Source: a virus
Lineage: Duplodnaviria > Caudoviricetes
DNA length: 52,455 nucleotides
Reading direction: 5' to 3' (one strand)
Virus record (IMG/VR): IMGVR_UViG_3300001533_001980
Location: 1-52,455 of that record
The number at the start of each line of letters is the position of its first letter. Positions within the stretch are counted from its first letter, which is position 1. The notes beneath the pieces are model-generated. The model did not search any database and was not told the origin of the DNA. It worked only from the letters and a program-made list of their open reading frames with translations. This document shows, in pieces, positions 1 to 52,455 of the stretch. The translations under genes and the position numbers were made by a program.

Positions 1-601
1 ACGATGGTTAATTGACTCGGATGGCGTTCAGAGTGTCGGCTGGCAATCACGATGGTTAATTGACTCGGATGGCGTTCAGAGTGTCGGCTGGCAATCACGA
101 TGGTTAATTGACTCGGATGGTATTCAGAGTGCGGATTGGGATGAGCGATGGTTACTTGATGGCTTTCAGGGAGCTAGTGTGGATTGGGATGAGAGATGGC
201 TAATTGCCTCGGATGGTATTCAGAGTGCGGATTGGGATAAACGATGGTTAATTGCCTCGGATGGTACTCAGAGTGTCGGCTGGCAATCACGATGGCTTTA
301 TGACTCGGATGGTACTCAGAGTGCGGATTGGGATGAGCGATGGCTTTATGACTCGGATGGTACTCAGAGTGCGGATTGGGATGAACGATGGTTAATTGAC
401 TGGGATGGTACTCAGAGTGCGGATTGGCACGCTCGGTATTTGTTCGCTTCTGACGGAACGACAGTCGTCCTTAATTGGTCGAGCCGAGCGGGTCACATTT
501 CAGATCCAACGGGTGGAGCGACGAATGATGCCGAAGCACGTACGGCAATCGGGTTAATTATCGACGCTCTCGAAGGATATGGTCTCTTGGCGACATCGTA
601 G
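1..601 (+). CDS. Repeat-rich fibre/adhesin-like virion protein, 5'-truncated by the window
   Basis: Frame is open from nt 2. About ten 16-aa repeats (RWLxDSDGxQSxxWxx). C-terminal ISDPTGGATNDAEARTAIGLIIDALEGYGLL resembles head/tail-fibre terminal motifs. Confidence 0.65.
   Translation, partial: RWLIDSDGVQSVGWQSRWLIDSDGVQSVGWQSRWLIDSDGIQSADWDERWLLDGFQGASVDWDERWLIASDGIQSADWDKRWLIASDGTQSVGWQSRWLYDSDGTQSADWDERWLYDSDGTQSADWDERWLIDWDGTQSADWHARYLFASDGTTVVLNWSSRAGHISDPTGGATNDAEARTAIGLIIDALEGYGLLATS
2..470 (+). repeat. 48-bp coding tandem repeat, about 10 units
   Basis: Unit cgatggttaattgactcggatggcgttcagagtgtcggctggcaatca is exact at 2-49 and 50-97, then appears as variants with no spacers. Confidence 0.95.
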
Positions 602-626
602 GTTATCTTAATTTGAGGAGGACAGC

Positions 627-920
627 ATGGAAGCGCAGGAAAAACGAAACAGGGCGGCTTTGATGCAGGACAGGAATGAACGGCGCAAGATGGATCAGAT
701 ACGTCGCTCGGCTATGATTTTGGCTGAATATCAGCACCGTGAAGACCCGGACGTAAAATCCATGCTGGACGAGATGTCGGAGTTGCGCGTAAGAGGCGAA
801 TCTCTTCGTGTCCAAATGAGAGAAGCGCAGGGCGAATTAGCCCAAGCGCGAAGTAGATTTGAAGCCAACCTGGAGCAATACATCCCAGAGGAGCTTCGGA
901 TTTTGTCGAAAAAGGTGTAG
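627..920 (+). CDS. Hypothetical coiled-coil protein
   Basis: GAGGAGG RBS; helical, charged sequence. Confidence 0.7.
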   Translation: MEAQEKRNRAALMQDRNERRKMDQIRRSAMILAEYQHREDPDVKSMLDEMSELRVRGESLRVQMREAQGELAQARSRFEANLEQYIPEELRILSKKV

Positions 921-922
921 AA

Positions 923-1390
923 ATGAGCCTTGAGGTAACCTACGATACCGATCAGCTTCATCCGGGTGAGATGCTCGGGATTGTCACCCCGGAGTCGGAG
1001 ATGATCGGGACAGTTAATTATTTTCGATCCACATCAGGAGGGATAACCGTGCCGCACTATAGAGTAGACCTGTATGTCGGAAACAACCGCACGATTAGGG
1101 TTTTCGTCAAGGATGACGATCTCAATATTGTCAATCTGACCGGAGCCACGCTCGTGCTGACCGTGCGCAAGGAGACAGGTGGCGTTGTTTCCTTTACCAA
1201 GAGCACCGCCGTTCCAGGAGAGGGGGCTATTGGATCTGCCGACGAGGGCGAATGTCTCTTCTACATTCTACCGGCAGATACCGCCTCTTTAGAAGGGCAA
1301 TACATCTTTGACGTGTCCCTAACCACTGCTGCGTCAAGCACCTATACTGTCTTGGAAGGTATTCTTAATCTTCTCCGGCCAGGAAGCTGA
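923..1390 (+). CDS. BppU-N-like baseplate/structural Ig-like protein
   Basis: Pattern VNLTGATLVLTVRK...G...FYILPADTASL..QYIFDV. Confidence 0.6.
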   Translation: MSLEVTYDTDQLHPGEMLGIVTPESEMIGTVNYFRSTSGGITVPHYRVDLYVGNNRTIRVFVKDDDLNIVNLTGATLVLTVRKETGGVVSFTKSTAVPGEGAIGSADEGECLFYILPADTASLEGQYIFDVSLTTAASSTYTVLEGILNLLRPGS

Positions 1391-1396
1391 CTTCGG

Positions 1397-1405
1397 GTGT
1401 ATAAT
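1397..1405 (+). promoter_or_regulatory. GTGTATAAT -10-type promoter motif (also at 4786, 17526, 42369)
   Basis: Identical 9-mer lies upstream of genes at four sites, with no obvious TTGACA. Confidence 0.55.
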
Positions 1406-1422
1406 CTGGCTGGAGGGATTGG

Positions 1423-3174
1423 ATGCCATATCTGTCTATTGAAGGCGGCAATACAATTGTCGTCGAGGATTGCTACGACCAGCGTAAGATTGTGAGTGAC
1501 ATTGGGGGACATTGGGATTTCATCTCAAAGGTCTGGAATGTCACATTCACCTTATACAATCTTCGCTTTCTCCTGAACCACATGGATGGTCTTAGTCTTG
1601 CGGATGATGTCGGCGAGCGAATCAAGGAGCAGGAGGACAAGGAGGTTAAACTTGCCCGCCTTCACGACATGTCCAAGACGGATATCCCCATCCGTCTTAG
1701 AGTTCCGGGTCTTAATGTCTCCCCTTACAACTACCAGCGATACGGCATCATGTTTGCCGTTACTAATGGGTCGGGCATCTTGAATGCGGACGAGATGGGA
1801 TTGGGGAAAACCATACAGGCAATTGCTACGGCTATCTATTTAAAGGATAGGGGCTTGGCTAAAAACGCTTTGTGCATCACACCGGCATCTCTAAAGTTTA
1901 ACTGGCCCATAGAGATAGAGAAGTTCACTAACGAAAAGTATGTCGTCATCGATGGTTCTCCAGACGAGAGAATTGCACAGTGGCTCAGGGATGATGTGTT
2001 TTTCTATGTGGTGAATTATGAATTGATTTTGGAAGACCTATTCGGAGGTCGCGATCATGAGCCGAAGAAGGGTGACAAGCCAGAGGCAATAGCTCGCAAG
2101 AAAAAGTTGAAGTCAGCCGCTGAAAAGAGGGAGAGGATTCTGGGTCCAATCCGTAGGCGTATCTGGGGGTTCATAGTCTGTGACGAATGCCATGCGATTC
2201 GGAATTCAAGCTCCAAACGAGCGCAGAACGTAAAATCGCTTCGCTCACGATTCCGAATGGGACTTACTGGCACCCCGATTGATGGAAGGCTAGAAGAGAT
2301 GCACGGCATCATGGACTGGATTGCTCCGGGACTGCTTGGATCCAGAACAAGGTTCTTTCAACGGCACGTGAAGACTGATTTTTACGGAAAAGTGACGGGC
2401 TACAAGCGGATAGACGAGGTAAGGGAACGCATTCAGCCGTTCTTCATCAGGAGACTAAAGCAGCAAGTGTTGCATGATTTGCCAGACAAGATTTACGAAA
2501 ATCGTGTCGTACTCCTTTCCCCCGAGGAGCGTAAGATATACGACGCACTGGCCAAGGGCGGGCACGAGGCTACGGAAGACGCTCAGGCTATAGTCGCGGC
2601 TATTCGGTGTAAACAGTTTTGTGACTATCCAGCCTTGGTTGATGATACATGCAAGCGGTCGTCCAAACTGGATGCGTTGCGGGATGTACTCGAAGAGGTC
2701 GCCGTCCAGAACAGCAACAAGGCGATTATGTTTACGCAATACAAGACAGTCTTGGATTTTCTCGTATCATTGTTGGAGGATATGGGGTTGCAATATCTCA
2801 GGATTGACGGAGACACGCCCAAGAAGGTCAGAGCAGAGATGCAGGCGGTTTTCAGGGACGACCCGTCCATTGATATGATGATTGGAACTGACGCTATGTC
2901 CACCGGTTTGAATCTTCAAGCTGCCAGCTATGTTATCAATTATGATGATTTCTGGTCTCCTTCGATAATGGATCAGAGGGCCGACCGATGTCACCGTATC
3001 GGGCAGAAAGAGGTTGTAACGGTTGTCAGTTTCATTTGCAGAAACACTATAGAAGAGCGCATTCGTTCGGTCATACGCCAGAAGTCCAGGGTGACCGCCG
3101 AAGTCCTGGGCGACGATTTGGAAGAGATGGTACTGCAAAGATTAGGTCCTAAAGAGATTGCGAAGTTGCTATAA
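1423..3174 (+). CDS. SNF2-family helicase
   Basis: Motifs ADEMGLGKT, DECH, LTGTP, GLNLQAAS, QRADRCHRIGQ. Confidence 0.95.
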   Translation: MPYLSIEGGNTIVVEDCYDQRKIVSDIGGHWDFISKVWNVTFTLYNLRFLLNHMDGLSLADDVGERIKEQEDKEVKLARLHDMSKTDIPIRLRVPGLNVSPYNYQRYGIMFAVTNGSGILNADEMGLGKTIQAIATAIYLKDRGLAKNALCITPASLKFNWPIEIEKFTNEKYVVIDGSPDERIAQWLRDDVFFYVVNYELILEDLFGGRDHEPKKGDKPEAIARKKKLKSAAEKRERILGPIRRRIWGFIVCDECHAIRNSSSKRAQNVKSLRSRFRMGLTGTPIDGRLEEMHGIMDWIAPGLLGSRTRFFQRHVKTDFYGKVTGYKRIDEVRERIQPFFIRRLKQQVLHDLPDKIYENRVVLLSPEERKIYDALAKGGHEATEDAQAIVAAIRCKQFCDYPALVDDTCKRSSKLDALRDVLEEVAVQNSNKAIMFTQYKTVLDFLVSLLEDMGLQYLRIDGDTPKKVRAEMQAVFRDDPSIDMMIGTDAMSTGLNLQAASYVINYDDFWSPSIMDQRADRCHRIGQKEVVTVVSFICRNTIEERIRSVIRQKSRVTAEVLGDDLEEMVLQRLGPKEIAKLL

Positions 3175-4793
3175 TGTCCACATTCGATTACACTGTTGAA
3201 CTTGAGCGGTCTTTGCTCAAAATCGTAAGCTCCAGCTCTATGCAGGCTCGGAGGTACATGCATCGCGTCCGGGAGTCGCTTTTCACGTCGGAGGAACGGA
3301 AGTTTATCTTCAATGTCCTCAAAAAATCTCTTGATGTGACTGGTCAGCTAGCCACTCGCAAAGTGTTTGAATATGAGGTTGGTAAGCGTGTAGAGGATAG
3401 TGACCAGCAGTACTTTGTGGGAGAATGGAATCTGGTTGACGCGGTGGACACGCAAGACGCTCCTGAAGTACTGTTGGACAAATTAGAAGAAGCTAATACT
3501 GGTCGCGACATCGTGAAGCTGGGTGCGGAAGTCGATGCGCTGCTTGAGGGAGGGCGAATTGCAGAGTCCCTAGCCCATCTAAAGAGGCGATCTCTCTCCA
3601 TCGGTGGCAAAACGGACGATAGGCCGCTTGTTGAATTGACAGATTATCAGAATCGCGAACAGACGCTATTGGATAAGATAAAAAATCCAGATAAGTATCG
3701 TGGAATACAGACAGGATTTACCGCTTTCGATAATTTTGGTGGTGGATTGTTTCCCGGAGAGTTGACTCTTATCGCTGGTCTTACGGGGACTGGAAAATCT
3801 ACACTCGTCAGACAGATAGTGGCGAATGTCGTCACACATCCGCTCAATTTTGGCGCGAATGTGCTGTATGTCGCTAATGAGGAATACCTGGAGCAGGTAG
3901 AGCATAAGTTCGACGCTAACTTCTCAGAAGTGCCATATTTGGATTTCAAGCGTGGTAATATTTCGGATGAAGATATCGATAAGTGGCGCAATTGCATGCA
4001 GAAGTGGGAGCGCAACGGTAAGCCCAACGGTAGGGTCTTTATCAAGGAAGTTCCTGCCTTTACGGATGTTACTCTGGTCGAGCAAGCATACCGTCAGTGC
4101 GAGGCAAGGGGAATCAAGATTGGATTGATTATCATCGACCATCTTCCACATATCAAACCAATCCAACAGGTATGGGGGGAAAATGATGAGATGAAAAAAG
4201 CGGCGTCGGATTGCAAAGACTTAGCTCGCTCCTTGAGGGTGCATGTAGTGATTCCGACGCAGGCAGCGACCGAAGTCATGAAAAAGCAAGAGCGGGGAAG
4301 ACGGGGTAGTAAGTTGGATGTATATGGGTCGAAGGGACAAGTCCATGTCGCGAATACATTCATTTTGATAACCGAAACGGGCAAGGATGACGCTCAGCAG
4401 TGTGCCAATGAGTGGGACAAGGATGTTCTTTGGCTTGTCGATATCAAGAAAAACCGAGACGGACCTCCATTTTATTTTCGTGCTAAGCACAAGGTCAAGA
4501 TAGGACGGATTGAAGAGATACTGGGAACGGGGCAGAAGGGCGATCCTCTCGAAGACAAGGAAGATGACCCTCATCCGACCGTCAATCTCATTAAGAAGGA
4601 TGAGGCTATCGCCGACTCTGAGCAATCCGATGCTGTGAATTCGGCAATTGCGGATGGAGATGATGTGACGGAACCGGATGGCGGGGGCAATAAGACTAGC
4701 GATCCTGTCGAATTCGACGTTGGAATCAGGATGGGCGTGATTCGCAGGATGAGAGAGAGAAAAGCGAACGCATCTCGTAACTCAAGTGTATAA
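3174..4793 (+). CDS. dnaB: Replicative DnaB-like helicase
   Basis: Motifs GIQTGF, GELTLIAGLTGTGKS, IIIDH, KKNRDG. Confidence 0.9.
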   Translation: MSTFDYTVELERSLLKIVSSSSMQARRYMHRVRESLFTSEERKFIFNVLKKSLDVTGQLATRKVFEYEVGKRVEDSDQQYFVGEWNLVDAVDTQDAPEVLLDKLEEANTGRDIVKLGAEVDALLEGGRIAESLAHLKRRSLSIGGKTDDRPLVELTDYQNREQTLLDKIKNPDKYRGIQTGFTAFDNFGGGLFPGELTLIAGLTGTGKSTLVRQIVANVVTHPLNFGANVLYVANEEYLEQVEHKFDANFSEVPYLDFKRGNISDEDIDKWRNCMQKWERNGKPNGRVFIKEVPAFTDVTLVEQAYRQCEARGIKIGLIIIDHLPHIKPIQQVWGENDEMKKAASDCKDLARSLRVHVVIPTQAATEVMKKQERGRRGSKLDVYGSKGQVHVANTFILITETGKDDAQQCANEWDKDVLWLVDIKKNRDGPPFYFRAKHKVKIGRIEEILGTGQKGDPLEDKEDDPHPTVNLIKKDEAIADSEQSDAVNSAIADGDDVTEPDGGGNKTSDPVEFDVGIRMGVIRRMRERKANASRNSSV

Positions 4794-4832
4794 TGGGTGG
4801 ATGGGATCAATTCATAGTCAAAGGAGAACAAG

Positions 4833-5807
4833 GTGAGTAATTCGGAGCATGCATTGCTGGGGCATCAGGAAATAGGCAATTCGTTCGATGGCGTCTACTA
4901 TGTAGAGCGGGTTTCCGTCAAGCAAACGAAGCAGAGCAAGGACTACTTGGACCTTGCGCTGAGGGACAAGTCGGGCTCCCGCTTTTTGAAATTCTGGGGC
5001 ACTGTTGATGGTCTACAGAAGGGTGATTGGGTATTCGTGTCAGCAGGAGTCGAAGAATATATGGGAAATCCGAGCGTTATCGTCAAGAATATAGAGATCG
5101 TGAGTGAGCCCGACGACTTGTCTCCCTACATGCCTGTTTATGATGATGTCGAGAAATATGCTGGGGATTTCGATATCATCCGAGAAGAACTGAAACGATT
5201 GGAAGAAAGTGGGGGAGGCAATACCGCTGGGACACTAGTTGACGAGGTGTATGGCAATTCCAAGTTTTTTGAACGGTTTGTCGTTGCTCCGGGTGGCACA
5301 GGCTCGCACTATGGCAGACGTGGAGGATTGCTAGCCTGTACCGTCCGTGCCGCAGACGGTTGTATCAAGGTGGTGGACAACTATCGATTGACCAATCGTG
5401 ACAAGTCAATTTTGATTGCGTCTGCGCTTCTGTGTCGCATTGGTGCTATTGATGCTTTCGAGTTTCAGGACTGCGCCCCGGTCGAGACAAAGCGTGGAAT
5501 CCTGTTGGGCTTGAACAATCTTACCATGACTCGCGTGTCGTCCGCGCTCAAACGGGTCATCGCTGCATTTCAGAAAGACGGCAAGGTTCCAGACCAGGAA
5601 GTCATCATTAGATTGCTTCATGCGATTACGGCATATAATGGACGGGGCGTCATTCCGTCAACGACCGAGGCTCTCATCCTTCAATCGGTCGTCCGCATGG
5701 ACTCCGAGATAGTGGATGCCATAGAATTTATCGAGCGTGATGTGAACAAGGGAGAAGAGTTCACAGCGTACGACCCGGTATTGCGCCGTCGTTATTACGT
5801 GGGGTGA
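4833..5807 (+). CDS. YhaM/Cbf1-like OB-fold plus degenerate HD-domain protein
   Basis: OB-fold YLDLALRDKSG..KFW, then SHYGRRGGLLACT and ALLCRIG where the canonical motif is ALLHDIG. Confidence 0.75.
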   Translation: MSNSEHALLGHQEIGNSFDGVYYVERVSVKQTKQSKDYLDLALRDKSGSRFLKFWGTVDGLQKGDWVFVSAGVEEYMGNPSVIVKNIEIVSEPDDLSPYMPVYDDVEKYAGDFDIIREELKRLEESGGGNTAGTLVDEVYGNSKFFERFVVAPGGTGSHYGRRGGLLACTVRAADGCIKVVDNYRLTNRDKSILIASALLCRIGAIDAFEFQDCAPVETKRGILLGLNNLTMTRVSSALKRVIAAFQKDGKVPDQEVIIRLLHAITAYNGRGVIPSTTEALILQSVVRMDSEIVDAIEFIERDVNKGEEFTAYDPVLRRRYYVG

Positions 5808-5814
5808 GCATCGC

Positions 5815-6936
5815 ATGCCCGACTGGAATTTAAGCATTCGGGAGCAGCTTCGGTATAAGCGCATTGACTGGCTTATGCCGTCTGTCGATGTCCGCGCTAT
5901 CCTTGAGAAGCTGGATGTTGGGGATATCTCTCCTATACGGGGCGGCGAAATAAGGGCTAGGTGCCCAGACCATGCCCTGTTCGTAGGGCGAGAGTCTTCC
6001 GACCCAGCGTGGGCTATAAACGTTGATACCGGAGAGACGTTCTGCTTTACAGAAGGCAGGGGAAGCAATCTCGTTTGGATCGTAAGTCGGATGCTTGACT
6101 GTCACCCCCGTGAGGCTGTTAAATTCCTGATGCAGGTGGACTCTGAAATCGCGGAGTCCACCCTCCAACTTGCACAGAACAAGAAGTTTCGCAAACGAAT
6201 TGTCCCGTCGGTGTTCTGCGAGTATGGAGTCGAAGGGGAACCCATTCCAGCCGTTCGTGGTTTAGATGCCATCAGGCGTGATATGGAATTCCCATACATG
6301 ACGCCCGAGGCTTATGATTTTTTCATGTATCCTCCGGGAAAACAACCGACCCTGATTCGGCGCGAGACGGTTGACCGCTACAAAGTATTCTTTCACACAT
6401 GGGGGGATTATGCGAATCGTGTAATTATTCCGTTTGTTCAGAAAGGGGATCTGGTTGCCTTCTGCGCTATTGATATTCTTGGGAAAGATAAATGGCTCGC
6501 CGAACATCCGCTCAAGAAAGAGAAAGAATACAAGAAGGTCATGTACCCGTTCAACTCTATCTTTGCTGGTGGGTCTCTTCTACCGAAGCCGAGCGGATTC
6601 TTGTTCGGGTTTGACGATTGCACGCGGGGGTGCGATATTCTTTTTCTAGTCGAGGGTGCCCGTGAGAAGATGAAACTATTGCAAGAGGGGTTCCCAGACT
6701 CCGTGGCCATCCTTGGGGGATATCTAGGCGAGGGACAGTTCTCCCTCATCACGGAGATTGCGCCAAAGCGAATCGCCTTGATGTTTGATGGCGACAAAGC
6801 GGGGCGGCTGATTACCGACCGGGTTCATGACAGGCTTAGGCGGAACTATATTGATGACAAGATAATACGCTGCAAGGTGCCGAATGGCAAAGACCCGAAG
6901 AACTTGCAAGCATCTGATATTCAAGCACTTATATGA
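5815..6936 (+). CDS. dnaG: DNA primase (zinc finger + TOPRIM)
   Basis: CPDH zinc finger, RVIIPF, FLVEG, MFDGDKAG, KDP. Confidence 0.9.
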   Translation: MPDWNLSIREQLRYKRIDWLMPSVDVRAILEKLDVGDISPIRGGEIRARCPDHALFVGRESSDPAWAINVDTGETFCFTEGRGSNLVWIVSRMLDCHPREAVKFLMQVDSEIAESTLQLAQNKKFRKRIVPSVFCEYGVEGEPIPAVRGLDAIRRDMEFPYMTPEAYDFFMYPPGKQPTLIRRETVDRYKVFFHTWGDYANRVIIPFVQKGDLVAFCAIDILGKDKWLAEHPLKKEKEYKKVMYPFNSIFAGGSLLPKPSGFLFGFDDCTRGCDILFLVEGAREKMKLLQEGFPDSVAILGGYLGEGQFSLITEIAPKRIALMFDGDKAGRLITDRVHDRLRRNYIDDKIIRCKVPNGKDPKNLQASDIQALI

Positions 6937-6962
6937 ATTGTGACATTTTATTCAAGAAAGTG

Positions 6963-6990
6963 TTGACAGTCGTGGGACGAGTGATGTAAT
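6963..6990 (+). promoter_or_regulatory. Sigma70-like promoter upstream of the sigma gene
   Basis: TTGACA-N16-TGTAAT. Confidence 0.45.
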
Positions 6991-7051
6991 TTCTTCCCCA
7001 TAGGCATTTATACTGGGCTGGCCGATTATCGGCAAACTGCTGGAGGGCACT

Positions 7052-7912
7052 ATGAGGCGGGGTATCTTGGACGCTACGGGCGGCAATATTGAGGGCAAGA
7101 CGGGCACTTTTGATGACGATGCAAATGCGATTTGGGAAGCATATCTCAGGGACGTGCAGGAGATTAAGAGCCATCCGGCAACCACTTTCTGTATGGACGC
7201 AAAACCGTTCCAAGTTTTGGCGAATTCTGTCTGGGGAGAATACGTCGATGACCTGAGGCTTGGCGAATTTTCACTGAACGATAATTTTGAGGTCAGAACC
7301 CGTTTCCCCGTTACGCAAGAGTTCATGGTAAAGTCCATAGTCGCTGCTCGAAACGGAGAATCTACCCCACATCCTGCCCTGCGGCACTTCGAGCGTGCCC
7401 TGCACGAATCCACAGATCGAATGGTGCTGATGATTGCATCCAAGTATGCAGTCAACTCTTCCGACCAGAAGGACGATTTGGCGCAGGATTGTTTCTCCCG
7501 CATTTGGGCAAAACTTGACAAATACGACGAGGGGAGGGCGAAATTCACGACCTGGGCGTGGCATCTTTGTTCTAATCTTCTTAAAAGGAAGTATCGCAAC
7601 CAGCAGAAACTTAAAAGCAGAGAATCCGTTGAACCGTTTGACGAGATAGAGAGGAAGGCAGTTGCGGTTGAAGACTGCCAATACAAGTCCATTCTTTCAG
7701 CCGAATTTGCCGGGGCGGTGAGGGAGTTGGGGATCCGCTATCCAAAGTGGAGAGACTTCGTGTATGAATTGCTCGGAAACCCCGATTGTGGGATTGTTGC
7801 GGATAAGATACGGCTGTCCCGCGCGGCTTCTATTACTGGAGTCGAAAAGGAAAAAGCAAAGTATTTCTTTAGGCGAATAGTCCAGCCATTTTTGAGTGCA
7901 AGGTTCAGTTAA
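7052..7912 (+). CDS. Phage sigma70/ECF-like sigma factor
   Basis: Region-2 motif DDLAQDCFSRIWAKLDKYDEGRAKFTTWAW and a C-terminal HTH-like segment. Confidence 0.8.
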   Translation: MRRGILDATGGNIEGKTGTFDDDANAIWEAYLRDVQEIKSHPATTFCMDAKPFQVLANSVWGEYVDDLRLGEFSLNDNFEVRTRFPVTQEFMVKSIVAARNGESTPHPALRHFERALHESTDRMVLMIASKYAVNSSDQKDDLAQDCFSRIWAKLDKYDEGRAKFTTWAWHLCSNLLKRKYRNQQKLKSRESVEPFDEIERKAVAVEDCQYKSILSAEFAGAVRELGIRYPKWRDFVYELLGNPDCGIVADKIRLSRAASITGVEKEKAKYFFRRIVQPFLSARFS

Positions 7913-7926
7913 AGAAGGGAATAAAC

Positions 7927-8346
7927 ATGCAAGCTAGTCAACCGGACTGTTTCGGGATACTGTGGGACGATACCGATCCGCAGTGTGCGAGGTGTGGTAT
8001 CAAGAGTTATTGTGAGCGATCCACGAAGAGACGCGGTAGCGGGGCACCTCCACCAGCCGAACCGGAGCCCAAATTGTCTGTGATTACCACGGAGAAGGAA
8101 CTCGAACCGACAAGTCCCTTGGACTATTTGCTAAAAAGTATTGAAGGCCGATACGACAGGGAGGACAGAATTGGGGAGAATGCCATCGCTCACTTCTTCA
8201 GGAAAAACGGAAGCAATATCATCCTCGTGACCGAATCCAAGGTTAGTGGCCGGATAAAGGTGCAGAAGAAGGGCTATGAGCGCATATTCGACGCCATCGA
8301 GTCTCTCGATCACGCAGAAGAAATTCTGGGGATTGTTCTCTCGTAA
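7927..8346 (+). CDS. Hypothetical protein with N-terminal CFG-x-CxxC-x4-C metal-binding motif
   Basis: PDCFGILWDDTDPQCARCGIKSYC. Confidence 0.7.
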   Translation: MQASQPDCFGILWDDTDPQCARCGIKSYCERSTKRRGSGAPPPAEPEPKLSVITTEKELEPTSPLDYLLKSIEGRYDREDRIGENAIAHFFRKNGSNIILVTESKVSGRIKVQKKGYERIFDAIESLDHAEEILGIVLS

Positions 8347-9251
8347 TGAGAGCGACGGCATTCCCCTATTACACGCCGCCGTTCGCAGAATACAATGTGG
8401 CGCAGCAAGCCGTTGTCCCCTTCTTGGATAAAGACTTGAACCTCGTTGTATCCTTCGCAACGGCGTCAGGAAAGACCGTGTTGGGCGAGGCGTGCTTCGG
8501 ATTTCATCTCCAGACTGAAACAGACTGCCGCGTTGCCTACGTGTGTCCATTTAAGAGTCTGGCAGCGGAGAAATTTCAGGATTGGAAGAACAATCCGCAA
8601 CTCAATGGGGGCGGGGTCGTTCTGTCTTCTACTGATTCAGATGCTGGGGTTAAAGACCATGAGTCGGCTCGGGTTGCCGTGGTAACGTGTGAATCGTTTG
8701 ACGCCAAAACCCGATCCAGGGCTTATAGAAATTGGCTTGGAAGCCTGGCGTGCGTCGTCTGGGACGAGGTACACTTGATAAACGACAAGAGCAGAGGGGG
8801 AGCTATTGAGTCATCCATGATGCGACTGACGGACATCAACCCTGCCGCCCGGATCATTCTTCTTTCTGCAACCATGGGGAACGCTATGGAGTTGTCCAAA
8901 TGGGTGAAATCTCTGAATGGCAAGCAAACCAAATGTATAGTGAGCGAGTGGAGACCATCCCGAATAGATATGGATTATGTTGTGGTTGCCGATGAGAGCG
9001 AAAAGATTGATGAGGCGGTACGTCTGGTATCTGAATCTTCTGGGAAAATCATCGTGTTCGTCCATTCCAAGGTGACGGGGAATGAGATTCTGAATAGACT
9101 TCGGGCACTTAAAATACGGTGTGCATTTCATAACGCCTCCAAGCGGCCAAAGGCCAGGGCAAAGATGGAAGAACTGTTTAATGACAGCATGTCTGGTTTC
9201 AATGTACTTGTTAGTACGTCTACACTGGGAGCGGGAGTTAACATAGGCTAA
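8346..9251 (+). CDS. Ski2/Hel308-like SF2 helicase, N-terminal half (motifs I-V)
   Basis: TASGKT, DEVH, LSAT, FHNA; ends at motif V STLGAGVNIG*. Confidence 0.9.
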   Translation: MRATAFPYYTPPFAEYNVAQQAVVPFLDKDLNLVVSFATASGKTVLGEACFGFHLQTETDCRVAYVCPFKSLAAEKFQDWKNNPQLNGGGVVLSSTDSDAGVKDHESARVAVVTCESFDAKTRSRAYRNWLGSLACVVWDEVHLINDKSRGGAIESSMMRLTDINPAARIILLSATMGNAMELSKWVKSLNGKQTKCIVSEWRPSRIDMDYVVVADESEKIDEAVRLVSESSGKIIVFVHSKVTGNEILNRLRALKIRCAFHNASKRPKARAKMEELFNDSMSGFNVLVSTSTLGAGVNIG

Positions 9252-9322
9252 AATCGCTATTGTGATTCAGATGCAAAGAGACATCCCGAACGGGTTACTT
9301 CTAGGATTAGGAAGGCTATCGT

Positions 9323-9898
9323 ATGAATCTTGAACAATTGAAGAAGAAGTGCTTGGAGTGTACAGAATGCCCTGTAGGCGGACGTGATATCAATGGACAT
9401 CTGTCAAATGTGTTCTCCAATATGAATACAGATTTCAAGGCGATGGTTGTTGGACAGAATCCGGGTCGTGATGAAGTGGAGCAAGGCATACCGTTTGTCG
9501 GAGTTTCGGGCAAGTTCTTCGATAGTGCTATCGAGACAGTTGGGCTTTCCCGTGATGATTTCTACATCAGTAATGTGGTGAAATGCTACACCCCTAACAA
9601 TCGGACACCAAGCGATACTGAATTGGAAAACTGCCGGAAGTTTCTTGACATTGAAATAAAATTAATAAAGCCCCCACTTATCGTCGCGCTTGGATCCCTT
9701 GCATTCCGTCAGCTCACTGGAATGAGGGGGATTATGAAGCATCATGGGAGTCCCATTCTATCATTGAGGTACGGGGTGCCCGTGATTCCGCTGCTTCACC
9801 CAAGTCCACTGAACACCAATCACCCTGACAGGCGTAGAATGTTTATAGATGGGCTAAAGAAGGTAAAGAGTGTATGGATATCCTGGGGATCGGACTAG
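9323..9898 (+). CDS. Family-4 uracil-DNA glycosylase (Fe-S)
   Basis: CLECTEC, VGQNPG..E...G.PFVG, NVVKC, LHPS. Confidence 0.92.
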   Translation: MNLEQLKKKCLECTECPVGGRDINGHLSNVFSNMNTDFKAMVVGQNPGRDEVEQGIPFVGVSGKFFDSAIETVGLSRDDFYISNVVKCYTPNNRTPSDTELENCRKFLDIEIKLIKPPLIVALGSLAFRQLTGMRGIMKHHGSPILSLRYGVPVIPLLHPSPLNTNHPDRRRMFIDGLKKVKSVWISWGSD

Positions 9899-9901
9899 AT
9901 A

Positions 9902-10909
9902 ATGGCAGACAGGATCATAGTTGTTGGGGCGAAGCGTGCTAGGCAAATAGTTCCCGCGTCCGAGATAGCGCAAATGTGCGGCAGAGGAGGGCGAAAGCAT
10001 GGCGGAAAAGCTTGCCGCGCAACAGTCATTGTGGAATCTGAGTTAGAAGATGAGATTATGGAAGGTATGGCTGATGGTGGAAACTTCAAAGTTAGTTCAT
10101 CTTTGGGGGATTCAAGCATGGTGGCGTTTCATATCCTTCCCGAGATAAGCCATCAGACTGTAACCGATGAGAAGACGGCTGAATCGTGGTACCGGCGTAG
10201 CTTCGGAGCCGCACAGGGAATCACTCCGGATTTCAAAGAGGTTTTTGATTTATTACGGGACGTGCAGGCTGTTACCTTGCGTGATGGCAAGTTTGAAGTT
10301 ACCGACGTGGGCAGAATAGCCGCACGGTTATATTTTCACCCGGCTGATGTGTGGGCGTGGAAAGACAACTTCGACACTATTTTTAAGTATCAGATTGAGG
10401 ACAACGATATAGCTGTTGCATGGGCGATGGGGACCGTTCCTTGCACCCGTATATCCGGAGATTTTGGGGATAAGTATTGGCCGGTGGTCGAGGAAACTAA
10501 AAATGAAATACCGCCCATTCTTGAGAAGTCGAAGGGTACAATCGTAACAATAACACTGTGGAGATATATCCTCGGGGGACCTTCTGTTGGTAAGATGCGT
10601 AATCAGGCTTTGTGTTTGAGAGATAACGGAAGTCGCATCTGTCAGGCATTGATAGATTTGGACTCCGCAATGGAATGGAGAAAGCAAACGTTTTTGAAAG
10701 AATTGGCGTGGCGACTCAAAGGGGGCATTCCATCGTATCTCGCCCCCCTATGCTGTCTTCCAGGCATAACCAAGGGGCGGGCTCGGTTTCTGTATGACCA
10801 GGGGTTTACCTGCCGTGGTGAAATTGCGGAGCGGTATCACAACTTAGAGGGAGATGTGGATGAACTGTTTTTGAAAGCGTTGAGGAACATCGCACATGGA
10901 TTTTGCTGA
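9902..10909 (+). CDS. Ski2/Hel308-like helicase, C-terminal half (motif VI, winged helix, ratchet, HhH)
   Basis: QMCGRGGR, TDVGRIAARLY, LPGITKGRARFLY. Confidence 0.85.
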   Translation: MADRIIVVGAKRARQIVPASEIAQMCGRGGRKHGGKACRATVIVESELEDEIMEGMADGGNFKVSSSLGDSSMVAFHILPEISHQTVTDEKTAESWYRRSFGAAQGITPDFKEVFDLLRDVQAVTLRDGKFEVTDVGRIAARLYFHPADVWAWKDNFDTIFKYQIEDNDIAVAWAMGTVPCTRISGDFGDKYWPVVEETKNEIPPILEKSKGTIVTITLWRYILGGPSVGKMRNQALCLRDNGSRICQALIDLDSAMEWRKQTFLKELAWRLKGGIPSYLAPLCCLPGITKGRARFLYDQGFTCRGEIAERYHNLEGDVDELFLKALRNIAHGFC

Positions 10910-11387
10910 TAGAGCCGTATCTGCTTTCGAGCGTGCGATTGAGGAAGGGAGGTTATCCAACCGCCATATCAGGGATGTGTTAAAATGCGAAAATGCAGAT
11001 ACGGGGTGCCTTAGCAAACATCTGTATTCTACTGATTCGATGGTGAGGCGCGGAGTCGCGAGGGTTATCGGAGGGGGATCTAAAGACCTTACTCCACTTC
11101 TCGATGCGGCTATGAGAGAGCGTGACCCACTAGTCTTGAGAGAGATGATTAGTATTTTGGGAAAGCGAAAGAGTGGGGCTCTGGTGATTGAGGGGATGAT
11201 CAGGTCGGATGACGCCCTTGTGAGGGAGGAAGCGATTTCCATGCTGAGACGGTCTGGAAACGCGGAATCGCTAGTTCCGTTACTTTTCGACAAGGACGAT
11301 GCTTTGGTGAGTAGAATAAAACGGTACCTACATGAGCAAAAAAGAGAACAGCGACCAGAGGGCTCCAGTCCCGGAAAACCCTGTTAG
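10896..11387 (+). CDS. HEAT-repeat protein
   Basis: Repeated VR..A...L / D.D.LVR motifs. Confidence 0.7.
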   Translation: MDFADRAVSAFERAIEEGRLSNRHIRDVLKCENADTGCLSKHLYSTDSMVRRGVARVIGGGSKDLTPLLDAAMRERDPLVLREMISILGKRKSGALVIEGMIRSDDALVREEAISMLRRSGNAESLVPLLFDKDDALVSRIKRYLHEQKREQRPEGSSPGKPC

Positions 11388-12042
11388 TGGTTTTCAGATG
11401 ACTGTCTGTATTTTGGCGCGTCAACTTGGAATAGATAAGATATCGGAAGTTTTCCACTATGTGGAGATTCTATCGGATGCGTGTGATCGTTATATATTCG
11501 AGGATGTTCACAAGGTATCTCCTAAGAAAAAAACAGATACCGAGCGCAAACGATTCATCGCTGTATTTAAGTCTCGATATTTGCAGTTCACTGACTATGA
11601 GTATGATCGTGCGATTACCGGGGTCGATAGTCGCATGGTGGATCAAACAATCAAGGGGCTCGAAAAGGACGGTTTTACGCTGGATGAATATCTTAGGTGG
11701 GCGTTTGACGATTTCTATGTCGAAAATCCAAAGTTCTGTCCTCCTACTATCAAGCAGGTATGTAGTAGTTTCGTGATAGAGCGGTTCCGATTCCTTAATC
11801 GCGATAAGATGAAACAGAAATACCGGGACGAGTTGAACAGAAAAGAGGGCATGTCCCTTATTGGTCGCGGGCGGGTTCTTTTGAGGACGGCAAAGCAAGC
11901 AGGTATGGAGGAAAAAAGAGAACAAGTCAAAAAAACGCTCTCGGAGTATGGGGCGAGGAGTATAATCTTAGGTGAATTCAGAAGGCGGATAGAATTATTC
12001 GAGGCAGAGGCTGTGGGTTGGGCATTAAACAAGGAGACATAA
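11332..12042 (+). CDS. Hypothetical protein in the replication operon
   Basis: Long ORF overlapping its upstream neighbour; no recognised motif. Confidence 0.7.
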   Translation: MSKKENSDQRAPVPENPVSGFQMTVCILARQLGIDKISEVFHYVEILSDACDRYIFEDVHKVSPKKKTDTERKRFIAVFKSRYLQFTDYEYDRAITGVDSRMVDQTIKGLEKDGFTLDEYLRWAFDDFYVENPKFCPPTIKQVCSSFVIERFRFLNRDKMKQKYRDELNRKEGMSLIGRGRVLLRTAKQAGMEEKREQVKKTLSEYGARSIILGEFRRRIELFEAEAVGWALNKET

Positions 12043-12043
12043 G

Positions 12044-12634
12044 GTGGCAAATGTGATCGAAAATATAATGGCAACATGTGATGGCTTGGGAGACATGAAG
12101 CTTTGCGGCATCAAGCTGGAAGATGCCAGTCGGGACTTACTTAACGTAATGGATGGGTTTCTCGATCAGCATGTGGCAATGCAGCCCGCAGCCATGGCTT
12201 ACTACCTAACCCTCAAAAAGACCGCGAAACGGCGACTTGACAATGCCCATGCGGCCCACGACAGATGGGAAAAGAAACTGTATGCGCTGTCCAAAGCCGC
12301 CGTCGAGTCTGGCACAACTGCTAAATCGGCTATAAAGGTAGAGGACGTTAAGGCCCGATTCATTGTCGACAACGAACCGGAAATCGAGAAGTGGGAGGCA
12401 AGGATCGGCAGGGCGCAGGAGGAATATGACACTTTGGACGCATGGTGTGAGGCGTGGAAGCAGAAATCGTTCTCTTTGAGGGAGTATATATCCATAGAGG
12501 AAGACGAGAGATTCGGTGGAAGCGATTCTATAGCGGAAAACCGGAAAGGAGGGAATGCACGGACGGATGACGATCAACGCATTGACAGGGTTCGTCAAAT
12601 GATCCGAAAAAAAAGGAACCAGTCTACAGTCTAG
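12044..12634 (+). CDS. UvsY-like recombination mediator (putative)
   Basis: Helical protein directly upstream of SSB and RecA; AAMAYY...AWKQKSFSL pattern. Confidence 0.45.
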   Translation: MANVIENIMATCDGLGDMKLCGIKLEDASRDLLNVMDGFLDQHVAMQPAAMAYYLTLKKTAKRRLDNAHAAHDRWEKKLYALSKAAVESGTTAKSAIKVEDVKARFIVDNEPEIEKWEARIGRAQEEYDTLDAWCEAWKQKSFSLREYISIEEDERFGGSDSIAENRKGGNARTDDDQRIDRVRQMIRKKRNQSTV

Positions 12635-12719
12635 TGAGTACAATATAAATGGGCTGACCAGGCAGCAACGGGCTGACGAGGCAGCGAGGCGACAAAGCAA
12701 CAAGATACAGGAGATAGAC

Positions 12720-13688
12720 ATGTCAACGTTAGACAAAATCAGGAAACTCAGATCCAGCAATCCGCAAGGCGGCAACGCCAAACTACGGGGAATTTTTCAC
12801 ACGTGGAAAGACGGCGACAACATCGTCCGTCTTGTGGGCGAATTCCTCGAAACGAAAACCCACTTCATTGCACCTGCGCCGAAACGCGGTGAACGCGGTC
12901 TGTGTCAGCAGGTGGCCTTCTCTGGCAACGATAAGATGCCGCAGGTCATCAACTGTCTGGATTGGGACGTGAAAAAGGAAGAGGAACGACGGGGTGGATG
13001 CCCAATCTGCCGCCTTCACGCCATTGCCAGGCAAGTGTTGAAGGACGAATGCACAGAAGAAGAAAGGAAATTGTTCGACAAATTAAGGCAGGACACGGCC
13101 CCCCGGACACTTTTAAAGTGGAACATTCTCGACAGGGATGATCCATTCGTGTTGTCTGTGGAGGATGGCGCGGAACGCAAGGTTTTGGGTTTCAAAATTG
13201 CGAGCGTTGGAAAAGAGGCGTGGGCCGATATTGATGGTATTTTCGATCAGATGGGATTCGATATCTCTGACGTGGAAGACGGGATCGACATCTGTGTGAC
13301 CAAGGCAAATAATGGCACGAGGGTCGCTTATTCCGCTAAGGCGGTCATTGATAAGTCCACAAAGCCTCCGTCTGCGAAGATGACGCCCCTTACGGACGAA
13401 GAGAAACAGCTCGCAAGGCACGACCTTGAGCAAATTTGCGGGAAATACGTCGAAGCGAGGCGCATTCTCGATGCCCTCCACGAAGATTACCGAGATCTGC
13501 TGGAGGTCAATGACGGAGCCGGTGACGATGTCTCGCTTGGCGTAGACAGCGACGAGGCTGACGATGCGGAAACGGAAGCCGCGCAGTCCGCTGTGTCCGA
13601 AGACGACGGTGATGGTCTACTGTCTGGTACGATTCCGACGAATAAGGTTCGGCGCACTCCTGTCAAAGAGGGCTCGGAAAAAAACTGA
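12720..13688 (+). CDS. gp32-like single-stranded DNA-binding protein
   Basis: GDNIVRLV, CPIC, NILDRD, GIDICVTK and an acidic C-terminal tail; lies between UvsY-like and recA. Confidence 0.75.
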   Translation: MSTLDKIRKLRSSNPQGGNAKLRGIFHTWKDGDNIVRLVGEFLETKTHFIAPAPKRGERGLCQQVAFSGNDKMPQVINCLDWDVKKEEERRGGCPICRLHAIARQVLKDECTEEERKLFDKLRQDTAPRTLLKWNILDRDDPFVLSVEDGAERKVLGFKIASVGKEAWADIDGIFDQMGFDISDVEDGIDICVTKANNGTRVAYSAKAVIDKSTKPPSAKMTPLTDEEKQLARHDLEQICGKYVEARRILDALHEDYRDLLEVNDGAGDDVSLGVDSDEADDAETEAAQSAVSEDDGDGLLSGTIPTNKVRRTPVKEGSEKN

Positions 13689-13718
13689 CATTGGCCTCTC
13701 CCGATAAGGAGGGGCCGG
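13679..13718 (+). promoter_or_regulatory. -1 programmed ribosomal frameshift signal
   Basis: In-frame A_AAA_AAC heptamer at 13679-13685, 5-nt spacer, then an 11-bp stem ttggcctctcc/ggaggggccgg. Confidence 0.75.
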
Positions 13719-13873
13719 TCGGAGAGGATATGAAACCCAAACCGGGTGCCGATTTCGCTGGTTCATTGGCAAAACCGGAGGACTTTATGTGCTTTGGCAC
13801 GATTGATCCTGATCATCCGGAGTGCAAGGAATGCCCTTTGCGTGACAAGTGCGCGGCGGAGTCATCCCAGTAG
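13691..13873 (+). CDS. Cys4 module, probably the -1 frameshift extension of SSB
   Basis: CFGTIDPDHPECKECPLRDKC; lies in the -1 frame of ssb; its TTG start is buried in the hairpin. Confidence 0.7.
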   Translation: MASPDKEGPVGEDMKPKPGADFAGSLAKPEDFMCFGTIDPDHPECKECPLRDKCAAESSQ

Positions 13874-13882
13874 AAAAGAAAT

Positions 13883-13908
13883 GAGGGGCGGCCTTCGGGC
13901 CGCCCTTC
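13883..13908 (+). terminator. GC-rich hairpin with cUUCGg loop
   Basis: gaggggcggc-cttcgg-gccgcccttc; the U-tract is weak. Confidence 0.5.
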
Positions 13909-13923
13909 CCTTGAGGCGTAAAA

Positions 13924-15081
13924 ATGAGTAGCAAATCTGAATCAAGAGAATCTCGCATATCTCGTATCTGCTCAGAAATCAATAAAAGCGATTGGGGAGG
14001 AGAGGACAACAATGCTGTAACGTGGCTGGGGTCACGAGAAACGGTATCCATTCCGCGTTGGTCCTCTGGGTGTCCGGCATTGGATGACGCCCTTGGGGGC
14101 GGATGGCCGAAGGGCCGGTTCATTGAATTTTTCGGACCACCCAGCGGCGGAAAAACCACAGCTTGTTATCACGCTATTGCGGAACATCAGAAAGCGTTTC
14201 CAGATGAAGATTGTGGACTTGTGGATTCTGAATTTACTTTCGATGAGGAATATGCGCAGGCTATTGGGGTAAATACTAAATATCTCATTGTTCATCAACC
14301 TGAACACGGGAAACAAGCTCTCAATGTACTTGGGATGTTCATCAAGATGGGATTGGGGCTGTGCGTTGTGGATTCGGTAGCCGCATTGACTACGAAGGAA
14401 GAGTTGGAGGGGGATGTCGGCAACATTCAAGTTGGCGCTCAAGCTCGTATGATGTCTACTGCTCTTAAGCGGTTGACCGCAGAAGCGGGACTGCGGCACA
14501 CATCGGTTATCTGGACCAACCAGATTCGAGAGAAGATCGGCGTCAAGTGGGGAAATCCCGAAACCACGCCAGCGGGTCATGCTCTTAAGCATTATGCGTC
14601 CATCCGATGTCGTTTTAATCATATTGGCAACATCAAAGAGGGTGATGAAATAGTATCATCCAAGACTCGTGCGGATGTTCAAAAAAATAAAACTTCAGCA
14701 CCATTTCGCCGTGCGGAGTTCTGTATTACATTTGGCATAGGCATTGATATAGTTGCGGCTATCCTTGACGACGCGATTGCCTATAAAGTGGTTGACAAGA
14801 GGGGTTCGTGGCTCTCTTTCGAGGGTGAACAACTTGGTCAGGGAAGGGCAATCGTATTGTCCATGTTGCGGTCAGACGCGGCAATGACGGATCGAATTCG
14901 GAAAGCACTTGAAGATAAGAAGTTGCTAATCGAGACGGGAGGCAAGACCATCAACGTAAGTGAGAAAGAAACTGCTGGCAAAGAGATCAAGAGACCAAAA
15001 AGGACTCCCGTGATGGACGAAGTGGATCAAGACGAGATTGGAAGTTCGGACGGCGCGGAGGTGTATGTCGAAGATGCGTAG
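13924..15081 (+). CDS. recA: RecA recombinase
   Basis: GPPSGGKTT, VVDSVAAL, GAQARMMS, NQIREKIG, LKHYASIR. Confidence 0.97.
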   Translation: MSSKSESRESRISRICSEINKSDWGGEDNNAVTWLGSRETVSIPRWSSGCPALDDALGGGWPKGRFIEFFGPPSGGKTTACYHAIAEHQKAFPDEDCGLVDSEFTFDEEYAQAIGVNTKYLIVHQPEHGKQALNVLGMFIKMGLGLCVVDSVAALTTKEELEGDVGNIQVGAQARMMSTALKRLTAEAGLRHTSVIWTNQIREKIGVKWGNPETTPAGHALKHYASIRCRFNHIGNIKEGDEIVSSKTRADVQKNKTSAPFRRAEFCITFGIGIDIVAAILDDAIAYKVVDKRGSWLSFEGEQLGQGRAIVLSMLRSDAAMTDRIRKALEDKKLLIETGGKTINVSEKETAGKEIKRPKRTPVMDEVDQDEIGSSDGAEVYVEDA

Positions 15082-16027
15082 CCGTCCAAAACTGTTACTG
15101 ATAGATGGCAATAATATGGCTCATCGGGTCTTCTGGGCACAGCGAAAAAGAAGACCCGATGGGACATCCTCGTCTGGACTGTCGTATCATGGAAAGGAGG
15201 TTGACCTTGTTTACGGGTTCTTCCGTCAACTGATCCATTTGCACAAGAAATATCCGGAGCATTTTCGCATTATCGTATGGGACGGTGGATATGACAGGAG
15301 ACTTGCCGAATCTACTCGGGGAGTAGAGGCGGGCATAATTCCTTCTGCTTACAAACAACCACGGCGGGCGTCCCAAGAGGAGAAGGAGAACGATCCCGAC
15401 CAGATTAGCTTGCGAGAACAAATGCAAGAAATCAAGTTCGCGCTTGACCTTGTAAAGTGTCTACAGGTCACAATGCAAGGATGCGAGGCTGACGATATCA
15501 TTTATACATATGCGAGAACGTATGCACTATGGGACGCGGACTGCGTTGTCGTTTCCACGGATAAGGACTTCATGCAAGTTCTTGATGGAAATACAATCAT
15601 TTACGATGCTATGAATAAAGAGGTTTGGAGCGAGCAGCGATTTAAACTTGAATTCGGTTTCTCTCCTCGCTTGTGGGTTGATGCCGGTGCCCTTATGGGG
15701 GAAGTTGGTAATTCCAAGGACAACATATTCGGGGTGGACGGATGGGGTCCCAAAACATCCTACGCATATGTGTCCAAGTATGGAGACATTGATTCTATTA
15801 TTGCCTTTATCGAGTCTAAGGCGGCAGGAGAGAGGGGAAAGAAAGAGCAGGTGCTTCTCGAACAGGTGCCAAGGTTGAGACTGGCCAAATCTTTGAAACA
15901 GATGGATATCATCCCGGAAGTGCCCAAGCCCCGTTGTCCGCCTAGGGACGCGGATGCGATTAAATCGTTCTTCTTGGAATGGGGGTTTGCCAGCTTGCTA
16001 AAGGAGGTGGACAGATTAGTGATGTGA
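15074..16027 (+). CDS. 5'-3' exonuclease / flap endonuclease
   Basis: LLIDGNN, EADDII, STDKDFMQ, DNIFGVDGWGPKT. Confidence 0.92.
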   Translation: MRSRPKLLLIDGNNMAHRVFWAQRKRRPDGTSSSGLSYHGKEVDLVYGFFRQLIHLHKKYPEHFRIIVWDGGYDRRLAESTRGVEAGIIPSAYKQPRRASQEEKENDPDQISLREQMQEIKFALDLVKCLQVTMQGCEADDIIYTYARTYALWDADCVVVSTDKDFMQVLDGNTIIYDAMNKEVWSEQRFKLEFGFSPRLWVDAGALMGEVGNSKDNIFGVDGWGPKTSYAYVSKYGDIDSIIAFIESKAAGERGKKEQVLLEQVPRLRLAKSLKQMDIIPEVPKPRCPPRDADAIKSFFLEWGFASLLKEVDRLVM

Positions 16028-16632
16028 GTACATATATTGAAATGAGACGGAAGGCAATCATCCTGGACAACAAGGGAGATTACAATCTTGCGGAGTCGCA
16101 GATGAACCCTGCTATTTTTGACGAATTCATCAGGTCACTTAGGCGAGAGAGTTTACCAACTGTCGTATGGGAGCCATTTGCCAACTCAGTTTCCAGAAGC
16201 AGATTACTAGAGTCTGCTGTTGATGCTGGTGCGGTTCTCATATCCCAATCCATTAATCCGAAAGACAGCCGCATTTTGTCAGCAGATTCGACAGTCACGG
16301 GTCCTGGGGTGCAAATCGGGGGCATTCTCTTCCATCCTCCTTACTACGGCTCCGCGCCTATCTCGAATGATAGACGGGATGTCGCTCTGTCAGTTTCATC
16401 GGGCACCTATCTGAAAAGACTGGGGTGCGTTATAGACCAGGCTGAACCGTGGATGGTGCATAACGGTATGGCTTGCGTTATTGCCCGAGATTACCGTATA
16501 CATGGGGAAAGAATCAGGTTAGATTTATGGATGCTTGAATTGTTCGAGTCAAAAGGGTACTGTTTAATCGATGTCTGGAAGAGCGAGCCTGATGTCGTTT
16601 TAATTTTGACGGGAGCGCCTAAAAAGCAATGA
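16024..16632 (+). CDS. Amino-methyltransferase-like protein (HPPY), degenerate motif I
   Basis: VWEPFA without the glycine loop; ILFHPPYY. Confidence 0.55.
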   Translation: MSTYIEMRRKAIILDNKGDYNLAESQMNPAIFDEFIRSLRRESLPTVVWEPFANSVSRSRLLESAVDAGAVLISQSINPKDSRILSADSTVTGPGVQIGGILFHPPYYGSAPISNDRRDVALSVSSGTYLKRLGCVIDQAEPWMVHNGMACVIARDYRIHGERIRLDLWMLELFESKGYCLIDVWKSEPDVVLILTGAPKKQ

Positions 16633-17204
16633 ATCCATTTGACGGAATGAAAATAGGAATCGTGGGAACTGCCGGTACGGGTAAAAGCTCTCTCGCTCGT
16701 GCCCTATCCCAGTCTCTTGGTTTGCAGCTTCTGGAAGCAAAGGTCATAACTCAGGATATTCTCGACCGAGACGGGTACGACCACACATCGGGGATACAGG
16801 TAGAGCGGTTTCTTGCTCATACGGGACGGCAAAATGAGATACTTCGCCGAACTATGGAGATGGAGGATTCATCTACCGACGGCTTCGTCAGTGATCGGAC
16901 GGTAGTGGATTTGGCGGCTTATGTCGTAGCCGAACTTTATAATGCAGATATCGACGGACTGAAGCACATCTTTAGTACTTGTCGGAGGAGAGTTGAAAAC
17001 TACACTCACATGTTTTTCTGCCCATGGAAGGATAAGCCGTTTGAGAACAACGACAAGCGCACTCTTAATCCTTGGTATCAGTTCAAAATACATGCCCTAG
17101 AGATAGGCATTCTTGATTCATGGGATAGAGAATTTTGCGTTGTAGGGGTCGAGGGAACGGACGAACGTGTCCAGTGCATAACTGAAATGTTGGCAGGGAA
17201 GTAA
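16629..17204 (+). CDS. P-loop NTPase / nucleotide kinase-like (AAA_28/NadR type)
   Basis: GTAGTGKSS and FVSDRTVVDLAAY. Confidence 0.8.
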   Translation: MNPFDGMKIGIVGTAGTGKSSLARALSQSLGLQLLEAKVITQDILDRDGYDHTSGIQVERFLAHTGRQNEILRRTMEMEDSSTDGFVSDRTVVDLAAYVVAELYNADIDGLKHIFSTCRRRVENYTHMFFCPWKDKPFENNDKRTLNPWYQFKIHALEIGILDSWDREFCVVGVEGTDERVQCITEMLAGK

Positions 17205-17226
17205 TAGCGAAGGAAGGAGTCATAAA

Positions 17227-17493
17227 ATGGCTTACAGGGCAAACATAACGGATAAGCAGCAGGTTGATATCGAGCGAGCACAGGACGATTCCGCAATTCG
17301 GTTTCCTTGGTTTGATGGCAAATCGCAACAGGCAGGGGCAGTTAAGGGCGTCAGGGCTTTAGATGCACAGCCGAATGGTGGGGACGGAGAGCAGACGAGC
17401 GATGCTCGTAAGATGGTCAGTGGCAGCATTGCGGGAGGAATAGGGTCGCACGACGACCATCCGTCCCGCTTTGAGACCCCAGGAAAAGCTTGA
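17227..17493 (+). CDS. Small hypothetical protein
   Basis: AAGGAG RBS. Confidence 0.6.
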   Translation: MAYRANITDKQQVDIERAQDDSAIRFPWFDGKSQQAGAVKGVRALDAQPNGGDGEQTSDARKMVSGSIAGGIGSHDDHPSRFETPGKA

Positions 17494-17605
17494 ACGAATT
17501 TTTCAAGCATTTAGCATCCTCTACCGTGTATAATGCGGCATGAGGGAAATATGATTTTTGCTTTTTGCCGCCAATCTCGCTTTCGGAATATATCTACGTT
17601 TTATT

Positions 17606-17634
17606 TCAGAATCCTGACGCCGTTGTGCAATGAA
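17606..17634 (+). promoter_or_regulatory. TCAGAATC-N11-GTGCAATGAA motif, copy 1
   Basis: Same bipartite motif occurs six times with an invariant 11-nt spacer. Confidence 0.8.
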
Positions 17635-17649
17635 GGGGCGTGAGGACGA

Positions 17650-18784
17650 AATGAGTGAGATGTATCATTGCCCGAATTGCAGAAAAGCAACAGACGCAAG
17701 CCAAATCCTTGTGATGAATGGGATTGACGATGTTTTAACAGTCAAGTGCGCATGTGGCTGGGCGGATACCCCGCTTGGAGTTCCCGCTCCCACTAATTGC
17801 TTTGTTGACTTTTCCATGTCAAATGGAACGTCCATTCGGTGCGTCGCAATTGTCCGTGACGGAATCAGGGTGGGCGTTGGTGCCATTTACGGACTAGAAA
17901 AGAATATACACGAGTGGCGTGCCTTCCAGGTACATGGCTCGTCTGTTACGGCTTTTCGATTCGATACGTCCAAAATATCGGTTATCCAGACGACGAGCAA
18001 GACCGAAACAGATTTTCACGGATGGCTCGTTGGGTTTGGTGGACTGGGTATGTTCAAACTCGGCGCGGATTCGGATACAGTAACCACTGGTAGTACCGAG
18101 TCCCAAGACATATTTTCCGTGTTGACCGTGGAATTAGATGATGGGTCTATTCGCCAATTGAAGTGGGACACTGTCGTATCGTGGTCTGGGCGGCTTATGG
18201 ACGCGGAAAAACAAATCCGTGAATACGTAGACTTAACACCTAAATGGCTATATGTGTGTCCGGCTTGCGGGAATCGGCATTTGAATGCTGATAATTGCAA
18301 CGTAGTCAGACTTGTTTGTGGCGGGTGTTCAGAGACATTTCTGGGAAGTGAGATGTGCCCTGTCTTGGTGGTACAGCCGTTTGTGGACAAAGCGGTACGG
18401 CAATTGATGGGGGCGACGCGGGATAAAAATAAACCACTAGCGGGTTGGGCTACATACGCAGCAGTTAGTTGTTGGATATGTGCATTCCTATGCTTAATTT
18501 GGCTCGCAATGCCGATCATCGCCTTTCTTTTCTTTTGCGCCGGTCTCACAGTCCTTATTATTAAGAAGGAGGTGGGGCTGTTTCCGCAGAATTACATCAA
18601 GAATAATCAGTCATCGATGGATTGTTCTAATTTTCGCAAAGCCCGGTCTGAACTCGAATCAATTCGCGCAAGCAATGCGATACTGAGTAACGATCTAAAA
18701 CCAGTATCTCGACTTGCGCAACGGATACTAAAAGATCAATTTGGAATCAATAAACCGTCGGAAGCTGCTTTTGGTGAAATATGA
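17650..18784 (+). CDS. Zinc-ribbon membrane protein
   Basis: Several CxxC pairs and a C-terminal hydrophobic hairpin. Confidence 0.7.
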
Positions 18785-19296
18785 TTTTTAAGTGCAAGCA
18801 TTGCAACCGTGATGTCAAAGTGCCCGTAGAGTGTCTTGGTTTGGATGGGGAATGTCCTTATTGCGGCATGGCGGTCAAATTCGGCCCGCCGGTTCTCCGG
18901 GAGCCACCTTCTTTATTTAAGAAGCAATTATCTTGCCGCTATAGTCCTAAGATTTTTTTAATTGCCCTACTGGTAGTTGCTGCATCGCTTGTGTGCATCT
19001 TTGAGCCCGATAGCAATACTAATTCTTCGCGCGGCGCATCATTGCGGAGATACAGTGATACGCAACGGTGGAATAAAGCCCGAGTATACGTCCAAGCGTA
19101 TCTAAGGGGTGACCCGTGTGTGAGGATACGCCTGCCGACGCATAACGATGCTTATAGTGATGGAAAAGGAGGTAGTCATTACATGGTGTCGGGATATCTG
19201 GAATGTCAAAACGTATATGGAGCGATGATTCGCAAGCGATATGTCGTTCGGATGGATATGAAGGATTTGTCCCTGTTGGAACTGTCTCTCCGGTGA
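18781..19296 (+). CDS. Zinc-ribbon + TM + extracytoplasmic domain protein
   Basis: CKHC...CPYCG, one TM helix, SGYLECQNVYGAMIR motif. Confidence 0.7.
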   Translation: MIFKCKHCNRDVKVPVECLGLDGECPYCGMAVKFGPPVLREPPSLFKKQLSCRYSPKIFLIALLVVAASLVCIFEPDSNTNSSRGASLRRYSDTQRWNKARVYVQAYLRGDPCVRIRLPTHNDAYSDGKGGSHYMVSGYLECQNVYGAMIRKRYVVRMDMKDLSLLELSLR

Positions 19297-19379
19297 TTTC
19301 CTTTGAACCGTAGTGGGTAAACATTTATTTTCAAAAAGGTGGTTGACACCAAATCGGTTTCGTGATAGGTTCTTGAAAA

Positions 19380-19508
19380 ATGAATAAGCACGCACAAGCA
19401 TTAGGCAGGCTGGCAAAGGGGAAGCCGAAGACTTTGACGAAAGCTGAAATCGACAGGAGAACCAAGCAGCTTGCCGAATCTCGCAAGAAGAGATGGTCCA
19501 AGAAATGA
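19380..19508 (+). CDS. 42-aa basic peptide coupled to tnpB
   Basis: MNKHAQALGRLAKGKPKTLTKAEIDRRTKQLAESRKKRWSKK; its stop overlaps the tnpB ATG (ATGA). Confidence 0.6.
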   Translation: MNKHAQALGRLAKGKPKTLTKAEIDRRTKQLAESRKKRWSKK

Positions 19509-20560
19509 TTGTCCGAACACTCAAACTCAAGCTGACGAAATCCCAGGAGGTCACTCTTGATGGCTGGCTTTGGAATCTTACTGGCGTATGGAATTTTGCG
19601 ATTCGCAAGATAGAGTTGGATGCTCGTGACAAGGTTTACCATTCACAGAATTACCTTCGGAATCTACTCTCTAATCACTCCAGTCGGTTAGGTATACCCT
19701 CTCACACATTGCAGGGCATGCTTTCACAGGCGTATCTGGCGTGGCAAAGATGTTTCCAAAAGAAAGCCAAGAAGCCAAGGCTCAAGGGAAACCGAAATAA
19801 ACTGAATTCCATTCCCTTCCCTGATCCATTACGACCACCCAAGGACAACAGGATTGCCATTCCCGGACTTGGCAAGGTTAGATGCTACAAGCAAGACTTG
19901 CCGGAAGTCAGAATCAAGTGCGGCAGAATAGTAAAGCGGGCTTCGGGTTGGTATTTCTGTCTCTGGATTGATACGGTGCATTCATTCCTCGTTCAAGATA
20001 CTGATAAAGCCGTTGGGATTGATCCAGGTTTCGATACCCTGCTTACCCTGTCCGACGGAACAAAGATAGAGAATCCCCGTGAGTTACGTAAGGGAGCGGC
20101 AAGGCTTGCTCAAGCCCAACGAGAACATGACAAGAAGTTGACAGCAAGGTTGCTTGATCGGCAAGCAAACAGAAGGCGTGACAGAAATCACAAAATCTCA
20201 AGGAAACTGGTCGAAGAAAACAAGACTATTTACTACAGCGATGACAACTTCAAAGGAATGGCAAGGAGATTCGGAAAGTCGGTTACGGAAGCAGGGTTGA
20301 ACCAACTGATTGCTATGATGAACTACAAGGGCACTGCAAGCGGTAGAGAAGTTATTCCAGTCAATTCATTTAGAACCACCATGACTTGCTCGGCTTGTGG
20401 GGCCTTAAGTGGCCCTACGGGATCGAGCGGGCTTGCGGTAAGGAATTGGGAATGTTCTGCTTGTGGGGCAGTTCACGACAGGGATATCAACTCTGCCGTG
20501 ACAGTTCTTAATACTGGGCTGGGAATCAGCCACGAGAGGAGATTAAGCAATGCAGCCTAA
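19505..20560 (+). CDS. tnpB: TnpB RNA-guided nuclease family, atypical RuvC-II
   Basis: GIDPG, TTMTCSACG/CSACG zinc ribbon, HDRDINSA; IYYSDD occupies the position of I..EDL. Confidence 0.92.
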   Translation: MIVRTLKLKLTKSQEVTLDGWLWNLTGVWNFAIRKIELDARDKVYHSQNYLRNLLSNHSSRLGIPSHTLQGMLSQAYLAWQRCFQKKAKKPRLKGNRNKLNSIPFPDPLRPPKDNRIAIPGLGKVRCYKQDLPEVRIKCGRIVKRASGWYFCLWIDTVHSFLVQDTDKAVGIDPGFDTLLTLSDGTKIENPRELRKGAARLAQAQREHDKKLTARLLDRQANRRRDRNHKISRKLVEENKTIYYSDDNFKGMARRFGKSVTEAGLNQLIAMMNYKGTASGREVIPVNSFRTTMTCSACGALSGPTGSSGLAVRNWECSACGAVHDRDINSAVTVLNTGLGISHERRLSNAA

Positions 20561-21533
20561 TCCACATCAGGAATCTGCCGGGACTTGCTCCGGGCGGAGA
20601 TTCAGTTTTGCTTTTTATACAGATACGCACATTACCGGTGTATCCCCGAGGCATCGAGTAGACGATTTCCCGCGTTCTATTCTGGACAAGATTAGAGAGG
20701 TCTATTCCGTAGCGGAAGATCGTGGATGCGAGTTCCTGGCCTTTGGAGGGGATTTTTTCAACACCCACAGGATATTCTCCTACGAGATTCTCGGGAATGT
20801 TATGGATATTGTTGGCGGGTCTCCTTTGCCGACTTATGCCTGTATCGGCGAACATGACCTGTATGGACACAGTCCAAAGACATACGAATCATCGACACTG
20901 GCATTTTTTGCCAAACGGTGTCCCCAATTCACTAATTTATTTAGCCCGGTAGAGGTCGCGACTGGTGTCTGGTTGCACGGCAAGCATGAATGGGAGCCGG
21001 TGGGAGTTATCGATAAGCCAGAACACGCGATTGACCGTGCGGTCTATAATATTCTTGTTTGTCACGAATTGATTACGAATCGGCAGGCTCCTTTTGATGT
21101 AACCCATACGAGTGTCTTTCAGAATTGCCCATACGATCTGGTGGTGTCGGGTGATTTGCATAACGGATATGATCCCCACGAAGTCAATGGGACATGGTTT
21201 TGCAATCCAGGGGCTATTGCACGCCGCTCTATATCTGATATGTGGAGTCCAACCGTGGCAATTATAGAAATTGAAAAGGGCATCCCGCCCATTTTTGACA
21301 TGGTGAGGCTGAAATCCGCTCGCCCTCACGACGAAGTATTCGGAGAGGGCATCGCGGAGGTTGCCTTGACAAAAGAAAACAAGGAGAGGGATGGGCACGA
21401 GTTAGCCGAAGAGTTGATGAAATTTGAAGTAGAATCGGTAGACGTACATGACCTTATCCAGAAAGCCGGGAGGGCAAAAGGAATTAAGGAGCCGGTGTTA
21501 CACTACCTATCTACTAAAAAACCAGAAGAATAA
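20550..21533 (+). CDS. sbcD: SbcD/Mre11-like metallophosphoesterase nuclease
   Basis: TDTH, GGDFF, GEHD, VCHE, SGDLH, NPGAIAR. Confidence 0.9.
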   Translation: MQPNPHQESAGTCSGRRFSFAFYTDTHITGVSPRHRVDDFPRSILDKIREVYSVAEDRGCEFLAFGGDFFNTHRIFSYEILGNVMDIVGGSPLPTYACIGEHDLYGHSPKTYESSTLAFFAKRCPQFTNLFSPVEVATGVWLHGKHEWEPVGVIDKPEHAIDRAVYNILVCHELITNRQAPFDVTHTSVFQNCPYDLVVSGDLHNGYDPHEVNGTWFCNPGAIARRSISDMWSPTVAIIEIEKGIPPIFDMVRLKSARPHDEVFGEGIAEVALTKENKERDGHELAEELMKFEVESVDVHDLIQKAGRAKGIKEPVLHYLSTKKPEE

Positions 21534-21553
21534 AATAACAGTGGAGGCGAGAG

Positions 21554-22804
21554 ATGAGTGAAGACGATAGAGATGGCATTTTTTCAGGAGAGGATGAGTT
21601 TGGCGGCTTTGAGACCGACTTCGGTGATTTGGATGGAGATAATATGTCCGAACTCGCAGCGGATGAAGAGGATGGCGCGGGCGACGAAGAGGGGAGCAAT
21701 GTAGGTAACTGCGAAGCGGATAAGGTAGCAGAGAACGAATCCGAAGTCGCTAAGCCTGTTCAGGCAAAGAAGACTCGACTCAGGAAGACAGCAATAAAGC
21801 CTACGACAGCAGTCCAGAAGATTGTTAAGGAGATGATGCGAAAGGCGGGAATCGATACGTTGCCGAACCTTTCGCATCTCATGCGAGATAAAGAGGGGAT
21901 GCGGGTATCCGTATCCGATATCGCCCTGTTCACCGAGCCTCCAGCCGACGACGCATTGTCTTCCATTGCCGAGAAGATACCCAATCGCAATATCGTCAAT
22001 TTAAGTGCCGAGCTGGAAAGGAAGCGTATCGTTCTGATCGGCACCGAAATTCTGAAGGCTGGTCGTATGTACCAACCGATTCAGGTTGCGGATATCGTCG
22101 AGAATGGAAAGCCGACTGGAAATCTCCAGTGTACAAGTGGAAGGCACAGGCTGGCGTTCATTGCCTTGGCTTACGGATCGAATGCTAACATTCCGGTGTA
22201 TGTCGAAAATATGACATTAAACGAGGCGAGAGACGCCGTTGTCGTCGCGAATCAGGCAAGACGCACGCAGACACTTGAGAAGGCTGAGCATGCCGTTCTT
22301 GGAGCCGTAGGCGGCAATGCTGATGCGGAACAAAAGGCCATTTACGACGCTACGGCAACAAACAAGACGGGGGCTCGCAAGTATTGTCTATACAGCGTAT
22401 TCGAGAAGGGGTACCCGTCCAAGTTGGAGTTCTCGATATCGACGACTCCATCTCGTAAGGGCGGAGGGCTTACCACGGTGAGTAATATAGAAAGCTTCTG
22501 GAAGTTAGCACTCACCTGGACGAAAGATATGTCGTGGAAGAAGTTTGATAGCGCCCTGAAAGGCTCCATTGTCTTCTTGAATGGCGTGGTCTCGTCCATG
22601 CAGAAAGATGAGGCTTTCGATCCGGCTCAGCATTTGTCAGCGATGACTCTTTCGGCTATTGGCAAATGGTATCGGGCTTATGTGGATATGGTCGGTATCC
22701 CCAATCCCGATGCCGTGGCTAAGGCAGTTGTCGGGATGGGCGATATTGGTCGGCAGAAGTCCGATACTACCTATCAGGCACTAACCGAAATGATGCGGTC
22801 GTAG
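21554..22804 (+). CDS. ParB/Srx-like domain protein with acidic N-terminus
   Basis: GRMYQPIQV...CTSGRHRL. Confidence 0.7.
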   Translation: MSEDDRDGIFSGEDEFGGFETDFGDLDGDNMSELAADEEDGAGDEEGSNVGNCEADKVAENESEVAKPVQAKKTRLRKTAIKPTTAVQKIVKEMMRKAGIDTLPNLSHLMRDKEGMRVSVSDIALFTEPPADDALSSIAEKIPNRNIVNLSAELERKRIVLIGTEILKAGRMYQPIQVADIVENGKPTGNLQCTSGRHRLAFIALAYGSNANIPVYVENMTLNEARDAVVVANQARRTQTLEKAEHAVLGAVGGNADAEQKAIYDATATNKTGARKYCLYSVFEKGYPSKLEFSISTTPSRKGGGLTTVSNIESFWKLALTWTKDMSWKKFDSALKGSIVFLNGVVSSMQKDEAFDPAQHLSAMTLSAIGKWYRAYVDMVGIPNPDAVAKAVVGMGDIGRQKSDTTYQALTEMMRS

Positions 22805-22819
22805 CGTCGTGGGTAGCGA

Positions 22820-22849
22820 CGGGGCTGTCCTTGCATAAGGACAGCCCCG
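22820..22849 (+). terminator. Perfect 13-bp hairpin after the ParB-like gene
   Basis: cggggctgtcctt-gcat-aaggacagccccg; no U-tract. Confidence 0.5.
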
Positions 22850-23041
22850 CCGAGATGGGTTGGGAGCGAGGCTACAGAACAGACTTCGGATGTTTTGCTT
22901 GTTTTAACAAAAGGGAAACCCAAAACCTTCAATCCAATTCAAGAAAAATGCTATCGCCTTTAGGTTTGCGCCCATAGGAGTACCGGTATCGGTTGATCGT
23001 GACGCAAAGCGTTGTGTTACTTCCTCCGGTACCATGTTGTG

Positions 23042-23701
23042 ATGATTGTCATATGTTCACAGCAAGCGTTAAATCCAGCAGGAGTTGCTCGGGTATGCCG
23101 TGAAAATCCCAGCGAAGAAGTTTATGCGCTACCCTGGGTGACGAATTCGAGTGAGTTAGATGAAAACTTCAAGGCTAACAGGACAAGTCCGAATCGGATG
23201 CTGCCGTGTGTCCCAAACAAGGAACACGCGGAAGGGGAAAGTCTGAATTTCTATGACCGCCTTGAAGACGATGCTTTCGGAACTATGGCGGATGCCTTGG
23301 CCCACGGAGCACTGGTTCTCAATGAGATAATGAAGCCTTCGTGCGAGAGCGCATTCTACGGAAGGGTGTTATCTCCGGGGTGGGTTCCTAACTCTGTCGC
23401 CATTATGAACAGCACGACGGCGGATCGTCTCATCCCATGTGAGCCCTTATCCGCTAGGCTATACGCCATGACGACGGTGCCAGTTATGGTGAAATGTACG
23501 AGTGATTTCAAAGAATCGACGGGATGCTCGGTCGAAGAAATTCCAGTTTTGTTGGCAACAGATTTCATTCCGCGCATCGGGGCTTTTATGCAGTTCTACA
23601 AGTTGTTTTCGGGAAAGGACTGTGTTTTTTCCGCCCCCATCGAGGACTTTTCTGGTCATTTACCCCTCCGGTGGAGGTATAATCGGGCATACAAGGTGTG
23701 A
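23042..23701 (+). CDS. Hypothetical protein abutting dnaE
   Basis: ORF ends 1 nt before the dnaE start; its own start is uncertain. Confidence 0.55.
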   Translation: MIVICSQQALNPAGVARVCRENPSEEVYALPWVTNSSELDENFKANRTSPNRMLPCVPNKEHAEGESLNFYDRLEDDAFGTMADALAHGALVLNEIMKPSCESAFYGRVLSPGWVPNSVAIMNSTTADRLIPCEPLSARLYAMTTVPVMVKCTSDFKESTGCSVEEIPVLLATDFIPRIGAFMQFYKLFSGKDCVFSAPIEDFSGHLPLRWRYNRAYKV

Positions 23702-23702
23702 A

Positions 23703-25334
23703 ATGCTAGAAGACTTCTACGATAAGTATGACGTTCCCATTGGGGATAGGATTCCATTGGAGAAAAATATCCTCCTCGTGGTTCCGTCCCCCAAGTACGA
23801 CATATCGGAAGCGGTGAATGGACTGGGAGTATCTCGCTATGAGGTTGCCGTTACGTGGCCCAAAGACTCGATTGACATGCTCGCCGAAATTTGTGCGATG
23901 AAACCCAAGTTCGTTATCCAGTGTGGGCGCGGAATCACTCGCAAATTCCCCGCTGCCGAGACGGATGCGGAATTTAAGTGCTTTCGAGATAGGGCAATAG
24001 CCGCGACCGCTGATTCATTTGTCGGGCTTCACCACCATGACGAATTCAGCATTCGTGATGGGCTGGGGACGGTGAAGAGTCTGGTGGAATTGCTAAAAAA
24101 ACAGCGTCGATCTTTCTGTTGCGTGTCGAATCACGGGACGGTTGGCGGGTGGGTTCGCCAATATAGAGCGTGCAAGAGCGCGGGAGTGAAGCCAATTTTT
24201 GCCATGGAGGCGTATGTCTCCTCGTACCGGGGAGACGATGCCGAGCGTAAGAAAAAACATCGCAAGGCAAACCATCTTCTCTTGATTGCCAGGACGAGAG
24301 AGGGGTTCGACAACATCATTCGCATTCACAATGACGCGCAACTCAATGGGTTCTATTACAGTCCTCGTGTAGACCGAAAAGCAATTCGCAAGTGGGGCAA
24401 GGGCATATGTGCGACTTCGGCGTGTATGAAAGGCGAATTGCCCGAACTTCTCATGGAGAATCAATACCATCGCGCTCGCCGTCTGTATGAATTTTACGCT
24501 AAGTGTTTTGACCAGTTCTACATTGAGGTTCAGATTATCGAATGCGAGATGCAACGGGAGGTCAATCGAAGGCTTGTCAAGTTCGCACAGGACGTAGGGG
24601 CACCTTTGGTGATTGGTTGCGACTCCCATTACCTTGAGCCAGAACACGATTCTACCCACAACATTCTCATGTGTATTCGTCAGGGCAAGACTGTTATGGA
24701 GCAGAAGGAGCGTGACGATATTTGGGAATTCGACGTTGGAAACCTCTACTATCGAAATGCAGAGCAAGTTCGCCGTGGATTCTACAAGCCCTTCAAGGAG
24801 AAGGGGGCGGACTCAGAATCTCCTGCATTTTGCGACGATGTATTCACGGATGAAGTGTTCGAGTCCGCTATGGCGAATACTCGACTTATTGCCGTGGATT
24901 CCGAGATTATTGAGCTGGATTCTACCATTCGGCTACCTTGTCTGTATCCTGACGGGCGCAGTATTTTGCGCAATAAGGTCAACGATGGCTTCAGACGCAG
25001 GGGGCTCGATAATGGGTCGTCATATCTGGCTCAAGATGGTAAAAAAGTGAAGATTCCAGCTCAAGCATATATAGACAGACTGTGTATGGAGTTCGATGTC
25101 ATAACCAAGTTAGGATGGACGGACTATTTCCTGATCGTTGAAAAGATTGTCTCTGACGCCAAGGCAAAATACGGAGAATGGGTTGTTGGGATGGGGAGAG
25201 GAAGTGCAGCCGGTTCGGTGGTGTGTTATTGCCTTGGGATTACAGATGTAGATCCGCTCGTACATGGTCTTCTTTTCGAGCGATTTCTCTCGGCAGACAG
25301 AGTTGGAATTTCCGCTTGCTCTTTTGAGGTGTGA
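23703..25334 (+). CDS. dnaE: DNA polymerase III alpha, N-terminal part (PHP + start of palm)
   Basis: LHHHDEFSIRDG, SACMKGE, DSHY, GRGSAAGS, LLFERFL, then stop. Confidence 0.92.
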   Translation: MLEDFYDKYDVPIGDRIPLEKNILLVVPSPKYDISEAVNGLGVSRYEVAVTWPKDSIDMLAEICAMKPKFVIQCGRGITRKFPAAETDAEFKCFRDRAIAATADSFVGLHHHDEFSIRDGLGTVKSLVELLKKQRRSFCCVSNHGTVGGWVRQYRACKSAGVKPIFAMEAYVSSYRGDDAERKKKHRKANHLLLIARTREGFDNIIRIHNDAQLNGFYYSPRVDRKAIRKWGKGICATSACMKGELPELLMENQYHRARRLYEFYAKCFDQFYIEVQIIECEMQREVNRRLVKFAQDVGAPLVIGCDSHYLEPEHDSTHNILMCIRQGKTVMEQKERDDIWEFDVGNLYYRNAEQVRRGFYKPFKEKGADSESPAFCDDVFTDEVFESAMANTRLIAVDSEIIELDSTIRLPCLYPDGRSILRNKVNDGFRRRGLDNGSSYLAQDGKKVKIPAQAYIDRLCMEFDVITKLGWTDYFLIVEKIVSDAKAKYGEWVVGMGRGSAAGSVVCYCLGITDVDPLVHGLLFERFLSADRVGISACSFEV

Positions 25335-25338
25335 ACGC

Positions 25339-27627
25339 ATGACATCTATTGAAAAACTGATAGAAATATGTGATGCGAGGTTGGTTGAATTAGGGTTATC
25401 ATCCGAGTATCGCGTTAGAATGGAAGACGAGGTTCTCCACCTTGAGAGATGGCATGATTACGGCAATCGAGACATGGCGGCTGAGCTTTTGAGCAAGATG
25501 GGCAATTCCCCCGTTCCGTCAAATAAGTCTGGCTCCTTGATATTGTTTCTTATGGGGATTTCGTCGGTTGATCCAATAGAACATGGCATCCCGATGTCCA
25601 GTGCGACAATCAGGAGCGGAGACGCTCCCGACATAGATAATGATTTTGACCCACGATATAGAGAGGACATTAAGCGTCATATCGTGGAGTCATTCGGGGA
25701 AGAGCGTGTCTGCTCGATTGGATCGTATCAAACCTATCGAACAAGTTCCGTGCTGACCGATGTAGCCCGAACGCTCGGTCTGGATATTCATGAGATTCGG
25801 GCTATAACTAAAAAGATTCAACCATTGCAGTCTTTCGAGGACGAAGAGGGGCAAGAGCAGAAGGTTGATGATATGAGTTTTGATGATTTATGCGAGCATT
25901 ATCCTGACCTGAAGGCATACCTTGAAAAGTATCCAGCGGTACGGAGGCACGCAGAAGTTCTCCGCAATCAAGTCAAGAACATGGGGACGCACGCAGGGGG
26001 CGTAATTATATCAGACCTCAATTTGCAAGGGCGAATACCTGTTCTATATGATAAGCCATCCAGTGAATCCAGAAAGATCATTTCGGCATGGGCTGAGGCA
26101 CCCGGCAAGAGCGAAGATTTGAGCGAGGTAGGACTTGTAAAATTCGATATTTTAGGGCTGAACACCCTTTCTGTTATATCGGACTGCATGGCACTGATTG
26201 AGAAAACGAGGGGCAAGAAAATAACAAGGGAGCAAGTTCCGATTGACGACAGGGAATCAATTCGCACTTGCTCTCGTGGTGACTTGGTGGGAATCTTTCA
26301 GCTTGAAAATCCAGCGACATTACCGGTGGCAAGGGAGGTGGCCCTTGAGACTCTTGGCGACGTTTCCGCTTTGACCTCTCTCATTCGCCCCGGACCAAGA
26401 GACATGGGGATGGATATGGAGTATGCTCGACGCAAGCATGGTCATCCCTACGTTATGCCTGATTTTCTAAAGCGCATGCTGGCAGACACATACGGAACAG
26501 TGGTTTTTCAGGAGCAGGCGATGTCTGTCGCACAGAAGATAGCGGGTCTTTCCAAGCCAGAATCTTACGGATTTGTTAAAGCAATCGCTAAGAAGCTGAA
26601 AGACAAAATGGCATCATTTCATCAGAAATTCAGAGATGGTTCCAAGCCACTACGAGATTCTGGCGAGCTGACTATGGAAGATGTTGATGCGATTTACAAT
26701 TTGCTGGAGACTTTTGCAGGATATGCGTTCAACCGGGCACATGCCGTCTCATATTCAGCTATTAGTACGATTCAGTTATGGTTAAAATACCATTATTTTC
26801 CCGAATTCTTGTGTGCCCTCATCAATAATACCGATCCTGGCAAGAAGAAACATGGTTCTTCCAATATCATGGTGGATTACATAAATTATTCTCGTCGAAG
26901 AGGCGTTGCTGTGCTCGGACCCCATATAAGTAAGAGCAAGGGGAGTTTCACGCTAGACAATGGAGATATTCGTTTTTCGCTGGGGCACATCAAGTACGTG
27001 GCGACTATGGCAAATGTAATCGAGTCGTTTCAGCCCATCGTCAGCATGGAGGATTTTCACGAAAGGGTGAAAGTAACGAGCGTAGGAAAGACGGGGCGCA
27101 AAACAAGTCGGAGACCTAACAAGCGGCAAGTGGAGAGTCTTATTGCGGCTGGTGCTTTTGACCATTTAGGGACTCGCAATGATGTAGCAGCGAAATACTA
27201 TGAATTAAGAAAGGGCAAGGAGGAAGATCCCCCGGAGAGAACTGATGATGAATGGGTAAATATGGAAAAAGAGGTAATTGGGGTATGCCTGTCAAAAGAA
27301 CCACTTTACAAACAGTATGAAGAACTCATTCGCAAGAATAAGTGGACGGCGATTCATGGGATAAGTGACAAGAAGAAAGTCCGGGTGTTCGGCAAGGTTG
27401 AAAATATTAGTCCTCATACGTCCAAGGCTGGCAACTCAATGTATATAGTAGTCCTTGGTGATGGTTTGGACGTTATGAAATTTTTCGTATTTGCTGGCGG
27501 CATGGAGTTCTTCCGTGAGAATGTTAAGATTGGGAATATCGGAGCGTTTCCACTGGATAGGTTTGACGACTCGGATACCCGTTTTTTTGATGATCGGGGT
27601 AATGTTGAAATTCTCAAAATGAAGTAG
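25339..27627 (+). CDS. dnaE: DNA polymerase III alpha, C-terminal part (catalytic Asps, fingers, HhH, OB)
   Basis: PDIDNDFD, HAGGV, KFDILGL, IRPGP, FQEQ, YAFNRAHA; GAGGTG RBS. Confidence 0.93.
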   Translation: MTSIEKLIEICDARLVELGLSSEYRVRMEDEVLHLERWHDYGNRDMAAELLSKMGNSPVPSNKSGSLILFLMGISSVDPIEHGIPMSSATIRSGDAPDIDNDFDPRYREDIKRHIVESFGEERVCSIGSYQTYRTSSVLTDVARTLGLDIHEIRAITKKIQPLQSFEDEEGQEQKVDDMSFDDLCEHYPDLKAYLEKYPAVRRHAEVLRNQVKNMGTHAGGVIISDLNLQGRIPVLYDKPSSESRKIISAWAEAPGKSEDLSEVGLVKFDILGLNTLSVISDCMALIEKTRGKKITREQVPIDDRESIRTCSRGDLVGIFQLENPATLPVAREVALETLGDVSALTSLIRPGPRDMGMDMEYARRKHGHPYVMPDFLKRMLADTYGTVVFQEQAMSVAQKIAGLSKPESYGFVKAIAKKLKDKMASFHQKFRDGSKPLRDSGELTMEDVDAIYNLLETFAGYAFNRAHAVSYSAISTIQLWLKYHYFPEFLCALINNTDPGKKKHGSSNIMVDYINYSRRRGVAVLGPHISKSKGSFTLDNGDIRFSLGHIKYVATMANVIESFQPIVSMEDFHERVKVTSVGKTGRKTSRRPNKRQVESLIAAGAFDHLGTRNDVAAKYYELRKGKEEDPPERTDDEWVNMEKEVIGVCLSKEPLYKQYEELIRKNKWTAIHGISDKKKVRVFGKVENISPHTSKAGNSMYIVVLGDGLDVMKFFVFAGGMEFFRENVKIGNIGAFPLDRFDDSDTRFFDDRGNVEILKMK

Positions 27628-27646
27628 AAAATATAAGGAGGAGAAG

Positions 27647-28003
27647 ATGCTGGAAAAAGACACACTGATCAGGGTACAGACGAGGACGAAGGAAGATATT
27701 TTCGGAGACTGCCTGTACAAAATCGTCGAGACCGGAGTCTCGATGCCGGACCCATCGGGACAGGACTGCCTCGTGGCAGACGGTGTTAGGTGCGTGATGC
27801 TTGGGGGCTCTGGACCTTCGGCTCGCAAAGGCTTCGAGGTTATGGATCGAGAGCCCACCATCCAAGCCAACATCCGCGAGGGAATTACGGAAATCATTAC
27901 AGATGACAAACGTGCTGAAATTTTGGCATACTATGAAGATCGGGCAAAGGACGGAACTCCTCGTCGGGTGGCTCATGGTGGCTCTGGCGTCTTAGAACTA
28001 TGA
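27647..28003 (+). CDS. Hypothetical protein
   Basis: AAGGAGGAG RBS. Confidence 0.7.
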   Translation: MLEKDTLIRVQTRTKEDIFGDCLYKIVETGVSMPDPSGQDCLVADGVRCVMLGGSGPSARKGFEVMDREPTIQANIREGITEIITDDKRAEILAYYEDRAKDGTPRRVAHGGSGVLEL

Positions 28004-28008
28004 TGTCG

Positions 28009-28047
28009 AATGGGGCAGGTTAGTAAACGTCACTTACCTGTCCCATT
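28009..28047 (+). terminator. Intergenic hairpin
   Basis: aatggggcaggttagt...acttacctgtcccatt. Confidence 0.45.
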
Positions 28048-28064
28048 TGGGAAATGGAAATGGG

Positions 28065-28955
28065 ATGGTAACGATTGTAATTTGCTATCGAGCTGGAACA
28101 TCGGAAATGTTGAAGGTATGCTTGTCTAGTCTTCAGCGGCATACGAAACAGGAGGTTGCCTGTGCCGTTGTCACGACCGATGTAGATGATGGGCTTGTCT
28201 CACTCCAGAAGGAGAATCAATTCTCCCTATTTGAAGTGGATGTTCCTGACGATCCCGCATCCCGTATTCATGGAAACATGCTCGACAAAGTAATTCCCTC
28301 CGAAATAACGACAGAATACGTCCTGACTTTGGACTCTGACTGCTTTCCGGTGGCTGATTACTGGCTTAGAGATTTACTGAAAATGATGGATGATTCACGG
28401 CTGGTTGGTATCTTGCATCCTTGGGCACCACCGCCTGACGACATGGCTAAGAGCAAGATGACATGGCGAATTCGCTCGCAGCGTTGTTGGAATGGAACCC
28501 ATGTCGCCTGCCAAATGATTCGGACGGCTGATTACAAAGAGCTTCAATCTTGTGGTGTGAATTACGCAGGAGGGGACGATACGGGATTGCTTGTTCCGAT
28601 GCAGGCGGCGGCTAAGGGATGGGGCATATCTGGCTTCCGACCTACACGCTGTCCACTTCCTTCTGCGAATGGATCGCATTTCGATCCGGAGTACAATCGA
28701 ACATGTTGTGTTATTTTTGGCGATAAGATGTGTCATGTCGGATCATATACGCTATCCAAGTGCGGGATCGAAAAACGCGATTCTGCCACGTTCGAGTGGT
28801 CGGTTGGGCGTATATTGGCTGATAACGGTGCTGAATTTTTGCTTGAAGATCGACTTTCTCACCGCTACCGATTCGACTCAGAAGAAGAAGTTTCCAAGTA
28901 TGATATGGGTATTATATTTGGCGCCTGCGCCGACGGACGAACTCTTAGGGGATGA
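28065..28955 (+). CDS. GT-A (GT2-like) glycosyltransferase
   Basis: VTIVIC...LKVCLSSL; DxD motif EYVLTLDSDCF; GGDDTG. Confidence 0.8.
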   Translation: MVTIVICYRAGTSEMLKVCLSSLQRHTKQEVACAVVTTDVDDGLVSLQKENQFSLFEVDVPDDPASRIHGNMLDKVIPSEITTEYVLTLDSDCFPVADYWLRDLLKMMDDSRLVGILHPWAPPPDDMAKSKMTWRIRSQRCWNGTHVACQMIRTADYKELQSCGVNYAGGDDTGLLVPMQAAAKGWGISGFRPTRCPLPSANGSHFDPEYNRTCCVIFGDKMCHVGSYTLSKCGIEKRDSATFEWSVGRILADNGAEFLLEDRLSHRYRFDSEEEVSKYDMGIIFGACADGRTLRG

Positions 28956-28967
28956 CAAACAAGGAGA

Positions 28968-29858
28968 ATGGCTATGAATTTTCCATTCGGAGAAATTAGC
29001 GGAACTTACGAGATTTACAGGAATCAGCAATTGGATAATGAGTTTCGCTTAGACTGCGAAGTGACATTCATGGAGGATGGGAAGACCGCAGAGAAATTGG
29101 AGTGGAGCGTCGATGGCGGAATTCTTCGCTTGAGGGACGGGGATGGAACCGTGGCTTATGAATTCATTGGCGTCGAGATGGTCAACGGGATTGTTGCGGC
29201 GTCCGGGTTCTACCGATACCAAGGCGTACCTGAGCGGGTTGTCATGTGTAAGAGGCTTCTGCTATCTGAAGTGAAGTGGCGTATTTGTGTTTCGTCCCAT
29301 CCTAAGAATGAGAAGGATGTGATGCCTAAACTGATCAAGTCTATGAAACAGGCGGGGGTTGACTTGTCTGCGGTAACAGTTGTGGTTGGCAGTGTTCCGT
29401 ATGCAGAGGCATTCAGTAGAAAAAGTTCTGATGGCATTTCGTATGTCTCCACGGATATCAACCTGAAGGGACTAACGTCTTTATCAAAGGTGTGCAACGA
29501 GGGCGTGGAATACCATTTTATGATGCACGACACTTGCACGGTAGCTGAAGATTTTATGGCTCGGATGGGTGCGATAAGTTTGGGATTGCATCCTGATATC
29601 GTCCTATTTCGTCCTCCATCGGAGGGATTGGACATGGGCGTCTACTCAGAGTCCTTCTTGGAAGAGCAGGACGACCTTGTATCCATCCAAGACCGGGATC
29701 GGTTCGATACTTTGTGGCGGCGAGCAGAGGTTGCCGTCATCATGCCGGGAATCAAGGTGGTAAGGAGTCCACAAGACCACTATCACAACAAAGTTCTCCG
29801 TGCGGAATGGAAAATGTCCCGAGTCGGCGTTTCCAAACTCAAGAGAATAGGGAGATAA
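28968..29858 (+). CDS. Two-domain protein with C-terminal GT-A-like domain
   Basis: ICVSSH..., YHFMMHDTC. Confidence 0.5.
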   Translation: MAMNFPFGEISGTYEIYRNQQLDNEFRLDCEVTFMEDGKTAEKLEWSVDGGILRLRDGDGTVAYEFIGVEMVNGIVAASGFYRYQGVPERVVMCKRLLLSEVKWRICVSSHPKNEKDVMPKLIKSMKQAGVDLSAVTVVVGSVPYAEAFSRKSSDGISYVSTDINLKGLTSLSKVCNEGVEYHFMMHDTCTVAEDFMARMGAISLGLHPDIVLFRPPSEGLDMGVYSESFLEEQDDLVSIQDRDRFDTLWRRAEVAVIMPGIKVVRSPQDHYHNKVLRAEWKMSRVGVSKLKRIGR

Positions 29859-29860
29859 GT

Positions 29861-30265
29861 TTGATCTCTTTATCGTTGAAGGTGCTTGACGAAAACGCGG
29901 GACGACCGTGTGGCAACCCATTCAAGGTCAGGGCGGTATGGGAAAACCCGCTCTGTACGATACAGGGCTTTCGAGAGATAGGTACGGGGTTGGCTGTTGG
30001 TCTCGGGAGGGATATGTCCTTCCACGTCGAATCTCTCATTGGAGGCGTTTATGTGCTAAGCCACAGAATAGCCCAGGATGGGGAGATTATAGTCGCCGTA
30101 ATTAACACTCGCGGGGCAAGCGTGAAGGATCTGGGAGGCGAAGCAATCGAGTTCGCCACCATCAGCATAGTCGAACAGTCTATCAAGCCAGTACGATTCA
30201 TAGAGGCGAAAGATGGGATGCGTGTCATTGTGGGCGGTCCGAAGGAGATAGGGAAAGATGTCTGA
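29861..30265 (+). CDS. Hypothetical protein (start uncertain)
   Basis: Fills the gap between the glycosyltransferases and overlaps the next start. Confidence 0.5.
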   Translation: MISLSLKVLDENAGRPCGNPFKVRAVWENPLCTIQGFREIGTGLAVGLGRDMSFHVESLIGGVYVLSHRIAQDGEIIVAVINTRGASVKDLGGEAIEFATISIVEQSIKPVRFIEAKDGMRVIVGGPKEIGKDV

Positions 30266-31478
30266 CTTGCCAGTCATATCCGTCTTTGGAGTCTCCGAAA
30301 TTAAGCTGGAAACTCCCGGTCCGGCACCCGGATTTGAGACAAGGGAGTTGGATTGCCGATGTCACCTAACGGATGACGAACTGCCGAAGATATTGTCCGA
30401 AGACAAACCGGTAGCCATTGTCTCCATCGGGGAATCCCGTCAAGGGTTTCCGAACTTGGGATCTGCTCCGTTCTTTATCAAGCGAAAGTGGTTGCACTTT
30501 GGACCTAATGATGGACACGATGTTATAGGTCGGGATGTCTTTCGGTGTTTCCTGCGTAATGTATTGGAAAGAAGAAGTCCGATACCTCTTGTGAGTGTTT
30601 TTACGCCTGCCTATAAAACGGGAGACAAGATTTTGCGTCCTTTCCACTCCCTGTTGTCTCAAACGTACGCGGATTGGGAATGGATTATCATGGATGACTC
30701 TGATGACGATGGGGAAACGTTTGCGTTGCTCAAGGATTTGGCATCTCGTGACCATCGCATACGGGTATACAAAGAGTGCAGGCATTCAGGATCAATAGGA
30801 GATGTCAAGAGGGCGGCTTGTGATTTGGCAAGGGGGGCTATTCTTGTCGAACTTGATCATGACGACCAGCTTACACCGCAATGTCTACAATGGCTTGTAT
30901 CGGGTTACAGCAAACATCCTGATGTTGGATTCATCTATACAGATTTTGCCGAGTGTTCGGAGGGTGGGGACAGCGTAGAATATAGTCCCGGCTGGGGATT
31001 CGGATATGGCAGCTACAGGAAAGAGAATCATAACGGTATGATTTATTCAGTCGTAAATTGCCCCCATATCAATGCTAAGACAATTCGACACATCATCGCA
31101 GCTCCAAACCATGTTCGATCTTGGAGAACAACTGCATATAGAGCAATGGGTGGGCATAACCCAATAATACACGTCGCTGACGATTATGAAATCCTCATTC
31201 GTACATTTTTATCAACTCGTATGGGGCATATTCCAAGGATGGGATATATTCAATATCGGAATCAAGATGGAAACACTCATCGGGCAAGGAACAAAGAGAT
31301 TCAAAGGCTTGTGCGGTATTTCTCAATTGCGTATGACGCCAGCATTCATCGAAGGCTGATAGATCTGGGCGTAGACGATTTTATTTGGGATTCTGAAAGA
31401 AAGCAGCCATCGTTTTTCCGATTGAGAATGCCGAATCAATCCGTAGAGTCTCACTGCACGGTAACGATAGATGTGTAG
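30258..31478 (+). CDS. GT2 glycosyltransferase
   Basis: LVSVFTPAYK, WEWIIMDDS, VELDHDD, ADDYE. Confidence 0.9.
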   Translation: MSDLPVISVFGVSEIKLETPGPAPGFETRELDCRCHLTDDELPKILSEDKPVAIVSIGESRQGFPNLGSAPFFIKRKWLHFGPNDGHDVIGRDVFRCFLRNVLERRSPIPLVSVFTPAYKTGDKILRPFHSLLSQTYADWEWIIMDDSDDDGETFALLKDLASRDHRIRVYKECRHSGSIGDVKRAACDLARGAILVELDHDDQLTPQCLQWLVSGYSKHPDVGFIYTDFAECSEGGDSVEYSPGWGFGYGSYRKENHNGMIYSVVNCPHINAKTIRHIIAAPNHVRSWRTTAYRAMGGHNPIIHVADDYEILIRTFLSTRMGHIPRMGYIQYRNQDGNTHRARNKEIQRLVRYFSIAYDASIHRRLIDLGVDDFIWDSERKQPSFFRLRMPNQSVESHCTVTIDV

Positions 31479-31705
31479 TAGGGAGCCAGCGTGTCCTGCT
31501 TGCGGAAAGACGGCAAGAAAGCAACGCCGGTGGTCACTCGGACAGTCAAGGGCGGCAAATGAGTGGGCGTACATTTGTCCTGATTATCCATCCTGTGACA
31601 CCTATGTTGGCTGCCATCCCGGCACTGACATTCCGCTAGGAACGATGGCGGGGCGGGAATTGCGTCTACTTCGCAAGAAAGCCCATGACGCATTCGATTG
31701 GGTAT

Positions 31706-32912
31706 ACGAATTTTTCCTCAAAAGATAGTCGACTATAGTGATGTATGGTGATATCTTGGTATTATGAAATTGAGCGAATATGCCCGACACAAGACAATTG
31801 TGATAGATGATGCGAGCAAAAAATGACAATCACCCGTACATCCAGATTTGCTTTGAAGTTTTCCAATTCTGGAAAGCGAAAGCAACTGCTTGATTTCGTC
31901 AATGAATATGTCAAGGTGGTCAATGCCATCATTGAACTGCTTTGGCAGGGCAAGGTTTTCAAGGGATCATTCGTATCAAAAGATATTCTATCACAAGTTG
32001 ACACTTGGCTTTCAGCAAGAGCATTGCAGGCTTGCGGCAAACAGGCTTTACAAGCGGTCAAATCACAACGAAAGCGCAGGAAGAAAACAATGCCTGTTGT
32101 CAGGTCTCAAACGGTTGAACTTGACCAGCGTTTTGTTTCCTTCATTGATGCCGATTCATCCTTCGATGAGTTTGTGAAGTTTTCGTCACTTGGGAACAAA
32201 CTAATTGTCGTTTGTCCGATCAAACACCACAGGCACTACAACGACCTTGTCTCTCGTGGTTTCAAGCGATCTAAGTCAACAAGGCTTACTGTCGTTAATG
32301 GCAGCCTGTATCTCGATGTCATACTCGAAAGAGAAGCCATACCCATTAAGTCAGGCAAAACCATCGGGATTGACATGGGTATCAAGAAACTGATGGTTGA
32401 TTCAGATGGCAATGAGTACGGCAAGGACATTGAAAGACTGCTGGACAAAGCTAACAGAAAGCAGTTCAAGTCTAGGGCGTTTGACAGGGCTTTAGCCGAA
32501 AGAGATGCCTATATCAATGCTGCCGTCAAGCAATTACCTCTTGCCAATGTCGTCATTGAAGATTTGGCAGGCTTGGACAAAAACACTAAGAAAAGGCTTA
32601 GAAAGCCATTCAGAAAGAAAGTCCATCGCTGGACTTATGCTAATCTCATAAAGTCGGTGGAAAGATATACAGAAGTAGTTGGAGTCCAATGTCTGCATGT
32701 CAACCCGGCTTATACATCGCAGACCTGTAGTAAATGCGGGTTTATTCACAAGTCAAACCGAGATGCTGAGTTATTCGAGTGTGGGAATTGTGGCTACACA
32801 GCGGATGCAGACTTTAATGCGTCTTTGAATATCTTGAATCGGTCACTGGCCCAGCAAAATATGGTCGCTGGAAGTACGAAAGCAAACATTCAACTATGAA
32901 GTTTGCAACTAT
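31706..32912 (+). mobile_element. IS607-family element with internally deleted tnpA
   Basis: Remnant MKLSEYARHK..KK* at 31764-31826 overlaps the tnpB ATG; TAT is shared at both junctions. Confidence 0.75.
31823..32899 (+). CDS. tnpB: TnpB nuclease with intact RuvC triad
   Basis: GIDMG, VIEDL, AYTSQTCSKCG, CGNCG, DADFNASLNI. Confidence 0.95.
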   Translation: MTITRTSRFALKFSNSGKRKQLLDFVNEYVKVVNAIIELLWQGKVFKGSFVSKDILSQVDTWLSARALQACGKQALQAVKSQRKRRKKTMPVVRSQTVELDQRFVSFIDADSSFDEFVKFSSLGNKLIVVCPIKHHRHYNDLVSRGFKRSKSTRLTVVNGSLYLDVILEREAIPIKSGKTIGIDMGIKKLMVDSDGNEYGKDIERLLDKANRKQFKSRAFDRALAERDAYINAAVKQLPLANVVIEDLAGLDKNTKKRLRKPFRKKVHRWTYANLIKSVERYTEVVGVQCLHVNPAYTSQTCSKCGFIHKSNRDAELFECGNCGYTADADFNASLNILNRSLAQQNMVAGSTKANIQL

Positions 32913-33095
32913 GGAAGTCGGGAAGGATGACTCGAACGGGTGCCTATCGGGAATTGGCTCGCATCCTTGAAATACCGCCCGAGCGGTTTGATAAAGACGC
33001 CCATATCGCCCGCCTTGACAGTGATCAATGTTGTGCCGTTATATCCGCCTTCAATTCCATGCGACCGTGGAAAGTGCCCCGTTTCTGATTTTATC

Positions 33096-33124
33096 TCAGA
33101 ATCTACTGCGACTTGTGCAATGAA
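33096..33124 (+). promoter_or_regulatory. TCAGAATC-N11-GTGCAATGAA motif, copy 2
   Basis: Exact motif upstream of ORF 33172. Confidence 0.8.
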
Positions 33125-33171
33125 GGAGCGTGAGGGTATTCGGTTGTGTCGTCAAAAAAGGATAACTCGGA

Positions 33172-33543
33172 ATGAAAATCAGAATGAACCACACCTCAAT
33201 AGGCGATGGATACCTGACCACGGATCATCCATCCAGCAGCTATAATATCCCTGTATTTGTGGACGATGACGGGAATGCGTATGGACCCGGTGACAAATTT
33301 CCACGATTCAATTGCAATGTCGGGTATCTTCATCAAGCGGAGGAGGTGGAATACACAGCCGAAGAAATTCAGTGGGTGCATGACTACATCGTGCGCACTA
33401 ATTTAAGCGATTGCGAGACGAGAACAGGAGCCAGAATGGATAGCCGTTGGCGGGTTTGGCTATTCGGTGAGACATGGAAAACAGCAGGGCAACTTGCCGA
33501 GATTGAGCGGATCAATGGCAAAAAGATGATTCGCAACCGGTAA
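33172..33543 (+). CDS. Hypothetical phage protein
   Basis: LTTDHPSSSYNIPVFVD...YGPGD. Confidence 0.65.
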   Translation: MKIRMNHTSIGDGYLTTDHPSSSYNIPVFVDDDGNAYGPGDKFPRFNCNVGYLHQAEEVEYTAEEIQWVHDYIVRTNLSDCETRTGARMDSRWRVWLFGETWKTAGQLAEIERINGKKMIRNR

Positions 33544-33552
33544 CTGATTTTT

Positions 33553-33581
33553 TCAGAATCCATTGCGACTTGTGCAATGAA
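33553..33581 (+). promoter_or_regulatory. TCAGAATC-N11-GTGCAATGAA motif, copy 3, upstream of the cassette array
   Basis: Exact motif. Confidence 0.8.
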
Positions 33582-33695
33582 GGGTTGTGAAGATCGAACC
33601 CCGTCGGCAGGAGGAAGCATGAAGACAGCAACAGAGTTTTGGGAGGCGCAGCAGTTAGCTAAAGACGAGGTTGTTGGCAATTCTGGAGGTGGACA

Positions 33696-33959
33696 ATGAA
33701 CTACACAAAGACCGTATTGATGCCGATTGACGTTCCTGACTGCGGGTACTGTCGGGAGCCGGGAACCCCGTATCGCATCTGCGAGCACTTCGACAACGAG
33801 GGCGGGCACCCTACGTGCGAGCTAAACTTGGGGTCGCTAAAGTATGCCGATGACGGTGGAGTGCGGAAACCGGTCGGTGTGCTTCACTTGCTGGCGCATC
33901 CTTCACCCTTCGCGGTGAAGCGAAGCGGAACTCCCGATAGCGGTGGAAGGAGTTGTTAG
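33696..33959 (+). CDS. Cys-rich hypothetical protein ending inside an attC-like site
   Basis: GGAGGTGG RBS; CGYC...C...C. Confidence 0.55.
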   Translation: MNYTKTVLMPIDVPDCGYCREPGTPYRICEHFDNEGGHPTCELNLGSLKYADDGGVRKPVGVLHLLAHPSPFAVKRSGTPDSGGRSC

Positions 33960-33961
33960 GC
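33899..33961 (+). repeat. attC-like site 0 (R'' missing)
   Basis: ccttcaccc...ggtggaagg imperfect palindrome ending in core GTTAGGC, directly followed by ATG. Confidence 0.65.
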
Positions 33962-34186
33962 ATGAATTGGCGACCGAGACAGACTGCGCCTACAGACGGC
34001 ACCCCATTCCTTGCTGCGTGGTTGAGTAACGTCGTCATCGCGTACCGCAATACCGACGTTGACGGGTGGCAGGAGTGGCCCGACGGCGACTTCGAGGATG
34101 TGCCCGGTGAGTGGACTCACTGGATGCCACTTCCTTCTCTGCCGAACACCCAAGCTGACTTTTGCGAAAGGAGCGAAGCGGAATGA
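33962..34186 (+). CDS. DUF551-like protein (cassette A)
   Basis: W.P..TAP.DGT...THWMPLP. Confidence 0.8.
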   Translation: MNWRPRQTAPTDGTPFLAAWLSNVVIAYRNTDVDGWQEWPDGDFEDVPGEWTHWMPLPSLPNTQADFCERSEAE

Positions 34187-34212
34187 GCATAAAATCAAGC
34201 GACTTGTTCGCC
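34141..34212 (+). repeat. attC-like site 1
   Basis: GCCGAAC...gctgactttt/aaaatcaagc...GTTCGCC, 72 bp. Confidence 0.7.
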
Positions 34213-34662
34213 GTTGGCGACGAGGTACAGATCAAGGTCGGTGCGTCTGCGTGGATGAAGGAGCATAACTACTGGATTGCCGATTGGCCGGAGTCTATTG
34301 ACGGTATGGCGGGAGTTATTGCGAACGACTACACGCAGTACGCCGGAAACGACTGCCACTACGAGGTTGTGATTGAAGGCGTGACCGGGTGCGGTGTGCA
34401 TCCGCAATGGTTGACGGCGAACGCGGCTGATTTGATCGTGAAGACAGGTGAATCGAATTGTTGTCACGAAGACTTCATCTGCTGTGGCCGCGAGATGACT
34501 CCTACAGGCTTTCAATTTGGCAACGGTTGGGAGTGTGACGTTTGCGGACACCGTGAGTTCGACGTAGCATCGTTCAAGATGGGCGGCAACTACGAAGAGT
34601 ATTTGAGGACGAGCGACAATGCCTGTGCTACCTTCCCCGTTCGTGTTCAGGATCAAGGGTAA
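34183..34662 (+). CDS. In-frame fusion of two small cassettes (KOW/SH3-like + zinc ribbon)
   Basis: VGDEVQIK domain, then a shortened attC-like site (34416-34467) read in frame, then CCG..CDVCG. Confidence 0.55.
   Translation: MSIKSSDLFAVGDEVQIKVGASAWMKEHNYWIADWPESIDGMAGVIANDYTQYAGNDCHYEVVIEGVTGCGVHPQWLTANAADLIVKTGESNCCHEDFICCGREMTPTGFQFGNGWECDVCGHREFDVASFKMGGNYEEYLRTSDNACATFPVRVQDQG
34600..34624 (+). repeat. 25-bp direct repeat, left copy
   Basis: tatttgaggacgagcgacaatgcct, identical to 39212-39236. Confidence 0.97.
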
Positions 34663-34693
34663 CCTCGCTTTGCTCGGTCGCTAGAGAATTCGA

Positions 34694-34828
34694 ACCACGG
34701 ATTACACTGAGCACACGGATTAATGTGTAAACATCTATCCTGAAACACCTTGCGAATCATTTTGTCACTGGCTACAAGCAGTGCCCATAACCCCATCCCG
34801 AATCCGTGTATTCCGAGTAATCCGTGGT
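34694..34828. repeat. MITE-like element with imperfect ~28-bp terminal inverted repeats
   Basis: accacggattacactgagcacacggatt pairs with aatccgtgtattccgagtaatccgtggt. Confidence 0.65.
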
Positions 34829-34901
34829 CAGAAAATCCCCCATCCACAACAGTTTTCTCTTGACGGTGCATCCCCGTCACGCGGTTACAGGTTCCCATAC
34901 A

Positions 34902-35057
34902 TTACTGCGCATCATTGCACGGGGTGGTGGAGACCTCCAAGTCGGCGGCAATGGCCTTCATCGGGGCGCCCCTTGCCTTCCGCCAGGACCGCAGCGCGTG
35001 CCCGAGCTTGGCTCGCGCACAGTCGCGGTTTTCGTTCTGTCGTTGTTCGCCTCGCAT
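34902..35057 (-). pseudogene. Truncated XRE-family HTH regulator
   Basis: LGHALRSWRKARGAPMKAIAADLEVS, then the homology is lost. Confidence 0.55.
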
Positions 35058-35073
35058 GGCTTCATGCTCCCCA

Positions 35074-38000
35074 TCAAAAGAAAGGCGCGCATTCGCGCTT
35101 GCCGTCAAACGCCTCCGGCCAGCCGCCGTGCGCCTCAATGGTCTGGTCTATGGCGTTCATCAGCCGGATCGTCTCGTGCAAGGCGACGACGATTTTCTGG
35201 TAGTGCTGGATGTCGGCGTAGTCGAGGGTGCGGCCCTTTCGGTCTTTGAGCCACTTTTCGCAGACCTGGTAGCCGCCGACGCGGAAGTTCCAGACGTCTG
35301 CCGGAATGCCGCCGAAATATTGGGTGGCGTTGATGTGGACGCGGCCGGTGGGGTCGGGGGACGCGGACGGTAATGAGGAGAATGCAGGCGGGACGCCCGC
35401 ACCACTTTCTTCCGACGGCAGGCAAGATGCCTGCACCACGTTAAAGATGACTCGGTCAACTTCGTTGGTGCCTTTTTCGGGGAAGTCGGTGATGAAGTGA
35501 TCGAGATTGGGGGATTGCAGGAGATGCAGGGCGACGAGGTCGACGCCATGTGCGGCGAGGCGGAAGAAGAGGTCGTGGTCGGCGGTGAGGGGCAGGCGCG
35601 GGAAGTCGATTTTGAGGAATTCGGCGTAACGCTCGCGATAGGTCGGCGAATGGAGGATGGCGTAGGCGTAGTGGAAGATGTCTTCGGGCGTGAACCGGGC
35701 GGGTGCTGACGCTGACGCGGCGGGCGCAGCGACAAACGGGATGCCAAGCCGCTTTTCGAGATCGGCTATGAACTTTGGATTCAGGTTCGGACGTCGCCCG
35801 CCGGAGATATCAAGCTCGTCGCCCTCGGGGTGGAGGTAGAGGGGGAAAGCGGTGTTGATGTCGTAGGCGGCAACGGACTTATGAGCCGCCAGCGCGTTTG
35901 TGCAAAGAAGCCCGAACGGTTCCTCGGTCTTGCGGGTGGTTAGTATCGCCAGATTGTCGCCGTCGGGATGGAGGTAGAGGGGGAAAGCGGAGGTTATCTC
36001 ACGCGTGCGATTTGACACGCTACAGCATTCGGAAATAGCAGACGAACAGAAGACATGGACATAGTCACCGGCAATCACTTGGCGGCAGGCCAGTAGCGAA
36101 AGGTTGTCGATGGTCATGTGTCGCATGACCGGGCGTGCCGGCGTGCCGATGAATCCGCGCGATTGGCCGCTGTACCAGGTGTGGCGAAGGTCGAACGGGC
36201 GATACAAGATCGGCTGGAAACAGGTGTCTTCGCGGTTTTTGGCCACATCCGCCTTGGCTTTGGCGACTTGCCAGTCGCGGCTGTCTTTGTGCAGATCATA
36301 GCGGGTGCGGATCGCGTTTTCGTCGAGTGTGCGGAAATCCTCCACGACTCGCCGGATGCCTTCTTTCGTGAAATGGATGGATAAACGATCACGCTCGGTT
36401 TTGACGGCATTACCGGAAACCGTGAAGACCTCGCGCAAGGACCAGCCGCGCTCGTATTCTTCCCGGCTGCGGTCGTCCTTGGGCACGAAGAAGTGATAGG
36501 GCTCGTTCGGGGCGAGTTCGGTCCAGGGGGTGGTTTCGGCGTCGTTTTCCCAGAGCCAGTGGTATTTGCCGCCGACGAGCCGGTCGTCTTCGTAGAGGGC
36601 GCGGCGGCCCCAGAGGTCGGCGTGGTATACGCGGGCCAAGGTAGACGCGGCGTCACGCCGCGTTGGAACGAGGCGGGACGCCGCGTCTACTTTGTTTTTC
36701 ACCGCCAGGAGGATGGATACGCCGACGGTGATGTCGAAGACGTTTTCGTCCTTGCCGCCGTCGGGAGTCCTTTCCTTCTTCTTGGAACTGCCATGCAGGT
36801 TGAGGACATAGATTTCGTCGAAGGATTCGAGCAGGCTTTGGCGCATGCGGCGATGGGTGATGCCGTCGAGGTAGCTGTTGTTGGTGATGAAGCCGACGAT
36901 GCCGTGGCCGGTCTGGTCAATGCGCCATTGGGCGAAGCGGATGAACTTGATGTAGTCGTCGTCGAGGTTGAGCTTCTTCTCGTTGAGGTCGCGTTTGTAG
37001 TCGGCCAGCAGCCCGAGAATCCAGGGGTTGCGGTTCATCTGGCCGAAGTTGGAATAGGGCGGATTGCCCATGACGACCATGATCTCGCGGTCGCGCTTGA
37101 TTTCGGCGGCGGCGTTGGCTTCGCGCGAAATGAACTGGCCGAGCAGCATCTCGGAGCGCTTGGCGGCTTCTTCGAGGGTGTTGGTGAGGTAGATGCCGAG
37201 CCGCTGGTCGCTGCCGAAGGTGTAGCCGGTGGTTTCGAGTTGCATGCTGAGCTTGAGGTGGGCGACGGCATAGGGGGCCATGAGCAGTTCGAAGCCGAAC
37301 AGGCGCGGCAGGAGATGGCGGCCGACATAGCCGTCCCTCACGCCGCGCTGACGCTGGAACGCCTCCTGGATACGCTCGATGGCGAAGTACAGGAAGGTGC
37401 CCGTGCCGGTGGCCGGGTCGAGGATGAGGGTGTTTTCGTCGGCCAGTCCCCTGGGACGGTCGAGGCGGGTCTTGAGCAGCCAGTCGAGCGAGCGGACGAT
37501 GTAGCGGACGACGGGTTCGGGGGTGTAGAAGACGCCGCGCACGTCGCGCAGGGCCGGATCGTAGGCGGCCAGGAAGGTTTCGTAGAAGTGGACGACGGGG
37601 TCTTCGCGGCCTTTGCACTTGCCGAAATCGCGCAGGATTTCGCCCATGTCGGCGTGCGCGAGCAGGGCGACCATGTCGTTGACCGCCCAGGCGATGGTGT
37701 CGGGCATGCGCGCACCAGCGATCTGCTCGAAGAGCAGGCGCAGGAAGGGATTGGTGCGCGGCAGGTACTGGGCGGCGGAGAGGCGGGAGAAGGGCTTGCT
37801 GGGGGCCTGTGCGCGGGCGGCGAAGAGGCCGTAGGCCAGCGTCTGGGCGAACATGTCGGCGAAGGCGTGCTCGTCGAGATCGGGAATCAGGGTCTCGCGA
37901 AAGGCGGTCAGCCATTCGTTCAGCCAGACATCGGGAGTGCCATAGCCGGGCATGGTCTCGTGGACGGCCCGCGTGTCGGCGGACTTCTGCCGCTCCTTCT

Positions 38001-38559
38001 CGTCCCGCAGCGTGGCCAGCAGGAGGTCGCGCAGCATGCGCGTGAACCCGGCCATGTGGCGGGCCAGATCACGGGCCGTGGAGACAGTCAGGGCGGGCTG
38101 GGTATAGAACGCCGTGAGGAAGGCGGTGAGTTGCGCCGCGCCGTCGGGCACGGGCTTGAGACGCCCCTTGGCATCGAAATCGGCCACGCGCAGGGTCAGC
38201 CGCTTCTCGCCGGCGGCATACCAGCGGAATTCAAGGTAATCGGTCAGCACCCAGTTCGGCAGGGTGGCATAGCGCAGGAACTGCCCACCGTTCGGCCCCT
38301 TGCCGCGCTCCATCTCATCGAGGTTGACGCCGACATCCTTGGTCTCGATATGCCCGACCGGCACACCATTGCGCGTGATGTTGAAATCCGGGGCGCCGCA
38401 GGCGATGCGGCGGGGCTCGTTGGTGGCGACGATGCCGGGGTCAACGGCTTCGAGCAACGCCTTCAGCGCCGGGCGGTGCGTATGCTCGGTGGCGTCACCG
38501 CGCTCGATATTCGCGCGCAGGTCGCGTATGTAGTCGCCGAATGTGCTATGGTTGGGCAT
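35074..38559 (-). CDS. Type IIG / ISP-like fused restriction-modification enzyme (N6-adenine MTase)
   Basis: PDF..GHIETK nuclease, FYTPEPVV, LDPATGTGTF, GNPPY, TRD, GGYQVCEKWLKDRK C-terminus. Real start is likely MPNH at 38559. Confidence 0.92.
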   Translation of the reverse strand: MPNHSTFGDYIRDLRANIERGDATEHTHRPALKALLEAVDPGIVATNEPRRIACGAPDFNITRNGVPVGHIETKDVGVNLDEMERGKGPNGGQFLRYATLPNWVLTDYLEFRWYAAGEKRLTLRVADFDAKGRLKPVPDGAAQLTAFLTAFYTQPALTVSTARDLARHMAGFTRMLRDLLLATLRDEKERQKSADTRAVHETMPGYGTPDVWLNEWLTAFRETLIPDLDEHAFADMFAQTLAYGLFAARAQAPSKPFSRLSAAQYLPRTNPFLRLLFEQIAGARMPDTIAWAVNDMVALLAHADMGEILRDFGKCKGREDPVVHFYETFLAAYDPALRDVRGVFYTPEPVVRYIVRSLDWLLKTRLDRPRGLADENTLILDPATGTGTFLYFAIERIQEAFQRQRGVRDGYVGRHLLPRLFGFELLMAPYAVAHLKLSMQLETTGYTFGSDQRLGIYLTNTLEEAAKRSEMLLGQFISREANAAAEIKRDREIMVVMGNPPYSNFGQMNRNPWILGLLADYKRDLNEKKLNLDDDYIKFIRFAQWRIDQTGHGIVGFITNNSYLDGITHRRMRQSLLESFDEIYVLNLHGSSKKKERTPDGGKDENVFDITVGVSILLAVKNKVDAASRLVPTRRDAASTLARVYHADLWGRRALYEDDRLVGGKYHWLWENDAETTPWTELAPNEPYHFFVPKDDRSREEYERGWSLREVFTVSGNAVKTERDRLSIHFTKEGIRRVVEDFRTLDENAIRTRYDLHKDSRDWQVAKAKADVAKNREDTCFQPILYRPFDLRHTWYSGQSRGFIGTPARPVMRHMTIDNLSLLACRQVIAGDYVHVFCSSAISECCSVSNRTREITSAFPLYLHPDGDNLAILTTRKTEEPFGLLCTNALAAHKSVAAYDINTAFPLYLHPEGDELDISGGRRPNLNPKFIADLEKRLGIPFVAAPAASASAPARFTPEDIFHYAYAILHSPTYRERYAEFLKIDFPRLPLTADHDLFFRLAAHGVDLVALHLLQSPNLDHFITDFPEKGTNEVDRVIFNVVQASCLPSEESGAGVPPAFSSLPSASPDPTGRVHINATQYFGGIPADVWNFRVGGYQVCEKWLKDRKGRTLDYADIQHYQKIVVALHETIRLMNAIDQTIEAHGGWPEAFDGKRECAPFF
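36641..36690. repeat. REP-like palindrome inserted in frame in the R-M gene
   Basis: 14-bp perfect inverted repeat gtagacgcggcgtc/gacgccgcgtctac. Confidence 0.8.
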
Positions 38560-38707
38560 AAGGTGACAAGCGACCTTCCAGTTCCGAGATATTCTCCGAT
38601 ACATGTGCCAACAAATCGTCAGCCGTCGTCCATTCGGGGTCTTCCAGATCGGCTCTGGCATAGGCCAGCCAATCGCGGGGATTCCAGGAGTCAGTCTTTC
38701 TCGGCAA
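38546..38707 (-). pseudogene. Internally deleted HEPN-domain gene
   Basis: LPRKTDSWNPRDWLAYARADLE joined to DPEW...; start overlaps the MNT stop; only 53 aa. Confidence 0.65.
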
Positions 38708-39050
38708 GACACACCCCCTCACGCAGGATGGTTTCGAAAAAAGGATCGCGAATGTGGCGTTTCTCGGCCAAACGTTCCAGAGATATCGGCACCTGGTTCA
38801 AGGCAGGCTTGTTGCGGATGCGTCCGATGGCCCGGCGCAGGGTGCGTGCCGTCGACTGTTGCGTCTCGATCCCGTTCGTGACGATACACAGGTCGATATC
38901 GCTTTCCGGCGCGTTCTCGCCACGCGAATACGATCCGAAAAGCAAAACGCGCTCGACATGCAGGACCTCATCGAATGCCTGAATGCACGCCTGCAATCCA
39001 TCCGCATGCGCGTGCAACGCTTCCGCCATTCGTTCTGATCGAACTTTCAT
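38691..39050 (-). CDS. Minimal nucleotidyltransferase (MNT) antitoxin
   Basis: LFGSYSRG....SDIDLCIV and DPFFETILREG. Confidence 0.9.
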   Translation of the reverse strand: MKVRSERMAEALHAHADGLQACIQAFDEVLHVERVLLFGSYSRGENAPESDIDLCIVTNGIETQQSTARTLRRAIGRIRNKPALNQVPISLERLAEKRHIRDPFFETILREGVCLAEKD

Positions 39051-39211
39051 CGTTTTCTCTAATTCACGAGGCACTTCGCGTCGGCAAGACAACACAGCTC
39101 CGCCTTGTGCTAATCTCGCCAACCTAAGCCATCCCTAAATCGATGGCAAGGTTTGTTTGCTGACAGTTTTTTTGCAGACCTGCAGAGTATCTTGCAAAAC
39201 CCACTGGTAAC

Positions 39212-39236
39212 TATTTGAGGACGAGCGACAATGCCT
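39212..39236 (+). repeat. 25-bp direct repeat, right copy
   Basis: Identical to 34600-34624. Confidence 0.97.
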
Positions 39237-39324
39237 AATGCACGGTTTACGAGCGTACCGCTATTGGCGTGTCATCCGATGTGCGTCAGATACAACGACT
39301 GGTTAGAAGGCAGAGGTACCAACC

Positions 39325-39890
39325 TATGAAATTGGGCGACAGAATAAAGCGATACGAGGCGGTAAGCCACTACACAGCAACCGGCAGAACTCCGCTGATG
39401 ATTCGGGTGGACGGCAGGGCTTTTCACACGTTCACGCGAAGCATGGACAGGCCGTTTGACCAGAATCTGATCGACGCGATGGTGAATGCGGCCCGCGATG
39501 TTGCTGCCGAAATGCAGGGCTTCAAAGCGGCTTATATTCAATCCGATGAGGTGACGTTCTGCGTAACCGACTACGACAGGATTGAGAGCCAAGGCTGGTT
39601 CGACTACGACTTGATGAAAGTGGTGTCAATTTCAGCAGCACTGATGGCTGTGAGGTTTATCCGGCACCTGGGCACCGCAAAGACCCCTGTGTTTGATGGG
39701 CGGGCTTTTTCGGTGCCAGGCGACCGACCTGACGCCGCAGCAGAAGAACGGTACGTTCTTGATTCAGGGCGAGGACGGCATTGCAGAGCGACACGACATT
39801 CTGCCGACCTACGACGCTGTAAACGCTGGAATTGGCACCCTGTTTGAGATGCCTTCTAACACGGCATTAACCAACAAGGAGAATATATGA
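39325..39890 (+). pseudogene. tRNA(His) guanylyltransferase Thg1-like, internally deleted and frameshifted (cassette D)
   Basis: LGDRIKRYE, RVDGRAFHTFT, QSDEV, FDGRAF; the C-terminal DL...KNG.F continues in another frame. Confidence 0.85.
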
Positions 39891-39941
39891 GCCTTGTTGT
39901 CTTCTGGTTTGCCTACGCAGACCCGTCGGGGGAGAATTCTT

Positions 39942-39970
39942 TCAGAATCTTAACTCTCTCGTGCAATGAA
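39942..39970 (+). promoter_or_regulatory. TCAGAATC-N11-GTGCAATGAA motif, copy 4
   Basis: Exact motif. Confidence 0.8.
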
Positions 39971-40011
39971 GAGGGAGAGGACACGATAGACGGCAAAACT
40001 AAGGAGCACTG

Positions 40012-40212
40012 ATGAAAGTAATGCGAGACTGGGCGGACAATGAAGAGCTTATGGTTGCGGTTACTGAGGCAATGAGTACCGGCGACATTGCCGATGAATT
40101 CGGGGTGGAGGTAGACGCCCGAAACGAGGAAGGCTCTTACGGCGAGCGGGGCTACATCGAACTGAAGTACGACGGGCGCAGGTTTCGTCTGGCGTTGGAA
40201 GAATTGCTTTAG
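40012..40212 (+). CDS. Small acidic hypothetical protein
   Basis: AAGGAG RBS. Confidence 0.65.
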   Translation: MKVMRDWADNEELMVAVTEAMSTGDIADEFGVEVDARNEEGSYGERGYIELKYDGRRFRLALEELL

Positions 40213-40239
40213 AAAGCAAGAAAGAAGCCGAGCAGGATA

Positions 40240-40596
40240 ATGAGAATGTGGATGGTCAATCCTGTGTGGCTCTGTATGCAGCACCTTTCTGGTGAGCATA
40301 ATGAGATCCACAAACACAGGCACAATTTCGAGAAGGGGCATTCGATTGCGGGGCGTATCGCAATAAACGCCTGTGAGCCGATATCCATGAAAACGCGACA
40401 TGATGAGCTGGAAGCAGAGATACAGCGTAGGGCCAGGGTTGCCGGACGGAAGCCCCCGCATAGCCCGTATGAGATTCCTGACCTGTCTTATCTGTCTGAC
40501 GAACATCGGCAGCTTGACGACGATGTTGGGCTCCACGAGAACAATAAGCCCTGCGTTGAAGGTATGCGAAATCTGTCCTTCTCACGCCCCCTTTGA
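40240..40596 (+). CDS. Pyrimidine-dimer DNA glycosylase (DenV/Pyr_excise-like)
   Basis: MRMWMVNP..LC.QHL.GEH.EIH...RHDEL..E. Confidence 0.8.
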   Translation: MRMWMVNPVWLCMQHLSGEHNEIHKHRHNFEKGHSIAGRIAINACEPISMKTRHDELEAEIQRRARVAGRKPPHSPYEIPDLSYLSDEHRQLDDDVGLHENNKPCVEGMRNLSFSRPL

Positions 40597-40619
40597 CAGT
40601 TCAAAGATTGATTAAATTC

Positions 40620-40648
40620 TCAGAATATCATGTCTGTTCTGCAATGTA
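40620..40648 (+). promoter_or_regulatory. Motif copy 5 (variant TCAGAATA-N11-CTGCAATGTA)
   Basis: Same spacing, three mismatches; followed by an AGGAGG RBS. Confidence 0.7.
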
Positions 40649-40667
40649 TACAATAGGAGGACACGAT

Positions 40668-41261
40668 ATGAGCTATGAAAATTCACCAGCTTGCAAGCTT
40701 CTCTGTAGCCAATGTGTAATCTGTGGAAGGCCACTTGTTGACGCAAGAAGCTGTCAGATGGGAGTGGGTCCTGAATGCGTCAAGCGCATCGATGTGGATA
40801 TTACGGGCGGGATTGATGAAGGGACTCGCAAGGTCGCCAATAAGTACATTTACGATGCGGCTGTTGCAGCCCAAGAAGGGCGGATTGAAGAAGTTCTTCG
40901 GTGCGCGGAAACTATCGAGGGCATGGGATTGGAAAGTCTTGCCGACAAGATCCGTCATCGCTTTAAAAAGGCAGCAGAGCGCGAATCTTCTATCGTCATC
41001 GAATCCGACGGCGTCTTCTACAGAGTGAAGACTCCGTTTCGACGTGGCGACAAGAAAGCCTTCGTCGCTGCATGGCGCAAGATTCCGGGCAGGCGGTATC
41101 GAGACGAAGTCAACTTCGTTCCTATTAGTCAGAAGAAGGCTCTGTGGGAACTGTTGCGGGAATTCTTCGGTGGCAAGTATGGGCGTGGACCCAAGGGCGT
41201 GTTCCGCATACCCCAGCCGGAGCCGAAGCCCGTTCAAATGGAATTGGGCGTGACGGCATAA
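40668..41261 (+). CDS. DUF6011-like zinc finger + HARP-like domain protein
   Basis: CVICGRPL.D..S...GVGPEC and FVAAWRKIPGRRY. Confidence 0.7.
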   Translation: MSYENSPACKLLCSQCVICGRPLVDARSCQMGVGPECVKRIDVDITGGIDEGTRKVANKYIYDAAVAAQEGRIEEVLRCAETIEGMGLESLADKIRHRFKKAAERESSIVIESDGVFYRVKTPFRRGDKKAFVAAWRKIPGRRYRDEVNFVPISQKKALWELLREFFGGKYGRGPKGVFRIPQPEPKPVQMELGVTA

Positions 41262-41578
41262 GTGGTGGAAATCCCCAAGGGCGTTCCGTAACATAAGGAG
41301 AAAGACGATGGCCCATTTGATCGACCCCGAACAGTGAATGCAGGCATGGATGAAAACATGGGTACTGGCGAAGTACGCCTCCGGCAAAGAAGAGTGGCTG
41401 GAGCAGCACGTATGCGATTACGCATGGCAAACCGGGCAGATGGACGGATTGCGGACGTGACGTTTCAGGCCGTCACGCTTGCGCGAATGATTGCCCGTGA
41501 GTAGCGCCAACGAAAGCATGAAGCGCGGCGAGCCGTCGCTCGCAGGCGTGATGAACCAAGCAACGCAGAGTGATTCCG

Positions 41579-41607
41579 TCAGAATCTCGGTCGTTTGGTG
41601 CAATGAA
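41579..41607 (+). promoter_or_regulatory. TCAGAATC-N11-GTGCAATGAA motif, copy 6
   Basis: Exact motif immediately before the ORF start. Confidence 0.8.
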
Positions 41608-41612
41608 TGGTT

Positions 41613-42140
41613 ATGAATATCGTACTTAAAAGACGGGACGGGATCGAGTTTTTCGTCGCATGCGTTAAGAAAAACGGGATATATCGTGTTCTCGGTAAGT
41701 ATGTTTCTTTATCGGGAAACCTGAGAACGATCAGCGAGGACGGACCTTACGGTTCCGAATTGGAAGCCAGACGGAGGTGCCAGTCTTTGGCAAAGAACAA
41801 ATTACGCAAAAAAGATTTCGTGAGAATCCCTGTCGAGAAAATACCCAATGAAATCATACCATTTCTTGAATTTCCTACTAACATGCAAATAACTCCGCAG
41901 GAAATGATTCAGATGATAGCCGAAGTTCGTCTCGAACGATATGTCGTTTTCAAGGACGCGAGGGGACTGGAGGATTTTTTCGATATCGGAGTTGAATACC
42001 TCGCCAGGATTACGGACGATGATGACTCTCTGCTAGTGTATGATCGATTCGGAAAACCTCGAAATTGTTTCATAGCAAGGATGGAGTCCATCTCCCTAAC
42101 CGATGAGGCTAAGAAGGTGGAAGGAATGGGGGTATTGTGA
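41613..42140 (+). CDS. Hypothetical protein with WGR-like N-terminus
   Basis: YRVLGKY...EARRRCQSLAKNKLRKKDF resembles the WGR helix. Confidence 0.55.
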   Translation: MNIVLKRRDGIEFFVACVKKNGIYRVLGKYVSLSGNLRTISEDGPYGSELEARRRCQSLAKNKLRKKDFVRIPVEKIPNEIIPFLEFPTNMQITPQEMIQMIAEVRLERYVVFKDARGLEDFFDIGVEYLARITDDDDSLLVYDRFGKPRNCFIARMESISLTDEAKKVEGMGVL

Positions 42141-42164
42141 GTGAGGAGAATTTACGGTCATTGA

Positions 42165-42341
42165 ATGCTTGAACACTGCTTTGCCGTTGAGGGCTTATCG
42201 CCCTTAACAACGTCTGAAGCAGGTCAATGCCCGAAGTGTGGGGCGTGCAAAAGTAAGGATATCCTCCAAGATTCATCACCTTTGGACCGTGACTTAGTTT
42301 GTGCCAAGTGCGGTACGACATGGGGACGAACTATCTGGTAG
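42165..42341 (+). CDS. Small zinc-ribbon protein (not in the ORF track)
   Basis: CPKCG...CAKCGTTW, 58 aa. Confidence 0.5.
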   Translation: MLEHCFAVEGLSPLTTSEAGQCPKCGACKSKDILQDSSPLDRDLVCAKCGTTWGRTIW

Positions 42342-42397
42342 AAAATTCGCACAAGTTTCCAATTTGCCGTGTATAATGCAAGTGGAGGAGACCGCGA

Positions 42398-43861
42398 ATG
42401 CTGAAATCAATTGAACTTTGGGATTTTGAATCGCACGAACACACCTTGCTCGATGGACTATCTGATGGTTTGAATGTCGTCTGCGGACCATCAAATTCCG
42501 GGAAAACCAGTGTGGTCAGAGCCTTGCGGCTTGTTGCCTGCAATGATTTTGATCCAGCTTCCGTGAGGATAGGAGCGAAAAATTGCCGAGTCAGGGTTAC
42601 GACTGACAAGGGGGTCGTGCAGGTCACACGAGGAAAGGATAACCTCTGGGAAGTATGGAATGGCGACGGGAGTGGACCGGCGACTCATACGCTCAGGAGT
42701 CCCGGAGTCGCCGTCGTGCCCCAGGCTTCGGAAGTTATCGGCATAGGGACGGTGAAGCTTGGGGATGTGAATGTCCCCGTCAACATCATGGAGCAGCTCG
42801 AAACTCACTTTATGCTGGCTGGAATTGGGGATGATAAGGCGACTGGATCAGTTCGCGCTCAGGTGATTGATGAAATTTCAGGGCTTTCTGGAATAGAGAG
42901 TGTCATCAAGGCTGTTAGTCTGGATATCCATCGTGCTGGTCGAGAAATCAAGCAGTCCGAGATGCAAATGGGCGAACTCAATGAGCACGTTCACGACGAA
43001 GCCGAAATAGACAGGGAAAACAGGATACTGGATAAAGCCAGTAAGCACCTTGACGAGCAGAAGAAGGCTCTTGAAGTTATAGATGTCGCCAACGACTTTT
43101 TGAGACAGTGCAACTTGCTGGACGAGCAGGTGTCCGATTTGAAGAGGCGATTGGCGGTTATACCTAACGCTAAACTTGCGGAGCAGCATATCGGAAATGC
43201 GATTCGTGCCAACGAAAAAGTGCGTCAGGCTGAAGACTTGCTAGAAAAGTTCAAGTTTGCGAACGGTGAGATTGAAAGAATAGCCAAGTCGATTGCTCGT
43301 ATTCCAGACCATGCAGGGGCTACCGCCCATCTTGATAGGGCTCGGGAGTTCGCCAGCAAGTTGAGAGTGGCAATGGAAATTCTCGACGAGGTGGTCCAGA
43401 TTGACGAAGAACTGGACGTTAAGGGGAAACGGCTGAAGGGATTGTCGGCAGTATCTACCGTATCGAAACACCTTGATGCGGCAGAGCAAGCCGTTAGCAA
43501 ATTGAAAATTGCCAAATCTATACTGGATGGGTGGCAATCGGCAGACGATGAGGTTAGGCTGATTGAGGGTAGGCTGGAAAAATTGTCCGCAGTGTCTGCC
43601 ACGCCAACGTATATCGAGAAAGCAGAAGTGGCTGTCAGAAGGTTGATGGTTGCCGAATCCATACTGGATAAATGGCGATCAGCGGATGAGGAAGTCAGGC
43701 TTCTTGGACGCAGGATTAAGGACAATGGTGAATTACTAGACAGGGCAATTTCAGAACAAAATGAGATACTGAAGTCCATCAAGGTTTGTCCGTTGAATCC
43801 GGCACATCCTGTCTCCGAGGATTGTTTGAAGGGTCTTGAAATAACTTCCCCGTTTCAATAG
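42398..43861 (+). CDS. sbcC: SbcC/Rad50-like ATPase, N-terminal half
   Basis: FESH, GPSNSGKTS, Q-loop EQ, coiled coil, terminal CPL; no signature motif or Walker B. Confidence 0.85.
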   Translation: MLKSIELWDFESHEHTLLDGLSDGLNVVCGPSNSGKTSVVRALRLVACNDFDPASVRIGAKNCRVRVTTDKGVVQVTRGKDNLWEVWNGDGSGPATHTLRSPGVAVVPQASEVIGIGTVKLGDVNVPVNIMEQLETHFMLAGIGDDKATGSVRAQVIDEISGLSGIESVIKAVSLDIHRAGREIKQSEMQMGELNEHVHDEAEIDRENRILDKASKHLDEQKKALEVIDVANDFLRQCNLLDEQVSDLKRRLAVIPNAKLAEQHIGNAIRANEKVRQAEDLLEKFKFANGEIERIAKSIARIPDHAGATAHLDRAREFASKLRVAMEILDEVVQIDEELDVKGKRLKGLSAVSTVSKHLDAAEQAVSKLKIAKSILDGWQSADDEVRLIEGRLEKLSAVSATPTYIEKAEVAVRRLMVAESILDKWRSADEEVRLLGRRIKDNGELLDRAISEQNEILKSIKVCPLNPAHPVSEDCLKGLEITSPFQ

Positions 43862-43867
43862 AAGGGA

Positions 43868-44392
43868 ATGAAGATGAGAAAGTTTATCGGTCACAAAATG
43901 CGTTTTATGGTGGATGGCGGCAAAGTCGAGGGCGAATTCCTTGGAGAAGGGCAAGGAGACGAAAAAGGAACCATTCTGGTAAAGGATGCCAACGGTGTGA
44001 CTTGGCGCGTTCCGAAAGGCAAAATCGGCATATTTACATACGCTGACCCAAAGGATGAGGCATCAGATTTTGTGCCGTTTATGGTCTTGCGCTGTGTCAA
44101 TCAGGCGACGGGGTGCCCTGGCGTCAAATTTGTTAAGGAGGGAGCGGGATTCAAGCGATCCGACTTTTCTTTGTTTATGGACAATTGTCCGTGCAAAGAA
44201 GAATCATGCCGGTTTGGTAGTGCCGGAGAATTGAGAAGCGTGGATGGGGAACTGCTGCGAGAAATGTTAGCTGATACATTGTTTGGGAAATATCCAGAAA
44301 AGAAAGGTAAGTCAAATGGACACAGACCAGCAAGTAAAAAGGTTGAACGCGCTGAGGATGAAAGCTCAGGATGCGGCGGCGCAGAGCAGTAG
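43868..44392 (+). CDS. Hypothetical protein (Sm/SH3-like N-terminus, Cys-rich C-terminus)
   Basis: Follows sbcC closely and overlaps the next ORF. Confidence 0.65.
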   Translation: MKMRKFIGHKMRFMVDGGKVEGEFLGEGQGDEKGTILVKDANGVTWRVPKGKIGIFTYADPKDEASDFVPFMVLRCVNQATGCPGVKFVKEGAGFKRSDFSLFMDNCPCKEESCRFGSAGELRSVDGELLREMLADTLFGKYPEKKGKSNGHRPASKKVERAEDESSGCGGAEQ

Positions 44393-44657
44393 GCTAGAGG
44401 GAGAATTTGCAAGCGCAAAAAAGCGCCGGGATGCTGTGGAAAAGGAGTGCAAGGACAAATTGGATTGCCCGGTTAGCGGTCTCGGCGAATTGATAAGCGA
44501 ATTCAAAGAGATTGTAGAAACGGAAGCCGCAAATGCAGAGATAGTCCTTGGCATTAGGGAGGGCATTCTGAAAGTCCCTTCGGATGATTCAGTTTGTGCG
44601 GATAGGCAGGACGACGAAGACGAAGGCGATGATGATCCTGATGGACTATTGGGATGA
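44316..44657 (+). CDS. Coiled-coil protein with acidic tail
   Basis: Heptad-rich sequence in the SbcC operon. Confidence 0.65.
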   Translation: MDTDQQVKRLNALRMKAQDAAAQSSRLEGEFASAKKRRDAVEKECKDKLDCPVSGLGELISEFKEIVETEAANAEIVLGIREGILKVPSDDSVCADRQDDEDEGDDDPDGLLG

Positions 44658-44760
44658 CGTTCAAGGACGATCCGCAGTGGGGAATATGTTGTGACGGGAT
44701 TAGATTCGAGTGGTTCACGGAAATGGCTGTTTTGGATATTGAAGCGAGAGTTTAAATGAC

Positions 44761-44817
44761 ATGGAATTAGAACACCTGTCTCCCAGCAGGATCGGCACCT
44801 TCGATCAATGCCACTGA
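44761..44817 (+). pseudogene. 5' stump of a PD-(D/E)XK (RecB/Cas4-like) nuclease
   Basis: MELEHLSPSRIGTFDQC. Confidence 0.55.
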
Positions 44818-44844
44818 GAGTTAGCATCCGCTTACGTGGGTGAA

Positions 44845-45395
44845 CGGGAAAGTCCATGATTTCAATCGTGGGATGAAGGTGAACAGGGCTAATAATTTTT
44901 GTTGACAGAATATAAGAAACCCTGATACCTTGTTCTCCAGTGAAAGCAATCAAAGTCAGAATCTACCCCGGACAAAGGGCAAAGGGAGTTGATATCCAAG
45001 ACCTTGGACATATTGTCAGGTGATAGAGGTTCTGAAACAAAAACCTGCCTACACTTCACAGAGATGTCCTGCTTGTGGAAAGGTGTCACAGAATAACAGA
45101 AAAGGTGAGAGTTTTCGATGTACTGACTGCAACTATTCACAAGATGCTGATACGGTTGGTGCATTGAACATTCTCCCAAAAGCCTTACAGTTAGTGGGTA
45201 GCTTAGAGTCACCCATGCTTTACAAAGCAGTCGCATAGCTTTCTATGCTTTTGCTAACTCTCTCCAGCAAGCCGTTATAGATTTGGACTCAGCCTTCTCT
45301 CACTTTTTCAGAAAGGACAATTCGTTTCCACGGTTCAGGAACAAAAGGAATGCCCGGCAATCCTACAGGGTACCACAAGGTTTTAATGATTGCGC
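44845..45395 (+). mobile_element. tnpB: Decayed, nested tnpB remnants
   Basis: IS605-type left-end hairpin (44853-44873), MKAIKVRIYP start (44940), zinc-ribbon/RuvC-III fragment (45020-45238), then ANSLQQAVIDLDSAF fragment (45253-45390). Confidence 0.8.
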
Positions 45396-45509
45396 AGCGG
45401 CTCACGAGGGTGTAAAAAGCAAATTCAGAAGAAAAATAAAATGAGGGGCAATTGCTCCGAAATTGATCCAGATAATATGGATGTGGAAAATAAAGAAGGC
45501 GAGGGTGAC

Positions 45510-46103
45510 ATGGCACACAGCAGCCAACAAATTGTACGCACTCCCGTAGAGCCTGTTTTCATTGGGCTCGATTTGAGCTTATCGTCGACTGGTTTCTGCC
45601 GGAAACAGGGCGCGGATATCTCGGTAGAGACCATCAAGACAGATCCACGAACGGCCGAAAATGATTTGTCACGACTGCGATACATTGTCAATGCATGTAT
45701 GAGCCGCATACCCGATAACACCCGCATCATTTGCCTGGAAGACTACTTCACTCCGTCGAACCGGGGGCAGATCGGGAGCGCACTCAAGCTCGTGGCGCTT
45801 GGCACGGTCATGCGCATGACATTGTATGAGGCGGGGATGCCTTTCTACGTTGTGTCTCCGAGTGTATTGAAGAAGCATATCACCGGCAAGGGAAACTCCC
45901 AAAAGGACTTGATCGTCAGGGAGGTTTACAAGAGATACGGAATAGATGTCAAGGACAACAACCAAGCCGATGGGTGTGTTTTAGCCCACATTGCAGAACA
46001 GATTGCAATGGGGACCGATGGGTGTCCTGCCTTCCAAAAGGAGTGCATTGAAAGGCTGACTTCGGGAGAGATTGGAAAATCGTATAACTGTGGAGGGGAA
46101 TGA
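45510..46103 (+). CDS. RuvC-like Holliday junction resolvase
   Basis: IGLDLSLSSTG, LEDY, LKKHITGKGN, NQADG. Confidence 0.88.
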   Translation: MAHSSQQIVRTPVEPVFIGLDLSLSSTGFCRKQGADISVETIKTDPRTAENDLSRLRYIVNACMSRIPDNTRIICLEDYFTPSNRGQIGSALKLVALGTVMRMTLYEAGMPFYVVSPSVLKKHITGKGNSQKDLIVREVYKRYGIDVKDNNQADGCVLAHIAEQIAMGTDGCPAFQKECIERLTSGEIGKSYNCGGE

Positions 46104-46298
46104 TGGAACAGTTGCTTCTCCACCTTGTCGGCGACTATATTTTCCAGAGCCATTGGATGGCTACTGAGAAGACGAGACACTCATATCCGGCATTATACCA
46201 CGCGATCATATACTCATTGCCTTTTTTTGTTAATAGGCTCGCCATTTGTGCATAAATTACGCAGCTCTGAAGTGGCTGTAGGGAGGATGGGATGCCAA
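46100..46298 (+). pseudogene. DUF3307-like membrane protein, frameshifted and internally deleted
   Basis: HLVGDYIFQSHWMA.EK; T7 run; C-terminal HLCINYAALKWL in another frame. Confidence 0.65.
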
Positions 46299-46504
46299 GA
46301 AAATTCGTAACTGGAGACAGTCATAATATCGTAGTGGAGTGCCATCCGTGCGTGGTCAAAGTGGAGTGCCAGGTGTGTGGGGCACCCGTGGCGATTTCGA
46401 TCCCGCACGTCGGAGACATCCTGTGTCCCAAGTGCTCCGAATCGGCAAGTTATAGTGTGAGAACACGACTATTGCCCGAGGCAGTCGAACAGGACATCTC
46501 GTAG
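46292..46504 (+). CDS. Small zinc-ribbon protein
   Basis: CQVCG...CPKC; GGGAGG RBS. Confidence 0.6.
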   Translation: MPRKFVTGDSHNIVVECHPCVVKVECQVCGAPVAISIPHVGDILCPKCSESASYSVRTRLLPEAVEQDIS

Positions 46505-47437
46505 GGTGAAAATCGGGATGGACATGCGCCGTCTCATCTCGAAGTGGCACATGCCCAAGTCCTTTTCGTATTTCATTCCAACCCATGAAGTAGATTCGCA
46601 TGCTCGCTGAAGGGAACTGAGCACCATGCTCGGCCTATCCGTTTTGATTCCGAATCCGATTCTCAGCTTATCAAGCGAAATGCGATAGAATTTACGCCCG
46701 CCCTGATGACTGAGTGACCATCGAAGCATGAGCGTCAAAAGGTTATTTGTGTGTACTCCTTCGATGGGAAAGAACCATGGATTGCACAGCAGTCGTTCGG
46801 TGTAGGTGGGCGAGATGTGAACCTCAACCTTGTTCCCGTTAATGTGTTTGCCAGCCAATACGTCGATGCGCTCCAGAGAGGCACATGCGTTGTCAAATGA
46901 CTTATTGAAAGACGAGCCCGGTTTTTTGCCTAAAATTTCTGCGAATCTCCTCCTGTTCAGTTCGATGATTCGGGACTCCATCTTGCCATTTAAGATATAC
47001 CACCCCAGTCCGAAAAGAACTTGCATCCCGATAAGGCTAAGGGATTTAGGGTTGTCGTCTTTCGTAGAATACGACAAATCAAACCAAAAAACACGCGGAA
47101 TTGTGGTCCAGTCTTGCACTTGAAGATTGGCAGGCGAAGTGGCGGCTATTCTTCCAGGATGCCTTTTTTTGTGACATCCGGAGCATAGAGTGACGCAATC
47201 CACGCGGTCATCCTGGTGCATGGCTAGCGAATGACTGAAGACTTCTGAAATGTCACCGTATAGATTCCACAATCCCAGCAGGATATGATACAAGCTGGTG
47301 GTATGATGGCACGCAAGTCCTTCGTCCGAATCACAGCAAAAGCACCATGCTGACCGATTCCTACGCACCCAGTCTTGGTAGACCTTGGACGAGCGAACCC
47401 GTCGTTCGAGAATTTTTAACTTTTTTGATGCGTTCAT
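46469..47437 (-). CDS. HNH domain fused to a replication-initiator-like winged-helix region
   Basis: CFCC..CHH...VTLCSGCHKKRH; C-terminal RFAEILGKK...ISLDKLR resembles Rep/TrfA proteins. Confidence 0.6.
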   Translation of the reverse strand: MNASKKLKILERRVRSSKVYQDWVRRNRSAWCFCCDSDEGLACHHTTSLYHILLGLWNLYGDISEVFSHSLAMHQDDRVDCVTLCSGCHKKRHPGRIAATSPANLQVQDWTTIPRVFWFDLSYSTKDDNPKSLSLIGMQVLFGLGWYILNGKMESRIIELNRRRFAEILGKKPGSSFNKSFDNACASLERIDVLAGKHINGNKVEVHISPTYTERLLCNPWFFPIEGVHTNNLLTLMLRWSLSHQGGRKFYRISLDKLRIGFGIKTDRPSMVLSSLQRACESTSWVGMKYEKDLGMCHFEMRRRMSIPIFTLRDVLFDCLGQ

Positions 47438-47628
47438 GCTTTATTATATACCGCAAATAGGATTTGCAGTGACAAAATGTGGGATTTGCAGTGCAGAACA
47501 AAACGAATAAAGTCCGCTAGCAGTGCATTTGAGATGGTATAATCCTTTTTTCTTTGTCCATATTCCCCCTGGGAGTGGAGATAGTGTGTGTTTTTTTTGA
47601 TATTGGGGGCACTGGTAGGAGAATCCAT

Positions 47629-48048
47629 ATGGACTACGAAACAATAGCAAGGCGAATTGCCAGGGATAGTGGACACGAGTCGGTCATGGAATTTGATGAT
47701 ACCCTCAGCGCCGTAATGGGGAATTTTGACGGTTACGCCTCGGATGCGGTGGACTTCACGGATGAGCAAAGGCGCAAGGATGGTGCCCCCAGTGAAGAGT
47801 TGGAATCAGCACTGAGACACCTGCGCGATATGGCGGATATGGCATTCTCGCTTGAAGACGCCAATCTCGAAAAAAGAATCACTGATATCTTGAAGACAGT
47901 GGGCTCGACATTGCGACGAGCGATTTCAGCAGAGCAGGGGTTTATGGACGAAGTTCGTAAATACAAAGATTTTGCCAAGGATGCCGGAGGGGTCATAGAG
48001 CGGCTGGGCAGGCAGCTAAAACAACTTGACCACGGAACTATGTCGTGA
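47629..48048 (+). CDS. Hypothetical helical protein with IARRIA N-terminus
   Basis: AGGAG RBS. Confidence 0.7.
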   Translation: MDYETIARRIARDSGHESVMEFDDTLSAVMGNFDGYASDAVDFTDEQRRKDGAPSEELESALRHLRDMADMAFSLEDANLEKRITDILKTVGSTLRRAISAEQGFMDEVRKYKDFAKDAGGVIERLGRQLKQLDHGTMS

Positions 48049-48308
48049 GACCTCGGGAATATTACCGTATGTCCAGTAACAAAGACAGAAACGTGACCGA
48101 TCTAGTGTCGGGAACATTGAGAATCCGACGCTCACTGGACGGGTTGTACAAGGAGCTGATTTGTTTGGGTGCGAAGGTAAAGTATCTGGAACCGGTAGGT
48201 CCGATGGTGGCGGATGCGATAAATGAAATGATTGAGGCGGAGTTGGCACTCAAACGGGTGGTGGATACGGGCAACGACTGGACGAGAAATCGCGGAAGTG
48301 CGAAATGA
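48045..48308 (+). CDS. Hypothetical protein
   Basis: Overlaps both neighbours (GTGA/ATGA). Confidence 0.6.
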   Translation: MRPREYYRMSSNKDRNVTDLVSGTLRIRRSLDGLYKELICLGAKVKYLEPVGPMVADAINEMIEAELALKRVVDTGNDWTRNRGSAK

Positions 48309-48742
48309 GTCGTAAAAATAAAAGGAGTGCGAAAATGAGTGACAATGTCGATGTACCATCAATGGAGCCAAATTACACTGAGCCTATCTATATGCCAGTC
48401 GAGCCCGCAGCAGCAGAAGTAGCAGCAATTAAACCCGAAATGAAAGCCAAGGCAAACGACGCGGAGGTAGTCGTCAAAGAAGGTCTTGTTGTGGTGTCCA
48501 TACAAATTGACCGTGGCGATATGGGCGATGTTGATTTCAAAAAACACCTTTACGCTATGGACTTCAGGGCTCGAAACATCACACGCACGATGCTAAAAGG
48601 TGCGGGCGTCAAAGACGATCGCAAGTTTCCCTCCGAGTTCGACAAGGAAAAAAGCGTGATTGTGCTCAGTAAGGCTGTCCCAGAGGGGTCAGAAGAGTCG
48701 CTCTGTAAATTCATCGACAAGGCATTAGAAGATAACGCATAA
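48305..48742 (+). CDS. Hypothetical protein
   Basis: Operonic ORF. Confidence 0.65.
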   Translation: MSRKNKRSAKMSDNVDVPSMEPNYTEPIYMPVEPAAAEVAAIKPEMKAKANDAEVVVKEGLVVVSIQIDRGDMGDVDFKKHLYAMDFRARNITRTMLKGAGVKDDRKFPSEFDKEKSVIVLSKAVPEGSEESLCKFIDKALEDNA

Positions 48743-48757
48743 ATCAAAGGAGTTCAA

Positions 48758-49210
48758 ATGAATAGGGATAAAGAGATTGCCGAGCGGATAGCGAGGTCGG
48801 TTACGGCTGATGCTGAGTATTACAAAAAGCAGCTTGAGAGTGCCTTGCACACATTCGCATATGTGCCTTTCGAGTATGCTTGGAATGACGACGGGACACA
48901 GCGAGATGTCAAACGCAAGAGGGAGCAGATCGAGTCCGAAATCAACGATTTGATCAACATGCTTCCAATCCCCACCAAGTTTGTGGTCATTGGGCTAGGC
49001 AAGCCTGTTGAATTTAACAGCGAGGAAGAACTTGTACGGGGGATGAAGAAGCTGGGCATACGCCAGACAGGGAGCAGCCCATCTGGCGGTCGCCTGCGCC
49101 CCGAATTGTGGGACAAGCCTCAATTTGATAAGTTGCTTGGACCGATGTATGGCGGGGCTAAATCTGTCCGGTACGAGACGAGTGCGGTTTACGACGAACT
49201 TAGCAAATAG
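48758..49210 (+). CDS. Putative virion-internal protein (IAERIA leader)
   Basis: AAGGAG RBS and the shared motif. Confidence 0.65.
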   Translation: MNRDKEIAERIARSVTADAEYYKKQLESALHTFAYVPFEYAWNDDGTQRDVKRKREQIESEINDLINMLPIPTKFVVIGLGKPVEFNSEEELVRGMKKLGIRQTGSSPSGGRLRPELWDKPQFDKLLGPMYGGAKSVRYETSAVYDELSK

Positions 49211-49219
49211 GAGAGCACA

Positions 49220-50119
49220 ATGAGAGAGATTTTAGCGTCCAAGAGGGTTGCGGGTGATCGGGTATTGCGGCGGTTTGCGGCATTGTATGAAGAGTTTGAT
49301 GACTACAAGAACACAAGCAGAGAGCGGCGCGACGAAATCAGGGATGAAGCCGTGGATTTGCGTCGTGACGTTGCAAAAGAGTATGTTGAATTCATCGTCA
49401 CGTACTTGAGGGCACAAAGAATCTCCGATCCAGCCAGTGTGTTTCTTGGCTCACTGGACATGAATGTCTCCGATGCCATTACGAAGAAGTATTTCGGAGG
49501 AGATGAACCAGATTTTTTGAGCCGGTTCCGATCCATTGCTCCAAGGGGTAAAGCCATTGGCATCAAGCCGTTAATGAAGTCAGCATTTGACAAACATTTT
49601 GGAAGGGGTGCCTTCGAGCGGGCTGTTGCGGCTAACAAAGGCATTCGATCATCGGTCAAGACTGCTACTCGGGGAGAGCCATTATCCGTTTTCGACGTAA
49701 ATACCGCCGAAGACTTTGCTCGGGAAATAGAGAGGGGAGTGAAAGCACCTTTCGTCGGAACCTGGGTGTCTGCGTTGGGTGGAGATATGCGAGTCGCAGT
49801 TGTGCTGACCGTCTCACTCGATCCGAGGGATGAATGGACAAACCGAATTCTTGAAAACTCCCGCTATGCCCGTTTTAGAATCGATAACGACGGTGTGATA
49901 TCCAACTTTTTAGGTGGCGGTTACGGATTCATCAAGAGGTTTCGCAAGTCGGTAGTCAAGGATGCTGCTGACGCAGTGAGAATCCTCAATCGGTGGGTTA
50001 AAGCTAATCAGCGGGTGGCCACAGCCAGTATTGCGAGTGATATTCTGAAGATTGCTCGCGACGTAGCTGCGATATCCACCCTTCCCGTTGGAAGATTGGT
50101 CGGCAAGGGAGCATGTTGA
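49220..50119 (+). CDS. Putative multi-module virion-internal protein
   Basis: KRVAG leader, SLDPRDEWTNRILENSRY module, KIARDVAA tail. Confidence 0.65.
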   Translation: MREILASKRVAGDRVLRRFAALYEEFDDYKNTSRERRDEIRDEAVDLRRDVAKEYVEFIVTYLRAQRISDPASVFLGSLDMNVSDAITKKYFGGDEPDFLSRFRSIAPRGKAIGIKPLMKSAFDKHFGRGAFERAVAANKGIRSSVKTATRGEPLSVFDVNTAEDFAREIERGVKAPFVGTWVSALGGDMRVAVVLTVSLDPRDEWTNRILENSRYARFRIDNDGVISNFLGGGYGFIKRFRKSVVKDAADAVRILNRWVKANQRVATASIASDILKIARDVAAISTLPVGRLVGKGAC

Positions 50120-50691
50120 CTTTGAGCATGGACATAAGAACTACGTCAAGAAAATTGGTTGAAAATAGAATGAAAAGAGAACAAGAGATAGCTGGTCGGG
50201 TGGCTGGGCGAATTCACAAGTCATTCAAGGGCGATGTTAGTGCTCACAGGCTGCTGGACGAGACAGGTAGCTTCAGGGGTGCCCTGTACGCCTTGGCGGG
50301 GATAGTGAGAGATTATTTCGATGGAACCGTGTCCAGGAAGATGTCTATGGCGATCATGGGCGTTGGCGACACGGTAAGAAGAATGGAGGATGCCGAAATG
50401 TCAATGGCTGCTTCTGCAAAGACTGGTGTGTCGTCATTTGTCGATCCGGAGGGAAAGCCGAATCTGAATCGGCGGGCGATTGCCGTTTTCAGGAAGAAGT
50501 TTAACGGTTTTATGGCTGGGATTGACGAGGTGAGGTATCGGCTTGGCGAAGTCGACGATAACATCACGAGTGACTCAAAGTTGCAGGACGCCAAGGACGA
50601 GTTGCTGTTTTTGGCGATTGCCGCCGAAGACCTGGCTTTGTCGTTAAAGCTTGCTGCAAAATCATACAGGCAAACAGCAGAGAATCTGTAG
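50113..50691 (+). CDS. Putative virion-internal protein (EIAGRVAG)
   Basis: Shared motif; start may be 50169. Confidence 0.6.
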   Translation: MLTLSMDIRTTSRKLVENRMKREQEIAGRVAGRIHKSFKGDVSAHRLLDETGSFRGALYALAGIVRDYFDGTVSRKMSMAIMGVGDTVRRMEDAEMSMAASAKTGVSSFVDPEGKPNLNRRAIAVFRKKFNGFMAGIDEVRYRLGEVDDNITSDSKLQDAKDELLFLAIAAEDLALSLKLAAKSYRQTAENL

Positions 50692-50693
50692 AT

Positions 50694-50798
50694 ATGGGCG
50701 AGGCGATAACCAAAATACTCCGCAAGTATACTCGGACCTTGCACTTCGGGCGAGGGGCTTTTGAAGAAGCGGTGTCCGCAAACAAGAAGGGAAGGTGA
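50694..50798 (+). pseudogene. Internally deleted paralogue of ORF 49220
   Basis: EAITK...HFGRGAFEEAVSANK versus DAITK...HFGRGAFERAVAANK. Confidence 0.7.
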
Positions 50799-50802
50799 TG
50801 GT

Positions 50803-51318
50803 GTGAGTCGAATGGCTGCTGAAATCGTAAAGTTCAAGGGATTCAACCTCGAATCTGACGCATTCACGGAATCGATGGGGATATTGGAACGTGATCGTTC
50901 TCATTACGCTAAAATTGTCAATACGGCGGCAGACATGATGCTTGGTGGCGGTGCGAAGCGCGCACTCATCGTCGTGGCACCCCTTGCTAGAAAGTGGCTG
51001 ATGTCGGGAGGAAACCTTGAAAAGCTGTTGGATCGTGTGCCGGAACTCAGTGAACCTGCGATGATCGGCGGCTCCCGGTTTATCGACATGATGGGAAAGA
51101 TCATAGCCAAAGGGATCATCACGGATATTTACGAGAGTCCATACAGCTACCGACGTGTTATCGAGCCGGAAATCTTTGCCGAATTCGAGAAGATATCGCA
51201 AGAGCGTGGCAGGCAGAAGCTCAGGAATATGCTTGAGAGAAGAGGAATTGCCAGCCAAACGGGTAAGGCACGCAGGGGCACGCATACGGTTGCGGCACGG
51301 AATTTGGCGGGAATCTGA
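50803..51318 (+). CDS. Hypothetical protein
   Basis: Operonic ORF; start uncertain. Confidence 0.55.
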   Translation: MSRMAAEIVKFKGFNLESDAFTESMGILERDRSHYAKIVNTAADMMLGGGAKRALIVVAPLARKWLMSGGNLEKLLDRVPELSEPAMIGGSRFIDMMGKIIAKGIITDIYESPYSYRRVIEPEIFAEFEKISQERGRQKLRNMLERRGIASQTGKARRGTHTVAARNLAGI

Positions 51319-51466
51319 ATATGGGCAGCAAGGCAGAGCGCACGAAGCCGGGTAGTAAGCTGGACTTCAGAGTCACGTATGACATGGGCTCGAAGAAGTG
51401 GACGAACGACCGTCCTGGTGATGGCAAGGGAGATCCGGAGTCCAAGGAGGACCTGTTGGTGAGTAT

Positions 51467-52369
51467 GTGGCTGGGAAGGGCGACAAGGGCATAAAAACAG
51501 CCGTGGAGGCCCTTGAGACGTATGCGGGGACGGATGTAGCCAAGACAGTCGTGAGGGCTATTTATGAGGCTGTGAGCGGTAATGACAATAAGATGAAGCA
51601 GGGCGTTGGAATTGCTAAGGACCATGCGAATCGGAATAGGAAGGCAAGTGCCATGATGTTTACAGTCAAGGATATCAAGAGGGCTGCGAGCAAAGCTCGT
51701 GTCAGGTTTGACGGCAAGGGGCAGGGCGGTAGCAGGGCTGTTCCGGGATATACGTGGTTTATCCGTGTTCCGGGAATTACCATCACGAGAAGCAACACGG
51801 GGGAGATGCAGCTTAAGACCTACGATGACGGCTCCCCAGCCACTCTTACTCCCGGAGATGACGATGTACGCTCGGTTGAGGGCATTGATGATTTCAATTC
51901 TCTGGTGTTGGCTTTGAAGAAGATGAAACAGGATATGTTGGATTCGCATGATTCAAAAAAAGTGAGTAATAGGATTGACAGGATTGCTAGCAGAGTGGCG
52001 GCAGGTTTAGATAATCTTATTGGGGAGCAGTTTCTCGCTCGGGAAGATGATGTTGTCCAAGCCATTCGAAAGGTTTTCGGGAATGTCAGAGTCAAGAATG
52101 CAAAGAGTTATTCCACGGACGCCTCATTTCTGATGGAGACAGCGAATAGAACGATTGTTGTTAAACTAACTGACACCAACAAGCGTCGTCAGAAGCTATC
52201 CGTCTGGGCGTCTATCGTCGGTCGCAGGGATGGATTGTCGAAGGTAGTAAACTTCACAGGTTTCGGGAATATGGGGCGATTGCTGATCAAGGCGTCAGAT
52301 GAACTTTTGACTACTCTTATTGGGTATGACGCTCTTACGCCGGAAGGTATGAAGGAAATGGCGTGGTAG
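51467..52369 (+). CDS. Putative virion-internal protein (internal RIASRVAA); possibly frameshifted from ORF 51321-51494
   Basis: Shared motif and a weak GTG start. Confidence 0.6.
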   Translation: MAGKGDKGIKTAVEALETYAGTDVAKTVVRAIYEAVSGNDNKMKQGVGIAKDHANRNRKASAMMFTVKDIKRAASKARVRFDGKGQGGSRAVPGYTWFIRVPGITITRSNTGEMQLKTYDDGSPATLTPGDDDVRSVEGIDDFNSLVLALKKMKQDMLDSHDSKKVSNRIDRIASRVAAGLDNLIGEQFLAREDDVVQAIRKVFGNVRVKNAKSYSTDASFLMETANRTIVVKLTDTNKRRQKLSVWASIVGRRDGLSKVVNFTGFGNMGRLLIKASDELLTTLIGYDALTPEGMKEMAW

Positions 52370-52455
52370 ATGCCCAAAAGATATTGCACATATCAGGTAC
52401 AACTATAGGAAAAACCTATGGTACGTTGCAACACGGGCGGCTATCGACCTCGGAC

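Follow-up and report, generated by a model that had tools for sequence, protein, structure and literature searches.

A probable −1 ribosomal frameshift site at the end of a phage gp32-type SSB gene that would append a four-cysteine module

The window, by which we mean the whole 52,455-nucleotide stretch of viral DNA analysed here, carries on its plus strand a gene for a gp32-type single-stranded DNA-binding protein (SSB) at positions 12720 to 13688 (322 codons in the ORF list, giving a short isoform of 322 aa in the 0 frame), which lies within a replication module and is flanked by UvsY-like and RecA/UvsX-like genes. The sequence and an AF2 model (pLDDT 84.6) give a folded core and a disordered acidic tail with the C-terminal end ...RTPVKEGSEKN. 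When the model was compared with PDB by Foldseek, ranks 1 to 6 were all T4 or RB69 gp32 (E 7.6e-5 to 6.9e-4, probability 0.99-1.00, TM on target 0.41-0.55), which points to a gp32 core fold for the modelled protein. In PHROGs it matched phrog_1192, an SSB family, at E 1e-5. Other sequence searches were poorer: the window protein matched no Pfam family at E up to 0.1, PF08804 (gp32-like SSB) was matched by only 2 of 43 relatives (best E 3.2e-6), the SSB profile matched nothing in PDB by sequence at E up to 1, and tblastn of the SSB against 50,697 GenBank phage records gave no match. It may be added that H48, C79, C94 and C97 are invariant in the 43 aligned relatives; the Zn site of gp32 comprises one His and three Cys, and we take this His/Cys3 set as its candidate counterpart. 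The identification as an SSB is thus backed by the predicted gp32 fold, the PHROG match and the replication-module setting. T4 and RB69 gp32 resemble the window protein in fold, in the disordered acidic C-terminal tail and in their UvsY- and UvsX-like neighbours, but they are remote from it in sequence and have neither recoding nor the cysteine module described below.

The 3′ end of the SSB gene reads GAA (13677-13679) AAA AAC (13683-13685) TGA (13686-13688). As a first-pass annotation of this DNA had noted, it contains an in-frame slippery heptamer, A_AAA_AAC, which we place at 13679 to 13685 on the plus strand, inside an A7 run (13678-13684), in the correct 0-frame phase and directly abutting the 0-frame stop codon TGA. 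The last stop codon of the −1 frame upstream is TAA at 13643-13645, and from 13646 that frame is open up to TAG at 13871-13873. A shift must therefore fall in the overlap from 13646 to 13685, a stretch of 13 codons in which A_AAA_AAC is the only in-phase X_XXY_YYZ heptamer. The extension in the −1 frame, LTLASPDKEGPVGEDMKPKPGADFAGSLAKPEDFMCFG..., occupies 13685 to 13873 on the plus strand and has 62 codons counted from CTG 13685, close to the 60 or so first estimated, so that the predicted long isoform would have 322 + 62 = 384 aa. The same heptamer is a proven bacterial −1 site in a cluster of IS elements (PMC4066793). As a measure of chance within the window, an in-phase heptamer closes 3 of its 151 stop-to-stop ORFs with 100 codons or more, and in 2 of these 3 the −1 frame stays open for 60 codons or longer; besides the SSB gene, this concerns a spurious frame inside the polymerase gene. 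Taken alone, the signals of the window are suggestive, and their weight comes from the relatives.

Near its end the −1 frame encodes four cysteines in the pattern C-x10-C-x2-C-x5-C (core at 13790 to 13852, plus strand; Cys codons at 13790, 13823, 13832 and 13850). The spacing first reported, CFG-x7-CxxC-x4-C, was miscounted and should read C-FG-x8-C-x2-C-x5-C. In 58 modules the four Cys are invariant, the F, G and E are at least 90% conserved, and the Cys spacing is 10-2-5 in 51 cases and 11-2-5 in the other 7. Database searches gave little for this module. The module of the window matched no Pfam family, and the 58 modules gave only scattered sub-threshold rows, among them WhiB touched by 2 of the 58 (best E 0.043); PHROGs returned phrog_13400, of unknown function, at E 0.0044; the module profile matched nothing in PDB by sequence at E up to 10; the ESM Atlas gave only unnamed 'hypothetical protein' clusters with scores up to 0.91; and Foldseek with the module model gave only two PDB rows, EndoIII and MUTYH, at E 7.5 and 8.6 and probability 0.03. 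The ligand spacings of known 4Fe-4S proteins are C-x6-C-x2-C-x5-C in EndoIII/MutY and C-xn-C-x2-C-x5-C in WhiB-like proteins. The C-x2-C-x5-C spacing of the last three Cys is shared with both in 58 of 58 modules, whereas the first spacer of 10-11 residues differs from that of EndoIII/MutY and no sequence or fold similarity to these proteins is significant. The module would presumably bind a metal, Zn or possibly a 4Fe-4S cluster. We also searched IMG/VR from the module side with degenerate DNA patterns, and 9 out of 9 genuine modules lay directly behind an SSB gene (the second pattern gave 12 stretches, 3 of them chance matches); among contigs of prokaryote genomes the module pattern had 4 matches, none of them a relative. 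None of the cluster names for ten non-SSB carriers of the module was informative.

A GC-rich hairpin, the putative frameshift stimulator, follows the heptamer at 13691 to 13718 on the plus strand. Its arms (5′ 13692-13701, 3′ 13708-13717) form 10 bp including 2 G-U pairs around the loop CGAUAA, and the pair U13691-G13718 lengthens the stem to 11 bp. The 11-bp stem 5 nt past the heptamer that had been proposed is thereby confirmed, the stem being 10-11 bp and the spacer 5-6 nt depending on whether this pair is counted. An outer helix (13685-89/13718-22) is also predicted. The 91-nt fold has an MFE of −34.1 kcal/mol and a z of −2.21, with 7 of 200 shuffles equally stable, and on its own the hairpin of the window is only modestly unusual. 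We considered it as an intrinsic terminator and rejected this, as there is no T-run after it and the terminator scan reported none at this place on the plus strand; Rfam, run on the whole window at the gathering score, gave 0 matches. Another GC-rich hairpin (13886 to 13905, 8 bp, loop TTCG) is found between the module ORF and recA. It is terminator-like on the minus strand only, its plus-strand tail TTCCCTTG being too T-poor for the scan. In relative L001 the module is likewise followed by such a hairpin, there with a T-rich tail, and the hairpin of the window may mark the end of an SSB-module transcription unit.

We examined 101 sources of related sequence, 86 of which include the SSB stop and reduce to 65 distinct stop contexts. 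Of these 65 relatives, 39 have the module in the open −1 frame, 19 as an in-frame fusion and 2 in the +1 frame, and in 5 it was not seen (3 cut too short, 1 mis-anchored and only L021 truly lacking it); L098, a longer duplicate of L087, is also in the −1 layout. An in-phase X_XXY_YYZ heptamer is present inside the overlap in 38 of the 39 −1-class relatives, and in 36 of 39 no more than one codon separates it from the 0-frame stop. The overlap has a median of 12 codons and is only 3-4 codons long in L030, L019 and L068. The exceptions are L036, which has neither a heptamer nor a start codon, and L055 and L076, with the module in +1. Lysine codons in the last 6 positions are biased to AAA (AAA 63 : AAG 18, against 313 : 874 in the gene body, Fisher p 2.3e-20), while the tails of in-frame relatives have AAA 14 : AAG 56. 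On the tree the shift state is kept across a clade of 39 rows (35 shift), within which, despite divergence, the sequence comparisons show conservation of the module, of the open −1 frame and of the heptamer with its abutting stop. The window falls in a 4-row clade, all of it shift (support 98), and the in-frame fusions mostly in another clade. The features expected of −1 programmed frameshifting, an in-phase heptamer and an open −1 frame with a conserved predicted product, are therefore both seen at this locus.

The relatives closest to the window, L001, L022 and L026 (64-77% identity), have the same heptamer, stop and hairpin, which answers the call of the first-pass annotation for conservation of heptamer and stem in homologues, and L010 shares A_AAA_AAC and the stop. 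The hairpin stands at the same position in the three while its sequence differs, and 5 of the 11 consensus pairs in the 4-member clade are kept through changes on both sides; compensatory changes were seen in three subfamily alignments. In L001 the next 60 nt have a z of only −0.11. Over the −1-class relatives the 60 nt downstream have a mean MFE of −19.0 as compared to −14.2 in ORF bodies and a mean z of −1.94, with z < −1.5 in 21 of 39 and no marked downstream structure in the remaining 18. The structural component of a −1 frameshift signal, expected about 5-9 nt downstream of the heptamer, is thus found in the window as a predicted, positionally conserved hairpin.

An A-run that separates two frames may also be an artefact, an indel error or a recent frameshift mutation having broken an in-frame SSB-Cys4 fusion. 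Homopolymers are indel-prone, in-frame fusions do exist among the relatives, and L056 is one A away from its shift-class neighbours. Yet the A7 is the same in contigs of runs X1, X2 and X3 (from 2 studies, with two of these runs possibly the source itself; these contigs are of DNA, and no RNA run was listed as containing 13300-14000), 11 cluster representatives from the group of the window share one end residue, L001 and L022 have an identical GAAAAAAACTGA despite about 70% protein identity, and the abutting stop and the shift state persist through a diverged clade. With data from runs, relatives, clusters and clade already contradicting it, we regard such an artefact or decay as very improbable. 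The prospect that homologues would turn out to be simple in-frame fusions and the A7 an error, considered at the outset, is not borne out: such fusions do occur, but mostly in another clade, and an A-run is missing from the junction in 18 of the 19.

The same long isoform could instead be made by transcriptional slippage, RNA polymerase adding one A in the A-run. This is the mechanism of Thermus thermophilus dnaX at an A9 run, and bacterial polymerase slippage takes runs of about 9 or more, A6-A7 being short for it to be productive. The run is A7 in the window and A6-A7 in its clade, below this threshold, but A9 or A10 in 23 of the 39 −1-class relatives at the same site. Of these 23 sites, which in run length resemble the Thermus case, 12 have weak structure (MFE weaker than −15), about half thus lacking a marked hairpin. 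Variants in run length also fuse the frames, as in L056 (A10) and in fragment P0093, which reads through in one frame, and the +1 module of L055 (A9) could be served by other step sizes. Against polymerase slippage, structure is stronger at runs of up to 8 and at non-A heptamers (n=13) than at A9-10 (n=23), with −23.8 versus −16.7 (Mann-Whitney p 0.0097), and wherever the run is short a strong hairpin follows after 4-6 nt, which is the geometry of a ribosomal stimulator. The conserved stop directly after the run also speaks against it. Moreover, four relatives have in-phase heptamers that are not homopolymers and that a polymerase could not use, and these argue for ribosomal slippage; the non-A types are G_GGA_AAC (L030), C_CCA_AAA and C_CCT_TTC/T (C_CCT_TTC in L019 and L068). 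The window, with A7 and a hairpin, is in this respect unlike the Thermus gene. We consider transcriptional slippage unlikely, and it would concern mainly the A9 relatives.

A further reading is that there is no transframe product and that the module is translated by itself from ATG 13730, as a 47-aa protein that acts with SSB in trans, the hairpin serving to couple its translation to SSB termination or to stabilise the mRNA. The window itself offers some ground for this, since GGAGAGG (13721-27) stands 5 nt before that ATG (whole element 13721 to 13732, plus strand). The first-pass annotation was right that the downstream TTG (13691) is in the stem, but it underplayed this good Shine-Dalgarno (SD) site. 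Also, the outer helix covers the first G's of the SD, which a terminating ribosome would expose, and the hairpin could serve such coupling instead of frameshifting. A GTG occurs in L022 (with an SD-like motif) and in L026 at a similar distance from Cys1, and gene calls contain many small stand-alone module ORFs of 30-160 aa. The survey of the −1-class relatives goes the other way: before the module there is no ATG in 31 of 39 and no ATG, GTG or TTG whatever in 15 of 39, and in 36 of 39 no start codon between the SSB stop and Cys1 is preceded by a strong SD, the window being among the 3 that have one. L001, in the same 4-member clade, has no ATG, GTG or TTG before a Met next to Cys1, yet its upstream peptide KPKPGADY..KAKPEDY is conserved. 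No stop ever interrupts the module's frame on the way back to the slip site, and among the 41 non-fused cases this frame is −1 in 39; the module is covalently part of SSB in the 19 fused relatives, and a separate protein would leave the heptamer, the adjacent stop and the AAA bias unexplained. Independent or coupled initiation is plausible in the window's subfamily, and a free 47-aa protein may also be made in this phage; as a replacement for the transframe product, a separate protein seems to us improbable, and so does a hairpin whose role is confined to coupling or mRNA stability.

We therefore favour a −1 ribosomal frameshift at A_AAA_AAC, aided by the hairpin, by which one gene would probably give two forms of SSB. 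The two isoforms proposed in the first-pass annotation gain support from the 39 of 65 relatives with this layout, nearly all with the heptamer and most without a start codon for the module. Most ribosomes would terminate at TGA 13686, and their product would be the 322-aa SSB, its acidic tail left free. A fraction would pause on A_AAA_AAC against the hairpin at 13691-13718, with the stop codon next, and slip one base back, tRNA-Lys moving from AAA to AAA and tRNA-Asn from AAC to AAA. The slipped ribosomes would then read CTG 13685 onward for 62 codons to give the 384-aa SSB, whose tail would consist of a linker and the predicted metal-binding module C-x10-C-x2-C-x5-C. That the slip takes place, how often it does so, and that it is ribosomal and not transcriptional in nature, we infer from comparison of sequences.

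Among known systems, E. coli dnaX makes tau and gamma through A_AAA_AAG, a 3′ stem-loop and an upstream SD-like element. Like the SSB gene, dnaX acts in replication and combines an A-rich heptamer with a hairpin a few nt further on; its two isoforms, made at a fixed ratio, differ in a C-terminal region of interaction, as those of SSB would. In dnaX, however, the shift hits a stop and shortens the protein, whereas the SSB heptamer abuts the 0-frame stop and the shift would add a domain; also the Z base of the heptamer is C in the window. Upstream of the heptamer the window has AGAGGG with nothing comparable in L026, and no SD-like element conserved 5′ of the heptamer in dnaX fashion was found among the window and the relatives compared. 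The label 'dnaX-style' first given to the site thus holds for the signal but not for the product, which here would be lengthened, and neither the shorter isoform nor the upstream SD-like enhancer specific to dnaX is seen.

Textbook cases of programmed frameshifting are the tail chaperones and capsid proteins of phages and, among bacteria, dnaX. The lambda tail assembly chaperone, with its G/GT-type −1 frameshift at G_GGA_AAG, is similar to the SSB case in that the first of the two ORFs carries the slip site at its 3′ end, a minority of the product gains a C-terminal domain (as is proposed for SSB), and the arrangement is kept across diverged phages while the sequence drifts (compare G_GGA_AAC in L030). 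It differs in that the present gene codes for an SSB of replication and recombination and not for tail assembly, and in that the added Cys4 module is fused in frame in some relatives. Literature searches brought up no description of recoding in the SSB gene of a phage, and term searches in the first part of the Atkins 2016 review and in the PRFect paper turned up no SSB or gp32 frameshift.

The SSB tail is a hub that recruits replication and recombination partners, and two tails would imply two pools of SSB with different partners, the module presumably altering which partners are recruited. Going further, we offer as a speculation, to which we give a small though not negligible chance, that this clade of large, uncultured phages uses recoding to tune the share of SSB that carries a redox-active 4Fe-4S module. 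The short form would then present a free acidic tip to replisome and recombination partners, and in the long form the tip would be capped by an iron-sulfur domain held to DNA through its SSB coat, lineages having repeatedly switched between fusion, hairpin-driven frameshift and A9 polymerase slippage to set the ratio. In this reading the same mini-domain, undescribed so far, is reused as tandem copies at the termini of HEAT/cNMP-binding, TPR/Mrr and SAP proteins. For annotation, gene callers report the SSB and, apart from it, a small ORF called 'hypothetical' or a piece of it that lacks a start, and would be systematically wrong here, and for a module that has no Pfam family the link to SSB is a first functional handle. 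If the frameshift is true, this phage SSB would be a second replication protein whose C-terminal interaction region is under recoding control, and its family would show in-frame fusion, slippage of the ribosome and, probably, slippage of the polymerase standing in for each other at one site.

The 322-aa ORF at 12720-13688 has no Pfam family, matches the PHROG SSB family 1192 (E 1e-5) and was modelled confidently by AlphaFold with 43 relatives as input (pLDDT 84.6), residues 276-322 being disordered. Searching the PDB by sequence gave no match, nor did tblastn against 50,697 GenBank phage records, and PF08804 was matched by 2 of the 43 relatives. When the model was compared with PDB structures, the best six matches were all T4 or RB69 gp32 (E 7.6e-5 to 6.9e-4). 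Also, His48, Cys79, Cys94 and Cys97 are invariant in the relatives. On account of the family match, the gp32 fold matches and these four residues we accept the ORF as a phage SSB of gp32 type, remote in kinship. It lies inside a replication and recombination block, between a UvsY-like gene (12044-12634; phrog_231, E 3.2e-4) and a RecA/UvsX-like gene (13924-15081; PF00154, E 3.9e-78), and the replication block further holds helicases, a DnaB-like helicase, a primase, an exonuclease and a DNA polymerase. CheckV gives the 52,455-bp IMG/VR record a completeness of 16%, and the window therefore represents only part of a phage genome that is much larger. The DNA polymerase (phrog_405) is split between overlapping forward-strand ORFs in different frames, 23502-25334 and 25264-27627, covering profile positions 37-440 and 410-1043 respectively. 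The first ends in ...GLLFERFLSADRVGISACSFEV* and the homology of the second picks up about 225 nt further on. The junction lacks a homopolymer run, and none of the Rfam intron families matches the window. The two ORFs may represent a split gene, a gene with an intervening sequence, or a further site of recoding. Two other forward-strand ORFs share a match to PHROG 6819 (Holliday-junction branch-migration helicase) at consecutive profile positions, 23-302 (8346-9251) and 330-466 (9902-10909); about 650 nt separate them, and they are possibly a second split gene.

The SSB gene ends in GAA AAA AAC TGA, as the first-pass annotation had read it, with an A7 run at 13678-13684 and the slippery heptamer A_AAA_AAC at 13679-13685, in the correct phase and abutting the stop. 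The 11-bp stem that this annotation placed at 13691-13718, five nt downstream, is recovered on folding: 13692-13701 pairs with 13708-13717 around the loop CGAUAA and is extendable to 13691/13718, the spacer from the heptamer being 5-6 nt. Its -1 frame of about 60 codons with a Cys4 tail also stands, as no stop occurs from 13646 until TAG 13871-13873 (62 codons counted from CTG 13685), and only its x7 and x4 spacings were miscounts, the C-terminal motif being C-FG-x8-C-x2-C-x5-C. The RNA structure of the window is on its own unremarkable (91-nt fold, z -2.21, equally stable in 7 of 200 shuffles). An in-phase terminal heptamer is found in 3 of the 151 long stop-to-stop ORFs of the window, and in two of these three the -1 frame is also open for 60 codons or more; one is SSB, and the other is a non-coding frame within the polymerase gene. 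Since heptamer and open -1 frame thus recur in the window, the case rests on comparison with relatives.

A protein search with the SSB gave 92 cluster representatives. Eleven of these continue in frame into a C-terminal Cys4 module, 62 stop after KK and 0-2 further residues, and at that position the window's group, 11 in number, has ..KN or ..GN as its ending. The SSB stop was included in 86 of the 101 sources examined (100 fetched loci and the window), yielding 65 distinct stop contexts. The module lies in the -1 frame with no stop between it and the SSB end in 39 of these, is fused in frame in 19, occupies the +1 frame in 2 (L055, L076) and is not seen in 5. Among these last, L027, L087 and L096 are too short and L093 is mis-anchored, leaving L021 alone as truly without a module; a longer copy of L087 (L098) has the -1 layout. 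IMG/VR was also searched with a loose module DNA pattern, which returned 12 stretches, 9 genuine modules and 3 chance matches. An SSB gene stands directly in front of all 9, two of which are on new contigs with A9 and then a stop, and the search from the module side agrees with the layout seen from the SSB side. In some cases (L005:3482-4155, L082:878-1308, and proteins P0099, P0102, P0108, P0115 and P0123 from the module profile search) the -1 extension is much longer, with 115-195 codons before the first cysteine, and double zinc-ribbon motifs precede the module in such extensions (P0123: PF12773 DZR, E 5.7e-12).

An in-phase X_XXY_YYZ heptamer occurs within the frame overlap in 38 of the 39 -1-class loci, and in 36 it ends 0 or 1 codon ahead of the SSB stop; L036 has neither heptamer nor start codon. 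The two frames overlap by a median of 12 codons; in 14 of 41 the overlap does not exceed 10 codons, and it falls to three codons including G_GGA_AAC in L030 and four with C_CCT_TTC in L068. Non-A heptamers, each in phase, comprise G_GGA_AAC, C_CCA_AAA, C_CCT_TTC and C_CCT_TTT. The heptamer C_CCT_TTY of L068 and L095 is made up of the Pro-Phe codons of a ..DPF-like tip, which we liken to that of E. coli SSB. The 0-frame SSB of several distant relatives (L020 at ~3340-3410, L068:3467, L095:2159, L021:3455) ends in ..EEILPF, ..EDTPF, ..EEDPF or ..DDIPF, endings that resemble the C-terminal tip of E. coli SSB; L020 has an A9 run 22 codons upstream of this end, and the two frames therefore yield alternative tails. 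As for a start codon of the module's own, the stretch from the SSB stop to the first cysteine has no ATG in 31 of 39 loci, no ATG, GTG or TTG in 15, and no start with a strong SD-like word in 36. In L001 (77% identity in A1, the alignment of SSB relatives) GAAAAAAACTGA is identical and the peptide KPKPGADY..KAKPEDY conserved, and the first possible start is a Met beside the first cysteine. Lysine in the last six SSB codons is AAA 63 : AAG 18 as against 313 : 874 in gene bodies (p 2.3e-20), so the A-run is under selection at the nucleotide level; the Lys-rich tails of the in-frame class have AAA 14 : AAG 56. The 60 nt past the site fold more stably than ORF bodies (mean -19.0 vs -14.2 kcal/mol), with a mean z of -1.94 and z below -1.5 in 21 of 39. 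In three small subfamily alignments, which were not structure-guided, 5 of 11, 9 of 20 and 9 of 22 predicted pairs are preserved despite two-sided changes. Judged from sequence, the -1-class layout looks like recoding and not two genes.

The first-pass annotation had itself raised an A7 sequencing error with homologues that are simple in-frame fusions. This is contradicted: the A7 reads identically in contigs of three runs, which come from two studies (two of the runs may be the record's source, the third being a further sample from one of these two studies), the window's run and stop recur in L001 and L022 at ~70% protein identity, and among the 19 in-frame relatives 18 lack an A-run where SSB and module join. 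We therefore reject an assembly error at the window's A7. Elsewhere, L056 (~2050, junction LKKKVT) has A10 against A9 in its neighbours, which puts SSB and module in one frame, and the fragment P0093 also reads through in one frame. Such contigs may reflect natural variation in run length or else errors of assembly in homopolymers, so one or the other does occur in individual contigs.

For the window we favour ribosomal -1 slippage, because the run is only A7 (A6 in L026), because a hairpin stands at stimulator distance with the stop codon in the next position, and because the relatives' heptamers include types unusable for polymerase slippage. PMC4066793 records A_AAA_AAC, in an IS cluster, among the bacterial frameshift sites that have been proven. 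Transcriptional slippage is a serious alternative in the hairpin-less A9-A10 relatives; structures past A-runs of at most 8 or past non-A heptamers (n=13, mean -23.8) are stronger than those past A9-10 sites (n=23, -16.7; p 0.0097), and the ribosomal and transcriptional routes would differ by one junction residue, Asn versus Lys. In the window, coupled independent initiation at ATG 13730 of the -1 frame is plausible, since the hairpin's predicted outer helix overlies the first bases of the SD before it. This ATG follows GGAGAGG, a good ribosome-binding site, the window is among only three loci with an ATG and strong SD before the module, and a GTG lies close to this position in L022 and L026. 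A free 47-aa module protein may exist besides the long isoform; in place of it is less likely. In a quick, unrooted ML tree of 64 SSB rows, a 39-row clade holds 35 shift, 3 in-frame and 1 unclassified rows and a 19-row clade 14 in-frame and 5 shift; the tree requires at least 9 state changes, and well-supported branches impose 3 of these, gain and loss being indistinguishable as the tree is unrooted. The window's clade of four rows is all shift (support 98).

Across 58 aligned modules the four cysteines are invariant and F, G and E near-invariant, the spacing being 10-2-5 in 51 and 11-2-5 in 7. The module has no Pfam family, no PDB sequence relative and no informative ESM Atlas cluster. Its profile, run against 1.84 billion representatives, matched 146 proteins at E <= 1e-3, including small ORFs (30-160 aa), SSB fusions (~300-450 aa) and unrelated proteins whose ends carry the module 2-4 times in tandem, namely HEAT plus cyclic-nucleotide-binding proteins, TPR proteins, of which one has an Mrr nuclease domain, and a SAP-domain protein. 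It looks like an undescribed widespread domain. The tandem-module non-SSB proteins P0095, P0113, P0134, P0171, P0168, P0183 and P0196 carry no informative names. C-x2-C-x5-C is the spacing of 4Fe-4S ligands in EndoIII/MutY and WhiB-like proteins. The AF2 model of the module is moderate (pLDDT 77.4) and its sole two Foldseek rows are EndoIII/MUTYH (E 7.5 and 8.6), and 2 of the 58 modules show a marginal match to Pfam WhiB (E 0.043 or worse); a 4Fe-4S module is a lead only, zinc being equally possible.

Our literature searches turned up no account of recoding in a phage SSB gene, nor did term searches in part of a 2016 recoding review and in the main text of the PRFect paper. The type of signal is canonical, the gene unexpected and the domain undescribed. 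The acidic C-terminal tail of gp32 and bacterial SSBs recruits partner proteins. The short form would end with such a tail, and in the long form the tail would run on through a linker and a conserved stretch of acidic and aromatic residues, which reads FDFSxIDP in many relatives and ADFAGSLAKPEDF in the window, into the Cys4 module. The likely result would be two SSB pools with different partner sets or regulation, the ratio of which would be set by slip efficiency.

Follow-up and report, generated by a model that had tools for sequence, protein, structure and literature searches.

We consider it probable that the insertion of a TnpB element cut a phage nuclease gene off from its GTG start, that an ATG in the right end of the element (position 20550) now starts this gene and that the element has since become fixed. 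The window refers here to the whole 52,455-nucleotide stretch of phage DNA that was analyzed. The anatomy of the insertion, the consensus of the nuclease family and the recurrence of the arrangement in relatives are established at the level of sequence comparison. The original prediction had given the bases on either side of the element, a deletion of 19309-20604, an overlap between the GTG and the upstream stop, a GAGGAG and the ATG, and all of these were confirmed base for base. Translation of the SbcD-like protein from ATG 20550 is what these signals suggest.

The interrupted nuclease gene

The features that define the interruption are as follows.

18781-19296, plus strand: upstream phage ORF of 171 aa (phrog_13160, E 1.1e-6), with its stop TGA at 19294-19296
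19293-19308, plus strand: 5' remnant of the nuclease gene, now orphaned, reading GTG ATT TCC TTT GAA C
19309-20604, plus strand: TnpB-only IS200/IS605-type element of 1,296 bases, without tnpA
20550-21533, plus strand: Mre11/SbcD-like nuclease in its present form, 327 aa

The element is found in codon 6 of the Mre11/SbcD-like nuclease gene on this phage fragment. The GTG at 19293-19295, presumed to be the ancestral start of the nuclease, overlaps the TGA stop of the upstream ORF (GTGA) and is followed by four codons and the first base of a split Arg codon, while the gene resumes at 20605 with GT TTT GCT TTT TAT ACA GAT ACG CAC. When the element is removed in silico, the reading frame continues across the join as ..E-R-F-A-F-Y-T-D-T-H, which matches the consensus of the nuclease family, where a start of the form M-x-[RK]-F-x-F-[YF]-T-D-x-H is seen in 84/95 homologues. 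The claim that an sbcD-like gene is interrupted, at codon 6, thus holds. In these 84/95 homologues, 10-11 residues lead up to the His of the DxH motif, as compared to 27 in the inserted window; the rebuilt N-terminus has 14, i.e., 3-4 more than the homologues.

In the 327-aa protein, residues 1-18 are coded by the element and residue 19 is the split codon, changed from Arg to Ser; the insertion lies no further than codon 6 of about 310 in the nuclease gene. The Pfam Metallophos match begins exactly at this junction codon, residue 19 (30 bits vs a cut-off of 21.5), and Metallophos_2 also matches (30 bits vs 27). All 13 of the 13 family-invariant residues are kept, including D25, D68, H102, H172 and H204. 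In the structural model (pLDDT 89.9), residues 1-17 are unstructured and the first strand runs from residue 18. All of the top Foldseek matches listed for this model are Mre11/SbcD proteins (E 1e-14 to 3e-11, TM 0.52-0.59), and the protein is Mre11/SbcD-like by its predicted fold, with a nuclease and a capping domain. It should be noted that the sequence matched nothing in the PDB or among the PHROGs, and the Mre11/SbcD naming thus comes from the fold search only. No SbcC partner was found adjoining the gene in this record, which covers about 16% of a genome; the best AAA_23 match in the record, at 42422-42628 in a 494-aa frame, reached 25.1 bits, below the cut-off of 27.

Contigs from 4 runs of 2 studies span the inserted allele, and an identical 327-aa nuclease was found on 9 contigs; among the sequencing runs holding the stretch, no RNA run is listed. 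An empty allele of the same species was not found. The contigs of the 4 runs contain no joint across the element, although, as contigs drop rare variants, a missing joint does not prove that the empty allele is absent. A distant blastn search of 50,697 phage records likewise gave no match for the empty allele, and the exact right-end pattern had 0 matches in viral contigs.

Boundaries and ends of the element

At both ends of the element, and between its left junction and tnpB, the following features were considered.

19304-19308, plus strand: TGAAC (TTGAAC from 19303), putative target-adjacent motif directly 5' of the element
19309-19342, plus strand: degenerate left end without a subterminal hairpin, judged by fold energies
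19343-19371, plus strand: candidate promoter TTGACA-17-TAGGTT, its position conserved in relatives
19380-19508, plus strand: small basic ORF of 42 aa, overlapping tnpB by ATGA
20570-20604, plus strand: right-end hairpin GGAATC...GAGATTCA, whose bases also form codons of the nuclease frame

The element ends in ...TCA at 20604, in agreement with 84 related right ends. The base that follows TCA is A in 28/28 bacterial copies and G in the window. Because of this A in all bacterial flanks, a right end of TCAA was also weighed; joins made after TCA are, however, the in-frame ones in the window and in loci L040, L060, L073 and L091. The boundary is thus precise to about one base. On the left side, the TGAAC pentamer or one of its variants (TGAGC, TGAAA, TGAAT) precedes the left-end hairpin by 9-12 nt at about 25 related junctions, and by analogy with IS608 and ISDra2 we take it to be the TAM. 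Inspection of the two junctions found no repeat of flank bases and hence no target duplication; the window element thus lies 3' of a fixed short motif without such a duplication. The GGAATC-hairpin-GAGATTCA architecture of the right end is common to 84 loci, with compensating changes, and in the window it folds as DNA at -8.5 kcal/mol (z -2.35; 6/200 shuffles equal).

The left end differs from that of the relatives. The window bases 19305-19345 fold at only -0.8 kcal/mol, and 193/200 shuffles fold equally well, as compared to -11.1 kcal/mol for the relative L024 (2/200 shuffles as good). The CGCAATC hairpin seen at the left ends of relatives is not present in the window, which makes excision of the TnpA type unlikely. 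The element is probably locked in place, its left end having lost the hairpin that a transposase would bind. It is present in one copy within the phage record and contains no Y1 tnpA, the 42-aa ORF being the only frame from the left junction up to tnpB; among the relatives, tnpA is found in L006, L062, L064, L081 and L090, for example. The 42-aa ORF matched no family among the Pfam, PHROG and NCBIfam profiles, and L023 has a similar peptide upstream of tnpB. TTGACA occurs at the same place in L015, L024, L026 and L023, although the candidate promoter should be considered weak since it failed the consensus scan.

These features bear on the reading by which tnpB was domesticated by the phage as an RNA-guided nuclease for homing or exclusion that became fixed in the operon, its overlap with the nuclease gene being a later result of operon packing. 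The left-end hairpin is missing not only in the window but also in L011 and L018/L020/L021, tnpB of L020 is ATGA-coupled to an upstream phage ORF, the window has no tnpA, and the G+C content of the element is the same as that of its flanks. Nonetheless, TGAAC and the orphaned gene start at the left junction mark an insertion event, and the start signals predate the insertion, as relatives share them in other contexts. We regard this course as quite unlikely, and it is more a refinement of the preferred explanation than an exclusion of it.

Start signals in the right end

Two further features surround the ATG.

20534-20541, plus strand: Shine-Dalgarno-like GAGAGGAG, 8 nt before ATG 20550, containing GAGGAG at 20536-20541
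20541-20562, plus strand: weak hairpin (-1.9 kcal/mol) whose loop contains ATG 20550 and whose 3' arm contains the tnpB stop

The ATG (20550-20552) lies inside the element and overlaps the stop region of tnpB, while GAGAGGAG derives from conserved His-Glu codons of tnpB. Ahead of the catalytic DxH (here DTH), this ATG is the sole in-frame start, with no other ATG, GTG or TTG, and the interrupted gene is readable only because the right end of the element brings both a ribosome-binding site and an in-frame ATG. That these signals, located in the 3' end of tnpB, run in frame through the right-end hairpin into the nuclease was borne out by the sequence. No terminator-like site was found between tnpB and the nuclease gene. 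The stem of the weak hairpin is the same in L016, L018 and L015, where it is kept through compensating changes.

We propose that the element inserted after TGAAC within codon 6 of the Mre11/SbcD-like nuclease gene and that this insertion would have severed the nuclease from the GTG start formerly coupled to the upstream ORF. The nuclease would now be translated from ATG 20550, either via GAGAGGAG 8 nt upstream, via ribosomes that end tnpB translation 8 nt downstream, or via both, and translation would cross the right-end hairpin to yield a nuclease with a floppy N-terminal extension of 17 residues. The start signals would be standing right-end features of the element family that were not made for the nuclease and were co-opted where the insertion fell in frame, and in essential genes only in-frame insertions near the 5' end would survive. 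At a later stage, the element would have lost its left-end hairpin and probably become fixed.

The same arrangement was found elsewhere. Among 57 distinct right flanks, 32 have a frame that runs through the junction without a stop for 75 aa or more, and 20 of these 32 have an in-frame start inside the element; other copies thus also read out in frame into other genes. The genes whose only usable start lies in the right end of a relative code for a dCMP deaminase, a DnaQ-like exonuclease, a sliding clamp, a bacterial glycosidase and a MazG-like protein. In L018/L020 (dCMP deaminase), L066 (RNase_T) and L011 (DNA_pol3_beta), the N-terminus of the domain lies 0-3 residues past the junction and there is no other start, and in L092 (MazG) and L123 (GH3) the element start is the only in-frame one. 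For example, 13/19 dCMP deaminase homologues start with M-R-x-[ST]-W, a start that in L020 is preceded by 18 element-coded residues. L082 was set aside as a domain-supported case, as its NlpC/P60 match is below the cut-off and its rebuilt empty site has no canonical start. Some copies plainly disrupt genes, among them the insertions at ATGAAC sites (L040, L060, L073), which have no in-frame rescue start; reading these ATG-AAC sites as native gene starts was rejected, as the downstream frames have no family match and may be spurious.

One should also consider that the phage manages without the nuclease, the gene being knocked out and the frame from ATG 20550 a by-product of chance. In-frame starts can arise by chance at IS ends, and we estimate the chance of 18 in-frame, stop-free codons at roughly 0.14. 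The family does include plainly disruptive mid-gene copies (L065, L128), and no adjoining SbcC partner was found, which would fit a dispensable nuclease. This explanation is, nonetheless, unlikely given that the invariant catalytic residues and the full length of the gene are all intact, that the insertion is confined to the extreme 5' codons, that an in-frame arrangement of this kind is seen at five or more unrelated genes, that the left end of the element decayed while the nuclease gene did not and that the inserted allele is present in both studies.

If the gene is indeed started by the element, one can ask whether the right end was selected for this. An ATG in the outward frame is found in 46/66 distinct right ends, as compared to 9 and 6 for the other two frames, although the right ends are related to one another and this bias does not reflect independent events. 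An ATG with a Shine-Dalgarno-like run is also found in copies without a fused gene, namely L010 (beside a tRNA), L024 and L026; tnpB codons, RNA structure and the bulged hairpin could thus account for these signals by themselves. The start codon may thus be a co-opted by-product of RNA and hairpin constraints. More tentatively, and with the balance tilting against it, the right end could be a selected, portable start cassette (a Shine-Dalgarno sequence, an ATG in a fixed frame and a stop-free hairpin), by which the element would be kept in essential genes and the binding of TnpB to its RNA would throttle the gene. Were this true, loss of the element from the first codons of an essential gene would kill the phage, and the element would parallel the IStron at the protein level, with guide and gene inherently in conflict.

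TnpB, its presumed RNA and relation to known systems

The remaining features concern the protein and its RNA.

19505-20560 (alternative start 19493), plus strand: tnpB, 351 aa from ATG 19505, with the stop TAA at 20558-20560
20455-20604, plus strand: conserved structured 3' region, presumed omegaRNA scaffold, shared with the 3' end of tnpB and with the right end
20605-20620, plus strand: presumed guide, the first 16 flank bases, which are nuclease-gene codons

The protein matches NCBIfam guided_TnpB (189.4 bits vs a cut-off of 100), Pfam OrfB_IS605 and Cas12f1-like_TNB (PF01385, PF07282), PHROG 506 (E 7.5e-67) and the TnpB structure 8bf8 in the PDB (E 2.4e-18). The canonical RuvC-II Glu position holds Ser in 80/88 family members and never Asp or Glu, which could indicate that this TnpB is a nuclease-dead, RNA-guided DNA binder that resembles TldR and overlaps the gene start for regulation rather than homing. 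Such a role is very unlikely, as D173 is kept in 88/88 members and D327 in 86/88, the four zinc-finger Cys are kept, and the protein is full length with no C-terminal truncation; in the alignment to ISDra2, D173 and D327 fall on the first and the third catalytic Asp. In addition, D247, two residues beyond the RuvC-II Glu position, is invariant (88/88) and may stand in for this Glu. The target at the element's own locus is moreover preceded by the right end and not by TGAAC, and self-binding is thus not expected.

Across 41 right ends, 12/18 predicted pairs of the 3' region are kept through two-sided changes, while the whole 226-nt RNA folds no better than shuffles (z -1.03) and a search of 19200-20750 against Rfam (E up to 1) gave no match. 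The position and length of the guide are taken, as an assumption, from the omegaRNA layout of ISDra2. Production of the omegaRNA, activity of TnpB and homing into empty alleles are inferred. The original interpretation was partly supported. The interruption and the location of the only usable start in the right end stood, and other copies show the same in-frame read-out, while the homing part should be tempered, given the missing left hairpin and the change of the RuvC-II Glu to Ser.

ISDra2 and IS608 are IS200/IS605 elements with TnpB, and the tnpB-only group is known as IS1341-type. Like these, the window element encodes a TnpB with a RuvC domain and a zinc finger, lies 3' of a short motif without duplication, has a hairpin at its right end and is structured in the 3' region over the end of tnpB, and its relatives carry Y1 tnpA and the left-end hairpin. 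Unlike these, it lacks tnpA and the left-end hairpin, its RuvC-II acid is shifted and its right end would be the translation start of the interrupted gene. In the literature searched, we found no description of such start-codon donation, although tables of TnpB loci in the cited papers may include junctions of this kind.

TldR proteins are nuclease-dead transcription factors derived from TnpB. The window protein is similarly a homologue of TnpB whose RuvC motif has changed, and it is encoded on phage DNA, adjoining the gene that its putative RNA overlaps. It differs in having kept two of three catalytic Asp, the zinc finger and its full length, and its guide would still come from the flank. 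Cas12 is descended from TnpB elements, which rank among the most abundant genes in prokaryotes. To our knowledge, their persistence in gene-dense genomes such as those of phages is only partly explained, so far by homing and, for IStrons, by splicing. Restart of translation at the right end would, if true, be a third and very cheap way to a harmless insertion and would account for elements pressed against gene starts. It would also serve as a warning for annotation, as N-termini beside IS200/IS605 ends may be coded by the element.

Seg and Mob are free-standing homing endonuclease genes of T-even phages. Like them, and as in 'non-restorative transposon homing', the element places a nuclease gene between or into conserved phage genes and could cut the alleles of a co-infecting phage that lacks it. 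Unlike them, its recognition would be RNA-guided, and the insertion itself would mark self versus non-self. That the guide would target empty alleles in competing phages is an idea already in print, as a review lists co-infecting phages among the targets of transposon homing (PMC13565253).

IStrons are group I introns fused to an IS605-type element with TnpB, and in both cases a TnpB element sits inside a gene without destroying the gene product, so that the description of the window element as functionally analogous to IStrons seems fair. It is not itself an IStron, as no ribozyme was detected by Rfam at E up to 1; without a group I ribozyme, the rescue would take place at translation and alter the N-terminus, and is thus restricted to one frame and to the very beginning of a gene. 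According to PMC10690162, the making of the guide RNA and the expression of the host gene are in conflict in IStrons. The window arrangement would imply the same conflict, with one RNA segment predicted to serve both as the guide scaffold and as the site at which ribosomes enter an essential gene.

The interrupted nuclease gene and its uninterrupted relatives

The 52,455 bases of the window make up the complete IMG/VR virus record, which is estimated to cover 16% of the genome and holds one copy of the element, a TnpB-only insertion (19309-20604) within a gene for an Mre11/SbcD-like nuclease. The original prediction was that the element interrupts this gene and donates a new ribosome-binding site and start codon from its omegaRNA end, and all of the bases that it quoted are present at their positions in the sequence. 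The element lies within the gene and the ATG at 20550 opens its frame, as listed here:

18781..19296, + strand: upstream ORF of 171 aa, the terminal TGA of which overlaps the GTG at 19293
19293-19308, + strand: 5' remnant of the nuclease gene, GTG ATT TCC TTT GAA C
19505 (or 19493) to 20560, + strand: tnpB, ending with TAA at 20558-20560
20534-20541, + strand: SD-like run, GAGAGGAG
20550, + strand: presumed ATG start of the nuclease gene, with a frame open to 21533 (327 aa)

Between this ATG and the DTH motif, the same frame contains no further ATG, GTG or TTG. Before insertion, a GTGA overlap coupled the nuclease gene to the 171-aa ORF, while the chain now runs from a small ORF through ATGA to tnpB and, with an 11-base overlap, into the nuclease gene. 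No terminator-like site was found between tnpB and the nuclease gene, and the element has the same G+C as its flanks.

The original prediction proposed looking for the empty allele in related phages. Two related phage contigs, L002 and L003, lack the element and retain the gene order (5'-3' exonuclease, two small genes, an 88-aa gene, the nuclease and a ParB-like gene). Their nucleases start M-R-F-G-F-Y-T-D, from an ATG after GGGAGAGGG, in L002 (72% identity) and M-A-R-F-G-F-Y-T-D in L003. The family pattern was taken from a protein search that yielded 106 relatives, 96 sequences being aligned once 10 short or partial ones had been left out. Counted to the His of DxH, 84 of 95 homologues have 10 or 11 residues (M-x-[RK]-F-x-F-[YF]-T-D-x-H), as compared to 27 in the window protein. 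Joining 19308 to 20605 by script gives M-I-S-F-E-R-F-A-F-Y-T-D-T-H, a predicted N-terminus of the nuclease-family pattern with a slightly longer lead, and the codon split at the junction changes from Arg (C/GT) to Ser (A/GT). Judged by this comparison with relatives, the structural reading, namely interruption of the gene and donation of its start by the element, is well supported, while use of the ATG at 20550, the omegaRNA, cutting and homing are inferred.

Both junctions are spanned, with no more than one changed base, by contigs of four runs that belong to two studies; two of these runs may be the source of the record. No empty-site joint appeared in the contigs of the four runs. In all of them, contigs break at 18738-18739, with alternative continuations on both sides, which points to a phage variant that differs around the junction of two ORFs, 17630-18784 (384 aa, with zinc-ribbon-like motifs and a membrane segment) and 18781-19296 (171 aa, phrog_13160). 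L002, although syntenic elsewhere, lacks both ORFs, which marks the stretch upstream of the nuclease gene as a variable spot.

Pfam assigns the downstream gene to the calcineurin-type phosphoesterases, and sequence searches against PHROGs and the PDB gave it no name. With a structure model built on the 96 aligned sequences (pLDDT 89.9), all of the top Foldseek matches listed were Mre11 or SbcD (E 1e-14 to 3e-11, TM 0.52-0.59), and 'Mre11/SbcD-like' is the safe name. All 13 family-invariant residues are present. The 17 leading residues are unstructured in the model, strand 1 begins at residue 18, and the Pfam Metallophos match starts at residue 19, the junction codon. No SbcC-like partner was found adjoining the gene. 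A 494-aa frame lying 21 kb away, with the best AAA_23 (Rad50/SbcC-type) match (42422-42628; 25.1 bits, sub-threshold), is a possible distant partner.

TnpB and the ends of the element

The gene in the middle of the locus encodes a TnpB, its product matching NCBIfam guided_TnpB (189.4 bits, cut-off 100), Pfam OrfB_IS605 and Cas12f1-like_TNB, PHROG 506 (E 7.5e-67) and the solved ISDra2 TnpB (E 2.4e-18). In 80 of 88 family members, Ser takes the place aligned with the RuvC-II Glu of the canonical VEDLN motif, and an invariant Asp (D247, 88/88) follows two residues further on. As this Asp, D173 (88/88), D327 (86/88) and the four zinc-finger Cys residues are kept, nuclease activity is likely from the sequence.

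Relatives of TnpB were collected from 11 viral loci, metagenomes (the best 80 of 270 loci) and 36 loci from bacterial and archaeal MAGs. Once L007 (a repeat of L006) and the truncated L014 had been set aside, the right-end survey took in 90 loci of viral or metagenome origin. A common right end (GGAATC, hairpin, purine run, TCA) is found in 84 of the 90 and closes the window element at 20604, while about 25 distinct left junctions place TGAAC (or TGAGC, TGAAA or TGAAT) 9-12 bases 5' of a CGCAATC hairpin; in the window, TTGAAC lies directly 5' of 19309. Both boundaries proposed originally are thus supported to about one base. The base following TCA is A in 28 of 28 MAG copies and G in the window, and the in-frame joins are those made after TCA in the window, L040, L060, L073 and L091. 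The element has no tnpA, unlike canonical copies. As its left end has no hairpin (-0.8 kcal/mol, equalled by 193 of 200 shuffles; -11.1 kcal/mol for the left end of L024), TnpA-type excision is unlikely and the element looks locked in.

In about 12 of the 25 left junctions, A precedes TGAAC, often with an SD-like run 5-8 bases upstream (e.g., L013, L027, L040, L045, L058, L060, L072, L073, L090 and L091), and many copies therefore sit right behind the second codon of a gene; the right end of such ATGAAC-type copies gives no in-frame start. Across the family, the usual right terminus (GTTCAA), read as its reverse complement, gives the target motif TTGAAC. From L055:1475 onward, a second set of 3' hairpins and a right-end hairpin directly follow the right end, resembling a tandem solo right end. 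In L020 (2088-2504 and 2501-3556), a tnpB with no left end shares an ATGA overlap with the 138-aa phage ORF upstream of it, the sole left-end remnant being TCAAGCGAAG, as in L021. Small ORFs are likewise ATGA-coupled to tnpB, namely a 42-aa basic peptide in the window (19380-19508), with a similar one in L023, and a ribbon-helix-helix-like protein in L076. At least nine relatives carry a zinc-ribbon microprotein (C-x-R-C-G-H...C-P-K-C-K-S-P-Y-W) coupled to tnpB in this way, with L015, L024, L026/L028, L030, L035, L036, L043 and L045 among the carriers listed. These coupled ORFs may be connected with the Arc repressor of preprint 10.64898/2026.09.24.754181.

Start signals at the right end and in other copies

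A small hairpin (20541-20562) carries the ATG at 20550 in its loop and the tnpB stop in its 3' arm; its stem, weak in the window (-1.9 kcal/mol), is kept in relatives via compensating changes. As this stop is only 8 bases past the ATG, ribosomes ending tnpB could restart there. The SD-like run stems from conserved His-Glu codons of tnpB. The 3' region is structured, with 12 of 18 predicted pairs kept with changes on both sides (41 of 69 distinct 150-nt right ends), and has no Rfam match.

For 66 distinct right ends, which are related to one another, we surveyed the reading frame that places the last base of the element at codon position 1. This frame is open for at least 40 bases in 57 and contains an ATG in 46, as compared to 9 and 6 in the other two frames. 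Much of this bias, however, is due to kinship of the right ends, the hairpin bulge (the RTG at -13) and overlap with the tnpB stop (the ATG at -10). Positions of the outward-frame ATG vary (-55, -52, -49, -46, -13, -10, -7), tnpB occupies no fixed frame with respect to the end (30/25/11), and the signals are also present with no fused gene, in L010 (beside a tRNA), L024 and L026. We read the start signals as standing right-end features that were co-opted, and selection for a start-donating role is possible.

Other copies also make in-frame fusions, as the original prediction had suggested checking. We examined 57 distinct right flanks with 150 bases or more downstream, counting L018 and L020 as a single site. 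In 32 of them, a frame runs open across the junction for at least 75 aa, and 20 of these have an in-frame start inside the element. Pfam searches covered 29 of these 32 flanks plus 10 cases from MAGs. The element supplies the only usable start for a dCMP deaminase (L018/L020; profile position 2 at residue 22, junction after residue 18), an RNase_T exonuclease (L066; profile position 1 at residue 21), a sliding clamp (L011; profile position 2 at residue 5, tnpB TGA overlapping the ATG), a MazG-like protein (L092) and, in an acidobacterial MAG, a family-3 glycosidase that is full-length and has a signal peptide (L123; the start being a GTG 13 bases within the hairpin). Of 19 deaminase homologues fetched, 13 start M-R-x-[ST]-W, while L020 has 18 element-coded residues before K-R-E-S-W; the fused form, 99% identical, is on record elsewhere. 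Further copies lie just ahead of an intact native start (L062 at 0, L064 at +1, L012 at +9, L098 at +11 and L129 at +60), and L065 and L128 are plain mid-gene disruptions. Six of the eight intragenic insertions with a named domain, including the window, fall within the first few codons, which is far from random and fits survival of harmless insertions, although a target preference for gene starts may also play a part. In L013 (3309-5489), the element is followed by a 727-aa ORF that encodes a LAGLIDADG domain, and at the right flank of L010 the element abuts, by eye, a tRNA-like sequence.

Presumed guide and relation to known systems

From the known omegaRNA layout, we take the guide to be the approximately 16 flank bases from 20605, and the target, presumably TGAAC with those bases, to be the uninterrupted allele. 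As L002 has no TGAAC and presents 3 mismatches to the presumed guide (by eye), it would not be matched. In the literature searched, including passages of PMC13565253, the cyanophage-tnpB study (10.64898/2026.02.14.705889) and the Arc study (10.64898/2026.09.24.754181), no account was found of a start codon supplied by a right end. Homing into co-infecting phages, in turn, has already been proposed (PMC13565253, PMC10055086 and PMC10690162).

Follow-up and report, generated by a model that had tools for sequence, protein, structure and literature searches.

A bacterial-like restriction-modification segment between 25-bp direct repeats in the replication region of a phage genome

Gene content of the GC-rich segment

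The window, that is, the whole stretch of 52,455 nucleotides that was analysed (IMG/VR record IMGVR_UViG_3300001533_001980), shows 52 kb of a metagenome-assembled viral genome that was estimated to be 16% complete. The phage genes flanking the segment under study belong to replication (helicases, a primase, a UvsX-like recombinase, a DNA polymerase, and an SbcC-like exonuclease), and nearly all long open reading frames (ORFs) outside it lie on the plus strand. The cargo genes of the segment are antisense to the phage genes, and its GC content per kb was 0.59 to 0.66, compared with 0.44 to 0.53 in the rest of the window (about 0.49). The original prediction had described a 4587-bp, GC-richer, opposite-strand segment, and the size, per-kb GC content, and minus-strand genes all agree with that description. 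The features of the locus are as follows.

34162..34662, plus strand: phage target ORF, 166 aa from TTG (159 aa in the database form)
34600..34624, plus strand: left repeat copy, covering the final 8 sense codons (YLRTSDNA) of the target ORF, which here continues into the insert
34625..39211, genes on the minus strand: foreign insert, 4587 bp, 59-66% GC
34689..34833, no strand assigned: MITE-like palindromic repeat; arms of 33 nt (82% complementary) around a centre of 79 nt (z -2.52)
34902..35057, minus strand: candidate truncated HTH fragment, a weak match to HTH_31 (E 0.064) at profile positions 2-28 of 64
35074..38559, minus strand: predicted Type IIG restriction-methyltransferase (RM) gene, 1161 aa from the ATG at 38559, intact frame
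38546..38689, minus strand: HEPN-like stub, 47 codons, immediately following the stop of the MNT gene, where a HEPN partner would lie
38691..39050, minus strand: minimal nucleotidyltransferase (MNT) gene, 119 aa from the ATG at 39050
39212..39236, plus strand: right repeat copy, followed by the native TAA stop (39236-39238) and phage intergenic sequence
39326..39847, plus strand: Thg1-like phage gene downstream of the site; the duplication keeps both the gene and the region upstream of it intact

A profile search of the RM protein identified the N6_Mtase, Eco57I, and Type_ISP_C domains, and PADLOC assigned it to REase_MTase_IIG (E 7e-267), which bears out the R-M gene named in the original prediction. 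The PD..E-x-K, motif I, and NPPY sequences were present, and the nuclease and methylase motifs were kept in comparison with nine homologues, a count from which the L009 row of the 10-homologue alignment was excluded for containing the wrong ORF. Judging from these motifs, the gene is predicted to encode a single-chain Type IIG enzyme with a PD-(D/E)XK nuclease, N6A methylase motifs I and IV, and a C-terminal specificity domain. A single polypeptide with an N-terminal PD-(D/E)XK-type motif, a gamma-class N6-adenine methylase (motif I, NPPY), and a specificity domain at the C-terminus is likewise found in DrdV/MmeI-like Type IIG/IIL enzymes; the methylase-specificity part of LlaGI and LlaBIII is comparable as well. 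In contrast to Type ISP enzymes, the protein has no helicase motor. It also differs from the DrdV/MmeI-like enzymes (PDB 7lo5) in that the aligned part was limited to aa 325-797 (E 2.4e-46) and in carrying three window-specific in-frame insertions, at aa 628-635, 845-892, and 1043-1065, one of which is a 48-residue internal duplication.

The MNT product matched NTP_transf_2 (E 5.8e-10), in agreement with the earlier assignment, and Polbeta was also matched. Its match to MntA_antitoxin (E 1.4e-8, 34.6 bits) was under the curated NCBIfam cut-off of 60 bits. An MNT gene with a short ORF immediately after it, where the partner would lie, resembles the MntA-HepT (MNT-HEPN) type VII toxin-antitoxin system. 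However, the 47-codon stub ends early where the RM gene starts, no HEPN family in Pfam matched it at E values up to 10, and its translation contained no R-x(4-6)-H motif. We call the stub HEPN-like for a resemblance of its first residues to HEPN N-termini; of the "dead HEPN" originally proposed, the stub and its partner position stood, but the family itself was not matched. With these features and the score below the cut-off, the MNT gene is an orphan and not half of a toxin-antitoxin pair. The truncated HTH described earlier corresponds to the HTH_31 match listed above, which covers about 28 of 64 profile positions and suggests such a fragment weakly. A search of 34000-39800 for sigma-70-like promoters gave none, against 2.0 expected.

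In addition, the insert contains two small palindromic repeats that are present at high copy in the source metagenomes, with depths of 397-640 in run X3, where the phage flanks have a depth of about 5. The high-copy stretch around the MITE-like repeat extends over approximately 34656-34866, and the depth of this repeat was 640 in X3 and 424 in X4, compared with 5-30 around it. Its arms were found in 24 of 301 in Verrucomicrobia (the phylum of genome G001) against 4, 2, and 5 of 301 in three other phyla. The arms of the second palindrome were found in 6 of 186 in Verrucomicrobia and 1 of 186 in the comparison. A stretch resembling a tRNA T-arm was rejected as a candidate, as it belongs to a palindromic repeat.

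The 25-bp direct repeat and the junctions

The 25-mer occurs on the plus strand in two exact copies and is otherwise unique sequence in the window, with no third copy at up to 3 mismatches. Two matches to it were found in 0 of 100 dinucleotide shuffles, which confirms the perfect 25-bp direct repeats first noticed. Identity ends at the repeat edges (left, gaagag/ggtaac; right, gtgcta/aatgca), with no extension beyond 25 bp. The 25-mer has no dyad symmetry, its longest self-complement match being 3 nt. It had no match in other viral contigs (viral_contigs) and, with up to 3 mismatches allowed, none in 401 genomes from the phylum of the likely donor; these searches did not identify it as a known att core.

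The insertion lengthened the target ORF by 12 residues (CATFPVRVQDQG). The reconstructed empty ORF has 154 aa and the C-terminus ...EEYLRTSDNA, and the homologue P0013 ends 6 residues past EEYL, exactly as the reconstructed ORF does. On this comparison, the 25-mer is predicted to be native to the phage and to encode the C-terminus of a phage protein.

The record is itself a viral contig assembled from a metagenome, GC content jumps at both joints, and related bacterial sequence is present in samples of the same study, as would be expected if phage and bacterial contigs had been misjoined via the 25-mer. However, independently rebuilt Logan contigs (k = 31) from runs X1 and X2 crossed both joints, with 0 differences over 33600-36050 and 4 differences over 38194-40200. 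Because 31-mers are longer than the 25-bp repeat, the reads must contain words joining the phage flank, the 25-mer, and the insert. Depths were similar, at 6.6 and 9.1, with 4.4-5.3 within the insert, and flanks and insert were covered to a comparable degree. A second database protein, P0134, from a separate contig of 3249 bp, has the same insert-encoded tail, with 1 substitution in 159 residues, and it independently backs the left junction. The figures for X1 and X2 are nearly identical; the two may be the same data set deposited twice, or may be the source sample, so that support for the right junction may come from a single sample. A misjoin would also call for a copy of the 25-mer at each end of the bacterial piece, and a relative of the insert in X4, described below, is without it. 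Junction-spanning sequence, whose absence would have spoken for a chimera, was thus present at both ends; an assembly error is very improbable, and we conclude that the insert is not an assembly chimera.

The 15 ORF translations of the insert that were scanned matched no transposase or integrase family, and no terminal inverted repeats were found in the alignment of its ends (score 7, against a shuffle mean of 7.35, with 356 of 500 shuffles reaching at least 7). Both results agree with what had been noted from the sequence at the outset. A scan of the window ORFs of at least 200 aa on the coding strand gave two TnpB genes and no DDE, tyrosine, serine, or Cas1 enzyme; among the scanned ORFs of this visible part, about 16% of the genome, there was likewise no integron integrase or other such recombinase. 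The flanks of the nearby TnpB gene share no word longer than 9 nt with the target site. No tRNA or tmRNA was found in the whole window, and no Rfam family matched within 33500-40500.

The original prediction placed the repeats inside an attC-like site, with GCGACAAT as its R''-like element. This part did not hold up: no RYYYAAC or GTTRRRY core motif was present on the plus strand in 34400-34800 or 39100-39400, and GCGACAAT itself does not match RYYYAAC. A 43-nt intergenic motif that recurs in the phage, and that resembles a promoter plus ribosome-binding-site signal, is absent from the site.

Searches for the empty site and the donor

Relatives of the 166-aa ORF in viral_contigs amounted to 4 pattern matches, none of which was confirmed, and those of P0013 to 15 pattern matches, again with none confirmed. 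A protein of the empty form was not found among predicted proteins. The Thg1-like gene was found at 5 loci, the closest of which (L083) showed 72% identity and had the Thg1-like gene alone in common with the window. A joint of 34624 to 39237 was not present in the contigs of 4 runs, in which rare variants are dropped, and the phage contigs of run X3 break off at 34581 and restart at 39339, which makes them uninformative on the site.

The best relatives of the RM protein had 64% identity in the protein database and 60% amino-acid identity in genome_contigs. Phage and plasmid collections gave short stretches of 67-82% identity within the RM gene and, besides these, the Thg1-like gene, and nothing more. 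No MNT relative was confirmed in viral_contigs, and 3 loci with 37% identity were found in metagenome contigs. The left 449 bp of the insert was present in 0 of 5 genomes with the closest RM relatives. The MNT gene, HEPN stub, HTH fragment, and repeat were absent beside the RM homologue in 80 genome loci and were also absent from 8 Thg1-like/MNT loci.

Runs X3 and X4 contained relatives of the insert with 95-99% identity at depths of 6-22. A donor-like contig in X4 tracks the insert up to 39213 and then diverges; therefore, it has no 25-mer at the right end and only TA in common with the phage. This microhomology of 2 bp has a chance of 1 in 16 and was seen at the right breakpoint only; neither the left donor end nor a circular form appeared.

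Origin of the insert and comparison with known systems

The foreign segment, the duplication of phage sequence, and the lack of mobility genes are together best fitted by capture in which a lengthy target stretch was duplicated. We consider it reasonably probable that bacterial DNA, probably verrucomicrobial, was taken up by illegitimate, transposase-free recombination with a 25-bp target duplication. Because neither an empty site nor a donor locus was found, we infer the joining mechanism, and likewise the donor lineage and any benefit to the phage. With its truncated HTH, HEPN stub, and two palindromic repeats, the insert looks like a random chromosomal chunk. It also resembles part of a defence island. 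Capture of chromosomal DNA, one of two explanations originally offered, is thus retained in view of the foreign, bacterial-like content, its place in the phage replication region, the duplicated phage sequence, and the absence of mobility genes; the cassette explanation offered beside it is set aside below.

Under the capture reading, a 4587-bp piece of a bacterial chromosome would have entered a large phage genome, with 25 bp of phage sequence duplicated as a result. The two phage-insert joints lie 25 bp apart on the phage map. The fragment could have been ligated or copied between two phage copies (a concatemer or sister molecules) whose breaks lay at slightly different positions. A replication fork might also have switched template to host DNA and returned 25 bp upstream, or a break with overhangs of 25 nt might have been filled by the fragment. 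Breaks in two separate phage genome copies would fit just as well as the single widely staggered break first proposed. The duplication takes in the stop codon of the gene upstream and the run-up to the gene downstream, so that both phage genes would have survived and the recombinant would have been viable.

The same block could be a non-autonomous mobile unit moved in trans with staggered cuts of about 25 bp, with the 25-mer as a true target-site duplication, and we regard this as unlikely. Direct repeats of target sequence are a signature of transposition, and PMC2853133 cites the Mycoplasma transposon IS1630 with target duplications of 19-26 bp; it also gives Type IIS enzymes, which cut outside their site, as the first long-duplication cases, and the enzyme here is Type IIG. 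In a variant of this reading, the breaks would come from the Type IIG nuclease, in line with a speculation by Kobayashi's group on RM units. Homology to the donor-like X4 contig stops at most 2 bp from the right end of the insert, as expected of a unit with a defined end, though random capture fits equally. However, the insert has neither terminal inverted repeats nor a transposase, and in the 52 kb visible the scan of coding-strand window ORFs of at least 200 aa gave two TnpB genes as its only such candidates. The insert ends are nondescript: the left one falls 31 bp outside the MITE-like repeat, the right one 161 bp upstream of the MNT gene. The content consists of gene remnants rather than a tidy unit, and the MNT, HEPN, HTH, and repeat elements accompany an RM homologue in 0 of the 80 genome loci.

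Site-specific or Campbell-type integration would involve a circle with one 25-mer as the att core and a recombinase acting in trans (in a cis-mobilisable or XerCD-dependent style), and it would leave the repeats as attL and attR. Integrase-mediated insertion typically produces perfect direct repeats 15-60 bp in length at a gene 3' end, a pattern that the 25-bp repeat fits. In PMC2853133, the threshold of >30 bp was set because shorter repeats can be site-specific. This route is nevertheless improbable: the 25-mer is phage coding sequence whose C-terminal length is conserved in P0013, it is missing at the right end of the donor-like X4 contig, it lacks dyad symmetry and any match in viral_contigs or the 401 donor-phylum genomes, and neither the insert nor the scanned window contains an integrase. 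Entry by aberrant cassette recombination at an attC-like site, the other original explanation, is extremely unlikely. Sites resembling attC are reported in phage genomes (PMC9892861), but here the plus strand lacks both core motifs within about 200 nt of either junction, Rfam matches and IntI-like proteins are absent from the regions and ORFs scanned, the recurring 43-nt motif does not lie at the site, and a block of 4.6 kb that contains several genes and pseudogenes does not resemble a cassette.

The preferred reading, capture with a target duplication, has counterparts in bacteria. The "insertion with long target duplication" of RM genes was reportedly described by Nobusato et al. in 2000. 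Furuta, Abe and Kobayashi (2010, PMC2853133) describe RM genes in bacteria inserted with long target duplications and no mobility genes, with repeats that often span a start or stop codon. The present locus shares with those cases an RM block of <20 kb without mobility genes, direct repeats of genome-unique sequence that overlap the 3' end of the target gene and keep it intact, and a GC content different from that of the recipient. Both restriction and modification functions are in the insert, here as one Type IIG fusion, and the first cases described there were enzymes cutting outside their site. In contrast to those cases, the recipient is a phage genome and not a bacterial chromosome, and the duplication is 25 bp, under the 30-bp screen, where the cases of that paper range from 46-47 bp to about 400 bp. 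The screen for duplications >30 bp is directed against att repeats and is not a mechanistic limit, and the paper left a 22-bp case undecided. No empty-site genome was found in the searches; the C-terminus of P0013, at the position predicted for the empty ORF, lends indirect support to a single repeat before the event.

A life cycle proposed for selfish RM units consists of insertion with direct duplication, amplification or excision via the repeats, and release to new hosts; PMC2853133 states that there was no experimental evidence for the release and subsequent infection. As a speculative and improbable extension, the Type IIG gene could itself be the mobile agent, its nuclease cutting at a distance from its site on two phage copies and so allowing entry of the block together with a 25-bp duplication. 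The copy in the phage would then represent the missing "vehicle" stage of this cycle.

If captured as we favour, the insert would be a clean, junction-verified case of a virulent-type large phage gaining a bacterial defence block without mobile-element machinery and with a diagnostic 25-bp duplication. It would extend the long-target-duplication mode of RM movement from bacterial chromosomes to a phage genome, with a bearing on how defence genes travel between hosts. The predicted enzyme, if expressed and active, might protect phage DNA by methylation from a host enzyme that shares its specificity, or it might cut the DNA of rivals, and the orphan MNT could neutralise a HEPN toxin as a stolen antitoxin. 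The insertion may equally be a neutral passenger. The direct repeats provide a built-in test, as precise loss of the block should be detectable; the precise RecA excision first proposed is plausible because the phage encodes a UvsX-like recombinase, although no empty-site form was seen in the contigs of 4 runs or among predicted proteins.

Phage morons, which represent host-gene capture by illegitimate recombination, usually consist of one gene that brings its own promoter and terminator, and they have no flanking duplication. The insert resembles them as a foreign, compositionally distinct, and independently oriented block between phage genes that carries a defence-type gene, but it differs in having no recognisable promoter, several gene remnants, and the 25-bp duplication.

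Borders and gene content of the insert

The insert is genuine: a large phage has captured a clearly delimited piece of bacterial defence DNA, with 25 bp duplicated and mobility machinery lacking. The 25-mer TATTTGAGGACGAGCGACAATGCCT occurs as two exact plus-strand copies in the window (34600-34624 and 39212-39236). Allowing up to 3 mismatches gave no third copy, and a pair of matches arose in none of 100 dinucleotide-preserving shuffles. Because the bases flanking the two copies differ, the repeat length is exactly 25 bp. The repeats enclose 4587 bp (34625-39211), with a GC content per kilobase of 0.59 to 0.66 versus 0.44 to 0.53 in the rest of the window. The genes of the insert read along the minus strand, opposite to nearly all long ORFs in the remainder of the window, which use the plus strand. 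Terminal inverted repeats were not detected (end alignment score of 7 versus a shuffle mean of 7.35), and neither a transposase nor an integrase was matched among 15 insert ORF translations, 10 of them in alternative frames. The original prediction of perfect direct repeats around a GC-richer, opposite-strand segment free of all three was thus confirmed.

Features of the insert, in the direction of its genes
39211-39051: upstream region of MNT, 161 bp
39050-38691, minus strand: minimal nucleotidyltransferase (MNT); NTP_transf_2 (E = 5.8e-10) and Polbeta
38689-38546, minus strand: 47-codon stub in the HEPN partner position
38559-35074, minus strand: Type IIG restriction-methyltransferase (RM) gene, open frame, 1161 aa
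35057-34902, minus strand: helix-turn-helix fragment; HTH_31 (E = 0.064, weak), ending after 28 of 64 profile positions
34689-34833: MITE-like palindrome with 33-nt arms; DNA fold z-score of -2.52
Final stretch to the left joint: 64 bp

The expected R-M and MNT genes were both found. The RM gene matched REase_MTase_IIG in PADLOC (E = 7e-267) and N6_Mtase, Eco57I, and Type_ISP_C (E = 6.6e-87) in Pfam, and the MNT match to NCBIfam MntA_antitoxin (E = 1.4e-8) was under the curated cut-off. The closest solved structures to the RM protein were 7lo5 (E = 2.4e-46), followed by LlaBIII and LlaGI, in the methylase part only. Its PD..E-x-K, motif I, and NPPY stretches are kept across nine homologues; a tenth row (locus L009), a wrongly picked ORF, was left out of the alignment. 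Relative to these homologues, the protein carries three in-frame insertions. Residues 628 to 635 correspond to a 58-bp palindrome (36637-36694) that adds 8 residues in frame, and residues 1043 to 1065 to a short GC-rich repeat. Residues 845 to 892 are a 48-residue internal duplication in the specificity domain (138-bp tandem, 35813-36000) that repeats the FPLYLHP motif; this duplication is variable, because 152 bp are missing there from relatives in two metagenome runs (X3 and X4). The reading of the smaller ORFs as a dead HEPN and a truncated HTH stood in part. The stub occupies the partner position, but it matched no HEPN family even at E up to 10 and lacks the R-x(4-6)-H motif, so that a dead HEPN is a reasonable guess rather than a finding. 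The HTH match does end early, but it is weak.

The window is an entire IMG/VR viral record (52,455 bp, linear) with a CheckV completeness of 16%, and is therefore a piece of a far larger phage. Phage-protein and Pfam profile matches assigned the insert flanks to a replication and recombination module.

Features of the phage surroundings
Flanks: two helicases and a primase
13924-15081: UvsX-like recombinase
19493-20560 and 31823-32899, plus strand: two TnpB-type genes (Cas12f1-like_TNB and OrfB_IS605)
23502-25334 and 25264-27627: DNA polymerase (phrog_405), two overlapping ORFs matching the N- and C-terminal profile parts; either a split polymerase or a frameshift
42398-43861: SbcC-like exonuclease

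Junctions, target ORF, and origin of the insert

Nine public runs contain part of the stretch, and four metagenome runs (X1 to X4) were compared over 33600-40200. Both junctions are traversed in X1 and X2 by Logan contigs whose 31-mer words exceed the repeat length, the left one over 33600-36050 with 0 differences and the right one over 38194-40200 with 4. The junction contigs have mean word depths of 6.6 and 9.1, compared with 4.4 to 5.3 for the insert-internal contigs, and coverage showed no gross discontinuity between flanks and insert in these runs. At the level of contigs, neither the coverage break nor the lack of junction-spanning sequence named as a sign of a chimera was thus seen. Because their figures are near-identical, X1 and X2 were counted as one sample; they may represent duplicate entries for one data set or else the window's own source. 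Four contigs in the protein database carry the phage ORF together with its insert-encoded tail (P0001). A further record from a 3249-bp contig (P0134) is identical to it at 158 of 159 residues, the sole change being in that tail, and the two records are independent support for the junction-bearing ORF. At two MNT positions, 38959 (T>G) and 38969 (C>T), junction-spanning X1, X2, and X3 contigs differ from the window, indicating polymorphism in the population or in a co-occurring relative.

The 25-mer is phage sequence. It encodes the final eight residues of phage ORF 34162-34662, which is extended by 12 residues with the insert present and, with the insert deleted in silico, is 154 aa long and ends in ...GGNYEEYLRTSDNA-stop. 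The sole database homologue of its C-terminal module (P0013) ends in ...GGNYEEYLAMSADK-stop, with the same residue count after EEYL as the reconstructed empty ORF. The ORF is a two-module fusion of an N-terminal part of about 85 residues, which stands alone in 11 database proteins of 94 to 153 aa, and a Cys-rich C-terminal module; neither module matched a Pfam family. An insert-related X4 contig tracks the insert to 39213 and is unrelated thereafter, and thus at least one donor-like locus lacks the 25-mer at its right end, where it has only TA in common with the phage. The 25-mer gave 0 matches in IMG/VR contigs and, with up to 3 mismatches allowed, 0 in 401 genomes from the phylum of the likely donor; the suggested search for it among bacterial genomes was negative to that extent. 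In the Thg1-like gene downstream (39326-39847), similarity to a relative at locus L083 shifts frame after about 39667 (39720-39845), pointing to either a frameshift or a gene in two parts.

The RM gene belongs to a large bacterial family. Of 600 candidate stretches in the genome collection, 593 were confirmed (best identity, 60%), and of 8000 candidates scored in the protein database, 7998 reached E ≤ 1e-50 (best identity, 64%); at such identities, the true donor is absent from the searched collections. In X3, summed depth reached about 640 at 34722-34788 within the first palindromic repeat (34656-34866) and 397 at 36665 within the second (36637-36694), versus near 5 in the phage flanks. These high-copy palindromes point to a repeat-rich bacterial chromosome as the source of the block. 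The first-repeat arms occurred in 24 of 301 genomes in the phylum of G001 (record title "Verrucomicrobia bacterium"), compared with 4, 2, and 5 of 301 in the phyla of G306, G307, and G310, respectively; one of the two G307-phylum matches is in an unpublished genome (G659), and two of the five G310-phylum matches lie elsewhere on the query. For the second palindrome, matches were found in 6 of 186 genomes in the G001 phylum and 1 of 186 in the G310 phylum. Both palindromes are thus enriched in sampled Verrucomicrobiota genomes, and these counts make a verrucomicrobial donor likely, not proven. None of 80 genome loci had the MNT, stub, HTH fragment, or repeat beside the RM homologue, and the block is a local mosaic rather than a conserved operon.

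Proposed mechanism of capture and possible role

Transposase-free illegitimate recombination of bacterial DNA fits best, because the target is duplicated, inverted repeats and a recombinase are lacking, the cargo consists of remnants, and the ends are nondescript. The original reading of capture at a break is thus supported. A host fragment might have been joined between two replicating phage genome copies broken 25 bp apart; a fork might have jumped to a host DNA template and come back 25 bp upstream; or a host fragment might have filled a break having 25-nt overhangs. Recombination-driven replication, known from T4-type phages, is plausible here because a recombinase and an SbcC-like nuclease are among the phage's own genes. 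The duplication leaves the upstream ORF nearly intact and preserves the lead-in of the Thg1-like gene, which would explain the survival of the recombinant.

Alternatively, an enzyme acting in trans might have moved the block as a non-autonomous unit, with the 25-mer as a true target-site duplication; PMC2853133 cites IS1630, with duplications of 19 to 26 bp. This origin is unlikely, given the missing inverted repeats and the cargo of remnants. In addition, the visible 52 kb encodes, among scanned ORFs, the two TnpB but no DDE, tyrosine, serine, or Cas1 enzyme. The second TnpB gene is 1.7 kb left of the insertion site, but no TnpA was seen and no guide-like TnpB match to the site was found. Att-type or Campbell integration is less probable still, since the 25-mer is phage coding sequence, as the P0013 end position agrees, has no dyad symmetry, is missing from the X4 right end, and had no match in IMG/VR contigs or in the 401 genomes sampled from the likely donor phylum. 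Assembly through a common 25-mer would require it at both ends of the bacterial piece; with that donor-like contig, 31-mer contigs bridging both joints at similar depth, and P0134 as further support, a chimera is very improbable. The predicted attC-like site found least favor: with no attC core motifs on the plus strand around the joints (34400-34800 and 39100-39400), no Rfam match in 33500-40500, and no integron integrase among the scanned ORFs, an integron origin is scarcely credible.

The pattern matches a class of RM-gene insertions for which Furuta, Abe and Kobayashi (PMC2853133) use the term "insertion with long target duplication". Their cases lack mobility genes, have genome-unique repeats, often across a start or stop codon, and began with Type IIS enzymes. 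The phage insert shares the target duplication, the lack of mobility genes, and a repeat found nowhere else in the window, here at a gene stop. However, its 25 bp is under the >30-bp screen of that study, and the empty-site genome always present there was not found here. The insert thus appears to work like this class as a variant in a phage, not a proven member. A limited literature search, which does not establish absence, found no paper describing such an insertion in a phage genome.

If active, the Type IIG enzyme would add methyl groups to phage DNA and could cleave rivals that lack them; the orphan MNT could counteract a HEPN toxin of the host. Arguments against a role are that the block lies antisense to the direction in which the phage is transcribed, that the RM gene has three unusual insertions, and that 0 sigma-70-like promoters were found in 34000-39800 versus 2.0 expected. 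The 25-bp repeats could permit precise loss of the block; no empty form of the site was seen in contigs of the four runs or among predicted proteins.

A conserved 43-nt intergenic motif, absent from the insertion site, recurs at 17601, 33091, 33548, 39937, and 41574, just upstream of plus-strand ORFs; in it, about 14 nt separate a TCAGAATC box from the GTGCAATGAAGG that follows. It is probably a phage promoter and ribosome-binding-site signal and may underlie the attC-like label. A tandem array with a 48-bp period occupies the extreme contig start (1-447).
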